Part shown: positions 1 to 64,000 of the stretch, piece after piece
Layout: each line of letters opens with the position of its first letter
How positions within the stretch are numbered: position 1 is the first letter of the stretch
From: Marsupella aquatica
Lineage: Eukaryota; Plantae; Marchantiophyta
DNA length: 64,000 bases
Assembly: GCA_973895155.1 (NCBI GenBank)
Contig: OZ316892.1
Span: forward strand, 3,723,223 to 3,787,222
Direction: 5' to 3'
Position numbers and translations under genes: made by a program
Notes under the pieces: model-generated
The model's database searches: none
Told to the model about the DNA's origin: nothing
What the model saw: only the letters and a program-made list of their open reading frames with translations

Positions 1-3000
1 GGTTGGATTCCTCCCTAGTGGTCGTGGTCAGTGGTGTTCCTTCAAACACCCCAAGCTCGGAACGTTTGGCATTATTAACATATGTGCTCCTACAGGGATT
101 GATGGAGAGAGAGAACGGGCTAGCCTCTGGGCTGAAATCTTTCAGGAAGTGCAGAATGACTTGGCTTGGATTATTATGGGAGATTTTAATATGATTGAAG
201 ATATGAATGATCAGATTGGGGGATCTCCTCATGTGGTGGCAGGAAGAGAGAAGAGAACTTGGGATCATCTCAAGAGAAGAATGAAATGGCAGGACACTTT
301 TAAACGTTTCCTAGGGCAACTTCGATTTTCCTGGTGTAACAAGAGAATGGGAGGAACTCTCGTCTCTGAGAGAATTTATCGTCGTCTGGACAGATGCTAT
401 GCCCCACCAAGCTCTCCATCTTTTAATTGCTCCTTGGAGTCGAGGATCATTTTGGCTCAATACATGTCAGATCATCATCCGCTGAGCATATGATGTATTT
501 CTGGAGTGGATCAAATGTGTCCGTTGAGATTCAGGATGAATTGTGCTCATTTTGTTGAGTCAGTGTTTAGGCAACAGATGGTGAACCTTCTAGTGACAGA
601 GGTGGCAAAGTTGGAGAGAAAGAAAGTTCCACCCGATAAGCTGCTTGAAGGTTGTCTGAAAAGGGCTACTAACTTTGATCGAGCCTGGGGAAAACAGCAA
701 GCTATGAAAAAAATGGCAAGATAGAAGGAGCTTAGGGCTCAATTAACGATTGCTCAGGTGATATTGGAAGAAGATCCACAAAACACGGTGAGACAAGAAG
801 TTCTGGTTGAGTGCCAAACTAATTTGAAGATGTTGGAAGATGGGAAGATGAAGTGGTTACAAGAGGCAATGAGAATGAAGTGGAGAACAGATGGAGACCA
901 GTGTTCGAAGCTGCAATTCAACTCTTTTAAATCAAGGGCGGTGTCTACTGAGCTGAAAGGGCTATACGATGCGGATAAGAATATGCAAAGTGAGTGGGGG
1001 GACATGGCTAAGATAGCTACGGAGTTTTATACTAAGCTGTTGTCATCTAAATACCAACCATCAAAAGCTGAGTTGGAGTGTATTCTAGGTAATGTGCATG
1101 AAAAAATTTCACAGGAAGATAAGCATTCATTGGAAGCGGAATTATCACTGGAAGAGATTTTAGCAGCGACGAAAGCTTTGGGGAAACTCAAAACTCCGGG
1201 GCATGATGGGGTACCGATAGAATTCTTCTTGGCATTCTGGGAGGAATTAGGTCCCTTATTGTTAAAGGCTCTTCAACTCGGGATTGAACAGGGCAGATTC
1301 AGTGACAATTTTCTTAAGGGCTTAATCATTCTATTAAAAAAAAAGGGGATGAATGTTGTATTGAAAATAAGAGGCCCATCTCTTTATTAACAGTGAGTTA
1401 TAAGGTGGGGACGAAAACATTTCAGTTGCGGTTAATCAGGGTATTGGTTAAGATCATATCGGCACAACAATATGCTTATCTTCCGGGGAGGTCGATTCAT
1501 CACACCCTCTTATTAACCAATGAGATGGTGGAGCAGGCCATGAGCGAACCGGAGCCTTATGTATGTCTTAAATTGGATGTGGTAAAAGCATTCGATAGTG
1601 TGGAATGGGTGTTTATTGAAAAAATGTTGGTTAGATTGGGCTTTGGTGATACCTTCCTCAGATTTTTTTGGGCAATAACATAGAATGCTTCTTCAGCAAT
1701 TGTGATTAACGGGAAGGCTTCGACATCTTTTAATATTACCAGATCAGTAAGACAAGGGTGTCCAATCTCTCCATTGTTCTTCATTATTGCAATCCAGGGT
1801 CTGGATAGTCTTTTGACTAAGAAGATTTCTTTGAGCATGTTGGAAGGAGTGAAGTTCGAAAAGGCTGGTTTGCATCTGGCACAGCAATTTTATGCTGATA
1901 ATACGACAGTGATCATTAAAGGAGAGAGAAGGAATATTGAGAGAGCTGTAAAGCAATATTTCAGGTATTTGCTAAGGCATCAGGATTAGAATGTAACTGG
2001 GATGGAGCTAATGCGATTTTACTAAGTAAGGACCCAATACCGGGTGATTTACTGGATCTAAATTGGAAATGGGAAGGTCCTGGTAATTACTCTACACTTC
2101 TTGGATTCATGTTTGGGTCGGAAGGGATCAATGGAGCAACTATGGTGCAGTCGATAAGGTCATTATTGGAGAAGAAACTGACTCAGGCTCGGTTGAACCC
2201 GCTTTCCTTTATGGCTAGGGTATTGGTGGCAAATCACATATTGATGGGCTCACTGTGGTTTATTCTAACTCTTTGGTGTGGAGCGGACCGGGAGTTACAC
2301 AACATCAAGATGGAACTGATAAATTTCCTATGGGCAGGTCAAAACATTTCAGCCCATCATAGGATTAACTTTCGAATCCTGTCTAAGAAAAAGACGGAGG
2401 GAGGTGTGGGCCTGATCGCATTGGAACATCAGGTGACGGCTTTAGCAGCGAGGTTCATTATGTTTGCGGTATCTACTGGGGAACATCCGTTACAATTGCT
2501 GCTTCAAACACGGATTAAGGCGATGTCTATGCATAAATGGGGTTGTGATGATTACTCTTGGATTTTTAACAATTGTAGAACTATACCTACAGAGGGATCA
2601 GAGTTATGGAAAGGAATTTGTCATTCGTGGAACAAGATGAAGCCTCTACTTAGGTTTGAGATACCGGCAAACTCAAGGACTATGCTGAAGTTACCAGTGT
2701 GGTCTCCTTCCTGTAATCATGTGGAGATCAGAAAGGTCGGATGTAAATCTCTTCAGCAAAGGCTGTTGCGTAGATGGGGATTGTCTAAATGGCAGGATGT
2801 ATTCTCAGAAGTGGGAATTCCTAAGTCATGGGATGAATTGAGATCAAGTGGAGCAAATGTCGGGGGTAAGAGAGCTTTTGAAGCTCTTATATCTAACTCA
2901 AAATCTCAATCAGATGTACAGTTCTGTGATCCGAATGTGGAAAGTAAAATTTTGATCTCCCAGGTACCGATTTGTGAAGGTAACTTGGTCTGGAAAATTT

Positions 3001-4414
3001 CAGTCAAGAATGCTCAGGTGAAAGGTTCTTGGCAACCGGGAGAGCTTAACCAGATGCCGTTTGCTACTTTTGTCATTCAAGATGGGATAATGCAGAAGAG
3101 GTTACAGGTTCCTATCCAGGCGGTGGAATTATTCACTATGATATCTGGCAGAGTGAAGAATTGGAATACACATAAGTTGGGGATCGGACTAAAAGGTAGT
3201 CAGGAGGAAATTGTAGGTGTAACTAACCAATTTGTGTGGTTAGACGGAAGAGAGTTCTTTCATGCCTCTACTGCCAGTATTAGAAAATTACTTCAGGATC
3301 GGGAGAGATCGGATATGATTGGATTGCAGAAGTGGAGGAATGAAATAAGTATGGTGCCTTCTGATTCGGTTATTTGGAGAAACATCTGGAAACCTTATCG
3401 GGAGATGAAGGTGAATTTTTTCATGTGGCAGATTGCTCATCGGATTTTCGCCACTAAGCACTTCATTGGTAGGCGTTCTATTTGTAAGGACGAGCATGGA
3501 GTGATTATTCCGTTTTCTCGAAACGATGCAGAGTGGTGGTGTGGTCGATGTGAAAGAAATCTACATGAAGACTCCCTTCATTGTCAATGGAGTTGCGAGG
3601 AATCTAAGAGGATCTGGAATTGGGTGATGAAGCTGGTACAGAGGGCGATGGGCAACTCAGGCTTCTCTATAAATGCTGCTCAGGCGATAATTGGGGCACC
3701 GCTATACAGAACCACTTCAAAAACTCCACTTAAACTGTGGCAGATAATCAGGGGGATCACGAATTGGCATCTATGGAAGGCTCGTTGCTCTCTGGAGAAG
3801 GAAAAGGTTAGGATTACAGAAGTTGGTATCCAGATTAAAATCTGGAGAGAACTCAGATTGAATATGAGGGTAGCTTGGACTCAGTGTTCTAGGCGTCTGT
3901 TACTCTGTAATCTTCCTGTGCCGGAGAATCAGGAACTAAGAGGAAGAATGGTTCGAGACTTTGGTAGAGAGGGTGGATTATACAGGATTACTGAGGGTCT
4001 TTTCATAGTGGAATACACGCCATTATGGCTGTTTGACCCACCTTGAGCTGCTTTGGCTTTTGGGGTGGGGTTTAGTTTGTGGCAGTTAGGGTCTACCTCT
4101 CATTGAGGTTTTTCCGCTGAAGTACAGTAGGTCAGATATTGGTTATTACTGATTCTCTCCCTGTTTCTTTTGCCTGAGTTTTGCCCTCAGTGATGCCTGT
4201 GCTTTCTTAGTTGCTTTTAGATGACTTTTTCTGGTGGAGCTGATGTGATGGCTTTTCACCTTGTTTCCTGTTTGGCCCTTGCTCACTTGACTGAATGTGT
4301 TCGGTCTTGGTGTTGCTGTTGGTCTGTGACCTGTCTTGGGTCTGGCCTGTTTTACTCCCGCTTTTATTGGGTTTTACTTCTCTTTTAAGTAAAGTACTCC
4401 GTTCAAGATAAAAA
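1..4414 (+). mobile_element. L1-clade non-LTR retrotransposon (LINE), degenerate ORF2 plus 3' UTR; its 5' part lies outside the window
   Basis: Consecutive broken + strand ORFs give APE-endonuclease motifs (IIMGDFN, RRLDRCY, SDHHP), RT motifs (KTPGHDG, LDVVKAFDSVEW, RQGCPISP, YADN in place of YADD) and a C-terminal zf-RVT-like region (FFMWQIAHR...C-x2-C...H-x4-C). Stop at 4046, then a GT-rich UTR and a short A-tract at ~4409-4414. Several stops and frameshifts. Confidence 0.92.
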
Positions 4415-4989
4415 AGAGAGAGCATGATCTAGGGTTGATCTTTCAGTGCCTGCCCTGCCATGCTCTATGCAAGGGGAGAGGATGTGGGCGGCAGGCAGGC
4501 AGGAGCAGGAGGGCTAGGGAGGGAGAGTGGGAGACAAGGGAAGGAGACCAAGGGCGTGGGGTGAGAGAAAAAGAAGAAGAAAGGGTCTCTCTTGGAATAG
4601 GGCCACACACCCGCTTTGGTCCCCAGGTCTTGTGCAAGCCCTCACCCTCCCATGCCCTTCCCAACATCGCTTGTGTAACAACAACATTGATCAATGACAA
4701 CATGGGCACAACATCTGCAGGGTTGGTACCGCAGTTGTGCAATGCACAAGCATTGGGCTAGTGACATTATAATACCATGGACATCCATGCCATTGTGTGT
4801 TTGCTCACTCTCATGCACTATCCTCTCTGAATTTTTTCTAGGGCATGATTAACCTTGAGCACCAAAGGTTTTCCCTTTTAATCCATTCTAACCACCTTGA
4901 GCAAAACGTTTGCCCTCTAATCCATTCTGACCAGGTTAAATTATTTCCTTTCCCGAGTATATATTATTTCTCCAAAGCAAATATTGTCC

Positions 4990-5740
4990 CTGGTTGAAAC
5001 GGACTTAGTGTCCCCTTATTCCTAGCAGCCATATACATCACCTGCAAGAACTCCCATTCTATTTCCCTCACTTAACTGTCATCGTATGTCCCTGATTCTA
5101 GCATGGTCCTGGTGCTCTACATCACCTGCAAGAGGGCCCAACTTCTCCCCATCTTAGTTGTCATTGCATGTCCTTGACTCGAGCATGGTCTTGGTGCTCC
5201 ACATGCAACCAGGCCGCTATGCTTTGTCCCTGGTTGCCCTCCCTCATGTCACACTGCAGCCCCAAGTAATCTGAAGGTACTCAAGAAAATTGTGATTTGT
5301 CAGTTTGCTCTGTGTAAAACAAATCCTGCAGCCCCTCTGTAAATCAGCATTGTCACAACATGCAGGAGTAAACGAGACCCTCCCCAAAGACAGTTTAGAA
5401 TACTCAGTGCAGCCTTTGACTCTGGGCACCCTTCAGACTACTCCAGGCACCCTTCAAATTATTCAGGGCAGCTGTGCAATGCGAGGGAGGGCAACCAGCG
5501 ACAAAGCATCTGGTTGCAAGTGGAGCACCATGAACCAGGCTGGAGTGAAGGATATACAATGCCAACTAAGTTGGCGAGAGCCAATGGGCGCCCTGGCAGG
5601 TGATGTAGAGCACCATGACCATACTAGAATTAGGGACATGCAAAGACAACTAAGTGGAGCGAGAGAGAATGGGAACTCTGGCAGTTGATTTATAGGGCTG
5701 GTAGGGATAGTGGGGCCACTAAGTCCCTTTCGAACAAAGG
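4990..5740. mobile_element. Foldback/MITE-like element: long imperfect inverted repeat, arms ~4990-5265 and ~5465-5740
   Basis: ggacttagtgtcccc (5001) pairs with ggggccactaagtcc (5712); ggtgctctacatcacctgc (5111) with gcaggtgatgtagagcacc (5596); ctttgtccctggttgccctccctc (5222) with gagggagggcaaccagcgacaaag (5483). Each arm contains a degenerate ~85-bp internal duplication. No TSD identified. Confidence 0.7.
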
Positions 5741-8654
5741 CCTCCTAGGATTTTGATTCGCACAAGTCTTTCTTTGGAAGCTCAGAGCAACATTTGGAGC
5801 ATCTTTACAGCTTAGCTGTTAGTTCAGAGCGTGCCAAGTAGATGCTCTTGTTATTTTATGAAAAGTAATGCCTACACCATGGGTCCATTTGAGCTCTACT
5901 TTCGAGGAGGACTAGGGGAAGGCAGAAGATTCCCGAGTGCCTCGAGGTAGACTCCCTAGTGCCTCGAGGTAGACGTGACAGGAGGGCTAGGAGAAAGTCA
6001 AAATATTCACTCGTTTCTGGAGATCTATGTATGACCTAGTGTTGAAATTAAAATGCTGTTTGAGTTCATGCTTTTCTTGTTTTCCTCTTGATAAGTGTGT
6101 ACCATCCAAGCATGCCAAGAAACTAAGCCTTTTCAACTTACTGAAAGGCACATAGTGGTTACAAATGTGACAAATGGGGATCCTTAATGTCTCACATAAT
6201 TGGTAGATTTTCGAAGGTCTCCAACTGGGGACCTCTAAAGAGAAAGTGGATGGGAAAATGCGCAGTGAAAGACTACCAAGGACACATAATATGTGAAAGT
6301 AGTTCTAATGATCAACATTGAAAGTATAGACTAAATCTACAACATCCACAATTTTGTGCAATCCTCCAAATGAGTGCCCAATGCAAGTGATCTCTGGTAT
6401 TTTGTTGAGCGTCACTGATGGTTGTTGATGAAAGTGAATAGTCTAAACAGGAAGCGGTGCTCCTATAAAACCTTATCATGCACCCTTTCGTATTGCTCTT
6501 GAGTATGAGTCATGTGTTGGCCGCAGTAGCTTCTATGCTTTACTGGAGAGGGAAAACATGGAGGTAATAAGTTGAGAGACTTCAATGAGAAGTCGAGATG
6601 GGGCACCAAGTCTTGGAGAAGAATGGAGTGGGTGTAGCACTTTCGCTCATCCCGATTCATAGGTCCCTGGCAAATTGGCAATCAACCGGGCCATAGAATA
6701 GATTTCACCACACACTGAGCAAAGTTCAATACTGCCTCTTTGGCGCTGGCCATTTGCAACACTGGTGTGGGTCATTCGTTGCCCGATGTTTATTGTAAAG
6801 GAACGGCATGGAAGTAATAAGTGAGTGGCTTCTATGAGAGCCAGGATGGGCGTCAAGGCAGGGAGAAGAATGGAACGGGTGCAGCTGTGCAGCACCTTGC
6901 TCACTCCGTCCATGGGTTCGTTGCTCTTCAGAGAGATGGGCGGTGGACACAGGACGAGCTCTCTCTGAATTGCAATGTTTCTTTATCTCTGTTTCTCCAG
7001 TTTTCTTTCCAATCAAGTAGTTTTGAATTTTTTGTTACAAATGGGATTGATTATTTTAAATGATTATCAACGTGAAAACTCTTTAAAGTAATTGATCTCC
7101 GTTTCTTTGCTGTCTGAACGGTGCTTCAAAATGACACTTCCGTGTGTGGTTACATCTGTGCCAATGTACATTTACAATGCACGACAAGTTTTGCTCTAGT
7201 CCATATGTGACCGTGTAACACAAGCATTTGCCCTTTTAAGTTGCCTTATTCTGAAGCTGAGCAGAATATTGGCCTGCGATTGGCATGCTCATGCTGACTA
7301 CTTGAATCACATTTTGGTGATAGTGATGGACCTGTTGCGAATCAATAACATTCCAAGCGACTAGAGGAGAGGCAGTTAGAAGCGCTGTAAAATGCAATCG
7401 TTGTAGAGCGTTGATTTTTTGAAGGCAGCTGTACAGTTGGAACAAATTAGGCTACAACAATGCGGAGACATAGATGCTTGATTCATTTGTTCCTGCCGAT
7501 CGAAGTCAAACTGCGCCCAGCTCGACAACAGTGTACTGATTTTGACTACATAAAATTCTGCTTTAATTTCTCACACAAATTGTGTATTCGTATGGCTTCT
7601 TAGCTTGGAGATATTCTCGAGAGGGAACATGCAAGAGTGTAGCTTGACCGTCCAGGATGGGACCCAGCAGATCGCAAGAAAGTAACATAAGCATTGCTAT
7701 AAGGTGCACATCATAGAAATCTGCATGCCACAGGATTGCGAGAATTTGAGTAATGTCCTTGCAGAGCTAGATTTCGCTTTGTCGTGGCAATGGCCCAAAC
7801 GTGAGTAAGTTGCGTACTCTAGAATTATTGCCTACCCGACAGAGAAGAACTTTGAGATTTCAAACTTACGTGCTTCAAGTTCAATAATAGATCATTCTAT
7901 AGCAAACTGGATAGCGACTGTATATTTCTTTGCTCTGATGATCAACTTGAAGACCACAAACTTCGAAGGACACCTGATTTCCCCGTGTTGCTGAGATCTC
8001 AAGTTAAGCATGATCACCAGCTAAGGAATACGGACTCTATAGACTGGGAGTCTAGCTCGTCCTGGATGCTAATTTGACATGCTTTGGCACAGAATTATTG
8101 TTTTTGGTCCTACGGTTCGAGAATTGCTCTGTTCTCGAACCATACAATTGTGAGAATTCACATTTCATAATTATTTGAAAAAGCTTGAGGGTCTGGTAAA
8201 AAAACATGAAAAATCAAAATCAAAATCCCAAAGCGACGCGGACAATCCATAGCAAGAACTGGTTTGGGCCAAAAGCAAGAGTACTCGTTGGAAAACAATT
8301 TGATCCTTTCTACATGAGTTCTCTAACAAGCTCAAAGCATTCTGAATCATATTCACGAACTTTTTGAAACAAGCATTTGTCTAGAATCTCTTCACAATAT
8401 GTATTCCCTAAGATTGCTCTCAACCCGGGCATTAGATCCTCTTCACATGTCCAGCGGTGAACACGAGAGCAGAGCAGAAAACCTATTCATCTATTCTATG
8501 TACAAGAAAATTCTCGCATGTAAGATCGAGTTGTGTTCTCCATTATCTGATGTTGGAGGCACATCCAGCAAATCTGGAAGCTGGAGGAAGAGTGTTGTAC
8601 TCTCAATTTCAGCCTCGTGAATTTGAATTGAAACACGAAGCGATTTCCAGAGAA

Positions 8655-9164
8655 TCAAAGACGCACATTGTTCAAAGAATTTGCAACTGTGGCCGCGTTA
8701 GACGAAGAAACCTGTTCGGTGTAAGGCAAAAATTTGCCATTGAAGGTGATCGCCACCCGATCTTCACCCTCCTTGCCCTTGATTTTGTCAACAGTGGCAA
8801 AGAATCCAATTGCCGACATGATTCCATCTCCACACTCCTCGTTGATGATCTCTTTGAAGCTCTCGCCGTAGTGAATCACAGCCTCGTATATCCTATAAAT
8901 GGTGGGATCTTGCAGAATGGTCGGATCGAACGAGCGTCGGGGAATCTCCTGCATTTTCTCGAGCATTTCCGGGGTTAGCTGCGGCACTGCAGACCTCAGC
9001 TTCTCAACAGCATGCGGCTTCACCGGCATCTGCCGATGAAACAGTTGCGCAACATACGCGTTGGTGAGACCGGTCTCTTCGGCGATTTGCGAGAAGGTCT
9101 TGCCACTCTGCTTCTTGGCTTGCAGAAGCTGCAACACCAGATCCGCTTTCGCCTCCATCGCCAT
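8655..9164 (-). CDS. CYN: Cyanate hydratase (cyanase), CDS without introns
   Basis: N-terminal HTH-like region ([30 protein letters not shown]), catalytic region DPTIYRIYE and GDGIMSAI, C-terminal GKFLPY. Likely start is the ATG at 9164 (or 9158). A possible 5' UTR intron acceptor lies at ~9270. Confidence 0.95.
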
Positions 9165-10469
9165 TAAAAAAGAAATTGTTGGGGATCTCAACAATCGCTA
9201 GACAGTAGAGAATTCGTCTCTTCGTTACAATTTCTAGCTCCCACAAACGAATCGTATCTGGATTCTACCTGCAAAATGACAACAAATAGAGCCTCGTACT
9301 CAGTCATTCACGTACCAACCTCAAGATACGAACTTGACATAATTGAATGTCCCCCTCACCTCCTTCCATCACGCTCCCATGAAAGGCTAGTGCTATACTG
9401 TAATATCTTCAGATGACCATCCCACTGAAACCCTACTGCGCATACAGCTCGATGAAGCCCGCTAGTAGGCAATCTGAAGGGTCATGAAACCAAGATCCAG
9501 CTCATGACGATTTCTCTGCCTTCAACCCACACACTACTACCAACCAACCATTGATAGCCACACCACGACCACAATCGAAACCAAAGCGAATTATCTTCGC
9601 CATCAGCATCGACCAAACAGCATCGACCAAACGACACAAACCTCTTCTGTACAGTCCTCTGCGACACACCACTCCAAATGGCCCGCCAATTCTTTTCAGT
9701 GACAAGTGGATTATTCGTCCGTCTCACCTCAACCTGTGCCAAATGTGCAGATTCTCGCAGCTGCGTTTGATTCAAAGACTTGCTTCTTCTTTCGTGCCAA
9801 AACGAACCAAAGGCTGAAAGGCATTGACGTTATATTCCGTCGATCATGATTATCCAGAGTGCAAACCGTGGACAGCCGGTCGATGCACTGCGAGCTCGGG
9901 AGCTGGGCCTTGCATGCCCACCAGTCCAGCTACGTAAGGAGCAGATTGAATACTCATAGCTCGATTCTAGATCTCTATCGATAGGTCTAGTACTCTGGAC
10001 GTCGGCCCGAGCTTTGGCGTCGCGAATCGCCATGCTTTGCCAGACGGTCTCCCACGTCGATGGAGCTGCTGGTCAGAAGGTTGCCATGTGTTCGAGTCGG
10101 TAACAAACAGCGCAAAGCTTCAGACGAGCTTCAAGTAATGCAAATCGGGGCCGAACACGTACTGTCAACTTACGGTGTAATAATGGCCCTTTGGCACCTG
10201 GAAGAGCCTTACCTGTAAATTGGCCCTTTGAAACCTGAAAGAGCCAAAGCTGTTAAATTACAGAAACCAATGGATGTCATGGCATAGCTTGTACCCATGC
10301 CATCACATGGTCTTGAATCAATGGAGCACACATGGCCACCACCTGGTCTCGTGCCCATCAGAGAGGTTGGACCAGAGGCTTACCAATTCTTAGGTCTTAG
10401 TAGGGCTGAGGTAGTTGGTTTTAGGGACTCCCGTCAGGTGGTTTTAGGGACTCTCGTGAGGTTCTGTTT

Positions 10470-10610
10470 AGTGATCCTCCTATGCGGTGTATTCTAGAGC
10501 TCTACCAAGGTTCTGCTTGGTGACACTCCTATGCAGTTTATTCTAGAGCTCTACCAAGGTTCTGCTTGGTGACCCTCCTATGTGGTTTAGTCTAGAGCGC
10601 TACCAAGTTT
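10470..10610. repeat. Tandem repeat, ~49-bp unit, ~3 copies
   Basis: ctagagc(t/g)ctaccaag recurs at ~10494, ~10543 and ~10592. Confidence 0.85.
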
Positions 10611-10944
10611 TTCAGTGTTCCGCTCAATAGGGTGTTAGCCTTCAATGCTCCTTTGTTTTGGTTACTTATAGTTCCTTGTTCCTTTTTGGATTTTGTTTGG
10701 AGACCCCTTGGCTTGTTTTCATTGGGGCCCTTTCCCCTCTTTTCCTCCCCTTCTTTGGGTTCTTTGCTTTTGGGGCCATGTCTCCCAGTTAGTAGATTTT
10801 TGCCCTTGGACTGTGATATATATAGTTACCAATTCCCAATCACCTTCTAGAGTAAACTCAAGTCCCATGGACTACCATGTGTAACAAAATGGTCAAAGAT
10901 AACTACTACAGTACTAATTAATGTACTAGTCTTTCACCCCGATG

Positions 10945-10946
<2 letters not shown>

Positions 10947-10986
<40 letters not shown>
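10947..10986. repeat. (CT)n microsatellite
   Basis: Uninterrupted CT run. Confidence 0.95.
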
Positions 10987-10988
<2 letters not shown>

Positions 10989-11483
10989 CTTTAAGGGTAT
11001 ATATTTTTTGCCGTGTACTTTTTAATATTCATAACTTCTTTTGAATAGATATGATAGCTAGTGTTTCACATATAAGTTAGATTATATTAGATTTGTTTGT
11101 TTAATAGTCTAAATAAAAAACCATAGAGTTTAATGTGGATAAATTAAGATAGGTGTGTCATACATTGGACACTTATATTATATTACAAAATGGTGAGATA
11201 AGCAGTGAAAAGCGGAATTATTGGGCCTGTACCAAGATAAATACTTACAGCCAAATTTCTAAGTGAGGCTCGCATGCAAGTTGGCTCTACGGTGGATCAT
11301 TGCAACCCACCTGAATCACTGAAGGGCTACTTTTATTCACCTAGCATCTTTCCTTTGTATAAAGTTTGATTGGAAAAACTGCCTGGTCTATAGGAGTCCC
11401 CAGGTCAGACATTGGGGTCCATCCTAGCATCAATCTCCTTGCAGAGTCATTTTTTGGGGACAATCAGATGGGACAGGGCTCCA

Positions 11484-11570
11484 AAGCCCTAAGCCCTAAA
11501 CCCTAAACCCCAATGCGTTCTCACCTTGTGGCTGTAATACGGTTTCCTGTACAACAATCTTAGGGTTTAA
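11484..11570 (+). promoter_or_regulatory. Telo-box cluster (AAACCCTA / TAGGGTTT) upstream of the RRM gene
   Basis: aagccctaagccctaaaccctaaacccc at ~11484-11511 and tagggttt at ~11561. Telo-boxes are established elements of plant ribosome-biogenesis and translation gene promoters, which fits the downstream gene. Confidence 0.6.
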
Positions 11571-11981
11571 GCACAACCCGAAATTTTGCATGGAGTTCGC
11601 ACAGAAACTGAACGAAGGAGTTTTTGCCATCTCCACTTCCCTGGTTCAAGATTTTTCCTGATGTCTTGCTTTTTGGGCTCCCTCAATCGCTCTTGCGGTC
11701 GATATCCACTCTTGCAGTCGCACTTCGTCGTGCACTGGTGATGTTGTGATTCCTTATGTTCTCAAATCCTCCTTCCACTCCTCCACTGGTGATTTTGTGA
11801 TTCCTTGGGTTCTCAAACCTCCCTTCCACTCCTCGCCATGCCTCGGGTCTCTCATCAGAGGTCCCAAAACTCCTCCTTCGTTCTGCCTCTCCTGAAATAG
11901 ACTAGCCTCTGCTGCCAAGCGTTTCGTCTGTGGGATAAGGCCCGCGTTTCCCACCCCTTGCGCCGAAGTTAGGTCGCAGAG

Positions 11982-13673
11982 ATGGCAGATATTGTGATAC
12001 ATGATTCGGAGGCTGTGGGGGGGAAACGCAAGAAGAGGAGCAAGCAGATAGTCGAGAAGGAGGTTGTTGATTCTTCCAAGTCGAATGTCGTGTATGTCGG
12101 ACGAATTCCGCATGGGTTTTACGAGAAAGAAATGAAAGGTGAGGACGTCGAAACTCGAGTGCTCTCGTTCCAGTGGTCACCATGTTTGAGTGGTTGTGTG
12201 GTCTGTTGGCGGTGTTGGACTCACCTGTTTGCCGTCGATGCCGGCTCTCTGTTCGTTGCAGAATTTTTTGAGCAATTTGGAACCATCGCAAAGATTCGTA
12301 TATCACGGAACAAGCAAGTATGACAACGTTTCAGTTGTTCCCCGGATTTTTTTAGTCTTGGCTGTAGCTCGCACAATTGTGGAGGTGCAGTACCTCTTTA
12401 TTTAGGCATTGAGTCACTTCATTGTGCATCTCCGAAACTTATCGAAGGAACCGGATTTCCTGGTTTGGTGCCTAAGGTTGGAAGCAATTGCCAGCCAGAA
12501 TCTAGTAATCTTTGCTAGTGCTTACTTCTATTTCCTTTTTCTGATCAACCTCTTGTTGGGGGTTCCTTTTTTTTTCCAGACAGGAAAATCAAAGCATTAT
12601 GGTTTCATGCAATTCGAGGTCCCAGAGGTAAGGAGATTGCTTAATTCGTGTAATCAGGTAGCTGCTCTCAGTTTTGGAGAGTGTTTTTCCTCGTCAACTT
12701 TCTGTTGACAGGAAGATATATTTCCCTTGGTTGAAAACGCAGAAGGCGAATTTGAAATGCGCAATAGTTGTATGACTTGATTTCAATGTCTTGTCCACCG
12801 TTGTTTCAGGTAGCTGCCATTGTAGCGGAGAGTATGAATAATTACCTTCTCATGGAATCCATGCTTCAAGTGAAACTGGTGCCTCTGGAGAAGCTACATC
12901 CGAAAATGTATGCGAGGATTTCTGTCTGAAACTCCCATTCATCTTGAAATGTTTCCTCTTTTATTATGACCATGAATTTATCAGTATTTTTTCTCCAGCA
13001 GCGTTCAGTGAGGAGGTGATGAATGAAAATTTAGCATTCAGATGTTGCTTGTGGTCCTCAACATCAGTAAGTGTCTTTGAATAGGTGGGTGGGAGCAAAC
13101 CGGAAATTTAAAGTACTGAAGTTTCAGGAGATGCAGAGAACGCTACATAACAAGGTATGCCAACTGCAGTTGTTTTCTAAATCTACCTATTGTGGTAGTT
13201 CTAATTTCCAGTGTCGTATGACTTCGGTTTGGTGCTATTGCTTGTATTGGCTCATACAAGTTAGTTGCACTGGCAGAGTACATGAAGAGATTCGTGAGTA
13301 ACTGGTTTATGCCTTGAATACCTTTCAGGTTCGTACTCCTGCTGAGCAAAAGAAGCGGTTACACGGTTTAGTAAAGAAGGATAAGCTACGGCGTGCCAAG
13401 CTAAAAGCCGCGGGGTTTGACTTCAAATTCCCTGATATTGTGAGTGCTCCAATCTTGGTGATACTTACATGCCCTCCACGAGTCTTTAGTGTTCAATTAG
13501 TTGTGCAGCAAGAACCAATGTATCTGTACTAGTGACAGTAACCTCGTGTTCGATTGTCCAATTGTGAAGTACTTCTTTGGTGATCCTTACGGTATGATTT
13601 TTAACTTGTTTGGGGACTGCAGACAGATTCCGCATCTGTGAGATCGAAGAAGACCAAGTTGGCCAAGGATTAG
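11982..13673 (+). CDS. NOP15: Nucleolar RRM protein, NIFK/Nop15-like (60S biogenesis), 7 exons
   Basis: Exons 11982-12138, 12262-12317, 12580-12627, 12810-12907, 13085-13154, 13329-13439, 13623-13673, all GT-AG and in frame. Motifs VVYVGRIPHGFYEKEM, IRISRNKQTGKSKHYGFMQF, VAAIVAESMNNYLL, LHPKMWVGANRKF. Confidence 0.9.
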
Positions 13674-14632
13674 CAGAGAATTTTTTGGACGAGACAGTCG
13701 TGTATTCAGCCCTGAGCTTCTCAAGACTTTGCACCAGAGTAACAGGAAAAGATGTCGGGACGGTGGGCGGAAGGATTCCAGACCCAAGAATTTTGCGGAT
13801 TGTATATTAGTGTGAGCTAGTTGGGATCAACACTCCAGACGGGGATACATCGTAGTGTAGGATAATGAAAGCCAATCCTCTGCATCTTTGGACAAGAGTG
13901 CGACCTCCCCTGTGAGGGCCTATTTTTTTTCTTTTGTTGTCCAATGGAATGAAAAATTGGAGTAGACGTTCTTTATGGCGGCTTTGAAAAGGTTGCCAAT
14001 TGATTGAGCTATTTCTTTATGTTTCCTATTGTCTTTATTCCGGATCATAGTGAGGGTTGACCAAATATCAGTCACATTGGTACACAATTCATTTCTCATT
14101 TGTCATGTGATTGGCTGGCTACTTTATTTGCACCCCTTCACTGTTTTGGTCACACACTTTTGCGTCGTTGTGATTGCCGTGCGGTTTGAGTTCTATGTGC
14201 ATTAGTGGGTGCCAGTATTTTGGGAATCCCTTACAAGAGTGGATCTCATCCCGGATGTGCTCAAGTCGTTTCAATCCAAGGTATTTATACAATCATTGGC
14301 CACTGTCACGAGAGCTCACCAAAGTCAATAAGTGCATCTGTCATGCGACCCGTAAACAGTGTTCTCCAACGTCGTTTGGGTTGCTGCACCCATTTCAACC
14401 CTACTAAGCAACCTTCACTTTGCTGCCCACTGCCTCGTTGATCGATCTCTAACGCACTAAAACAAGATCAGAGTTATTTCTTTCGGTTGTGATCGTTTGT
14501 ATTGTGATAATCAGAGGAACTGTGAAATTGTGAAACTGTGATTTCTTTCGGTGATCGTGGAGTTGTGATAATCAGAGAAAAGTCATGAACATGAGATCCT
14601 AATCCAAGGGGGGGGACGGAGAGGAACTGAGG

Positions 14633-17914
<3,282 letters not shown>

Positions 17915-20639
17915 GGCTATTTTGCAGCATGCGACGTAGGTAGTAATTATGGATGATTCCCATTATAAAATAATGATATGATATATATACGACGAGGGGC
18001 ATAATCAAATGTAGTACCCACTTCGAGTTCTAATCTGTTTTTCAAGAGTTTGTAGTGTTGTAATGAAATTTAATAACAAATTTTTTTTGAAGTAATTAGC
18101 CATCTACTGCATATGTATTGGAGAGAGCCTGAAGGAGCAATCGAGTTGCGTGACCATTTTCGAATTGATATGTCAAAAGAGAGTAACGTATGTAAGGGGT
18201 TATAGAAGAGCTTCGGAGCCATAGAAACTTGGGCTAAGATGTATCAATTAATATCCACATTTCCTTTTGTTTCAAGTGAGTGTTGGGTCTAAGAACTCAA
18301 TTTTCATTCATGATTAGTCCACAGGTCTAACGATTTACTTAAGAGATATCAAGAAGAACCAAAAAATGTATTTATTGTCCTAAACATGCATCGTTTTCAG
18401 GAGCTGTATATGATGGACCAGTCATGACGTTTAAGATTGCTTGGATGTAGGTTGGACAAGTCAAGTATCTGCTTGAAGTTTTAATAAAATGTACTAGACT
18501 TATAATTCTATCTTTGAGTACACAGGCTTGATGAAAGGCCAGTGGATCCACAGGTGAAGTCTCTTTGGGGGTGGGGTTGGGGCTCTGCTTTCTCAAAGAA
18601 AAACGAAGGTGCATTACGGAAAGGACTGCAACCTGCAGCTCCTGTTGGTCGTCCCATAGATCTTGCTGGCTGTGGGGAAGCTGTTTGGAAAACAAGTGAA
18701 TATGCAGCATGATTTTTGTGATGTATAACAAATCCCAATAGACAACAAAAATGAGATGGTTATTCAACCTAAAGACATGTGATGTAAATTAAACTGCCAA
18801 TTGAAGACATCGAAAGGAAAGACTATACAACCTGATGATTCAGTTGAGATGTATAATAAATTCCCAAACGAAGACCAACAAAGAGACTGTGTAACCTCTG
18901 AGCTGCTAATATTGCAAATGGATTGAACCCATTTTTTGGGGGTAATCTCAGGAACATGTTTGTGAAGATGATTGTGCATACTGTAAAGTTTCCATGTGTT
19001 CCGTCCGTCCATATGTTTTGAATGCCCCTACAGTTTCCAGATTCGTCCAGGATTTTCCTAGGATCCTTTGCCTTGGGTTTAGGGTCAGAACCATTTTATG
19101 TTCGGAATCTGAGGAGGTTTCTGGTCTTTAGTAGCTACGAGACTTCCCCATGATCCTGGTCTTGGAGAGAACGTGGCCAATCATTCTGGGTGTCAGTTTG
19201 TATGAGATTTCTGCTACTTGACATCTGTAACTCTAGTAGCAAATTTTGATATCATTCAACTTCAACTTATCTCCATTGTCTGCAACTTTGACCAAATTCC
19301 TCACCAGATAAAGATGAATGGCTGAATAATTTAGTGCTAACTCTGTCTGGCACTTGGGTAGTCTACACTTGAAACAAGAGGAATTTTAACTCCTGGAGAT
19401 ACTTCTATATTCTCAAAATTTTTCCCTTAAAGTTAAATAGTAGCATGAACCAGCAAAGTACAATCTTACAAGAGACTTTTCAATTGCTAAACTACAAAGT
19501 TAGGACTATTTGACAACTTGGTATTGGCCAACACTTTGGGCTCCTGTTTCTTTTGGATGGTACCAATGTTCAGTGAATAAAATTCCTTACATCTGCACTA
19601 CTCTTGACTGCCTTTTCCGTTGTCTATATTTTTCTGAAGTACATTTAAATCCCACAACTATCGATCCATCCATTTTAAATATAAGAGCAGGTTCTGTTCC
19701 TATGTAGCCACTACATATCCTTAGCACAGCAAGGACCGTCCCTTAGGGGTTTTACTTCCTTGAAGACGACACATCACATCATGCCATGAAACATATCAAT
19801 GATTAGTTTTATTGGTTCTAAGGAAACATTTCATACTTTTTGCAGATAACATTAGGGGCTTACATCCAATAAAGCATTAGAAAAGAGACAAGGTTCTAAA
19901 ACAAAATTTCGAAATACTCCAAGAAGATAGGAGAAAATAGTAAAACCAAAACACTCAAAAAAAATGTGATTTAGGATGTTAAAGACTACAAAATGCCGCT
20001 GGTGATGGGGCTCCCTAAGGGGAGACGTCGGAGGGCTATTCCAGTCCATCAAGCTATGTGCAGGCCATCAAACCCTGGAGGGCACACAAGAATGTGCAAT
20101 TTACTTTGGCACTGAGGCCCTTGGCACAGAACTTTGCCTCACACACTGTAAGCATAGTAAGTTATCCGAACCAAGGTCACGCAATGAAGTGCAATGGAGG
20201 ACACCCACCAACAATTGCAATGGGAAAGAGAAGAAAAGAAAGGAAACAAATTTTCTGAAGTAGCAGCAAGAAAGTACAATAAGAAAAAAGGAGAAACAAG
20301 TACAAATAAAACCAAACAAAAACCAAAGAAAACAATGCTATGAACAAAGGCACCCAAAAGTACCAAAAAAATGACTGTGCTAAAGAAATACCAATAATAC
20401 ATACCTCCAGACCTAGCTGTGCAAGCCTCTCATGAGATATGAGAAAGACCCAAAATGCATGGTCAATTAGAAAGAAGGCCATTATAAGGAATTGTAAACT
20501 TGCCTTAAAAAAACCAGAGTTGCATTTGGGGTTGTGTTTCCAGGATCTCATCGGGGATTTCATTTTTTGAATTGTTACTTTTCCAGATAAAGTGCCCCGA
20601 TATATACGCCCTTGTTTGGTGTAGGTCAGGAACAGTTAG

Positions 20640-21620
20640 CTAAAGGTATACCATGATCACTTGATTACCAATGTGTACTGAAAGTGATATTTATAGAATT
20701 ATTATAAGTATTTAAGCATTTGCAACCATGTACTGTAGATCAGGACAACAACAGGCCGGGCCACCTTGAGCAAGTTTTTGCTAGATAATCATCTAAAGAA
20801 ATTAAGCTAGTTGCATTCAAAAACATTTTCATCAGACACTTCAATGTCTTCACACTACATTTAATGTGAGATTGTGTCAGTGCGAAACACTTAGTAAGGT
20901 CCTCAATCCTTAGTAAAAGTGTGTGTGACTGTGTGTGTGAAATAAAAGGGCAATTTAACAGAATTGAAATAATTATGGCTTTTGGTAATTTTGACTTATG
21001 ATATGGGAAAGGTATAATAGCTCAAGGTAAGTCAGAGATGATGGTTTATGGATTATTTATAGAATTGATGCGTAGGAAAACAAATTGGTTAGATTGGAGA
21101 CCTTTTGTCCTGGGATGGTGCATTCAACACAAACCTAGTGCAAAATCATCCAACACGTACTGCATAATTCTTTTACATACATATCATAGCCTTGTGGAAT
21201 AGACCGCATAACAGCTACTATACTGTTGGGTCATAACATTCATTTATGTTATCCTCCATCATCTTCAACTTTTGTGTACAGAAATTTGCCTCGTGTAGTT
21301 GGCTATATCCTAGCAAGTACGGGATAAATGTACTGCTATCATCCTCTTCCCATACATAGGTAGATACCTCTAGAGGCTAGGTCAGCGCTCCTAGGTACAC
21401 AATATCTTATACATGTGAAACCGTTTATATATTTGATTGATGAACATGAATCCAATTACATCAAATTGGAATGGCATAAGTCAAATCTGCCGACACAATC
21501 TGAAACAAATATATCCTCATAACTTCCAAAATTATAGTACCTATTCACTCCTGGGTACGCAACTATCTAATAGCAACAGGTTTCCAAGCTAGCTAACGTT
21601 TGCCCAGTTCTAGACCCTGG
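20640..21620. repeat. AT-rich dispersed repeat module; related copies at ~34510-35735 (direct) and ~30379-31140 (inverted)
   Basis: Shared blocks such as ccatgatcacttgatta...gtgtact.aaagt (20651, 34513), aaaacaaattggttagattggaga (21076, 35431; reverse complement ~30647) and cataacttccaa (21518, 35640). Confidence 0.7.
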
Positions 21621-21670
21621 GCCAATCCAAGCAAGGATATGCGCAAAGCTACTCTGAACACTGACAAACC

Positions 21671-23021
21671 GCTGCCAACTATTGCTCAAAGCAAAACGGG
21701 ACACATGCCAAAAAAAAGGCTTGGCTCAACCGGAAAAGAGTGTGGGATTCTCTCCCATGCAATTTCTTTTCTATCCGTTCCAAGTCCTTTGCTTTGAAGA
21801 AGCTCGTAGCCAGATTGACGGCCTCTCACCCAACGAGCTATTGTGAGAACTTCGTTATTTACGGGGACCGCAAAATTCGGATCAATTCGGGGGTGATGGT
21901 GGGGGTCCTCTCCAAGTTCACCAGCGATATCGTCACATGAAACGGAATGCTTCAGTGCCCATAATTTGGTGTTGGTATCTTCGACATAATCTTAGGATAT
22001 CCACTTGTAGGGCTTGTCATAAGATACTTTTTGGGCTCACCGTTGACCCTCCTTGGGTCACCTGTGAAGCACATTTCTGGAACTTCGTCCGACGACAGAG
22101 GCTCAGAACTCTCTTCTAGTCTCCATGAGTCAACCACGCTCCACAAAGTGATTGAAGCGATCTGGGCACCAGTCTCCGTATCCTTGAGGCAGAAATTCAT
22201 GATGTGGCTTACCTTCTGCTCGGAACTGGCAATTGACTATGCAACGCGTGTCCTCTCGTTCTGGTCCTTGACTGTTTGTGCACTCTTTCCACAGCCCTTG
22301 TCCAGTCAGATCGAAGACATAAATCTTTTCCTCTTCCTGGTCAAACATTTGTCTGATGTTCTCGTTGCCTTGCTTTTCTGTGATCCGTGTACTTTTGTGT
22401 TTGTGAGAACAAACATATAAGTTACCACTGGATGCAATCAGCTGACAAAACCTTTCGTTATCACCAGGAAGATGTGGGATTGGAGGAAGTTCATAGAATT
22501 GTTTCTCTCTCATTGAATAGAGAGAAATTGCGTTCCTGTACGTGCAGTCATGGTGTAGCACATCATTACATTTAACTTCATTGCTGTGCTTGAGAGCTAG
22601 AAACTCTTCCCGTGAATGGGACCGAATCCTCTCATTGTAGACCTCTCGGCTTTGAATTGCCTCTTGCCAATTCGGGCTCACTGACTGCAGTTCATGAAAA
22701 TCTGTCCAGCGCAACTTTGTGGCAATGTGGGTCAAAGTAACGTCGTCTGGGATCCCTGGAAGAAGCTCTTCGAGGAAAGAAGACATTTCTTGAGACTTCA
22801 ATCCGCTGAAGAATGTCTCGCGCGATCTGGATGGGCAAATAACCTATGGAAATAATGACCACATTAAATCAGATTAGAAAAAGTCAGATAATCTCATTCG
22901 ACGTATATATATTAAATGCCATCTGCCTTTCAAGCAGGTACATATAGATCGAGTGCTGCCATGCCAATCCACAACGACATAGAATTGAGGTTTTTGGCTA
23001 GAGTAAAGGAATTGAAATAAA

Positions 23022-23059
<38 letters not shown>

Positions 23060-24790
23060 CAATAACATGCAACGGAAAAACACTGAGTGTGGCAAGATGG
23101 TATCAGAAACTGTACAGGCTAGCTAGGCCAGAATGAAAGATCAGGAATAACAAATTAGGTTTCTAACTAGCCTCCTAGCTAAATAAATGAAAGCAGTTGG
23201 ACTGTTTTAGAATTAACTGAGAACAATTAAAGGAGAACAACTGCGTAGAGGTCGATCATGGAAAGGTCTTGCAGATATGCATCACCACATATACCTAGAG
23301 ATCGACTGCACCTGAATATATATTGAAGAGATGTGGAGCCTGATCTGGAGGCAAATAAGATTGGTGCCGGGATTGGTGCTTGTCCTCCAACTCTGTCAAA
23401 CAACACGGTACGTTTCTGCTTGTGCACTCCTGGATCTCCAACCTTTACTCTATGTACTGGTTCCTGCTAGGAGGTAAGCACGAACTAAAACTCAAGTTTA
23501 TACTACAGCTCTGAACTTGGTTAGAATATATAGGAGATGATAAGCAACGCAACGATGTGATGCTCTAGGTGGGTGGGCTGTCCCCGAGAGAGAGAATTGT
23601 GGGAGAGAGAGAGAATGATCGACACATAAGTCCCGAGAGAGAGCTAGAAGTGTGGGAGAGAGAGAATGACGAATAAGTCCCGAGAGAGAGCTAGAATTGA
23701 AGTGTGGGAGAGAGAGAATGACAAATAAGTCCCCAGACCCTAGTTATATACTCTGATGGGGGCGGATCCAGAGGAAAACTGATCAGAACTGATCAATGAC
23801 TCAGAAAATAAGTGCATCTCCTAACCTCGTTCCCTGGACCAGGTAGTTGAAGCAAATACGAACCAATGACAGGCTGCCTGGCAACAACAGGCCGTTTATT
23901 GGGGCAGCATTTGAATTGTCAATTCCCAGGTGACACCGTGAACGTACAGCTGGTAAGACAGAGGCTTCCTAGTGAACGCAAGAAACCAGATCTGAAGGCT
24001 TTGCAAGCATTCCTGCTTTACTCGATCAGCGAGACAAGCACAGATTTCATGTTCGTGTCATAATGTCATGAAGGGCTTACTGGCATCAGTTAGTCTTTGT
24101 TTCAATTAATAACTAGTTGCAACACCGTGTTCAGGAGCTACGTGTCCTGTCTTTCGTTAGTTATATAGTATTTGCAAGCTTCAATTAATTAGTTGCAGCA
24201 ACGTACTGACTAGCTACACGAGATGCATTGTTTGCTGAGTCATTGGTCTGTTCTATCGTCCATCAATCTGCTGGAGTTTAGAATATGAGATGCGAGCCCA
24301 CTATCGCTCTTCCCTCAGTTTCTCCCTCTTCCCGCCAGGCCATCCGTGGTCAGGGCCGGCAGTGACTCACCTAGTGCATGAGTTAATCCCTGATCGAGGA
24401 TAGAAGTTTTGCGATTGAGGCAGCCGTCACATTTATGTATTGTAACTACGTACATGTGGAGTCTGAGGACTTACAGTAGTACTTCCCTGTGGAGTCTGAG
24501 TACTTACAGTAGTACTTCCCTTGGCCGAATACACGAGACTATCTAGTTTTAATTATCACACTAATTAATTGCCCGAGAGTAGATATATGGCATTGATGAG
24601 GCGAAACATACTTCAGGTAACTATAGGTATGATCATATTTTGATTAGTGCATGATCCATCTATCTAACTAGACTTTTGAAATTAAAGGCTTGCAAGCCAT
24701 GTAAGTTTTCTTATGACATCTAACACTACATTGAATATATATTCCCTATTGCAGGGAGAAGGCAATGAGATCCCTTTGCATGATGCCTTT
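21671..24790. repeat. Segmental duplication copy A; copy B = 41123-41910 + 56897-58436 + 63659-~63968, split by the CACTA and Copia insertions
   Basis: Long collinear near-identity, e.g. ctattgctcaaagcaaaacgggacacatgcc (21678/41131), gatccctggaagaagctcttcga (22751/56918), gccgtcacatttat (24423/63663), gagaaggcaatgagatccctttgcatgatg (24756/63940). Confidence 0.92.
21679..22786 (-). pseudogene. F-box/kelch-like gene, copy A; 3' half frameshifted
   Basis: N-terminal F-box-like LLPGIPDDVTLTHIATKL...LQSVSPNW, then LPPIP and kelch-like blocks (GNLYVC, IYVFDLTGQGLWKEC...R). The frame breaks near 22200 and further fragments continue to ~21680. Confidence 0.7.
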
Positions 24791-25183
24791 GCTACACTAA
24801 TGCGTTACTTGCCGGACGACATCTCAAGTGACTTTGTACGTAGCTGAGGGAGGTGGATGGACAAACTTTTTGACAATATGCATCCTAAGGTAGTTGACGT
24901 TGATGATCCCGGGATCACACGAGCCACAAAGCCGGAAAACTTCAATCGTGCCCTAGCTATAGGAGCAACACTTTTAATAGCTAAACAGATGTTGGAAAAT
25001 TTTCTCAAACGGCAATAAGATGTTTGGTTTCCTACCCTTGTACTGTTTGTGGTAGTGTGCCTGCTTTTCGATGAAACAGGACGGTTTCTGCAATAAAGCA
25101 TTGCTTTTTTTCCCGGGATTGGAGTTTCACCTCATGTTATATTTAGAGATAACCCTCGGGATCACCCTAAACTTGCACAAAAC

Positions 25184-25500
25184 TAGGGTAGAAGCTTTCG
25201 GATTTCATCGCCTTGTGTTATGTATACGAAGTCAAAATGGTTATATTGGACTGACATTGTAGTTGAGGGATTTGGACGGACAAACGTTTTTGACAATATG
25301 CATCCTAAGGAGGGTAGAACCTTTCGGATTTCATAGCCTTGTGTTATGTATACGAAGTCGAATTGGTTATATTGCAACTGACATTGTAGCTGAGGGAGGC
25401 TGATGGACAAACGTTTTTGACAATATGAATCCTAAGGAGGGTCGAAGCTTTCGGATTTCATTGCCCTTGTGTCATGTATACGAAGTTGAAATGGTTGAGG
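25184..25500. repeat. Tandem repeat, ~126-bp unit, ~2.5 copies, with a partial copy at ~24840-24895
   Basis: agggt(a/c)gaa(g/c)ctttcggatttcat at ~25184, ~25311 and ~25437. It lies in a ~1.1-kb block absent from duplication copy B. Confidence 0.85.
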
Positions 25501-27660
25501 CGTAGGGAGGAGATCTTCAACAACTTGCTATGCGTACTACCTACTTACGCCTACAATTTGTCCACAAGGCCGTGGTTTATTTTTGTCATGGCAAGATTTG
25601 GCTTCCATGGCAATGCATGGTAAATTAATCCACATGCCCCCCTCACCAATTCATGAGGACAGAGCAACAAATACTGGGTGCCTTGAGTTTAGTATGCACA
25701 AAAGACACAGTTCCTTGCTTACTGGAGATTGAGAATTGTAGTCTTCAAATAGATCATTTGCCAAGAGATCAGGGGCTAAATGACTTCATTGTTATCCATC
25801 ACAAAATACATAGATGGTAGTGTAATGGAATTGAAGCATGTTGGTATTTGAGTAATGATTGTGGACGTTATGCAATCGAACCGTGCTGTCTAGCTAGTAC
25901 ACACCTTTTGAGAATTTGTTTTGTTGAATATTGCTAAGGGGGAAAATTTTTGAACGTTCATTTATTGATTATCCTGGAATAATAGCAAATTAAGTATAGG
26001 CCATTTTCTTGGCTACGGGACCATTTTCCCTTGTGTATATGATTGATTTGCATCTCATATCGTTCTGCAACGGGTACATCAATTATGACTATTTGTGCAG
26101 CCATCAAATATGAGTGGTTTGATGATGGTGAGATTGATTACATTGAGATTGGGTTAGTCTTGCATATGACTCTCATTGTGGTCATATACGTGATCAGTAT
26201 GAGTCACCATGAAGGGGATCACGGGAGGGGAGTTAATTAGCTTATTCAAGTATCCCTGTAGTGCTGGTATCGTGGCTGTGTTTTGGGAGAGGGGATCAAG
26301 TTTGAAATGGCGCTTCATGAGAGTCCACAACTCGGCCCCACACTTTGTGCCCGACTTTGTGGCACCCTGATGTGCCACTCTTGGGGAAGTGGGACCCGAG
26401 AGGTTAGTCGAACAGAAAGCAGAAGTCATAGAGTCCCTGCTAAATTCCAACAAAGTATATCAAAGTTAATGAACTATTAGAGAGACGTACTACATGGTGG
26501 TACTAACGTGTGTGCAAGCATCCTAATTAACACCTCTATTAATCAATTCTTGATTGGATCCTGTTTATACAATGTGTTCTTGCGCAGTTCTGTGCTCACG
26601 CAAGTTAATTAGTGGAAAGTGTCATAGTGCTGGCCAGCTCTAGTTTCAGACCACGAGTTTTGGCCCCACTTTTGTATTGCTGTCTTCACCTATCTATTCA
26701 ATTTGATTAATTATCTCGAGCATGAATTGGATGGCATCCAGTTTGGAAATAGCTTCTCATCAACCACTATAACATGCGCACCAAACCAAGGACAGGGTTT
26801 CCTTTTAATTTGAGCATGTTGGTGCTCTCTAGCTAGAATGTGGTCATATTCAAGAGTTTGGACGGGATGTGTCAACTTCAAAAATTAACCTCCTTCGGAT
26901 GTGTACTGTAATTAACCACCCCGGCCTGTACCCTACAAAATAATCAACCCCTGTGCAACTTAAGTAGGGTGCGATTTGTCTTATGGGGTTTCATTGCTCA
27001 CCGATAATTCCTCACCACAAAGCCCATCTCTAAGCCTTGTTAGAACCAGTCAAATAGTTCCCCACTTGGAGATTCCACTAACTACCTGAATGGGACTTTA
27101 GACAGTACACAGATTTTGCACTCTCCAACTATACATTAACCTACCATGCATACTTGGGGCATTTTTGTTTTCCCATCACAAGAAATCCACATTGGAAAAC
27201 TGTTTTGCCTACTTCAAGTAAGGATTACTGAACCTCCACATAATCCCAGGGAAAAATGACCGCTTACAAAGGAAAGTTCACAAATCCACATTCAAGCCAG
27301 TGAGAAAAATTGCCTTGTGATATATGATGGTATTGATCTCCTTGCATTCAATCATCCGTTTCCTTTACTGCATCATTTGTTGAAACGTCTTGTGTTCATC
27401 CGTATAGTACAAAAGAAAAAGGGCCCATCAATTTAGAGTTCAGGGGTCGTCCATACAGAAGACTATAGTATGGCTGCACTTACCTAGATCAGACAATAAG
27501 GAATATTTATTCAGAAACTTACATTCAGCCTTGTCAGTCTTAATGATACATCTGGTGTGACTAAATCCAGCTCCTGACTAAATCCAGCTCCTGAGTCTAA
27601 AAAATCTAATACTATCAGAAGGAACTCTTCACTTAGAAGAACACTAATTTAACAACGTAA

Positions 27661-28080
27661 CTAACGCTCTCCTCTAATATGCCTGACCAACTGCATGTCC
27701 TTGGGCATGATGGTCACCCTCTTTGCGTGGATTGCACACAAATTGCTGTCTTCAAAGATACCAACGATATATGCCTCTGCTGCCTCATGGAGGGCAAGAA
27801 CAGCGTGGCTCCGGAAGCGAAGGTCCGTCTTGAACTCCTGAGCTATCTCACGAACAAGTCGCTGGAAGGGAAGCTTGCGGATGAGACGATCGGTACCCTT
27901 CTGGTATTTACGGATCTCTCAGAGTGTCACTGTTCCAGGCCTGTATCTACAAGGCCTCTTCACTCCTGGCCTCGCTGTAGTTGAGTTGGAGGCATTCATG
28001 CGCAGGGCCTTGGTGGCAAGCTGTTTGCGAGGCCCCTTGCCCCCTGTGGACTTACGAGCAGTCTGCTTGGTACGAGCCAT
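27661..28080 (-). pseudogene. H3: Histone H3 variant (K27M), copy 1, with an in-frame TGA
   Basis: 140 codons collinear with the 29693-30112 copy: [60 protein letters not shown]... The TGA at 27919-27921 replaces an Arg codon (CGC in the other copy). Not listed in the ORF track. Confidence 0.93.
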
Positions 28081-29554
28081 AGGTACTTGCTCCTAGCTCT
28101 CTTCCAGATGGAGAGCAAGAATGGATATATATATACACGCGGGAATCGAGTATCTGCAAGGTTACACACTACAACAAGCTTGGAGGCCAGTGACTAAGTA
28201 ATGAGAAGGGATCCACGTACTAGCCTGAGGCGGGGCCTTCACAATAACAAGGCCAGGAGGCGCGTCAGAAGGATTCCTAGGTGCCGTTTGAGATGATGGG
28301 CAAGACTCAATAGCTGATTGTCTTGAATAGGTGCGAACCAAGGACTCCCCTGCAGGTGATCGAAACATTGTTCTGTTGTTTATGGTCAGTCCAGAATGAT
28401 TTGTGTCCTCCACTTGCACATGGATAGAGACGAAATGGATGGCTAGTTAGCAGACAAGTGGCGACATCAGAGGTTACCACAGCCAATTGCAACTGACTAT
28501 GGATGGGAACCTTTCTTTCGTGTGTTTCGTGACATTGTTTGAGAAGGTACTAGCCAGGGACCAGCGTGGCCTAAACTTGCCATATATTCTCTTCAAAAAT
28601 TAAACTCAGTTTTTCTAAAAACAATTGTAAAATCCTGGCTGGTTTGGCTATAGAATCCAATATTAAAAGAAACCATATAAATTGGATTTGATCAAGTTAT
28701 TACACATAAAAAAATGTTCACTTTTTTAAAGTTACCTCTTTGGATTACTCAAGTTGAGAGCCCAGGTGAGAGGCAAATCAAACAGTTTAGTATCAATATG
28801 ATCCATTGAATAGAATGCCATGATCACTGTGTACTGAAAGTCAGGTTTCAAGAATTAATACAAGTATTTAAGTCTCAGGGGTCTCACTATATGGAGGTCT
28901 CCTCATCACTTGCAACTATTTCAGGCCTTGGATGTAAGAAAACATTATTTTACAATCACTACAATATTAATTTTGATTAAAACACACAAATGTGTTTAGA
29001 AGTCTCAAAATTAGATTAAGAATATTCTATTGTTCTTCTGAGTAAATTATTAGATATATATTACTTTAGAACCAATAAAATGACTTGATTTGTCCCACTT
29101 GATATGTTATTTTTGAGACTTAAAACACAATGTAAACCCTTACTACAAAGGAGCCTGCATTGAAGTGAATATTTACAAATGCCCACGTCAACATAACCAC
29201 GACTCACTCCCCTTAATGTTGTTCCCTGGCTAGTACCTTATCAAACAATGTCACGAAAACGAAACACACGAAAGAGAGCTTCCCATCCATAGTCAGTTGC
29301 AACTAGCTGTGGTAACCTCCGATGTCGTCACTTGTCTACTAACTAGCCATCCATTTCGTCTCTATCCATGTGCAAGTGGAGGACATAAATCATTCTGGAC
29401 TGACCATAAACAACACAACAATGTTTCGATCACCTGGGGAGTCCTTGGTTCGCACCTATTTAAGACAATCAGCTGTTGAGTCTTGCCCATCATCTCAAAC
29501 GGCACCTAGGAATCCTTCTGACGCGCCTCCTGGCCTTGTTATTGTGAAGGCCCC

Positions 29555-29650
29555 GCCAGTACGTGGATCCCTTCTCAGTCTCTTAGTCTCCAAGCTTGTT
29601 GTAGTGTGTGACCTTGCACATACTCGATTCCCGGGTGTATATATATCCAT
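29555..29650 (+). promoter_or_regulatory. Putative histone promoter: octamer-like CGTGGATC and TATA
   Basis: acgtggatcc at 29561 (one mismatch to the plant histone octamer CGCGGATC) and tatatatat at ~29638, 50 bp before the ATG. Both are mirrored in the other arm. Confidence 0.45.
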
Positions 29651-29692
29651 TCTTGCTCTCCCCATCTGGAAGAGAGCTAGGAACAAGTACGT

Positions 29693-30112
29693 ATGGCTCG
29701 TACCAAGCAGATTGCTCGTAAGTCCACAGGGGGCAAGGGGCCTCGCAAACAGCTTGCCACCAAGGCCCTGCGCATGAATGCCTCCAACTCAACTCCAGCC
29801 AGGCGAGGAGTGAAGAGGCCTCGTAGATACAGGCCTGGAACAGTGGCACTCCGCGAGATCCGTAAATACCAGAAGGGTACCGATCTTCTCATCCCCAAGC
29901 TTCCCTTCCAGCGACTGGTTCGTGAGATAGCTCAGGAGTTAAAGACGGACATTCGCTTCCAGAGCCACGCTGTTCTTGCCCTCCATGAGGCAGCAGAGGC
30001 ATATGCCGTTGGTATCTTTGAGGACACCAATTTGTGTGCAATCCACGCAAAGAGGGTGACCATCATGCCCAAGGACATGCAGTTGGCCAGGCGCATTAGA
30101 GGAGAGCGTTAG
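29693..30112 (+). CDS. H3: Divergent intronless histone H3 variant derived from H3.3, encoding K27M
   Basis: Open 139-aa ORF with a complete histone fold. Y41 and QSHAVLAL (H87, L90) are plant H3.3 signatures. Changes: T6I, A15G, A25L, K27M, S28N, 4-aa insertion before G34, K37R, H39R, S57G, R63P, Q93H, L100A, loss of the terminal Ala. K4, K9, K14, K18, K23 and K36 are retained. Confidence 0.93.
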
Positions 30113-30122
30113 AGGAGAGCGC

Positions 30123-30280
30123 AAAAGGTTTATGTCCTCGATCTGACTGGACAAGGGCTGTGGAAAGAGTGCACAAACAGTCAAGGATAGGAACGGGAGG
30201 ACACGCGTTGCATAGTTAATTGCCAGTTTCGAGCAGTGGGTAAGCCACATCATGAATTTCTGCATCAAGGATACGGAGAC
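30123..30280 (+). pseudogene. Internal fragment of the F-box/kelch-like gene fused directly behind the H3 stop codon
   Basis: aaaaggtttatgtcctcgatctgactggacaagggctgtggaaagagtgcac... is the reverse complement of ~22170-22330 and ~41630-41790. Bases 30279-30376 then match the reverse complement of ~40955-41055. Confidence 0.85.
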
Positions 30281-31387
30281 TTTCCAGTGGTTTCTATATC
30301 AGACAGCTATATAGTTGTTTTGTCATTGTTCAGATTAGATTTCCCCAAATCCTTCCTTGAATTGGCCCAGGATTAAGTTAGCTCGATCACCAAACTGTTA
30401 GATCGGCAAACTGTGCCTATTGCATAGGTGATTGGGAATGAATAGAGCTATAGTTTTTGAAATTATGATGACATATTTTTTTCACATCTATTGGTCCGCA
30501 GATTTTGCAATATCATGATTCCATTTTGATGTTGGATTTTCAATGTTCACCAAAGCATATATATATATGCACGGTGAATGATTTTGGAATTACACTTGTT
30601 TGTGTTAAATGCACCATCTCAGGTTTGTGTCGAGGTTGTGTTAGTTCTCCAATCTAACCAATTTGTTTTGCTATTTTTCAATTCAACAAATACTTCCTAA
30701 TAAAACTCTCATCTCAATGCTTGTACGTGTTATACCTTTCCCATATCAGACTGAAGTCAAAGTTAAGAAAACAGCAAACGGATCATTTTATCAAGAGTAC
30801 TAAAATTAAGACTGCCCCTTGATTGAAAGTACGAAAAAAGCAAACGGATCATTTTATCAAGAGTACTAAAATTAGGACTGTCCCTTGATTGCGAGCACAC
30901 TTACACACAGACACTAAGGATCGAAATCCTGGTTAAGTGCATGTTTCAAAAACTCTGGGGCTTGGTGAAGACACTTTAACTGTTTTCAAATACAAACAAT
31001 TAACTCAACCAATCATTTGAAATGAATTTTTCAATGATATGACAGGGTAGTATACATCAGATTAATAAAGACTTGCTCAAGCTGGCCTTATTGCTTTGCT
31101 AACCTACAGGACATGCATGCTAGCAAATACTTAAAACTTGGGGTTTCATTTTTAAAAAATGGCACATCAAGCAAGACAAAGGAAGGACATGCTTTTAAAT
31201 CCAAGGGGTTTCAATTCTGTGGTCTATTAACACATGTGAAATTGTTATTTATTTGGCAAATTATTGTGCAAACGAAAATAGTTATACCAGGCCTACACCC
31301 AAAGGCGTAAAAGGTCCACTAAGCCAATCTACCAGATGGCTACAAGCTAGCTGCCTGTCACATGATGTGGAGTACTTGTGGGTACCC

Positions 31388-34165
31388 TGGGGTGGTCACT
31401 ATATGGAGGGTCATACATCACAGAGTACATTGCATGCAAAGTTTTAAGGTTTGACCCCCTAACTTAGAAGTGAATTTTTTTTTCCTTTGCAACACCCTTT
31501 CTTTATTTAAAATTGGTAATTTTTTTACTAAAAACCCCTTAAAAAATTTAAATAAAGTACTTTTTACAATTGATTAGGCTTATTTGTTCTTTAAAGCAGA
31601 TCAATTAATAAAGCATGCCCTATTGGTTCTTCCACAAAACTTTGGAAGTCTTCTGGTAGTACACCATTTAATGGGCCTATATTTAGTTGCTTGTGACGTG
31701 CCACTTTTGTGGAAGTGATCCTCCTGAGGTGGTACCTGCCCTACCTGCACTATACTAAACCCTACTTCCCTGCTGCCATGGTTCAAAGCCCTTTGAATCC
31801 CCATCATGGCCCTGCTGTCTTGACCACTATATACCCGACTCAGACCTTTACGCTGGTATTGGGCCCACACCACCATGGTTACCGTCAATGGTCATTCCTT
31901 TATAGTTTTGGGTGTACGCGCTTGCCAGGGGGTATGGCCTAGCCTATTTGGTTCTCACTAAAAATGGAAGAATACAGAATGATGTAGGTAGCCTGCCCGG
32001 GTAGCATGGTATAAATTTCAGAAATTTGAGAATGCTATGATTGATTCATGTATCTGTTCCGAGGAGTACCCTCCAGGCTTGTTTTGGGGGATTAGGGTTT
32101 AGGGGTTGAAGGGAGTTTTGAGGGGAAGTTTGTAAATGTCTATAACAATTGTCATCTGTGGATCAATCATGGTTGTCATTCCCACTAGTAAGATTCTGGG
32201 CTATAAAATAAAGCACTTTTCAAGGATAGGCTTTCTAATGCTACAATTCATCCGCAGATCACTGCTGGGATTTGCATACTTAACTGTGGGCTAAAACTTA
32301 CACAGATCATATTATTATTATTAATTTTTTTTTTGTTGGGGGGGGGGGGGGGGCTAGTGTTTCTGTATCAGCAACCAAGCAGGATCATGGATGGTCATGA
32401 TCATGAATGAGATATGGTTCATAGGATGCAATGGTGCAACCATGTTGGTCAATTATAGTTGTGAAGCCAGGTACAACTAATACATATATAGGTATTATCA
32501 TAATTCTGAGTTAAAGTAACTAACTATGGACACAACTGTGCTACCTACACCTTGGATTGAGTTGATCGATCGATGATCAATGGGAGTATTGGGGATTTGA
32601 CAATTTGTTATTTATTACCATTTTTTTGAAAACCTGGCCAAACAACATTTCAGCCTGGGTAGGTAAGCAACTCCCCTTATTATAAAGCAAACTTATAATT
32701 CCTTGTAATGGCTTTATATCCCATTGACCATGTGAGATTTCTATTTAGTCTACTAAATAAAACTCTTTCAATTGTAGCTCTAACCTCAAGGAATCCAAAG
32801 ATATATTACCTTTCAAAAAACCAAATTCTCTTTGACATGGAAAAACTTGATCAAAACCAAATATATGCCCTTTTTGTAATACAAGGTAGGTCTACAACCA
32901 AATGAGTCAGCTTCAATACTAAGATTTTAATTAAAAATTCTAGAAATCTTTAAATAAAGATAACTACTAGTTTAAGAATGTTTTCTTAATCCTGTGTGGG
33001 AAAATAAGAAAACCAAACTTTAGATATGACTCGATAAAATTTAAAAGTGCAAAACCCAGATTTTTTGATTTGTACTTTTTAATGATTACCCAACTTTTAA
33101 GTCCATATAAAAATGTAGATTTATGCTTACTACTCAAACATTCTAGCATGTGTGCAGCTTGAAATCTAGGCTAAATCCAAAACCTGATGCGCCCTACCAG
33201 TTTATGGATGTTGAAAAGTAGTAAAGTATACTTCCTCTTACTATAAAGGTTTTAGCTTTCCTTGGAAAAGCTTGATTGACTTTGGGAACGGTTGCAGAAA
33301 TTTAATCTAACATCTATAAAAAGATTTGCAAATATATATAAGAACTTTGTTGTCTAGTTCCTTCAAGGTTGAGGAGTCCATCCAAGTGAGATTTGTTAGC
33401 ACCTAGCCAGGTGCGTAATCATTGTATAATAGATAAGGGTACACATTCTTATATGGACTTAAAAGGTTACCTATAAAAAAAGAATTCTAAGTATCCTGGT
33501 GAGGAACTCCCATTTTTAAAAGGCAAGCTTTTAATTCCTAATATGGCTCTATATCCAATTGTCCATGTGAAGTTAACTTCATTTTAGTCTACTAATATAT
33601 AAAAAACTTGTACCTCGAAACATAAGGAATCCAAAGACATAACTTAAAAAACCAACCAAGATTGTTAGAACTGGTATTAATGGAAAACCTTGATCAAAAT
33701 CGATTGTATGGTTTTTCTAATACAAGGCTGTACAGCCAAACTAGCCAAGACTTTTTAAAACTATACAAGTCTTGTTTAAAGGACAACTATACAAGTCTTA
33801 TAATAGAAATTATAATTAGTTTAAGAATTGTTTCATTTTAATCCTACATTGGAAAAAGAAGAAAACCACATGCTAGCTATGACCCAGGAAAATTATAAAA
33901 GTGGAAAACCCATATTTTCTATTTTTATTCAATCAAACCTTTTAATAGGCTATATAAAATGTAGACCCCAGGTGTCTATTATACAAAAGTCTTGGGAGGG
34001 GGGGGGGGGACTTTGATCCACAAAAGTGGCACATCATGTGCGACGAAATGGCAAAATTTAAAGAAAGAAAGAGTTTTGCAAGAATTTTTTTTTCACTTAT
34101 AAGTTAGGGGGTCCAACCGTAAAACATCGCACGTGATGTATGGCCTTCCATATAGTGACCCCCCA
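31388..34165. mobile_element. Possible non-autonomous TIR element with long imperfect terminal inverted repeats
   Basis: ggtcactatatggagggtcatacatc (31394) pairs with gatgtatggccttccatatagtgacc (34135); gaccccctaactta (31453) with taagttagggggtc (34100); gtgccacttttgtgga (31698) with tccacaaaagtggcac (34017). No ORF and no TSD identified. Confidence 0.5.
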
Positions 34166-34574
34166 AAACAAGAGTTGGGGAACCATATAATTCATGTATA
34201 GAGTATGATTTTACTCTTTTCACACACAAGATCAATGTTTTCTCCTAAACTTTCCCTATAAATTCTCTTCAAAGATTTAAATTTAGTTTTTCCAACAAAA
34301 TTCCTAAATTGCTGGCTGGTTTGGCTGTAGACTCCAATATTAAAAGAAGCCATATAAATTGGTTTTGATCAAATTGTTACACATTAAAACATGTTCATTT
34401 TTTTAAGTTTCCTATAATTTGGATCCTTGAGTTGAGAGACCAGTTGAGAGGCAAATTGAAGAGTTTAGTATAATTAAATGAACCCAATATGATCAATTGA
34501 ATATATAGAATGCCATGATCACTTGATTATACACGTGTACTAAAAGTCAGGTTTCAAGAATTATTACTTGAAGT

Positions 34575-34783
34575 AAACCACAACAGCCCCTATAAAGGGC
34601 TCCGGGTAACCTGTAGCCCTCATTGTAGAGTGCATAGGTTCAGAAATGGGCATTGGGCTCCACAAAAGGTGGTGAGTGCAAAACATTTTATTGGCAAGTA
34701 CTCCACAAAAATTGCAAGTGTTCCACCTTTTATGGTGAGTAGTGAGACATGGAATGGGGCTTTTATAGTGGCAGATGTGGTTT
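34575..34783. mobile_element. MITE-like element, ~209 bp
   Basis: Ends aaaccacaacagcccctataaagggc and gcttttatagtggcagatgtggttt are imperfect inverted repeats. Flanked by AAGT on both sides (alternatively TA). Absent from the related module at ~28850. Confidence 0.65.
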
Positions 34784-37032
34784 AAGTCTTGGGGGTCTCA
34801 AGAATTATTACAAGTATTGAAGTCTCAGGAGTCTCACTATATGGAGGTCTCCCCATCACGTGCAACATTTTCAGGCCTCAGATCCCCTAAAATGTAAGGA
34901 GTTGTTTTCAACCTCTATAAATTGGAGTATTCTTTATTTCAAAATTTTGATTAAAACCACCCAAATGTTCTTACAAGTCTCAAAACCAATAAAGAGACAT
35001 TATCATTTGTTGCAATTAATATGCCATTTTTGTAGAAGTGAAACTCCTAAGATTTAAGTATTTACAAGCATGTCATGTAGATTAGGAAAGCAATAGGGCC
35101 AGCTTGAGGAAGTCTCTATTAATCTGATGTATACTACCCTATCACATCATTTACAGATTCATTTGAAAAGGCTGAGTTGTTTGTAACAGTTAAAGTGTCT
35201 TCACCACCCCCCAGATTTTTTGAAACATGCACTTAACAAGGTTTTTGATCCTTAGTGTATGTGTGTAAGTGTGCGCGCAATCAAGGGGCAGTCCTAACTT
35301 TGCTACTTTTGATAAAATGATCCTTTTGCTTTTGGTACTTTTGACTTCAGTCTGATATGGGAAATGTATGACACAAGCATTGAGATGATAGTTTTATTAG
35401 GAAGTATAAATTGTGGAATTGAAACATAGCAAAACAAATTGGTTAGATTGGAGAAGTAACACAAACCTCGACACAAACCTGAGATGTGCATTTCACACAA
35501 ACAAGTGCAATTCCAAAATCATCCACCGTGCATAATTATATGCTTTGATGAACATTGAAAATGTAACATCAAATTAAATGGAATGACATGTATAGCAAAA
35601 TCTGGGACCAATAGATCTGAAACAAATTAAATATGTCATCATAACTTCCAATTCTAGAGCTCTAGTCATTCCTGTGTACCCAATCATCCATGTAATAGGT
35701 ACAATTTGCCCAGCTAGCAGTTTGCCAATCGAGCTATTGTATGGTTGAAAAAGGGCTGTTTGTTGGTGTTACTATATTGTCGAATTGGTACTTTCTAGCT
35801 TGGGTCTTCCGGAAAACAAGAGGCAATTGCATGCACATGAGGGAGTGAAGAATGGTTTTGGGGTTTGATAGAGTGAACGCAGGCATTGTGGGATTCTTTC
35901 AGATCAGCAGAGTCAGGATGGTTTAAACTTTCAGATTTGCTCGTTGTTGCATATTAATTCCATGATTCATGTAAAATTACTACCGAGTAAAGAGACCAAT
36001 ATAGACCACTTGCATGTACCATCAGAGCTAGACAACTTTAACTGGGTAGCTTTCTGGCGCGGGTTCTGGCCTAGCATTTGGCAAGTGAAATTAAGAGCCC
36101 CCAAAAGTAAAGTGCAAAAAAGAGCGCCAACAGTGACATGAACTTGCATTGATAAACCACTGCAATTAGCTTTGGGCTAAAAGTGAAGTGAAGTGAATTG
36201 GTAAACAATTGCACTTAGCTTTCATTGGGCTGCTGAGGTGCATGACCACCTGACCACATTCGGGACCACATTCCTGGTCTAGCTTACTTCAGTTACGAAA
36301 AAAACGTGTTCATGTAGAATATTGGAAAATGGTTATTGGCTAGTAGCTAGACCAGTCAAAATAATGACTAAACATTATTTTGAGTGGTGGTAGGGGACAC
36401 ACAACAAGTGGACGAAGCGCCTTATATATCCTTAGCAATATAACAAAATACTTATAGTCCTTAATTATTTGGTCTTATTTTGACGATATGCTCCTGGAGA
36501 ACATTCCCAAATAAATTTCCATTAGTACACATTATCCCGGAAACAAAGAAAGAAAGTGATTCCTTGTTTGCAAACGCCGTGTTTAGACAGATTTTTGCAG
36601 GGCGTCTTAAAGAGTTTGATTTCCCGAAAGTATTGAATCAATTTTGAATTTGGACGTGGGGACTGTAGGACAGGAAAGCTAGCGCATTAAAACATGACTA
36701 CAGAACAAATTTTGTCCCCTCTTCTCTCCATGATAGTCTCCAAGTACGGGCAGTGGTTGCGGAGGGTTTCTCCCACGAATTCTAATCTAGTTCGACTCTG
36801 CCTACTTGAGACTCATCTCGAATTATGGCAAGTAGATGATGGACCCTGCCTACTATACGACACACCAAACTTACGGTGAGTACTTCAATTAATTAATATA
36901 TAATCAATTAAGGATGGAAAAAACTCGTTTGGCTAATTAAGCCAAAGCAAGCCAGGTTAAATTCCTCGCATAACATTCAATTCTCCGGAACAAGGAGTGT
37001 CCACTTACTTTCTCGATCAAATCTAAAAGGTC

Positions 37033-38443
37033 TCAAACTTGAATATTCCTTCTCTTGGAGCGATTTCTTCCAACTCTGTGGTTATTAAACCAATCCACTA
37101 ACTGTATTCTGCTCAATCCAGTTTCCTCAATCAAAAGTTTTAGTTGGACTTTATTTGGCTGTGGACGCCCTGGATTCTGAGCTTGCCAATCTGTAAGAGC
37201 GTTCGTGATGTGCGGTTGAAAGTGAGATTTCAGTTTTCCTTTGAGCTCAGGATTCTCCTTCAGATTTCTCTTCCTTTCATTTTCAAAAAGGCTCGAGACC
37301 TGGCGCTTATCCATTCCGTTGTCTAGTGCTATGTCTTCACATTCTTTGTCGGAGGGGTAAAAGCTGCCAGGGTTCTGAAGCCGCCAGTTTTTAGGAATGT
37401 CCTTGATGTGCTGAGGATGCACAGCAACTCTTCTGTCGTTCTGGCCTCTCATGTATGTGTAAACCCATTTGCAAACCTCCTTTATGAATGTTTCCATTGT
37501 GACTGGAACATTATCAGCCTGTAATGTTTGAAGAGTTGAATCAAGACTGCCCAGTAATGTTGGAAGAATTGGAGATCTTGCCTTCTTCATAGTTTCACAG
37601 AAGGCCTTCCCAACCATTTTATTAAGTAATAGAGTGGCCTCCATAATCATGTCTTCAGTGACAAGAGCGTACGTATGCTTGACCTTCCGTCATGGCTTCA
37701 AAGCTAGATACAGCTGCATCAGATGTCACCGGAGGTTCTCTATGATCAGGTCCAGCCATCGGTGAGCTGGAGAGAGTTTGTCCCGTCTCCGATTCGTGGT
37801 ATTCTGGTGCTGGACCTTCCGTCATGTATTCAAAGCTAGATACAGCTGCAGCGGATGTCACCGGAGGTTCTCCATGATCAGGTCCAGCCATCGGTGAGCT
37901 GGAGAGAGTTTGCCCCGTCTCCGATTCGTGGTATTCTGGTGCTGGACCTTCCGTCATGTATTCAAAGCTAGATACAGCTGCAGCGGATGTCACCGGAGGT
38001 TCTCCATGATCAGGTCCAGCCATCGGTGAGCTGGAGAGAGTTTGCCCCATCTCCGCTTGGTGGTATTCTGGTGCTGAACCTTCCGTCATGGCGTCAAAAC
38101 TAGATACAGCTGCAGCGGGTGTCACCGGAGGTTCTCCATGATCAGGTCCAGCCACCGGTGAGCTGGAGAGAGTTTGCCCTATCTCTGATTCGTGGTATTC
38201 TGGTGCTGGATTGTTGGGACGTGGTTGCCCGCAACCATCTCTTAGCTCTGATTCGGAATGATCCGTTGGAAAACTTGGAGCTTGAGGGCCTACATCCACC
38301 ATGTTTGATTGGTCCAACTGGTTTGTATCCCGATCTGGCCCTTCAGATTGGAAACGCTGCACATTGGGAACCTCAATGCTCCCATGAGTTTGTACTAGTT
38401 CGTGGAGCTCTGGCCGCACGTCAAATCCCAAACCTTGGCTCAT
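37033..38443 (-). pseudogene. Gene encoding an acidic repeat region and two tandem TALE-like homeodomains, split by one frameshift
   Basis: ORF 38443-37655 (four 44-aa repeats) and ORF 37650-37033 join into one frame if the TACG duplication at ~37668-37675 is removed (GCA TAC GCT CTT GTC ACT GAA GAC ATG). HD1: KNWRLQNPGSFYPSDKE...GMDKRQVSSLFENERKR. HD2: LTDWQAQNPGRPQPNKVQ...TGLSRIQLVDWFNNHR. Confidence 0.75.
37682..38209 (-). repeat. Coding tandem repeat, 132-bp (44-aa) unit x4
   Basis: ccttccgtcatg at 37683, 37815, 37947 and 38079. Unit APEYHESETGQTLSSSPMAGPDHGEPPVTSAAAVSSFEYMTEGP. Confidence 0.95.
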
Positions 38444-39074
38444 TTTCTAGAACGCGCCTACCTTTCAGCTGCAAATATGTCACAAACTCAAGCAGAGGTT
38501 CTGCAGTCTATATATCCCTTGAGAGTTTCTCCTCCTTTAGTGGTTTTAGATGCTCTGAAGTTCAGCTACAATCTCTCTTAATTTCTCCTCCTTTCGTGGT
38601 TTTAGATGCTCGTAAGTTCAGCTGCAATCTCTCTTCCTTTTGATCCCAGCCGATCTCACCTCCCTAGAAGATTTTAGGAACTGGAGGTTCCTTCTCTTGT
38701 TCCTTCCCTGGTTATTTCCTCGTGTCTGCAAGTTAAGTACCTACGTATTCTCAACGGCCCACTTAGCTCTGGTTGCACTAGCTCCAGGCCTCCGATGTCC
38801 CGGCCAGTATCCTCGTCCCTACTTTAGATCCACACGTCCCCACGTTTGGTCAGATCCGGCAGTCCTTGCTACTCTATAATTGCAAAAATCCGTCCAAATT
38901 AAGTGAAAGCTCTCCATATGAAACTTACGTTGGAGCAAATTGAACTCACAAGAAGGCTTCCGCCAACTTTCAGGATAACAAGCCTTCAAAAATTTCAGAA
39001 CCTTGTACAGTGCCCTTGATAGATCTTTTTGGATGCTTAAATACTTTGAAATTCAACATTCCACATCTGCTGGT

Positions 39075-39262
39075 ACAAAGAGTTGAGAATGGAAACTGAC
39101 AAATGACATACAAGAGTTCCACATCTACTGGTAGAAAGAGTTAGAATGGAAACTGACAAATGACGATACAAGAGTTGGGAATGGAAACTGGCAAATGATC
39201 TATTGTACACTAAACCCCATCTACTGTCTTTAGTTGGGAAGGGAACTGACAAATGATCGATT
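39075..39262. repeat. Degenerate short repeats containing GGAAACTGACAAATGA (4 copies)
   Basis: Motif at ~39091, 39148, 39183 and 39241. Confidence 0.75.
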
Positions 39263-41122
39263 CTAGTCTGGCCTACCGTTACAATGAATGACATGTCTCT
39301 GGCAGTAAATTCCTTACCATGAACTTAGCCATGAGGTAGTTAACGCAGCTGTTCCGCATCAACTACCAGAGGACCGCCACCGCTGGGTCTGTGACGTTAG
39401 CTCATCGGTTCATCGTGTGTACATCGGACAGAAATTTGACTTTTCTTAAAAGCAAGCCCTGTTCTCCACATCATTTCGATTCGCTTATTTCAGTGTCGTG
39501 TGGCACACAGTGGCTACCGAGTCGTTGTCACCTTCACCTGATCCCTGAGTTTAAGTCCTATTCTGGCTGCCCCCGCACTAGCAACAAGGCTGAAAATGAC
39601 TTGGTGTTCAGAGCCCTCTTCTGTCCTTCGGTTCACTCCTTTCATTCGCAACTCACATATGACCTCCCACACCATTCAACAAGCAAGAGGCCAGAAGTGA
39701 AGGAAAAAAGCTGCACACTTAACACAATATTTGCCACGTTCATCGCTGTAACTTGCTCCTACATTCTAGCTCCTGTTCGATAATTCTCGAAAGTGGTACA
39801 ATCTCGACTGACCAACACCGCAAAACATAAGAAAAATCTTGCTTAAAACAAAGCAGAAGACGAAGCTTAATATGTTCACGATTTGATAGAGCTGGTTCTT
39901 CTGATCTTCTGCAAACGAAGTCCTCTTCTCCGTTACAACAAGTAGGCCACCCAATGCCAATACCAGTAGATATCAAACAAACCTGGAAAGTAAACAGATG
40001 AGCCCGTATACAATTTAATGAACTAAGACAGAGACCACTTCCACTGGAGTTAACTCAATTGAAGAGACGTTCTACACTTATTTTGAATGCTGCAAGCTGT
40101 AGCTTTCGCCAATGCTTAGAGCATCAAAATCCTAACTGTAGTAGATAATGAACTTCAAGGAATAAGCTACTGATACATTTTGGGCGGGACCCTCGAAACC
40201 AATAAAATACTTCGTTGGGGCGCTAAGGGAAACAACGAAGAGTATCTACAGAGACACACTAATAAAGGTAGAGCGTCTTTACAGATGATTTCCCCCCACC
40301 TACCACCCTGTCACTTCCTGAAGCTAGTGAAGATAGGTTCAGTCATCATCACTCCAAATAGTAATTCTCCCATCATTGGCAAGAAAGGTTTTCCTGTGAA
40401 ATAAAATCAGACTGTACGGTAATTAAAGAGCAATTTGCACCAATGGGGCTCAGTATTCTTAGTCGACAAATTCTTTAACATGGGTTGACTGCCATGAGAT
40501 CATTGTCACATCCCAACCAAAAAAAAAATAGTCTGACGCGCTAGCTTGTGGCTGCTGACGATGGCTCCTTGAACCGAACGAATCAGTGATATCTATTATT
40601 AAGCACTAGTCAAAAGAGAATATAAACAATACCTCTGCGTTTCAATCTGTGCTCTTCAACATCTGCATTTCTTCACAGATTGGCTTCACGACAATCAAAA
40701 CTCACAAGGATTCATTATAATGTTACAATGGAACTTAAGTAAGAAGCCCAACTTCAACGCCTCACACATTTTCAGCTTGTCATTCGTTGTCATCACTATC
40801 CAGCCTGAAAATGTCGAGTTATCCCTTCCCCATATTTCTGGGGGCCCGCCTAAATCTGCAATGAACAGGGGGCCGTGCTCTTGGCCAGAACCCTCTCCCT
40901 TTCGCACTCTGTTTTCAATATCTTTGGCTGCTGCAGCCATGGCTCTCTCCCGGTTAATCCTGGGCCAATTCAAGGAAGGATTTGGGGAAATCCAATCTGA
41001 CCAATGACAAAACAGCTATACAACTGTCTGATATATAAACCACGTACTGGAAAGTTTTCTGTGCAGCAGCATCTTGTTCCCCTACATCACTATGCTTGGC
41101 TCTTTGGCCAAATTAAGGACCA

Positions 41123-41910
41123 GCTGCCAGCTATTGCTCAAAGCAAAACGGGACACATGCCAAAAAAAGGCTTGGCTCAACCGGAAAAGAGTGGGATTCT
41201 CTCCCATGCAATTTCTTTTCTATACGTTCCAAGACCTTTGCTTTGAAGAAGCTCGTAGCCAGATTGCCGGCCTCTCACCCAACGAGCTATTGTGAGAACC
41301 TCGTTACTTAAGGGGACCGCAAAATTCGGATCAATTAATTCGGGGGTTATGGTGGGGGTCCTCTCCAAGTTCACCAGCGATATCGTCACATGAAACGGAA
41401 TGCTTCAGTACCCATAAATTCGTGTTGGTATCTTCTACATAAATCTTAGGATATCCACTTGTAGGGCTTGTCATCAAATACTTTTTGGGCTCTCCGTTGA
41501 CCCTCCTTGGGTCACCTGTGAAGCACATTTCTGGAACTTCGTCCGAAGATAGAGGCTCAGAACTCTCTTCTAGTCTCCATGAATTAATCCACCACGCTCC
41601 ACAAAGTGTTGAAGCGATCTGGGCACCAGTCTCCGTATCCTTGATGCAGAAATTCATGAAGTTTACCTTCTGCTCGGAACTGGCAATTAATTAATTAACT
41701 ATGCAACGCGTGTCCTCCCGTTCCGATCCTTGACTGTTTGTGCACTCTTTCCACAGCCCTTGTCCAGTCAGATGAGGACATAAACCTTTTCCTCGTCCTG
41801 GTCAACTATTTGTCTTCTGTCGTTGCCTTGCTGGTCTGTGCTCTGTGGACTTTTGTGTTTGTGAAAACAAACATATAAGTTACCACTGGATGCAATCAGC
41901 TGACAAAACC
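41123..41910 (-). pseudogene. F-box/kelch-like gene copy B, 3' part; its 5' part is at 56897-56954, beyond the CACTA element
   Basis: Collinear with 21671-22452. The N-terminus MSSFFEELLPGILDDVT reappears immediately right of the CACTA end. About 280 bp present in copy A are missing at the junction. Confidence 0.85.
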
Positions 41911-41936
41911 ACATACACTACTACATATTTGCCGTT

Positions 41937-42290
41937 TTTGCGAAGGTCAATTACAAGGGGATAAACGCACCGCGAAGCGCCGTTCATCGCTCATCTTGCG
42001 ATGCAAACCGCATCTCAAACTGCGACACTGACACTCTCGCAACCATTATTTGCGAAACCAACATCTTCGCAAATATTTGCAAAACCAAATATGTCGCAAA
42101 ATGTTTCTGAACCTTTGAGCATTCTACTTAGTAGCGATGTTTACCGTTTCGCAAACAACTTGCGACGCCGATTGCATCGATAACGTTGCGATATTTTTGT
42201 TATCGGAAAGCGGCGTGCGATGCAAAATTAATCGCAATACAGCGAAACTAAGAGAATCGCTAGTTTGCGAGATATTGTGGCTCGCAAAAT
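41937..42290. repeat. Left subterminal repeat array (TTGCGA/TCGCAA core); right array at ~56365-56850
   Basis: Many tttgcgaa / ttcgcaaa / tcgcaa variants in both orientations, CpG-rich relative to the flanks. Confidence 0.85.
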
Positions 42291-43139
42291 CATGGCGCCT
42301 CAGTGGTTCTCTTTAGAGAAGGCTTGAGTTTCGGAAAGTTGAGATGCGAGTTGCTTCGGAATGTAGCGATGGTGTTGGGATGGGATCTAGCGATGAGGTA
42401 GGAATCGTTAATGTAGCCATTAGGTTGAGATGGGTAGGGGTTCGCAAAATGGTTCGGAAATTTGGTTTTGGGGTTTGTCAGATTTAGAAAGGGCATGGGA
42501 CAAGGAATGGAGGAAGGAGGGTCAAGGAGAGAGGAGGGAGGAGGGAGGAGGCACACTTTAGGAAGAAAAGGAGGAGGAAGGGTTGACTTAAGGGGGGACA
42601 AGGAACAAAGGGAGGAGGAGGAGGGCGGTTTAGGGTGCACAAGGAAATGAGGGAGGAGGGAGCGTACCTACCTACAGTTTAGGGAGGGAAAAGGAAAGGA
42701 GGGAGGGAGGGTGGAAGGTATAGGTTTAGGAGAGGGACAAGCCAAGGAGGGAGGAGCATAGGTTGAGGACAGTGAAAGGTGGAAAAATTGAGGGCATCTA
42801 TAGGTTTTAAAAAGGAAGGGGTTGAGACAAGGGGAGGAGGGAGGTGGGTACAAGTACTAGAGAGAAAGGCTAGGGGGTGGGAGAAGGAAAGCTACGAGGA
42901 GGAATGACTACAAGCGACATGAGTTTTCTTTTCATAAAGTGTACCAAAAGGTGTGGGAGTGTACATAGGACTGTGGGGATGGAAGATGTAAAAAAGCCAC
43001 ATTTAAAATTGATATACTTACAAGATTGATTTGGGCAAACATAAATTTATTAATAATTTAGAAACACATATTTCTCCAACCAAGAAGAGAGATCCTCATA
43101 TGTTCAAATCTAACTATATATCCACATAACATATACCCC

Positions 43140-46100
43140 TCAAACTTGGTCCTCATCCTCTTCAGGTTGGGACACAACCAGAATATCTGCTTTTCCCCAA
43201 CAACTGAACGAGATCGTGGCACATATGTGATGACAAGTGACCATTCCTCTGGGTTTGGGGGGTATGGAATATAGAAATATTGTTCCACATGACTTGGAAA
43301 AGTGAACGGCTCTGATGTTTGCCAATGAGATGGCTGGAAACTAGTGGCAGATGTCTTTAGCCGTGTAAATCCACACTCATCTTGAAGCACGGTGGGATTG
43401 TTACCTGCAAGGTTCACTTTGAACCACTTGCACTTGAAGACATACTCTTCAAACTTTGATTGTGCATCATAAGAGATCACTAGGATCTCCTCTATCTTTC
43501 CATAATGTGGCACAACATCTCGAATAATATTTGTGTCATGGCGACTGCTGCGGGAATCTTGAGAGAATTGTCCTTGAACTCCACAATCAAAGGTACGACC
43601 CCTCTTCTCATCAAGGGAATAAACCCTAAAATCCACCAAACCATAAGGACATGTTACAAAAATAGGCATAAACATATAACAATTCATATCACATGCCAAA
43701 AAATTGTCTCTTCAATATATGTGGGTGTATTACACATAAATTAAAATCACCATAGATGAAAGGTTACTAAGGTACTTGGAAATAACCTGAAATGTCTCCC
43801 TTGTGTCCACATTGCCGTCCTTGTTGTAACCATTCTCAAGGGACAATGAACAATGGTACGGACATCATCTGTGATAGCTGGAAAATGTAATACATTCTCT
43901 CCCCTCGCTACCATGTCATCCACCTCAACCAACTTCTCCTTCATGTAGTCATGGTACTTTGGAAAGATCCTTGGTCTTCTACTGGTACTTTTGGCATCCT
44001 CATAGAAATCCCTCCATTCTTCCATGATAGTGCTGTTACTCAACATGAATGTGGTTAGTTGTTTCAACTCCACTGGTGTCAACATGCGGGTTTTGATAGC
44101 ACCTGTTAAACGATCCTCCTCATCTTCCCTCTCCTCTACCCAAGTACGGGGAGAGGTACGATCAATTGTGGCTAATATGTTACTGCAATAGAACATACTC
44201 TCTGCTGCCAAGTATCCTGTAGCCATGCTTCCCTCAACCCGTGCCCGGTTACGTACATAACCCTTTAATACTGCCATGTACCGTTCCAACCAATACATCC
44301 ACCGACAATGCACAGGACCAGCAATGGCCACCTCATGAACAAGATGAACAAGTAAATGCACTTGGTAATCAAAAAAGGAAGGAGGAAGGGCCTTTTCTAA
44401 CTTGCATACCACCTCTGCTGCCAGTACCTCCATTCCCGGGATCTCTTCACAGTATATCTCCTTAGAACATACCCATCTCAATAGTTTTCCCAATGACCAA
44501 ATGGCATCTTGCACTTCTGAACTTGCCAAACCTATTATGGCCACGGGCAATATATGCTGCAATAACCGATGATAGTCATGCGTCTTGAGATACATTGGCC
44601 ACTTATGATTGTCCTCCATCCCAAAGGCCTTCCAGAGATTGGCACCATAACCAGTAGGAAACCGCATGCCTCCTATGTGATTCCTAAACTCCCTTCTCTG
44701 GCCAACAGGAAGCACCCATGGGGCTGAAGGTCGATGTTCTATCCCTGTGATAGGATCAATTGTGACCCATACATCTGGATGCATCTCAAGATCCTCACAA
44801 GCCTCCCTGAAGTTAGTGTCCTTTTCTCCATAGAAAGCCTTTATCAAAGCCTTTCCCACATTTCCCTCAATGTGCATGGGGTCTAATAGATGGCGGATCT
44901 TCAACTCTCCCCAATAAGGCAAAGTGGTTAATATACTCCATCTAGTCAACCCGCTACCCTCAAATTGCATGGGATCCTCCGGGTTTGCCACTCTATCAAC
45001 CAAGTCTTTCCAATGTGCAAAAGTTGTTGGCTCTGGTATATCACGTTCATCACCAAAGGGCATATCAATGGAGGAAAATAGTAGTGGGTCAAACCTCATC
45101 TGATGGCCCATTGGCAGAAACTTTGTATGCCCAAGATAAACAATCTTGTGAAGGTGTGATGAGTACTTGGCTATATCACCAAGACTTGGGCCACAAGTGG
45201 AGCAAGCCTTGTAGCCTTGGGTTTGCAACCCACTCACAAAGCCAAATCCTGGTCATATAGACACACATAATGTAGAACTAGCACATGGAAATGACGGGAT
45301 AACATGCATTATCATATCATGCTGGATGTAAACAAAAAAAGAGTGTTGTAGTTTCATAGTTCTTACCTGGGTAGTCATGCATGGTCCACATACAAACCCC
45401 TTTTAGTTTAAAAACCCGTGGGGTACCCCCTATAGTCTTTCGACCGTCATATGCCCATATTCCGTCCCATAATTTTTGGAGTTCCTCAACCACTAATGCC
45501 AAATAGGTGTCCATGTTCTTCACCTTCTTTGGCCCTGGGATAATCAAAGATAGCAATAAAAAACCCTTTTTCATGGACAACCATGGTGGAAGGTTGTAAT
45601 TCATGAGAACCACTGGCCAAACTGATGTAGGTCTCCCCTTCCCTCCAAGTGAATGAGGGCTAACCCCATCTGATGCCAACCCAAGTCGCACATGCCGAGG
45701 CTCACGCTCAAAATCTGGCCATGTTGACTCCACATGTTTATGAGCAGGAGAGTCAACTGGTAATCGCATCACACCGGGCTCCGAACGATGCTTCTTGTGC
45801 CATACCATCAACTCGGCCAAGTCAGAACATCTATACATGTGCAACAAACGAGGAATAATGGGAAACCAACGAACTACTTTTCTTGGCACCTTCCCGGTTA
45901 GCATGTTTGGGTCATACCGTGGCTCATGACATACTGTGCATTCTGTCATATGGGCTTTGTCCCCATGAAATAATATGCAATCATTCACACAGGCATGAAT
46001 GATATGGTAATCCATGCCAATGGATGAGAGAATCTTCTTTGCATCCTTCCAAGTTCCAGGCAACACATTCTCCAAGGGTAACATCAAGTCATGACAATAT

Positions 46101-46549
46101 TCAAATATGTCTGATAACATAGAATTGTTTGCCTTATGTTTGGCCTGAATGTTCAACAACCCCAATATGGCTGACAAACGACTCAACCGAGCACCCTCAA
46201 AGATAGGTGTCCGGGCATGTTCCTCAGCCTCCTTCCATTGTTGTTGTCCCTCTGGAGTATGTTGTGGTCGTGGGTCATTTTGGGGGGCAGCTCCTTCAAC
46301 ACTAATGTCAGGGATACCATCTTCAACATCAGCACCAAACCAATCAACCATGAAGTCATCCATGGCTCTGTCCTGGTCATGCATGACCTGGTCATCAGTC
46401 TGAGGTGTTGCTTCCTCATCACCATGATCACTTACATCATTACTTGATGAGGAATCATCCTCTGATGGTTCTCCCTCTTCTGGCATGCCCATCTCCCGAT
46501 ATGCTGCTCTCAACCTTCGTGGTAACATTTGTTGAGATGGTTGCACATT
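43140..46549 (-). CDS. CACTA transposase (TnpD-like; Transposase_21 / DUF4218 / DUF4216-type regions), main exons
   Basis: Motifs IHACVNDCILF, C-x2-C..PRY, RLGLASDGVSP, WPVVLMNYNLPPWL, WTMHDYPG, HLLDPMHIEGNV, LKTHDYH, FFDYQVHLLVHL, GPVHCRWMYWLERYM, FKCKWF, DECGFT, EPFTFPSHVEQYFYIP. Introns 45366-45249 and 43786-43626 (GT-AG) join the three ORFs. Probable frameshift near 43195. Confidence 0.93.
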
Positions 46550-46800
46550 CTACGCACGACACAACCAAAAAACCTCTTGATGTATATTTCACCAGGTACA
46601 ACAAAAACAGACTTCAGACCATTCATTCAAGACAAATTAACTATCAGTTTTAAGGATTGATTGCATGCATTCACATTAAGAACTTAAGTGAAGGGCCACA
46701 CCAAAATTATACTACTCCAAAATGAGGCCAGAGGACATGTATATAACATTGATAAGTGTGAAGTACACACAAGGTACAAGAGGATGTATGACGTGGCTCC

Positions 46801-47496
46801 CTAATCCCACTCATAGTGTGTGAATAACTCATCTCCAGCTCTAATAGTCCTAGTGGCAAGAACTAAGCAATGGTCCTTATGATATGTCGTTCCATATGGT
46901 GCCGGCATTGGGCCATCAGTAAAAACCCACTCACAATTGGCCCTACGCTTGGGTCGAGTCCCCACAGTACTATTTATAAAGCCAGCAATATTCCCATTAC
47001 ATACGGGATCACCGTCTATCACCCGCTGCTCACTATACCTTCTAGTGCTACCATGAAAAATATCCATCTCCAAGGCATATGTTTTCCACTCAGGATGTTG
47101 TGCAAGGATCATGTTCCAGTGTCTTCTCTTGTAGATGGGTCCACCGTATGGGAACAAAGTAGGACCCTCTCTACCATGAGCACTTGACCCACTCCCATCA
47201 TCCATGATGATATCCTCACAAGCAAATACTCCATATCCGTGTCTCTCTCCAAGTGTGGAAGCTTTCACAATACAATGTCTACCCCAAACCACAATCTCCT
47301 CATCATAACCGGGAAAATAAGGCAAGCCAAGAGTTATAGGATCCCAATCTTTGATGATAGAGGCACACTTGCCAGTGAATGAACAAATGCCCCACCTACC
47401 CTCAACTAGTGTTCTTGATGGGTCACTGGGTGCTCATGGCCTCCTCTTGGACTGGGGCCTGGACCGGGGTCTTTGTGTCTCTGTGGTGCGTCCCAT
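46801..47496 (-). CDS. Stand-alone SET-domain protein inside the CACTA element, with one in-frame TGA near the N-terminus
   Basis: ATG at 47496 (GCCATGG), 232 codons, TGA at 47434-47436. SET motifs: IVKASTLGERHGYGVFA (GxG), PYGG (YxG), IAGFINST...ANC (RFINHS-like), LATRTIRAGDELFTHY (ELxxxY). Ends 3 residues after the terminal Tyr, with no post-SET cysteines. Confidence 0.85.
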
Positions 47497-48395
47497 GGCT
47501 CCCTAAACCCAAGAAACCCCCCAACTCAAGCCGATTCCCATAGGTTTCGCGCTTGGCGAGGCCGTTTCCGCGGCTTAGCGGCATGGGACGCTACTAACCT
47601 TCTACTACTACTATTAACATTGTACACATATATACTGGACAGATCCTTCATCGGGTCATGAGATACGTAGCCGGCCTAATCTAGGCCTTCCCTCGTCTTC
47701 CCCTCCATCTTGTTAGGTATGTTTGGATTCCGCCGCCGGAATGATCCCCAATAGGCTTGGTTAAGCCGCTAAGACCTCTCTCAGCTCGACACATCCAACT
47801 CTCACTCCCCTGCTTACTTTCCTTCCTTTTGGTTGATGTGGGCACTCTTCACACAAGTTAATGCGACACACAAATAACAAAATGACTCATTCTGACTGAG
47901 TCATACCATGCACTTGCCATACAAACAGTACATCTCATACACAAGCTCTGCGAACTAAGCCGTGAGACCAACTCTATTCAGCTCTTAGGCATGAGGAAAC
48001 ATGAATATACACAAGGGTCACTGTATGACTAACCGAGAGCTTCTCGTACTACTTGATCCCAGCCCGACTGGTGCAAACTAAAAACTTGCTAAAGAAGAGG
48101 CCCTGAGCTCCCCGCTGCCCAGGTACTTATCCTGGTAGTGGATCCGCCTAATTCTTTGCAGCGTAAGCCTAATCTACCTAACAGTAATCTACTTGCCCGG
48201 ATCTACCTATGTATAGCAAGGCAGGAGCACAAGTGTTGCTCCTACCAGTGGAACCGCAATCCCACTAAGCTAAGTGTTAGGGCCGCTCCTGGTCCTGATC
48301 CTAATCCTAAACTTGGAGATCAGCGCCCGCCCTGCCCACTCACGCCTCCTCCCTCCACGTCCGCCCTTCCTAAAAGGAACGGCGCCCTTGCACTG

Positions 48396-51300
48396 TCACG
48401 ACATCGGTGGTGGATCCTTAATGGACGCCCCCAACGCTTCCTCCTCAGCCACTGCCGTAGGTTCGTTCTCTGACACATTACCTGCCCTTGACTGAGTCAA
48501 CTCTCCATCGGCCTGACTGGGTCCACCATCGGCGTCGGCATCGGCTCGGGAATCGGTTACGGCCTCCGTCTCGGCTACGGTCTCCCCGGCCTGCTCAAGA
48601 GGCGGATCTGGGATACCGGCCTCATTACTGAGTAGTTCGGCTTGGGCTGCACCATCCCCACCCTTGATGATAGCGAAATCTATTGCCGTATTCATGCCGG
48701 AGGTTGGTGCTGGGTCTACCTCCTTGGTCACCACGGCCTGTGGAGTCGAATTACTCCTTGACCCTGAAGGTTTCCGCTTCTTCTTCTTTTTTGGTTCGGC
48801 AGCTGGTCCCTTCCCCTTCCCACTTACCTCCGGCACTGGTGCAGGTGGCGCGGCTTTTTCTTCGGCCAGTACCACTCCTGGTAACTTGGTTGCCCCAATT
48901 GGAGTTGGGCCTGATGAAGACAAGCACTTAAATATTGCGGCTTGTTTCTTCAGCCGCTCTGTTTGGTTGTCGGCCCGCCGCTGGAGGTTCTCCATCTTCC
49001 TCGTGATTTCCTCCAACTCCTCCTGGGTCTCATCCAGGTCCTTGCACGCCTCCTCTAGTTCCTTCTGGGCTTCCTCCCGTTCTTTTTTCAAGGTAGTCCT
49101 CTCCTCCTGGGTTGCTCTTAGCTCCTTGTCGAGCTCTGCAATGATGACAGACTCCATCTGGTTCATCTTGGCGTAAGTCTGATCGAGCATCTCGTCCTTC
49201 TCCCTTAGGTCGGCCTTGAAGCTGGCCGTCAGGGACGCAAGCTCCTGCTGCAGCGCCATAATCCCTTGATAGGATTTCCCTAACTCGGCCTCCTTCTACT
49301 CAAGGGCTCCGCGGATTTTCTCGAGCTCCCCCTTCAACGCCCATTCCTTTCTTTGGGTCTCCGCCATGGCCCGGCTGTTGGCTATTATGTGGGCCTCCTC
49401 TGCATTCCTCAGCTCTCGCTTCCACTTCTCCCTCTCTTTGATCGTATCGGCCAACTCTCCCTGCGTCTGAGTCAGTTTATCCTTGATATTCTGATTATCA
49501 GCCTGCGCGATGTCCAACTGCCCCTGCATGATGTTCAGCTCATGCCGTTTAATCCGCAGTTCATCTTGGGCTTTCTTGGCCGCCCTTAGATCTTCAATCT
49601 CGGCTTCCATCCTCCTAAGCCGCCGAATGACCTCGTCCTTCTTGCTTCTCTCTAAAGCCACCGCTTCTTCTAATTGGTGCTTCTCCAACTGCTCCCTATG
49701 GAAAAAGGGTCCTACCTCCAACTCCTCTCCAAAGATGCCAAGCGCAAGTTCCCCACACATCTCACCATACTCCATGGCTCTATTCTTAGCGTAGGTGGAG
49801 TAAGTAGGAGTGATCGGCATCGCCCATCGCGGCCTCTGCTCCCAAGCCGTCTTGCGGATCTCTTCAATCGTGGCTAGAGGTTTGCTTCCTTTTTCGGCTA
49901 GCCGCCTGATGTCCTCCGACCAATCTCCTCCTGGTAAATCCTTTTCCCTAGCCAGGGCTGCCTCCTCTTCCTGCCTGATTCGCTCCTGAAATTCCTGCGC
50001 CATCTGTTTTATGCCGTCAAAGCTCGGGGGAGCAACATCTGGTGGGGGAGACTCAGGGCTACTCTGCTGGTTGGGGTCCCCTCGTACTACCCTTGGAAGT
50101 GTGGGGACAAACCGGCCACAGGTCCTTACTCCTGGAACGTGATGGTCCGACCCATAGCCGGAGTTATCATGGCTGCAGTCCTCCACTGCCTCCTCTACTT
50201 CTTGGACGTCCGGCTTTTCCCTCTCCTCTTCGTCGATAGGAGCTTCGGGCAATTCTGCCCCAGATTCAGAGCTTGAGACTCCCACGTACATTTGAACACC
50301 TGGCTTGGATTCCGGCCTGATTCTCTCCTTGTCTCCAGCAAAGGGGTTTTCTCTTGTGAGCCGATGTAGGCCTACCTCTGGAGTAGTGTCCTGCATTGTT
50401 GCCGTTGCCGTTGTCGTTGCCGATGCCGATCTCTTTTCTTTCTCCAGTAGTTTCAGCAGACTCTGCATGCCTGGTTGCTGCATTGGCAAGTCCTCCGTCC
50501 TTGGCCTAAACACTTGCTCGATCGTAGGGCTAACAGGTGGTTGAGGCTTCTCTGCTAACGGCCTCGGCGTTGGAGCTTCCTCGGGTGCCCTTACTTGCAG
50601 GGGAAGTATTGGGGCAAAGGTCTGACCTCTGGCATACCGGCACAATAGCGGCATGTGATAGCCAAGCCGCGACACGCTCCCCATGCCGATTACCTGCTGC
50701 TCCTCCTTTAAGATCTTCTTCAATTGGTTGAGGAGGTACCCGTTGTAGTCCCGGCTTGGGTCTGGCCTCTCTGCCAGATAGACCTGTGCTTTGCCGATCT
50801 CTGCCCTCGGCAAGTTACAATGCATGGTCACCCGCAAGAAGTCGATCATCTCTCCTATATGCGGGTTGGTGCAGGTGTTCCGGAAGAAGCCATTCTTCGT
50901 TGATGGCCCGGGGAACGACCGGAACTCCTTGTCAGGCAAGGTCTTCCTGGTATCAACTTTGGTCTTATTGCCTATCGGCAAGCCAAACACTTCGGCAATC
51001 ACTTTGGGAGTAAGATAGAAATCCTTCCCATATATCCTCGTGCAATTGGTCTCGGGTTCCCATGACCCCACGTATTCTAATAGGTCTGACTCCGGTACCT
51101 CCGGCTTCAGCCATGGTAATCTTACAAAGGCCTCTAAGCCGGATCCGGCCATGAAGCCTTGGTACTTCTTGGTCTGCATGGCCGTAAAGCATGCATCCTC
51201 CTCCCGTGCAAAATGTAGTTGCACCTCCATCGGTAGGGTTGCCGCCCAGCCCTTCCAGGTGTCATCCCTGGTTGGAATGGCCTTGATGGGATCGACCTCC

Positions 51301-52031
51301 TCCTCTTCGGCTTCTCCCTGCCTCCTGCTCTGCTGCTCGGCTGGCTTCTTTGGTGCCGCCGACCTCGTTCTTTTTGCCGGGGTGGCTTCATCGTTGACAG
51401 CTCCCTTCCTCTTCATCTCTGCTGCCGTGGAGGTTTCTCCTAGCACCGTTGCCTGGGTCCACCTTTCCGTGCTACCCTTTAATTCCCAGTGTATGTCGTT
51501 GCAGTTCTTGATGGCCTCTCGGATGCCGACGACGCTGTCTTTGCAAAACAGAAGATCGTCGAGCTGATTGGAAGTAGGAGTCCACAAGAACTCGTCCTTG
51601 ATGAGTTCGCCTCCTAAGAAAGCCGTCTTCTGCAGCTCCCACAATCGAGCGAGCTCCTGCCGTTCTCGAGCTGCCCTTTCTGATTCCTCGTCCTCGTAAG
51701 TCTTGATGTACTCAGTTGCCCGTTCGAACAGGCATCCCCAGAAATGTGCCGCTTGATTGACGTTGCTCATACCCTCCTTAGGTCGATCGTTGGTATCTAC
51801 TCTCTCCCCGAGTGCTTGCCTAAGCAGCTAACAGTAGTTGGCCTCCCGTAGTCGTCTGCCTAGTTCATGCTCGCAAATGAGCCATCGTCTCCTGCAAGCG
51901 CTCCTTACCCCTCTCCTCTTCAGGTCCTTCCTCCCGTTGATCCTTCCTAGCCGCCGACGCTTAACGCGCCCTAACCCTAATCGAGTTTTCACCCCCAGCG
52001 TCCTTACCTCCAACCTCGGCCCGGGTTCCAT
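48396..52031 (-). CDS. Large (~1210 codon) gene with a plant-mobile-domain (PMD)-like segment and long coiled coils; two in-frame TAG stops
   Basis: ORFs 52031-51828, 51770-49296 and 49259-48396 share one frame, separated only by TAG at 51828 and 49296. LLEYVGSWEPETNCTRIYGKDFYLTPKVIAEVFGLPIG resembles the PMD core (W.PET.TF....E..IT..DV....GLPI.G). E/K/R/Q-rich heptads and KKKKKRK lie in the C-terminal third. Confidence 0.6.
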
Positions 52032-52399
52032 GGTTGCCCCTAATTGTTTATATTTTCCTTGTTTTGTCCCTATACTAAGGTGTTTCTAGGGTGCCTTCCT
52101 GCTTTACCCACTTAACTGGCTGAGTGATTCCTGGCTAGGCATCACAGTCTCAGTGGGCACATGAGACTGTTCCTCTTCAGTCCCATGATTGGTACTGATC
52201 CCTACACCCAAGGCTTGTGAAAGTGCATTGCCTATAGCATCTAAAACTCCTTGTGATGGGACATAGGGTGGTGGTGTCACCGGTCTACGCATACTGGATC
52301 CCTATTCCATGCAAAAACCCACAAAAAACCATATGTGTAAACATTGATTCACTTATGAAAATATGAGGGAAAAAAGGCAAACAATTGAAATCCACGTAC

Positions 52400-52624
52400 C
52401 ATATGGGATGAAGAAGCCCCCAGAGTAAGACCCCTGTGACGTCCATATCTCTCAATATGTTGAGCACACACATAAGATTTTTGAGAAACTTGGCCCACAC
52501 ATCTGGTGCACTCACAAAGTCTCCGGGGAGGACCACGAGGACCGGTAACCTCAGGTTGAGGAGGAGGGGGTACATCATCGGAGGAGGAGTACTCACTACT
52601 GGATAGTTCAGAGGAGGATGACAT
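52400..52624 (-). CDS. Leader exon encoding a transposase-associated Cys/His domain; probable first exon of the transposase
   Basis: ATG 52624, MSSSSELSS...RLCECTRCVGQVSQKSYVCAQHIERYG (CxCxxC...H...G, as at the N-terminus of CACTA transposases). 75 codons ending in a phase-0 donor ATG|GTACGT. A second small exon starts at 52301. Confidence 0.65.
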
Positions 52625-53264
52625 ATCCACTGCCACATTACATTGCATGTAGGGCATGATTAGAATCCCTCTCGGCCAAAAAATATCCTAAAACTAAACT
52701 ACAAAAACCCTTTTTTGTTTAGCATGAAACCCAAAGGAGAGTGTCATGCACAAAAATATCACATTGTCACCCTTGGGAAAATTGTAATGGTCTAAGCCCT
52801 GAATTAGGTTAGTGAATTACCTGAATGAGACCCGGGCTCAACAGTGCCTATAGGTCGTGTGGCTCAATGAACATGAGCCAAATCTAGAAGTAGGAGGAAA
52901 ATACTGGAAACAAAATGTAAGTTTTGGATAGTCATTAGCATCTCTCAAGTTGTGGAACCCCAAACATAAGTTACACATATATATATATATATATATATTC
53001 TTGCAAAACAAAAAATGGCAAGGTTTATGAAAAATCTCCACTAACAACACTACATACATGTTATACCTTTTAGATGCCTGGGTCTCCACAATGCATATGC
53101 ATTAGACAAAAGTTAAGGAAGTAGTGATGTCCCTGGGCTGTATCATGATTACATGGGTTTTCCCCTCAATTGTTAGCATAAAAACCTCTTAGAACTTGCC
53201 CTCATAAGTTACCATAAAATTAACCCAAGTGTCCATGAAAATAGAACCTGTCTTTCCCTCCTAA

Positions 53265-53680
53265 GTTGGCCTAAACCCCAAAAGCCAAAACATAAACACC
53301 TCCTCTTACTCCAATACATATAAGCCAAACATTCATAAAATGAAATCCCCCTGGCCAAACCAAAACCCAAAACACCTCATATTACCCTCCAATCTAAGCC
53401 CAACGTACCTTCATAAAATAAACGCTCCCCCAACCAAACCAAACGTCAAACATAAAATCCCTCCATTTACCCTCCAATACACATAACCCCAACCTTCATA
53501 AAATAAAAACCCTCCCAACCAGGCAAAACCCAAAAGCCAAAATATAAATCCCCGTCTCTTACCTTCCAATATAACCCCCAACCTTCTGAAATAACACTCC
53601 CCCCCAACCAGGCCAAACCCAAAAGCCGTAACATAAGACCCCTCCTCTTACCCTCCAATGTCAGCACTTTTAAACCCCCC
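53265..53680. repeat. Degenerate A/C-rich tandem repeats (~60-65 bp) between the divergent CACTA genes
   Basis: Recurring aaaacccaaaagcc...ataa...cctc..ttaccctccaat...cttcataaaataa blocks. Confidence 0.7.
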
Positions 53681-53999
53681 AACCATTATATGATCACATG
53701 CAATGAATTACTTGTACCAAATTTAATGTTTATGACCCCTCTTAGTATCCCTGCTCACATAAAATACACATGCGAGATGGGGGTTTTCGCAAACCCAATA
53801 GCGAACACGTTTGCGAAGCTGTATTCTTCGCAAAGATAGCGTTTGCAAAGCTGGTTGAGAAGGTAGAACCATCGCAAACTGCGATGCGAATGACTTCGCA
53901 AACCCTAACTCTACTGTCCTTATCATTTGCCGAGCACGGACGAGGCGAATCCATTTCTTTCGGGCCTTGGGAGAGAGCAGCGCAGGCAAGGGAGGAGCG

Positions 54000-56113
54000 A
54001 TGGCAAGTGGAGGGGGAACTGGAGGTGATGGAGGAGCTTCTGGCAGAGCGGAGGCAACCACTTAGAGGAGGAGGATCGACTTCAAAAGATCGTGGATGAC
54101 CATTTCTCGGTTGCGCAGTTGAGTAAGATTGATTTCACCTCTCCAGCAGGGCTTGCATCGTTGAGTGCGTTATTGGGCCAGACCTTGCAATCTGGTCTCA
54201 GTGCAGGGAAAGCAGCAAGAGAGGAGGAAGAAAGGAGGACAGCCGAGCAGAAGGCCGCTGAGAAGAAGCGAAAGAGGGATGAGAGAGCTCAGGCTGGAGT
54301 ACTCTCCCCTCAAGCCTTGGAAAAGAAGAGGAGGAAAGATGAGAGAGACTTGATGAGGAAATAGAGGGAGGTGTAGAGAAAGAAGGAGGAGGCAAGGAGG
54401 AAGTTGCCTCTGATTACATTAGAGGATGAGGGAATTCCCACAGAGCTTGCTTACAATGGGGCCAAGAGCACAATCAGACACATTGTGTCCACAAATTTTG
54501 CAAGAGGAGTTGAGCGGGGCACTCTCTCCAAGGCAGAGCAGAAGCGAGTGATCAATCAGGTGAAAGATGCACTCCGAAATGGAGGAGAGATGGATTCACA
54601 GTGGCTTGCTGATAAAATCTCAAATTCCATGTCACAAGCACGATACCATGACAGGATGAAGATCAGGGCTCACTTGAGAGATCTGGAGGAGTACAGGAAT
54701 TTGGGGAGGCCGCTGCAGTTCTCAGAAGATATCTGGCAGGCCTTCTACGCCACGGAGGTGAAGTTGAAAGCAGCCAGGATCCTGAATGAATTTACAGAGA
54801 AGTTGACAAAGGCCCGGAAGGCAAAGGAGGCCGGGAAGTCTGACTGTGACCTGAAGATGATGGAGCAGAAGGTGGCCCAGCTGCAGCAGGTTGTAGCAGA
54901 GGTGGGAGATCCGCCCAACAAGTTCTTGAAGGCAGCTGAGAGAGTCCGAGAAAAGCCCAACATCACCCACAGGCTTGGTCAAGGTGGCCTCCCCGACCTC
55001 AAAGTAGCATTTGTGAGTGCACCGCCCTCTCCTCTCTTGACTTCTTACTCATCCAATTTCTATTCCAACACACCTGCAATGCCCCAACTCTTTTTTGCTG
55101 TGGCACCAAGTACTTCCAATTGGAGTTGTTGTGTCAGATTAGGTCACGTACATTTGCTTTCCTTTTGACTTTTCGTCATAACAGAGTTTGCGAAGCAATT
55201 GCGATGCGCGTCGCTTCGCACACCTTGTTATTCACTTTTTTGGAAATAATTTTGCGATGCCCGTGCGAAGCCATGCGTATCTCAATTACTTTCGCAACCT
55301 AGTTTTCCCTTACGTTTGCGAAGCTGGAGACTTCGCAAAATTCAAGAATTTGAATTTTTGAAAATTTCAAAACGTTGAAGTGTTGTTTGAGGGTCGTAAG
55401 CCCCCATGCCACCCTTGTAAAACCACCCCCAACCTAAGCCCCAACCCCACCAGCACCTAATTAACCCCTCTAATTGTTTTAAGGCATTTTGGCTTGTCGT
55501 TATTGCTTGGTTTTGACCAATTGTGCCGGTTTTTGTTTTGGTTAGTACAAGAGGTACAAGAGGAAGATCACAGCGCCTGAGATGGAGGTGGGCCAGAAAC
55601 ATGGGAAGGAGCATCTCTTTTGGCAAGTTGATCAATTATTGGTGAGCGTTAATTTTCAGGTTAATGTGTGGATTGCATTTATGAAAAATTCTCTCTTATG
55701 TCATTCACTTAATTGTAAGGTTCTATATGACTAATGCATGGCTGGTTTGCTAATGTAACAGAGACCGGATGATGATGGTGACTCCCATACCGAGGGTGAT
55801 AGTAGCGATGAGGATGAGGAGGGGACAGGGGAGGGGAGTACTGCTCCTGCTAGTCGAGTCAGGCCAACTAGCACTGGGGAGCAGTCATTTGCATCAGCAC
55901 ACTCCACTGGTGCTGCGAGTGGTAGTGCGGTAGGGGATGGGGATGGTGATGGTGATGGGGATGGGGATGGTGGTGGTGATGGGGATGAGGATGAGGATGA
56001 GGAGGGAGACCAAGAGGAGGAGGAGGCCCCGGTCCCCCCCCCCAAGAGCACTCAAGGGCAAGGAGAAGGCCAAGGGGAAGAAGTCAAGGAGGGGCAGGAA
56101 CTCTCGTTTCTAG
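54000..56113 (+). pseudogene. Second CACTA gene (TnpA/ORF2-like), spliced and degenerate
   Basis: ATG 54000, frameshift ~54060, two in-frame TAGs at ~54362-54375. Contains RP...SEDIWQAF and THRLGQGG (resembles the H..G.GG motif of TnpA/Transposase_24-type proteins). Exons end at ~55012, then ~55546-55641 and 55762-56113 with an acidic tract and basic tail. Transcribed divergently from the transposase. Confidence 0.65.
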
Positions 56114-58436
56114 CTCTATCTAGATAGGTGCCTAGATTACCCTAGAGACTTAGGTAGTTCACATGTATAGGGGGATTAGCATGGACATGCAACTTTTAGA
56201 TAAGGGTTCTTACCCTTCCATTTTGTAACTTTTGTACATTTTGAGTAATGCCATTTTAATCGCGGCATTTCGGTCTACCTACATCCCTTTTCTCCCTCCT
56301 TCAACTGTATGAATTGTCTCCCTAAACCACTAAACCCTATTATACCCTAATACTTCAAAAATACCTTTTGCGAAACACTTGAGAACCAGTGTCATCTCAA
56401 ATAGCCAAGACACAACCATCGCAAAACGTTCTAAACGCTCATCCTCGCAAATTTTGCGACATTATGTTAATCGCAAATATGCGAACACACGATTTCCGCA
56501 TGTTTGAGATGTGTTTAATTTCGCAAATGTAGCGAATATAAATGTATCGCAGTATTGAGAGAAAAAATGGCTCGCAATCTACCGATGTGTCCTAAATCGC
56601 AATCTGGCGATGATTTAAGCATCGCTACATTAGTGTTTGTCGGTGAATCACAAACGCTCCTATAGTTCCTGTTTTGCAAATATTGCGTTAGGTATGGCAT
56701 CGCAGTTTTGCGATTTTAAAAGAGTCGCAAAGTGCGAAGCTTTTGCGAAGGTCCGGTTGCAAAGGTGTGGGCATGGAAAAGAGCGAAGATGTTGAGATGC
56801 GCGACGTTTCGCAACAAGGAGTTGGCCGATATTGTTTCCTTTGTTGCATGCGAGGGAGGGTGTTTCACAAAAGAGGGTCATTGTGTTGTAGTGATATATC
56901 ATGGTAACGTCGTCTAGGATCCCTGGAAGAAGCTCTTCGAAGAAAGAAGACATTTCTTGAGACTTCGATCCGTGAAGAATGTCTTGATCTGGATCGGCAA
57001 ACAACCTATGGAAATAATGACCACATCAAATCAGATTAGAAAAAGTCAGATAAACTCACTCAACGTATATAAATTAAATGCCATATATAGCTGCAAATCA
57101 ATGCCATCTGCCCTTCAAACAGGTACATATAGATCGAGTGCTGCCATACCAAACTATAAGGACATGGAGAGTTGATCGAAGAGCAGGGAATAACAAACCA
57201 GGTTTCTAGTTAGCCTCCTAGCTAAATAAATGAAAGCAGTTGGACTGTTTTAGAATTAACTGAGAACAAAGGAGAGCAACTGCGTAGAGGTCGAGAGCAT
57301 GTAAAAGACTTGCAGATCGATATATATATGCATCACCATATATACGTAGAGACTGCACCTGAATATATATATTGAAGAGAAGTGGAGCCCGATCTGGAGG
57401 CGAATTAAATTGGTGCGCGCCGGGATTGGTGGTTGTCCTCCAATTCTGTACGTCAAAAACAATGTTCTGCGAGTGCACTCCTCGATCTCCAACCTTTCCT
57501 GTATGTACTAGTATCTTCCTGCTAGGAGGTAAGCACGAACTAAATCTCAAGTTTACACTACAGCTCTTCATCTCTCAGGAAAATAGGTCCTGAGAGATCG
57601 ATGAAGAGACGTGTGGGAGAGAGAGAATGACGAGTAAGTCCCCCAGACCCTAGTTATATACTCTGATGTGGGCGGATCCAGAGGGGAACAGATCAGAACT
57701 GATGAATGACTCAGAAAATAAGTGCATCTCCTGCCCTCGTTCCCTGGACCTGCAGGTAGTACGTTGAAGCAAATACTAACCAATGACAGGCTGACTAGCA
57801 ACGTACAACAGGCTGCATCATCTTGGGGCAGCATTTTAATAGTTAATTCTCAGGTGACACCGTGAACGTACAGCTGGTAAGATAGAGGCTTCCTACTGAG
57901 CACAAGAAATTAACCAGATCTGAAGGCTCTGCAAGCATTCCTGCGAGACAAACACAGATTTGCATCTCCGTGTCATAATGTCATGATAGGGTTTCCTGTC
58001 ATCAGTCAGTCTTTCTTTCAATTAATAACTAGTTCAGGAGCTACCTACTTATCCTGTCTTTCGTTTGTTAGTATTTGCGTGCTTCAATTTGTTGCAGCAA
58101 CGTACTGAATAGCTACATGCGTGAGATGCATTGTTTGTCGAGTCATTGATCTGTTAATTTTGTCCATCAATCTGCTCAAGTTTGCAATATGAGATGCGAG
58201 CTAGCAGCAACGTACGTGCTGAATAGCTACATGAGCTAGAGGCATTGTTTGTTGAGTGATTGATCTGTTAATTTCCATCCATCAATCTGCTGGAGTTTAC
58301 AATATGAGATGCGAGCTAGCCCACAATCGCTTTTCTCGCTCTTCCCGCCAGGCCATCCGTATTCAGGGCCGGCAGTGACTCACCTAGTGCATGAGTTGAT
58401 CCCTGAGGATAGAAGTACGTTTTGCGATTGAGGAAG

Positions 58437-58720
58437 TGTCAGGAGTCACTTGACGCCTTTTCTTTTCCATCGGCTGACTGCTTTCACATCAGAGTTTAGT
58501 TTGGCGGGACCTTCTCCTGCTCTGACTCCTGTTTTGATCTTAGCATGATCGTTCAGTTGCAGCGCCTTGTTCCACGTCTTGTTCCACCGCTGGCTTCTTG
58601 CTGGCCAAGTGGTGGTTTGTTTTACTGCCTCCCTTTCGGGGTACTATATGATATTGTTTCCCCTCTTTGTTGAGGCAGGGATTGTTCATTCTTTTCTGTG
58701 TCACCAGATTGCATGTCATA
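58437..58720 (+). repeat. 5' LTR (284 bp)
   Basis: tgtcaggagtcac...gcatgtcata; direct repeat of 63347-63658. Confidence 0.95.
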
Positions 58721-58812
58721 GGTTATGGGCCTTTATCTGATGTTGTAACCATTCCGTCACAGAATTCTTCTCTCCGCTCATTCTGTTCCGTTTTTCTGTT
58801 CAAGTTTTCTCT

Positions 58813-61800
58813 ATGATGAGTTCCTCGTCGTACGTGAACGTTCAGTTTATTCCTAAACTCGAAGGATCTCCCAATTTCAAGAGTTGGCGACATCTGTGCC
58901 GGTCTGCCATTGAATCGGGTGGCATTTGGGATCACGTTGACGGCACTGCTGTTTCTCCAGTTAAGCACATTGACGAGAAGGACTATATGTTTCTTGAACG
59001 TATCCGGATTTTTAAAGCTCATGCTGCTTCTGCTCGCACTGCAATTATTGCAAGTTGTCGTCCTCATATTCAAGATATTCTTGAAAGCGTGAGCACTGCT
59101 CAACTCTGTTGGACCAAACTTGCCTCTTCATATGAGCAAAGCGGGCTTATTCATCTCTATGATATCTGGTCCTCTTTTAATAATTTGCGCTACAAAGGCA
59201 CCGACGTAGAGGATTTCTGTGCATAGTACCAGGCTGCTTTGGATCGCTGTATTTTTCTGAAGTTGGACATCCTGGATCGTATCCAGGTGTTCCAATTTAT
59301 TCACGTTTTGGAATCCCACTTGCCATCTTGGGCTTCTCATAAACGCGAACAGCTCCGCCAGGATCCAAAGAAGCTGCCATCGCTGGATACACTTATGCTT
59401 GAAGTTCGGGAAGAAAGTCGAGTTGTTCTTGACTCTGCTGAACTTGCAATTCTTCAGGTTGCAATTCCCGTTCAGTCCTCTACCTCGACTCCTCGCTCTC
59501 CGGCTCGGCACATTTGCTCCTATTGCAATCTTCCTTGTCATCGGGAGGAAAGTTGTTTCTACAAGTTTCCTCATCTTCGTCGCGGGGGCTGGCTACCAAA
59601 TCCAGCACTTCAACAGCGTCTCCTCGATAAATCTTCTATTTCGCCAGCTTCTCGGCTGACCCTCGAAATGGGGAATCATTTGTTTGAAAAATTATCACAG
59701 TTCTACTCCTATATTACGGGTTATCCTTAATCTCAACCACCCAAAAATGGGTTTTAAGCGCATATTTCATTGTGAGATAGCATGAATCTTTGAGGGACGC
59801 CGTGAGAAGCAGGCCGTGTCAGCTCAATGGATCTTGTCAGCATCTCAAGCCAGATCGTTATTACGCTCCTGGAAGAAGACACGCTGGCCTGACGTGCTTT
59901 CCGAAAAACATAGGCAAGAACAATGGTCTCCGTTCCAGATTCACCTGTTCCAGATGGCCTCACTACTACCAATTTTTTCCATTGCGGTTCTTATCTACAT
60001 TCGTCTATTGCTTCTAGTGATTCTCATCTATGGATTGCTGACTCAGGCGCCACTCATCACTGCTGCACTTCTCGTGATCTCTTTTCTGACTATCACGAAT
60101 CTCCACTACAACTCAACACTGGGAATGGTCCTATGATTTCTCCGGGATGGGGAACGGTCCATCTTGCTTTACAAAGATCTAATGGCACTTATCATGCCAT
60201 TTGTCTTGATCACGGTCGTTTTACTCCGGCCAGTTGCATTAACACTATTTCTGAGCGACTTCTGGAGAAACTGGGCGTACATTATCGGGGGGAACTTTCA
60301 AAATTTGTACAACTATCTTCTGGCATTGAATTTGCGTGCATCGATTCTGCTCAGGACTTATGTATTTTCAAGGTTCAAACTTCTGTTCCACCAACCGATG
60401 GTCACCTCTACGCACATATTTTGCCTGTTTCCAAGATTGACTTATCTCTTTTGCATCGTCGTCTTGCTCATCTCAATGTCGATGCTGTCAAGACTCTTGC
60501 AGCGAAATACCATGTGGACATCCATGGTTCCAATAGTTTGACCCTGTGTACAGTCTGCGCTCTCAGTAAATCTACAAAATCTATTTGTCGGTTCCTCATC
60601 AGCGCTCTACCGCTCCATTCCAGAAGATCCACGTTGATCTCTGTGGTAAAATCTCGCCAATTGGTTTCGGGAATTCCAACTACTTTGTCCTCTTCACCGA
60701 CGATTACTCACGTCATCGATGGGTCTCTTTTCTCTCCTCCAAGGGGACGGCTTTTCTCATCATTAAACAGTTTTTTGCTGTTGTATTAGCACAGTACCAA
60801 TCTCTTATTTTGACCATACATCTTGACAATGGCCTGGAATTTGGTGGAAATCTTCTTCTACACTTTCTTGTTGAAAAAGGCTGTCGGATCATCAACAGCG
60901 CTCCTTATCATCATGAGGAAAATGGAGTAGCCGAACGATCCATTGCGCCCGATCACTACTTCTTGATTCTCATCTCCCTCAACGTCTTTGGCCAGAGGCA
61001 GTCCGCACAGCTGTTTTCTTGACCAATAATTCTCCCACTACTTCCAATCCTCAGCAGGAAGCTCCCGCTACTCATCTCCATCAATCTTTTTCTCTTCCCT
61101 ATTCATTTAAATTTTCTCATCTTCGCGTTTTTGGCTGTATTGCATATGTCCACATCGTCCCTGAAAAACGTCAACGTGGTGCCAAATTCATTGCCAGGGC
61201 CCGCCAGGGTTTTTTGGTTGGCTATTCTGATGGATTGACATACCGTATTTGGTTTCCTGATACCAATTCTATTTCTTGCTCCTCCTATGTCTCTTTTGAC
61301 GAAGGGCGGGTTTATTTTGACTCTCCCCGTACTACCAACTCTTCTTCCTCTAGTGACATTCCACTTTTTCTTCCTCCCGTTCTTGACCCTATGTCTCTTG
61401 TTTTTTCGACCGAATTGCCTGCTTTGCCATTTTCTCCGCTCACTCCTACTCATCCGACCACTCCTCCTATCATCATTACACCACCATTCCAACGATGAGC
61501 TTGAGGCAGACATGGCTGGGGCTTCTTCTCCTGTGCAGCATGATCATGGCTACCAGGATTTTGTTCGACGTTCTGCTCGCGAAAATCGAGGGGTTCCTCC
61601 TCTTCGTTTTGACGACAGTGACTTCTCTGGCGGGCGTCTACAAACTCTCCTGTCTACTATACCGTCCTCACTATTTTACTCTTTCTGTACTGCTCTATAT
61701 GCCACTTCTGTTTTCCAATCTACCTCGCTCCCATAAAGAAGCCATGGGCCGCCCTGAAGCTGCTCAATGGCGTGCAGCAGAGCAGACTGAGCTACATCAA

Positions 61801-63363
61801 CTTCATCTACTGCATGTTGCACAACTCGTTCCTTTGCCTGCCGGAGCTCATCTTCTCCCCTCAAAATGGGTTTACAATATCAAACGCACCGGGCTTTACA
61901 AGGCCCGTTTTGTGGTACGCGGGGATAAACAACGTCCGGGTGAAGATTACCACGACACTTTTGCCTCAGTTGTCAGACCTGAGACTTTTCGTGTCCTTAT
62001 GGCTCTTCTTGCCATCCATGATTTGGAGGCTCATTCATGGGATATAGTCACTGTTTTTCTCAATGCTCTGATACAAGATGGTGTGCGTCTTTTTGTTCGC
62101 CCTCCGCCTGGCTATGAGACTTACGATGCTCAGGGGAATCTCTTGGTCTGGTTATTACTTCGGGCACTCTACGGGTTAAAACAAGCTCCTCGCCTTTGGT
62201 ACCAAGAACTCACCACTTTTCTTCTCTCTCATGGGTATCATCCTCTTCCATTCGATCCTTGTGTATTCCAACATTCATCTGGGGATTTGCTCGTTCTCTG
62301 GGTTGACGACATTATTGGGATTGCTCCCACCACTGCTCGCATCCAAGACATTCATCAGCTTCTCTCCTCCCGTTATGCCATTAGAGATCTAGGGGACTTA
62401 TCTAAATATCTTGGTCTTTCCATCATTCGTGATCGACCACATCGTGCTCTCTATCTATCTCAGACTGCATATACAGAAAAAATTCTCGAACATTTTCATC
62501 TCCAATCTTGCCTACCTGTCACTTCTCCTTCCACAGGCATTGACGTGTTTCCCGTTGCTCGCTCCCAACCCTCTCCTGAGCAACAGCACTATTATCAGGC
62601 CATGCTAGGCTCTTTAATGTATCTTGCTAACTGGACACGGCCAGACATTGCTGAAAGATGTTCCCGACTTAGCCAATTCGCCCATTGCCCTGCTCCAGAG
62701 CACGAAAGCTCACTTCGTCGCGTTTTTTCTTATCTTCGGGCTACTCCAACTCTTGGCCTCTACTTCAAACGCACCAATTTTGTTGGACTGGAAATTCATT
62801 CTTTAGGATTTCATGGATACTCAGATTCGTCCTACGGAGACAACGTGTCTGATCGTAAGTCCACCTCCGGTTATTTGTTTAAACTCGGTGGCGGCCCCAT
62901 CTCCTGGAAATCACGCAAGCAGCCAGTTGTTGCCACATCGTCCACCGAAGCGGAATACATTGCTTACTCTTTAGCATGTAAAGAGGCCTTATGGTTGCGA
63001 CGTCTCCTTCTGGAATTACGTTGTTCTTCTTCAGACATTCACCAAGTGTTGTTATATGGCGATAATCAGCCTGCTTTGGCTCTCACTCTTAATCCGGAGC
63101 ATCACTCACGGACCAAACATATCGACATTCCTTTTCATTTTATTCGTGAGCATGTCAAATTAGGCACTGTTGTTCTTAAGTATTTGTCCACTCAAGAGAT
63201 GCCGGCAGATGGTTTGACCAAACCTCTCTCTGGACTTCGTTTTGCCAAGTTCGTTTCTCTTCTGGGTCTGCAATTAGCGCCTTCCGTTTCTACCTCCACT
63301 GTTTCACTGTCGACTATTCCCGAGTGTACAGCCGATGGGGGGGGTGTGTCAGGAGTCACTTGA
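58813..63363 (+). pseudogene. Copia gag-pol polyprotein, disrupted
   Basis: Stops at 59226 and 59730; frameshifts near 60590, 60945 and 61500-61720. The RT-RNase H segment is open to 63363. Confidence 0.9.
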
Positions 63364-63658
63364 CGCCTGTTCTTTTCCATCGGCTGACTGCTATCACATC
63401 AGAGTTTGTTTAGTACAGCTATCACATCAGAGTTTAGTTTGGCGGGACCTTCTCCTGCTCTGACTCCTGTTTTGATCTTAGCATGATCGTTCAGTTGCAG
63501 CGCCTTGTTCCACGTCTTGTTCCACCGCTGGCTTCTTGCTGGCCAAGTGGTGGTTTGTTTTACTGCCTCCCTTTCGGGGTACTATTTGATATTGTTTCCC
63601 CTCTTTGTTGAGGCAGGGATTGTTCATTCTTTTCTGTGTCACCAGATTGCATGTCATA
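63347..63658 (+). repeat. 3' LTR (312 bp)
   Basis: Same as the 5' LTR except about three substitutions and a 28-bp insertion duplicating ctatcacatcagagttt. Confidence 0.95.
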
Positions 63659-64000
63659 GGAAGCCGTCACATTTATATATTGTAACTACACGTGGAATCT
63701 GAGCACTTACAGTAGTACTTCCCTTAGCCGAATACAGGAGACGATCTGGGTTAATTTAATTATCACAATTGCCCAAGAGTAGATATGGCATTGATGAGGT
63801 CAAAAATACTTCAGGTAGCTATAGACATGATCATCTATATGATTAGTGCATGATCGATCTATCTAGCTATCCAAGCCATGGAAGATTTCTTATGACATCT
63901 AATGCGTGTACATTGACTATATATGTTGCCTATTGCAGGGAGAAGGCAATGAGATCCCTTTGCATGATGTCATCATGCTGTCTCGTACACACCTTTTGAG

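Follow-up and report, generated by a model that had tools for sequence, protein, structure and literature searches.

A liverwort H3.3-type histone gene with methionine after R26: a K27-methylation-proof variant that is probably fading

We asked whether a plant genome can encode, as a gene of its own, an H3 histone carrying the K27M change. K27M is familiar from tumours and from its use as a laboratory tool, and a known natural mimic of it, EZHIP, is confined to placental mammals. The question arose from a first-pass annotation of 64,000 nucleotides of the Marsupella aquatica contig OZ316892.1 (positions 3,723,223 to 3,787,222; hereafter the window), which described an open intronless H3 gene with a K27M tail resembling EZHIP and proposed a convergent PRC2 inhibitor, or at least a histone immune to K27 methylation. 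The open frame, here called copy A (Table 1), was borne out. Counted from A1 its tail reads K23-A24-L25-R26-M27-N28-A29-S30. K4, K9 and K36 are retained, as had been stated, K36 being residue 40 of a tail that equals the canonical one plus four residues. All three residues of the H3.3 signature, Y41, H87 and L90 (as given in the available part of PMC9797984), are present in the strings RRYRPG and SHAVL, and H3.3 is the top PDB match (E 2e-68). The further statement that change is concentrated at the Polycomb site did not hold, since differences from canonical H3 run across the protein. Copy A and its paralog, copy B, share A15G, K37R, H39R, S57G, E59D, D77E, Q93H, L109I and I124M and both lack A135; copy A alone adds F78L, L82I and L100A. 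Q93H, which belongs to the common stem of the two copies, is present in 1 of 239 fetched proteins.

Table 1. Features of the H3 variant family in the window and in its relatives
Feature	Position or entry	Strand	Description
Copy A	29693..30112	+	Intact, intronless H3.3-type variant ORF, 139 aa
M27 codon (ATG)	29774..29776	+	Directly after R26; lysine in Calypogeia relatives
N31 codon	29786..29788	+	K27 site if counted back from K36; lysine in 140-aa Calypogeia relatives
Duplicated upstream region of copy A	29220..29692	+	Contains TATA-like run and histone-octamer-like element
TATA-like run upstream of copy A	29638-29644	+	Read from the sequence
Histone-octamer-like element upstream of copy A	29562-29569	+	Resembles the histone octamer consensus
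Foreign 3' flank of copy A	30113..30281	+	92% match to 22338-22171, coding sequence of neighbouring gene
Copy B	27661..28080	-	Pseudogene paralog; same M27 and flanking residues as copy A
Upstream region of copy B	28081..28563	-	Matches copy A upstream region
Native-type 3' flank of the family	27500..27660	-	Retained by copy B; AATAAA about 150 nt past the stop
Silent shared variants	29878, 29881, 29912, 29914, 29947, 29983, 30007, 30031		8 of 10 among those listed
Replacing shared variants	29938, 29981		2 of 10 among those listed
Calypogeia fissa H3 variant entries	P0059, P0122, P0123		R26S, S28 lost, 4-residue tail insertion doubling the S-K pair

The closest relatives among the matches listed are three proteins of Calypogeia fissa (CAM6123591.1, CAM6084411.1 and CAM6123593.1, with 83, 87 and 81% identity), the histone folds of which are nearly identical to one another. 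They share with copy A the residues L25, K37R, S57G, E59D, L109I and I124M and the strings TKAL, VKRP, KGTD, GIFED and KDMQL; TKAL is confined to the query and these three proteins (4 of the 239 fetched). In a protein tree of 22 rows the window copies join Calypogeia at 80/91 support. Over residues 48-138 the sequence common to copies A and B shows three differences from Calypogeia, one of which (T80) is the canonical state, and the tail differs at many positions. Two of the three Calypogeia proteins also have the four-residue tail insertion of copy A. Unlike copy A, however, all have a lysine at 27 (the long forms also at 31) and S26 instead of R26.

As a consequence of the four-residue insertion, the K27 register is ambiguous. 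Counted from the N terminus the site is methionine, and to that extent the original reading stands; the longer tail had been missed, and counted back from K36 the site is N31. The canonical residues A24-P30 match at 3 of 7 positions either way. Because the 140-residue Calypogeia forms have lysine at both 27 and 31, the window lineage appears to have lost both candidate lysines, one to methionine and one to asparagine, each one base change away. No lysine lies between K23 and K40 of copy A in either register, so PRC2 would be unable to mark this tail; the proposed immunity to K27 methylation follows from the residues themselves and was upheld.

Relatives that share the methionine were sought more widely. 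Among the 120 best of some 7,700-8,000 matches scored per protein search, many of them tandem or canonical H3 and few from liverworts, no M27 relative was present and only Calypogeia belonged to the family; divergent members could rank under these 120. A pattern scan of metagenomes gave no M27 family member; its one locus was an unrelated, K27-bearing H3 matched by chance. The literature searched, which excluded subscription journals and supplements (for instance liverwort genome histone tables), held neither a description of the Calypogeia H3 clade nor a report of a natural K27M histone in a plant. Conservation of M27, one of the checks that the first-pass annotation had suggested, is thus mixed: the motif is retained in every readable family copy and absent in Calypogeia, where the residue is lysine, few liverworts being among the matches.

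How much of the likeness to EZHIP is new? The motif AVRMRAS of the first-pass annotation was right: in the available part of PMC6513997 an EZHIP-H3.3 fusion tail that reads K-A-V-R-M-R-A-S lowers H3K27me2/3. Five of the seven residues from A24 to S30 of copy A are identical to it, in the pattern A-hydrophobic-R-M-x-A-S, and the likeness as such was confirmed. The case for convergence weakened, because canonical H3 itself has A24, R26 and A29, and the lysine-keeping Calypogeia H3s already supply L25 and S30, so that the match is mostly inherited H3. To judge by these comparisons, the likeness amounts mainly to one AAG-to-ATG change, only the methionine being new among the matching residues. That change could still matter. 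According to the same part of PMC6513997, inhibition of PRC2 depends critically on arginine at -1, does not depend on the +1 residue, and takes methionine or isoleucine at 0; in copy A, R26-M27 supplies arginine at -1 and methionine at 0, as in K27M and EZHIP-type inhibitors. The accessible text of PMC11997104 reports that H3.1K27M and H3.3K27M lower H3K27me3 in Arabidopsis. Given these two sets of findings, inhibition of PRC2 by copy A would be plausible if the protein is made.

We then asked about the state of the gene itself. The paralog had been presented with the same M27 and flanking residues, which the sequence bears out. A TGA at codon 53 (27919-27921) had been missed, and copy B has seven additional private replacements when polarised on Calypogeia. 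The two copies lie inverted and head to head, as a duplication some 900 nt long (29220-30112 versus 28563-27661), and tblastn found copies A and B only, with no third copy in the 64-kb window. An assembly artefact was considered and rejected, because the copies are 5% apart and both types occur in the contigs of sequencing run X1. The A-B identity stops at the stop codon. A flank similar to the native type of copy B appears as a loose end in the contigs of all four runs compared for it, and the foreign flank of copy A is joined at its stop codon over a short tandem duplication. We take the donor gene of this flank to be F-box/kelch-like from its motif; it had no Pfam match. No AATAAA-type word was found in the 588 nt after the copy A stop, a weak sign given that plant signals are loose.

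The differences between the copies fit neutral change. Eighteen codons differ; the 314 replacement sites carry 16.5 differences and the 100 silent sites 4.5 (dN/dS 1.17). Small as these counts are, they reject any omega up to 0.2 (p=5e-4) but not one of 0.5 (p=0.11), and neutrality gives p=1.0. The coding sequence has diverged as the upstream region has (21/417, 5.0%, versus about 20/465, 4.3%). Copy A has its own share of these changes. T6I, R63P (residue 67), F78L and L82I are private to it, together with L100A in this allele, which is apparently unfixed among sequencing runs; T6I and R63P had been flagged as private before, and contigs and Calypogeia polarisation agree. Among the 40 of 138 variant rows listed, the changes private to copy A are thus four polarised replacements plus L100A, with no silent change; four replacing of four has P=0.003 under an omega of 0.1, and five of five has P=0.25 under neutrality. 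Since at each of the four private sites most other contig copies have the ancestral letter, the fast change is not due to copy B alone. Copy A therefore fails a test of current purifying selection and fits neutral evolution though its reading frame is unbroken, and the dN/dS that had been proposed as a check speaks against present constraint. The caution about decay in the first-pass annotation proved an understatement, with the paralog dead, dN/dS at 1.17 and other copies broken.

These other copies came from sequencing runs. Nine runs, none of them recorded as RNA, contain the stretch, four with at least half its words, under two organism labels, and X1 may be the source of the window; contigs of X1-X5 were compared and the air-metagenome runs X6-X9, with small shares, were left out, and the rows listed from this comparison are 40 of 138 variants and 12 of 57 indels. 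The search for further ALRM-type H3 genes that had been recommended thus gave copies A and B alone in the window and at least four more family copies in the X1-X5 contigs, every one broken. Depth and overlap place two defects in a single copy, an inserted base (+1) at 29728 and a tandem duplication of 91 nt; another has a 4-nt insertion at 29777 and other indels; a third shows a local 8-gap shift after 29822; and a fourth skips 29609-29826, so that start and tail are gone. X3 and X4 also contain an unplaced 53-nt piece with nine differences. Among the listed variants of X1-X5 no alternative letter was found at 29774-29776, and the contigs that cover all of 29735-29835, in X3 (0 differences), X4 (4) and X5 (4), would have shown a codon other than ATG. 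In the most divergent copies, where the codon lies near contig ends, we infer M27 from mismatch counts. An A-type tail with no differences is present in the second labelled organism (X3 record 9). In X2 and X4 an A-type 5' contig appears, from overlaps and difference counts, to join a B-type tail with the stop, the joined tail showing as many differences as copy B has substitutions, seven with the stop counted. Either gene conversion or a simplification of the contigs may lie behind this, and we give it little weight.

The deeper history reads differently from the A/B pair. Variants at which copies A and B agree and at least two contigs of a run differ are silent in 8 of the 10 cases among the coding variants listed, a provisional count that may shift and that leaves aside both a broken copy (rows 29734 and 29744) and the rows of a second contig comparison. 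Against neutrality this pattern gives p=3e-4, with omega at roughly 0.08, and against the A/B pair Fisher p=0.002-0.006; the inner family branches, unlike copy A, pass the test of purifying selection. Contamination of the count by canonical H3 was judged unlikely, the X1 depths at 29878, 29881, 29938 and 30007 summing to the identified family contigs. No canonical-type change at S57, E59, L109 or I124 was found among the 40 of 138 variant rows listed. From these eight silent against two replacing variants, the gene would have been under purifying selection as the older copies branched off, probably already with M27. The claim that K27M is older than the A/B duplication is accordingly supported, as both copies share it and the shared variants suggest a gene under purifying selection.

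One could argue instead that M27 arose by drift in a gene already dead or silent and was then copied to later pseudogenes, so that an M27 histone never worked. Indeed, every copy but one is broken, no M27 relative came up among the best matches of the protein searches or in the metagenome scan, and the common stem also carries the rare Q93H. Nevertheless, the predominance of silent changes among the listed inner variants and the few differences from Calypogeia over residues 48-138, beside the many in the tail, are unlike the product of long neutrality, and we hold this reading to be quite unlikely.

We lean, with modest confidence, towards a small H3.3-derived liverwort family that likely served as a replacement histone proof against K27 methylation and would have dampened PRC2 as well; copy A is its only unbroken copy seen and now appears to be decaying. 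A tail without lysine between K23 and K40 would keep PRC2 from marking the protein, and the residues Y41, H87 and L90, all present, would direct its loading by HIRA outside S phase. With arginine at -1 and methionine at 0 in the E(z) active site, the protein may have left less H3K27me3 on other nucleosomes, as the accessible parts of PMC6513997 and PMC11997104 would predict. To judge by the contig variants, the M27 gene was constrained when its older copies branched away. In the pair, now about 5% diverged, coding sequence and flank have changed equally fast since the duplication, copy B has gained a stop and copy A has lost its 3' flank; for these reasons copy A is probably under relaxed constraint or dead. 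Most simply, a gene under constraint would have shed copies that then died, and the last lineage would have been released from constraint at about the time of the A/B split. Several observations do not sit easily with this. Copy A still has its open frame and start codon, its TATA-like run and its upstream region, all intact, and its tail type recurs without a difference under a second organism label. A germline variant may change quickly and still be functional, and EZHIP itself, according to the available part of bioRxiv 10.64898/2025.12.12.693809, often duplicates and pseudogenises. An intact master copy less than 80% alike could be missed. Moreover, the 8:2 count comes from 40 of 138 rows, M27 of the divergent copies from mismatch counts, and the tree support is 80/91.

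If copy A were alive, it might act as a K27M histone that dominantly lowers H3K27me3 for a brief period, such as in the male gamete, zygote or embryo. There it would counteract the silencing of paternal chromosomes by maternal PRC2 that is known from Marchantia, and conflict between the parents would drive a rapid birth and death of copies. The open frame with its promoter-like elements and the purifying selection on inner branches are consistent with such a role. The tail aligns with the EZHIP-H3.3 fusion, with K, A, R, M, A, S and a later P matching (PMC6513997, in part), and K27M inhibits Arabidopsis PRC2 (PMC11997104, in part). The portion of PMC9402228 at hand describes a Marchantia pronucleus that acquires H3K27me3 across the whole paternal genome, and for EZHIP the preprint (bioRxiv 10.64898/2025.12.12.693809, available part) proposes parental conflict as the cause of duplication and loss. 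However, the terminal branch looks neutral, with R63P, F78L and L82I lying in the fold, the native 3' flank is lost, and the A-type contig in X2 and X4 seems to enter the stop-bearing tail, which contig simplification could explain. In addition, Marchantia sperm contains protamines and not histones (PMC9402228, same portion), Marchantia yielded no male-germline H3 variant according to the accessible text of PMC6290024, and a motif scan upstream of copy A (29200-29692) found no DUO1 site, RRCSGTT. This role for copy A therefore appears unlikely to us.

A living copy A could also be proof against K27 methylation and nothing more, like H3.15 and H3.10, diluting H3K27me3 wherever it is loaded, with the methionine incidental. 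In the Calypogeia relatives the PRC2 site is already weakened by R26S and the loss of S28, with no methionine involved, and copy A has lost both candidate lysines. A change from K to M takes a single base and is one of the seven single-base missense changes of AAG, and viral H3s exchange K27 for M, R, S, T, L and others. The same signs of decay count against it, namely the neutral terminal branch and the lost 3' flank, as does the retention of R26 next to M27, the inhibitory pair of PMC6513997 (available part). We regard it as the least probable of the readings.

We nevertheless put forward, as a doubtful but consequential idea, that a liverwort lineage evolved a genome-encoded K27M histone as a PRC2 inhibitor of its own, a counterpart of EZHIP in a conflict over Polycomb silencing of the embryo's paternal genome, and that this inhibitor is still at work, in copy A or in an orthologue of sister species. 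A plant H3 with R26-M27 under purifying selection would, if true, mean that the oncohistone change can be retained by a cellular genome for a purpose, and would offer a natural test of switching PRC2 off in germ cells or embryos, in a group with a PRC2-silenced paternal genome (Marchantia). Even with copy A dead, the locus hints at a liverwort clade of H3 variants, so far undescribed, in which the K27 region changes fast and which could be screened for elsewhere.

The surroundings of the H3 copies are of some interest in their own right. One gene, which we presume to be F-box/kelch-like from its motif and which had no Pfam match, is present in several whole or partial copies (22130-22843(-), 30113-30376(+), 40954-41910 and 56660-57025), and gene-copy flanks are duplicated at 22.8-24.4 kb and 57.0-58.4 kb; on this evidence rearrangement of the region is frequent. 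A divergent TALE homeodomain ORF (37033-38446(-); Homeobox_KN, E 1e-11, with a second homeodomain-like stretch) lies 7 kb from the H3 copies, and 132-nt tandem repeats, in another frame, lie upstream of it; TALE genes of Marchantia are gamete-expressed. Within a CACTA-type element (43061-52687, with Transposase_21, DUF4218 and DUF4216), a SET ORF at 46804-47433(-) (PF00856, E 3e-6) stands beside the transposase and is possibly a transposon-borne histone methyltransferase-like gene. Mobile elements also occupy 725-4046(+) and 58477-63660(+), the latter with 99% identical 246-nt terminal repeats; from their motifs we take the first to be LINE-like and the second a copia-like LTR element. A cyanate lyase (cyanase) is encoded at 8655-9197(-) in one uninterrupted ORF (PF02560, E 1e-29).

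A natural arginine-methionine pair at 26-27 of H3 is not unique to copy A. Of 58 viral loci the pattern read 30 H3 tails and missed 28, and the pair is present in three of those read (L004, L019 and L028, position 3001 on), as it is in four clusters of unnamed metagenomic H3s (P0132, P0141, P0147, P0152), a fifth cluster retaining a later R-K. The entries P0210-P0214 belong with these full H3s. The giant-virus H3s with the pair are candidate viral K27M histones. These proteins resemble copy A in a natural methionine after arginine at the K27 site, but they fall outside the window group in a mostly unresolved tree and lack the diagnostic residues of the family; their origins are likely independent.

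EZHIP is a comparison of another kind. In the available part of bioRxiv 10.64898/2025.12.12.693809 it is a disordered non-histone, found in placental mammals only, with a conserved motif of 12 residues. Copy A is a full H3 and does not fit that family (non-histone, disordered, KLP), although both show repeated duplication and pseudogenes. The H3.3K27M oncohistone and the Arabidopsis K27M transgenes (PMC11997104, in part) come closer, with R26-M27 in a full H3 that bears the H3.3 signature; copy A differs from them in being genome-encoded and inherited, in its L25, N28 and S30 flanks and four-residue insertion, and in a K-to-M homology that depends on the register. Finally, Arabidopsis H3.15 (HTR15) and H3.10 (HTR10) lack K27 or resist its methylation (PMC7410336 and PMC9797984, available parts), and like copy A they are atypical H3s without a methylatable K27. 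Unlike copy A, they have demonstrated expression and function, and they are described as evading PRC2, not inhibiting it. We infer that the copy A family arose independently of them. Altogether, copy A belongs with the K27-evading type of H3, as a member that is probably fading.

Follow-up and report, generated by a model that had tools for sequence, protein, structure and literature searches.

The DNA analysed here (the window, a stretch of 64,000 nucleotides from the liverwort Marsupella aquatica) contains a CACTA element in which a SET-domain exon lies just upstream of the transposase exons. The element, its exon layout, the linkage of the SET exon to a family of related elements, purifying selection on that exon, the SET fold of its product and three lesions in the window copy are established by the comparisons below. 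The overall reading offered here, the chances of which are about even, is that the window element is a damaged member of a bryophyte CACTA family whose spliced SET product would methylate the element's own chromatin and thereby keep the element expressible.

Features of the element (positions in the window):
41916-56893: CACTA (EnSpm) element, 14,978 bp, with CACTAC at both ends and a 3-bp target-site duplication
43058-43625, minus strand: last tnpD exon, DUF4216 (Pfam); acceptor picked among six AG sites
43787-45248, minus strand: tnpD exon with the end of Transposase_21 and DUF4218 (Pfam)
45367-46549, minus strand: first tnpD exon, Transposase_21, with a conserved phase-0 acceptor AG/AAT
46801-47497, minus strand: 3' part of the SET exon, with the remainder of the linker and the complete SET domain to TAG (homologue alignment, Pfam)
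47498-52179, minus strand: nested insert, 4,682 bp, flanked by two copies of an 8-bp direct repeat
52180-52301, minus strand: SET exon, 5' portion (linker helix), up to and including the upstream 8-bp repeat copy
52302-52399, minus strand: intron 1, 98 bp, GT-AG, with the same junction in annotated homologues P0001, P0045 and P0070
52400-52624, minus strand: exon 1, 75 codons, with a Ser-rich start, a C-x-C-x2-C-x13-H motif and a phase-0 GT donor
54029-55168, plus strand: third gene, divergent, with two stops in the window copy; matched in 9 of 34 related loci

The CACTA element and neighbouring repeats

An earlier reading of the letters alone (the sequence-only reading) had placed the SET open reading frame inside an element defined by its terminal repeats and target-site duplication, and this placement was borne out. 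The duplication is ATA/ATA (41913-41915 and 56894-56896), 14 of the 20 terminal bases match, and the pair of ends is joint best among the CACTA/TAGTG pairs with a 3-bp duplication in the 64-kb window. The same termini recur in four related loci: the 5' end in L007, L008 and L034, with three different flanks, and the 3' terminus in L020. Subterminal motifs of the TTCGCA type number 18 in the first kilobase and 18 in the last, relative to 2 over 10.5 kb of the interior (1 to 11.5 kb), and two more inner clusters hold 10 and 12 motifs. Additionally, CpG depletion is the same in the SET stretch (0.32) as in tnpD (0.29-0.35).

A host repeat occurs in two copies in the window (21671-24785; 41123-41910 plus 56904-63969), the second of which is the landing site for both the CACTA and a Copia element. 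The latter (58436-63660) has near-identical LTRs (246 bp, 99%) and slight CpG depletion (0.77). No clean empty site for the CACTA was found in the host repeat: both flanks match the other copy (21671-22452 and 22737-22988), which does not fix the junction because about 270 extra bases lie at that place.

Several other features of the window were recorded. A 1.1-kb CACTAC...GTAGTG stretch (24724-25822), with a TAA duplication, 14/20 terminal matches and internal 126-bp repeats, is probably a non-autonomous CACTA. Two foldback structures are present, at 27661-30112 (arms of about 900 bp, 92%), with CACTAC-type ends at 28167 and 29606, and at 30379-35736 (arms of about 450 bp, 84%). On the minus strand, 37033-38446 contains two overlapping intronless open reading frames, which are perhaps mobile; the downstream frame has homeodomain-type matches (Homeobox_KN, E 1e-11; Homeodomain, E 1e-7) and the upstream frame has a 132-bp tandem repeat. 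Lastly, a 701-codon frame on the plus strand (1941-4046), in a G-skewed stretch and with a weak zf-RVT match (E 0.011), is perhaps a LINE remnant.

Layout and lesions of the SET gene

The sequence-only reading described an intronless 232-codon gene with a single TGA, and translation of the minus strand from 47496 to 46801 does give 232 codons with one stop, at codon 21 (47436-47434). The part after the stop matches the Pfam SET family PF00856 (E 3.2e-6, 27.9 bits; cut-off 22.4). As had been claimed, the frame has the GxG, YxG, N-S and EL-x-x-x-Y motifs, has no pre- or post-SET cysteine clusters, and is co-oriented with the transposase, ending 251 bp before its first exon. What stands of that reading is therefore the element-borne SET domain, and what falls is the gene model. 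The gene has two exons separated by the 98-bp intron, and the nested insert splits the SET exon. Because of this insert, a one-base shift and the TGA, the supposed 232-codon gene corresponds to the downstream half of a gene that is dead in this copy.

Full-length homologues of 343-359 aa align to window blocks 52624-52400, 52301-52188 and 47497-46801. They begin with the same Ser-rich stretch and C-x-C-x2-C-x13-H motif as exon 1, which resembles the transposase-associated domain that normally starts CACTA transposases. The description of the protein as minimal had thus overlooked a first exon and an N-terminal zinc motif, and what had been taken for an Arg-rich N-terminus is the linker between that motif and the SET domain. 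The ATG at 47496 was considered as a start codon and rejected, as it lies inside the duplicated 8-mer and is off-frame with the upstream exon. Apart from the SET domain itself, the full-length homologues contain no recognisable accessory domain: only PF00856 comes near its cut-off, and no pre-SET, AWS, CXC, post-SET, SRA or PHD was found.

The TGA had been regarded as the only lesion and as a CGA>TGA change. The second point fits, since two of six compared homologues, both from Calypogeia, read RRPRAP across the site, in agreement with an Arg-to-stop change. The first point missed two further lesions, the insert and an extra base. Without the insert and one repeat copy, the window has 211 bases from the start of the SET exon to its GRWG motif, relative to 210 in six of the eight relatives measured and 204 and 209 in the other two. 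Therefore, the SET exon of the window copy has three lesions. The SET gene is dead in this copy, though not in the family as a whole, and the feature itself is real.

The nested insert has alternative bounds that give 4,684 bp, TG...CA ends and a 6-bp duplication. Within it, 52031-48396 is a single intronless reading frame that spans about 1,210 codons and is interrupted by two stops; it has a long coiled coil and matched none of the 34 related loci. Over 48396-51827, GC is 55% and CpG is 0.69, versus 0.32 in the SET stretch. No Pfam family scored above cut-off in the insert, and no LTR pair and, by eye, no terminal inverted repeat were seen. The Atlas gave weak leads to Transposase_32/ATHILA, at 0.88-0.89. 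The insert, which has a short hairpin close to its right end, may be either a large solo LTR or some unclassified element.

SET fold and active site

The presence of a SET fold was confirmed by several comparisons. The predicted model has a pLDDT of 90.3 and a pTM of 0.86, and PF00856 was matched at E<=0.1 in 36 of the 39 family members. A Foldseek search of the PDB returned 311 chains at E<=0.001, and all of the matches listed were SET enzymes, with LegAS4 and SETD8 leading. By VIA-align, Set1 (Z 12.2, rmsd 2.5 over 124 residues) and EZH2 (Z 12.2, rmsd 2.6 over 133) tied with SET8 (Z 11.9) and SET7/9 (Z 11.8); PR domains were also among the fold matches, with Z of 10.9 and 10.7. Phaeovirus SETs topped the viral library, and SET clusters were reached in the Atlas at 0.97. 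At the sequence level, a single-sequence search of the PDB gave no SET and three unrelated matches (E 0.12-0.38), whereas the family profile found SETs. The best of these was LegAS4 (E 2.6e-6; E 7e-8 by Foldseek), and host enzymes in the PDB reached E 1e-3 or weaker.

SET motifs are named I (GxG), II (YxG), III (R-x-x-N-H) and IV (EL..Y), and it is in motif III that the family departs from the usual form. Across 39 sequences down to 23% identity, the GxG glycines are kept in 38 and 39, the motif-II Tyr/Phe in 39, the motif-IV Glu in 39 and the final Tyr in 37, and at least 36 have a small or aliphatic residue two positions before that Tyr. The motif-III Asn is present in 34, and the next residue is Ser in 37 or Asn in 2. 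The motif reads G-[YF]-I-N-S, with His in 0/39 and Arg in 0/39, and Gly or Ala stands where most SETs carry the Arg. The NS for NH first noticed in the window copy is therefore a trait that runs throughout the family and not the result of decay.

Whether such a domain would be active can be approached through LegAS4 of Legionella, an active H3 methyltransferase that was solved with an H3 peptide. Its motif III reads N-F, so the absence of the His does not exclude activity. Yet the lost Arg calls for caution, as does the absence of a post-SET lid: the protein stops three residues past the final Tyr, and in many SET enzymes such a lid completes the cofactor site. Overall, the balance tips slightly towards an active SAM-dependent lysine methyltransferase.

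If the domain is instead catalytically dead, then it might work as a decoy or scaffold that binds methyl-lysine or SAM, for instance in competition with PRC2/SUVH at the element, or might cap the transposase complex via the shared zinc motif. The altered motif III and the lack of a post-SET region are in keeping with this, as is the presence among the fold matches of PR domains, several of which are without activity. However, the GxG, the motif-III Asn and the final Tyr have been kept down to 23% identity, and LegAS4 is likewise without the motif-III His; a dead domain is thus considered unlikely.

Equally unlikely is an active enzyme with another target, which would place a repressive mark on the element or on host genes, or would modify TnpD, the third protein or a host silencing factor. 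Some viral and bacterial stand-alone SETs repress host genes, and both kinds are close to the family in fold. EZH2 is a joint best fold match, and a first exon shared with the transposase would put the enzyme beside TnpD. On the other side, enzymes for H3K4, H3K27, H4K20 and H3K36 are near-tied as fold matches, so that no particular substrate is indicated and none was favoured by the analysis. Moreover, in the available text of the sources, the accessory factors whose function was tested are anti-silencing (VANC, PMC5735166; TnpA of Spm3, 10.64898/2026.08.24.746577). An active enzyme acting on the element's own chromatin remains the preferred reading.

A first exon probably shared with the transposase

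The transposase exons match Transposase_21 (E 1.5e-38), DUF4218 (E 1.2e-33) and DUF4216 (E 1.2e-7). For the last of them, three of the six candidate AG acceptor sites keep the frame. Joined by coordinates, exon 1 and the tnpD exons read through 956 codons with no stop; with the last acceptor picked here, the frame reaches its end at 1,145 codons. The splice sites that this would use are conserved among the related loci: the phase-0 GT donor of exon 1 is kept in 15 of the 15 loci in which the match extends to the end of that exon, the AG of the SET acceptor in 20 of 23, and the phase-0 tnpD acceptor AG/AAT in 18 of 20.

Exon 1 also resembles the N-termini of TnpD proteins. Compared with TnpD N-termini bearing PF13963, it gave an hhalign probability of 91% (E 1.1e-6) with identical Cys/His spacing. 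A TnpD N-terminal profile, built from the 17 of 19 N-termini that have PF13963, scored 11.4 bits on exon 1, the best of 1,001 sequences that included shuffles of exon 1 itself. By the same profile, the first tnpD exon is without the N-terminal Cys/His motif. The Pfam PF13963 model gave no match on exon 1, and among 117 transposase proteins scanned, none was annotated with exon 1 spliced straight to TnpD. Taken together, the junctions and profiles make it quite likely that alternative splicing from one exon 1 would yield either a zinc motif-linker-SET protein of about 345 aa or a TnpD of about 1,145 aa. If the two products are alternatively spliced, then the SET exon would sit in the first intron of tnpD.

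Alternatively, SET and TnpD could be two separate genes in tandem, with exon 1 belonging to SET only and TnpD starting at a Met of its own; this arrangement is partly compatible with the other alternatives. Codon 8 of the first tnpD exon is indeed an in-frame Met, both in the window and in all 20 of the loci displayed, and a separate TnpD start is therefore possible. Some Arabidopsis EN/SPM families do have two head-to-tail genes, according to the available text of PMC13547354. However, the gap between the SET and tnpD exons is just 142-187 bp in the loci (251 bp in the window), the phase-0 AG is kept seven codons ahead of this Met, and the Riccia homologue P0286 has Ile in its place. Additionally, TnpD would then be without the N-terminal Cys/His motif that exon 1 provides. 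Two tandem genes are therefore rated improbable, and the spliced arrangement is retained.

Within tnpD, about 150 additional bp are present in several relatives (L002:2627-2774, L013:2903-3056, L014, L022 and L027) at a place where the frame of the window is continuous (around 44650); the addition is probably an intron, gained or lost within the family. The third gene had no Pfam family above cut-off. Its product may be a TnpA-like accessory factor, although the accessory gene of angiosperm CACTAs usually lies downstream and in the same orientation.

Family linkage and distribution

If the SET exon is a component of the element, then it should accompany the transposase in related copies. The scan of metagenome contigs yielded 34 related loci out of 89 candidate stretches, including two pairs that represent the same insertion (L007/L032 and L029/L030). 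TnpD lies downstream of SET in 22 of the 34 (20 by tblastn and 2 by blastn). The other 12 are cut short: nine stop inside SET or <=230 bp past it, and three break within SET into unrelated DNA. Exon 1 was found in 17 of the 34 loci and the start of exon 2 in 26. Similarly, the Riccia gene models P0086 and P0198 fuse SET-family and Transposase_21 sequence, and because of these models the linkage reaches SETs that are 36-47% identical to that of the window. SET is thus a constant component of the family, a point on which the sequence-only reading had asked for a check.

The homologue search gave 53 matches among 97 candidates. Those with names belong to Sphagnum species, Calypogeia fissa and Riccia sorocarpa; identity is 72-78% for the best of them, and one homologue cluster, in Sphagnum, has 360 members. 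When 1.84 billion representatives were searched with a profile, 129 matched at E<=0.001; 19 of these were looked up, and the ones bearing a species name belonged to Riccia (3) and Calypogeia (1). No named host SET class appeared among the homologues that carry a name, those of the profile search included. Of 46 candidate stretches in viral contigs, none proved to be a relative.

In an unrooted 48-row tree, the window, two Calypogeia and six Sphagnum SETs fall in a supported 14-row clade (100/98), and four Riccia SETs lie outside it. Calypogeia and Sphagnum SETs are 72-77% identical and Calypogeia and Riccia SETs 38-48%. Moss and leafy-liverwort SETs thus lie much nearer to one another than SETs from the two liverwort genera do (P0001, P0004 and P0070 compared with P0126, P0132 and P0146). 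Calypogeia also has a SET lineage at 33% identity. Horizontal transfer of the cassette between a liverwort and peat mosses may possibly have occurred; old paralogous lineages would explain these identities as well.

Selection and decay

Pairwise Nei-Gojobori dN/dS was calculated for the window against the loci, with rows below 60% coverage dropped. The loci are nearly all of one lineage, and the values are thus not independent and amount to one or two contrasts. The median for SET is 0.18 (28 of 34 loci, mean dS 0.93), which is not near 1; the other values are 0.08 for exon 1 (17 loci), 0.08 (12 loci) and 0.12 (5 loci) for TnpD, and 0.16 for the third gene (8 loci). In contrast, the ratio among the loci themselves is 0.64 (300 pairs), and the SET exon is open in only 5 of 26 loci, as expected of decaying copies. 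This is the pattern of a gene that is under selection while its lineage is active and that decays in copies once they are inserted.

That a host SET fragment was passively captured and does nothing for the element would be consistent with the decay of most copies and with the 0.64 among close ones, but is highly improbable in view of the fixed position, the conserved splice sites, the dN/dS of 0.18 between lineages, the absence of a named host class among named homologues and the E of 1e-3 or weaker for host enzymes in the PDB. The analysis thus supports the sequence-only reading that this does not look like a fragment of a host CLF/SUVH/ATX/ASHH gene, and its proposal of a dedicated element-borne SET gene, whose product would be a methyltransferase or a decoy, is supported by the family linkage, the selection and the fold. 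Neither of the two outcomes that it had named as refuting occurred.

Proposed mechanism

In the mechanism proposed here, one promoter near the 5' end would drive one transcript of the element, which would either end in the SET exon or skip it to yield TnpD. The zinc motif-linker-SET protein would find the element, or the transposase complex, via the module that it has in common with TnpD, and would methylate a histone lysine, keeping the chromatin of the element open. That the shared zinc motif brings SET to the element or its transposase complex, and that the resulting mark counters host silencing, is put forward tentatively, with somewhat less confidence than the overall reading. In the window copy, the transposase frame is open and the SET exon is dead, and SET may therefore be dispensable in cis.

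A broader scenario is more doubtful. An old bryophyte CACTA may join its zinc module by splicing to a histone methyltransferase from a distinct SET family, the one with Asn-Ser, giving a self-targeting chromatin writer against PRC2/H3K9 silencing, and the cassette may have moved between liverworts and peat mosses. PRC2 represses transposable elements in bryophytes, according to the available text of one study (10.1101/2022.10.24.513474).

Comparison with known systems

The sequence-only reading had implied that a transposon-borne SET gene was without precedent, which is not the case: the available text of three sources describes such genes (PMC12730594, PMC4067079, 10.1101/2025.02.11.637652). 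The closest known is PAG2, a SET accessory gene of the red-algal Plavaka elements (EnSpm/CACTA superfamily; 10.1101/2025.02.11.637652). As in the window, the SET of PAG2 is a fixed and long-kept cargo of the EnSpm superfamily, with a chromatin role that is proposed only, as far as the available text describes it. That text has the PAG2 SET fused to an N6-adenine DNA methylase, in one of three separate accessory genes, whereas in the window family SET would be joined only to the N-terminal zinc motif of the transposase, likely by splicing, in a canonical land-plant CACTA. The N6-adenine DNA methylase domain (PF01555) was absent from the 39 family members and the full-length homologues, and the family is thereby set apart from PAG2 in domain make-up.

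Transposon-borne SET genes are also found in Phytophthora, in HarbingerS and MuDR (PMC12730594, citing Repbase Reports 2014) and in a proto-Helentron (PMC4067079). These resemble the window element in their cargo but belong to other superfamilies and oomycete hosts, and the available text describes no exon sharing with the transposase. The Helentron SET, as described there, is an intronless separate open reading frame resembling Clr4. A SET gene in a land-plant CACTA, or exon sharing between SET and a transposase, was reported by no paper among the matches listed, in a search whose scope lay outside Repbase and subscription journals. Similarly, the available text of the literature examined describes no transposon-borne SET enzyme with a tested function.

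The proposed role has a counterpart in VANC of the VANDAL MULEs, a protein that recognises DNA motifs and brings about loss of DNA methylation (PMC5735166). Both would be cases of protection from silencing that is encoded by the element, but VANC, as described in the available text, is not a SET protein, unlike the predicted product of the window. The tested plant anti-silencing factors, VANC and TnpA, bind DNA and remove DNA methylation. The window family offers small, intact, multi-copy natural alleles in plants that have workable models and in which PRC2 silences transposable elements. This would allow a direct test of two questions: whether the histone marks on a transposon can be written by the transposon itself, and whether exon sharing gives targeting. 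Furthermore, many models annotated as 'SET domain-containing' in Sphagnum, Calypogeia and Riccia are likely to be transposon cargo, which would inflate counts of host SET genes.

In fold, the window product is like LegAS4/RomA, SET8 and the giant-virus SETs, which are compact and without zinc clusters, although its identity to these stand-alone SETs is <=28%. In gene organisation, there is a parallel with the En/Spm elements, in which TnpD and an accessory protein come from one gene by alternative splicing (PMC13547354), and in which TnpA of Spm3 is anti-silencing (10.64898/2026.08.24.746577). As in maize En/Spm and Arabidopsis EN/SPM3, to the extent that the available text describes them, one CACTA gene of the window would give a transposase and an accessory product by splicing. 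The alternative product of the window would have a SET fold and lie in the first intron, in place of TnpA, and the third gene is on the opposite strand. Therefore, SET domains are known as transposon cargo, and what distinguishes the present family is that SET is carried by a land-plant CACTA and is likely spliced to the transposase's own first exon.
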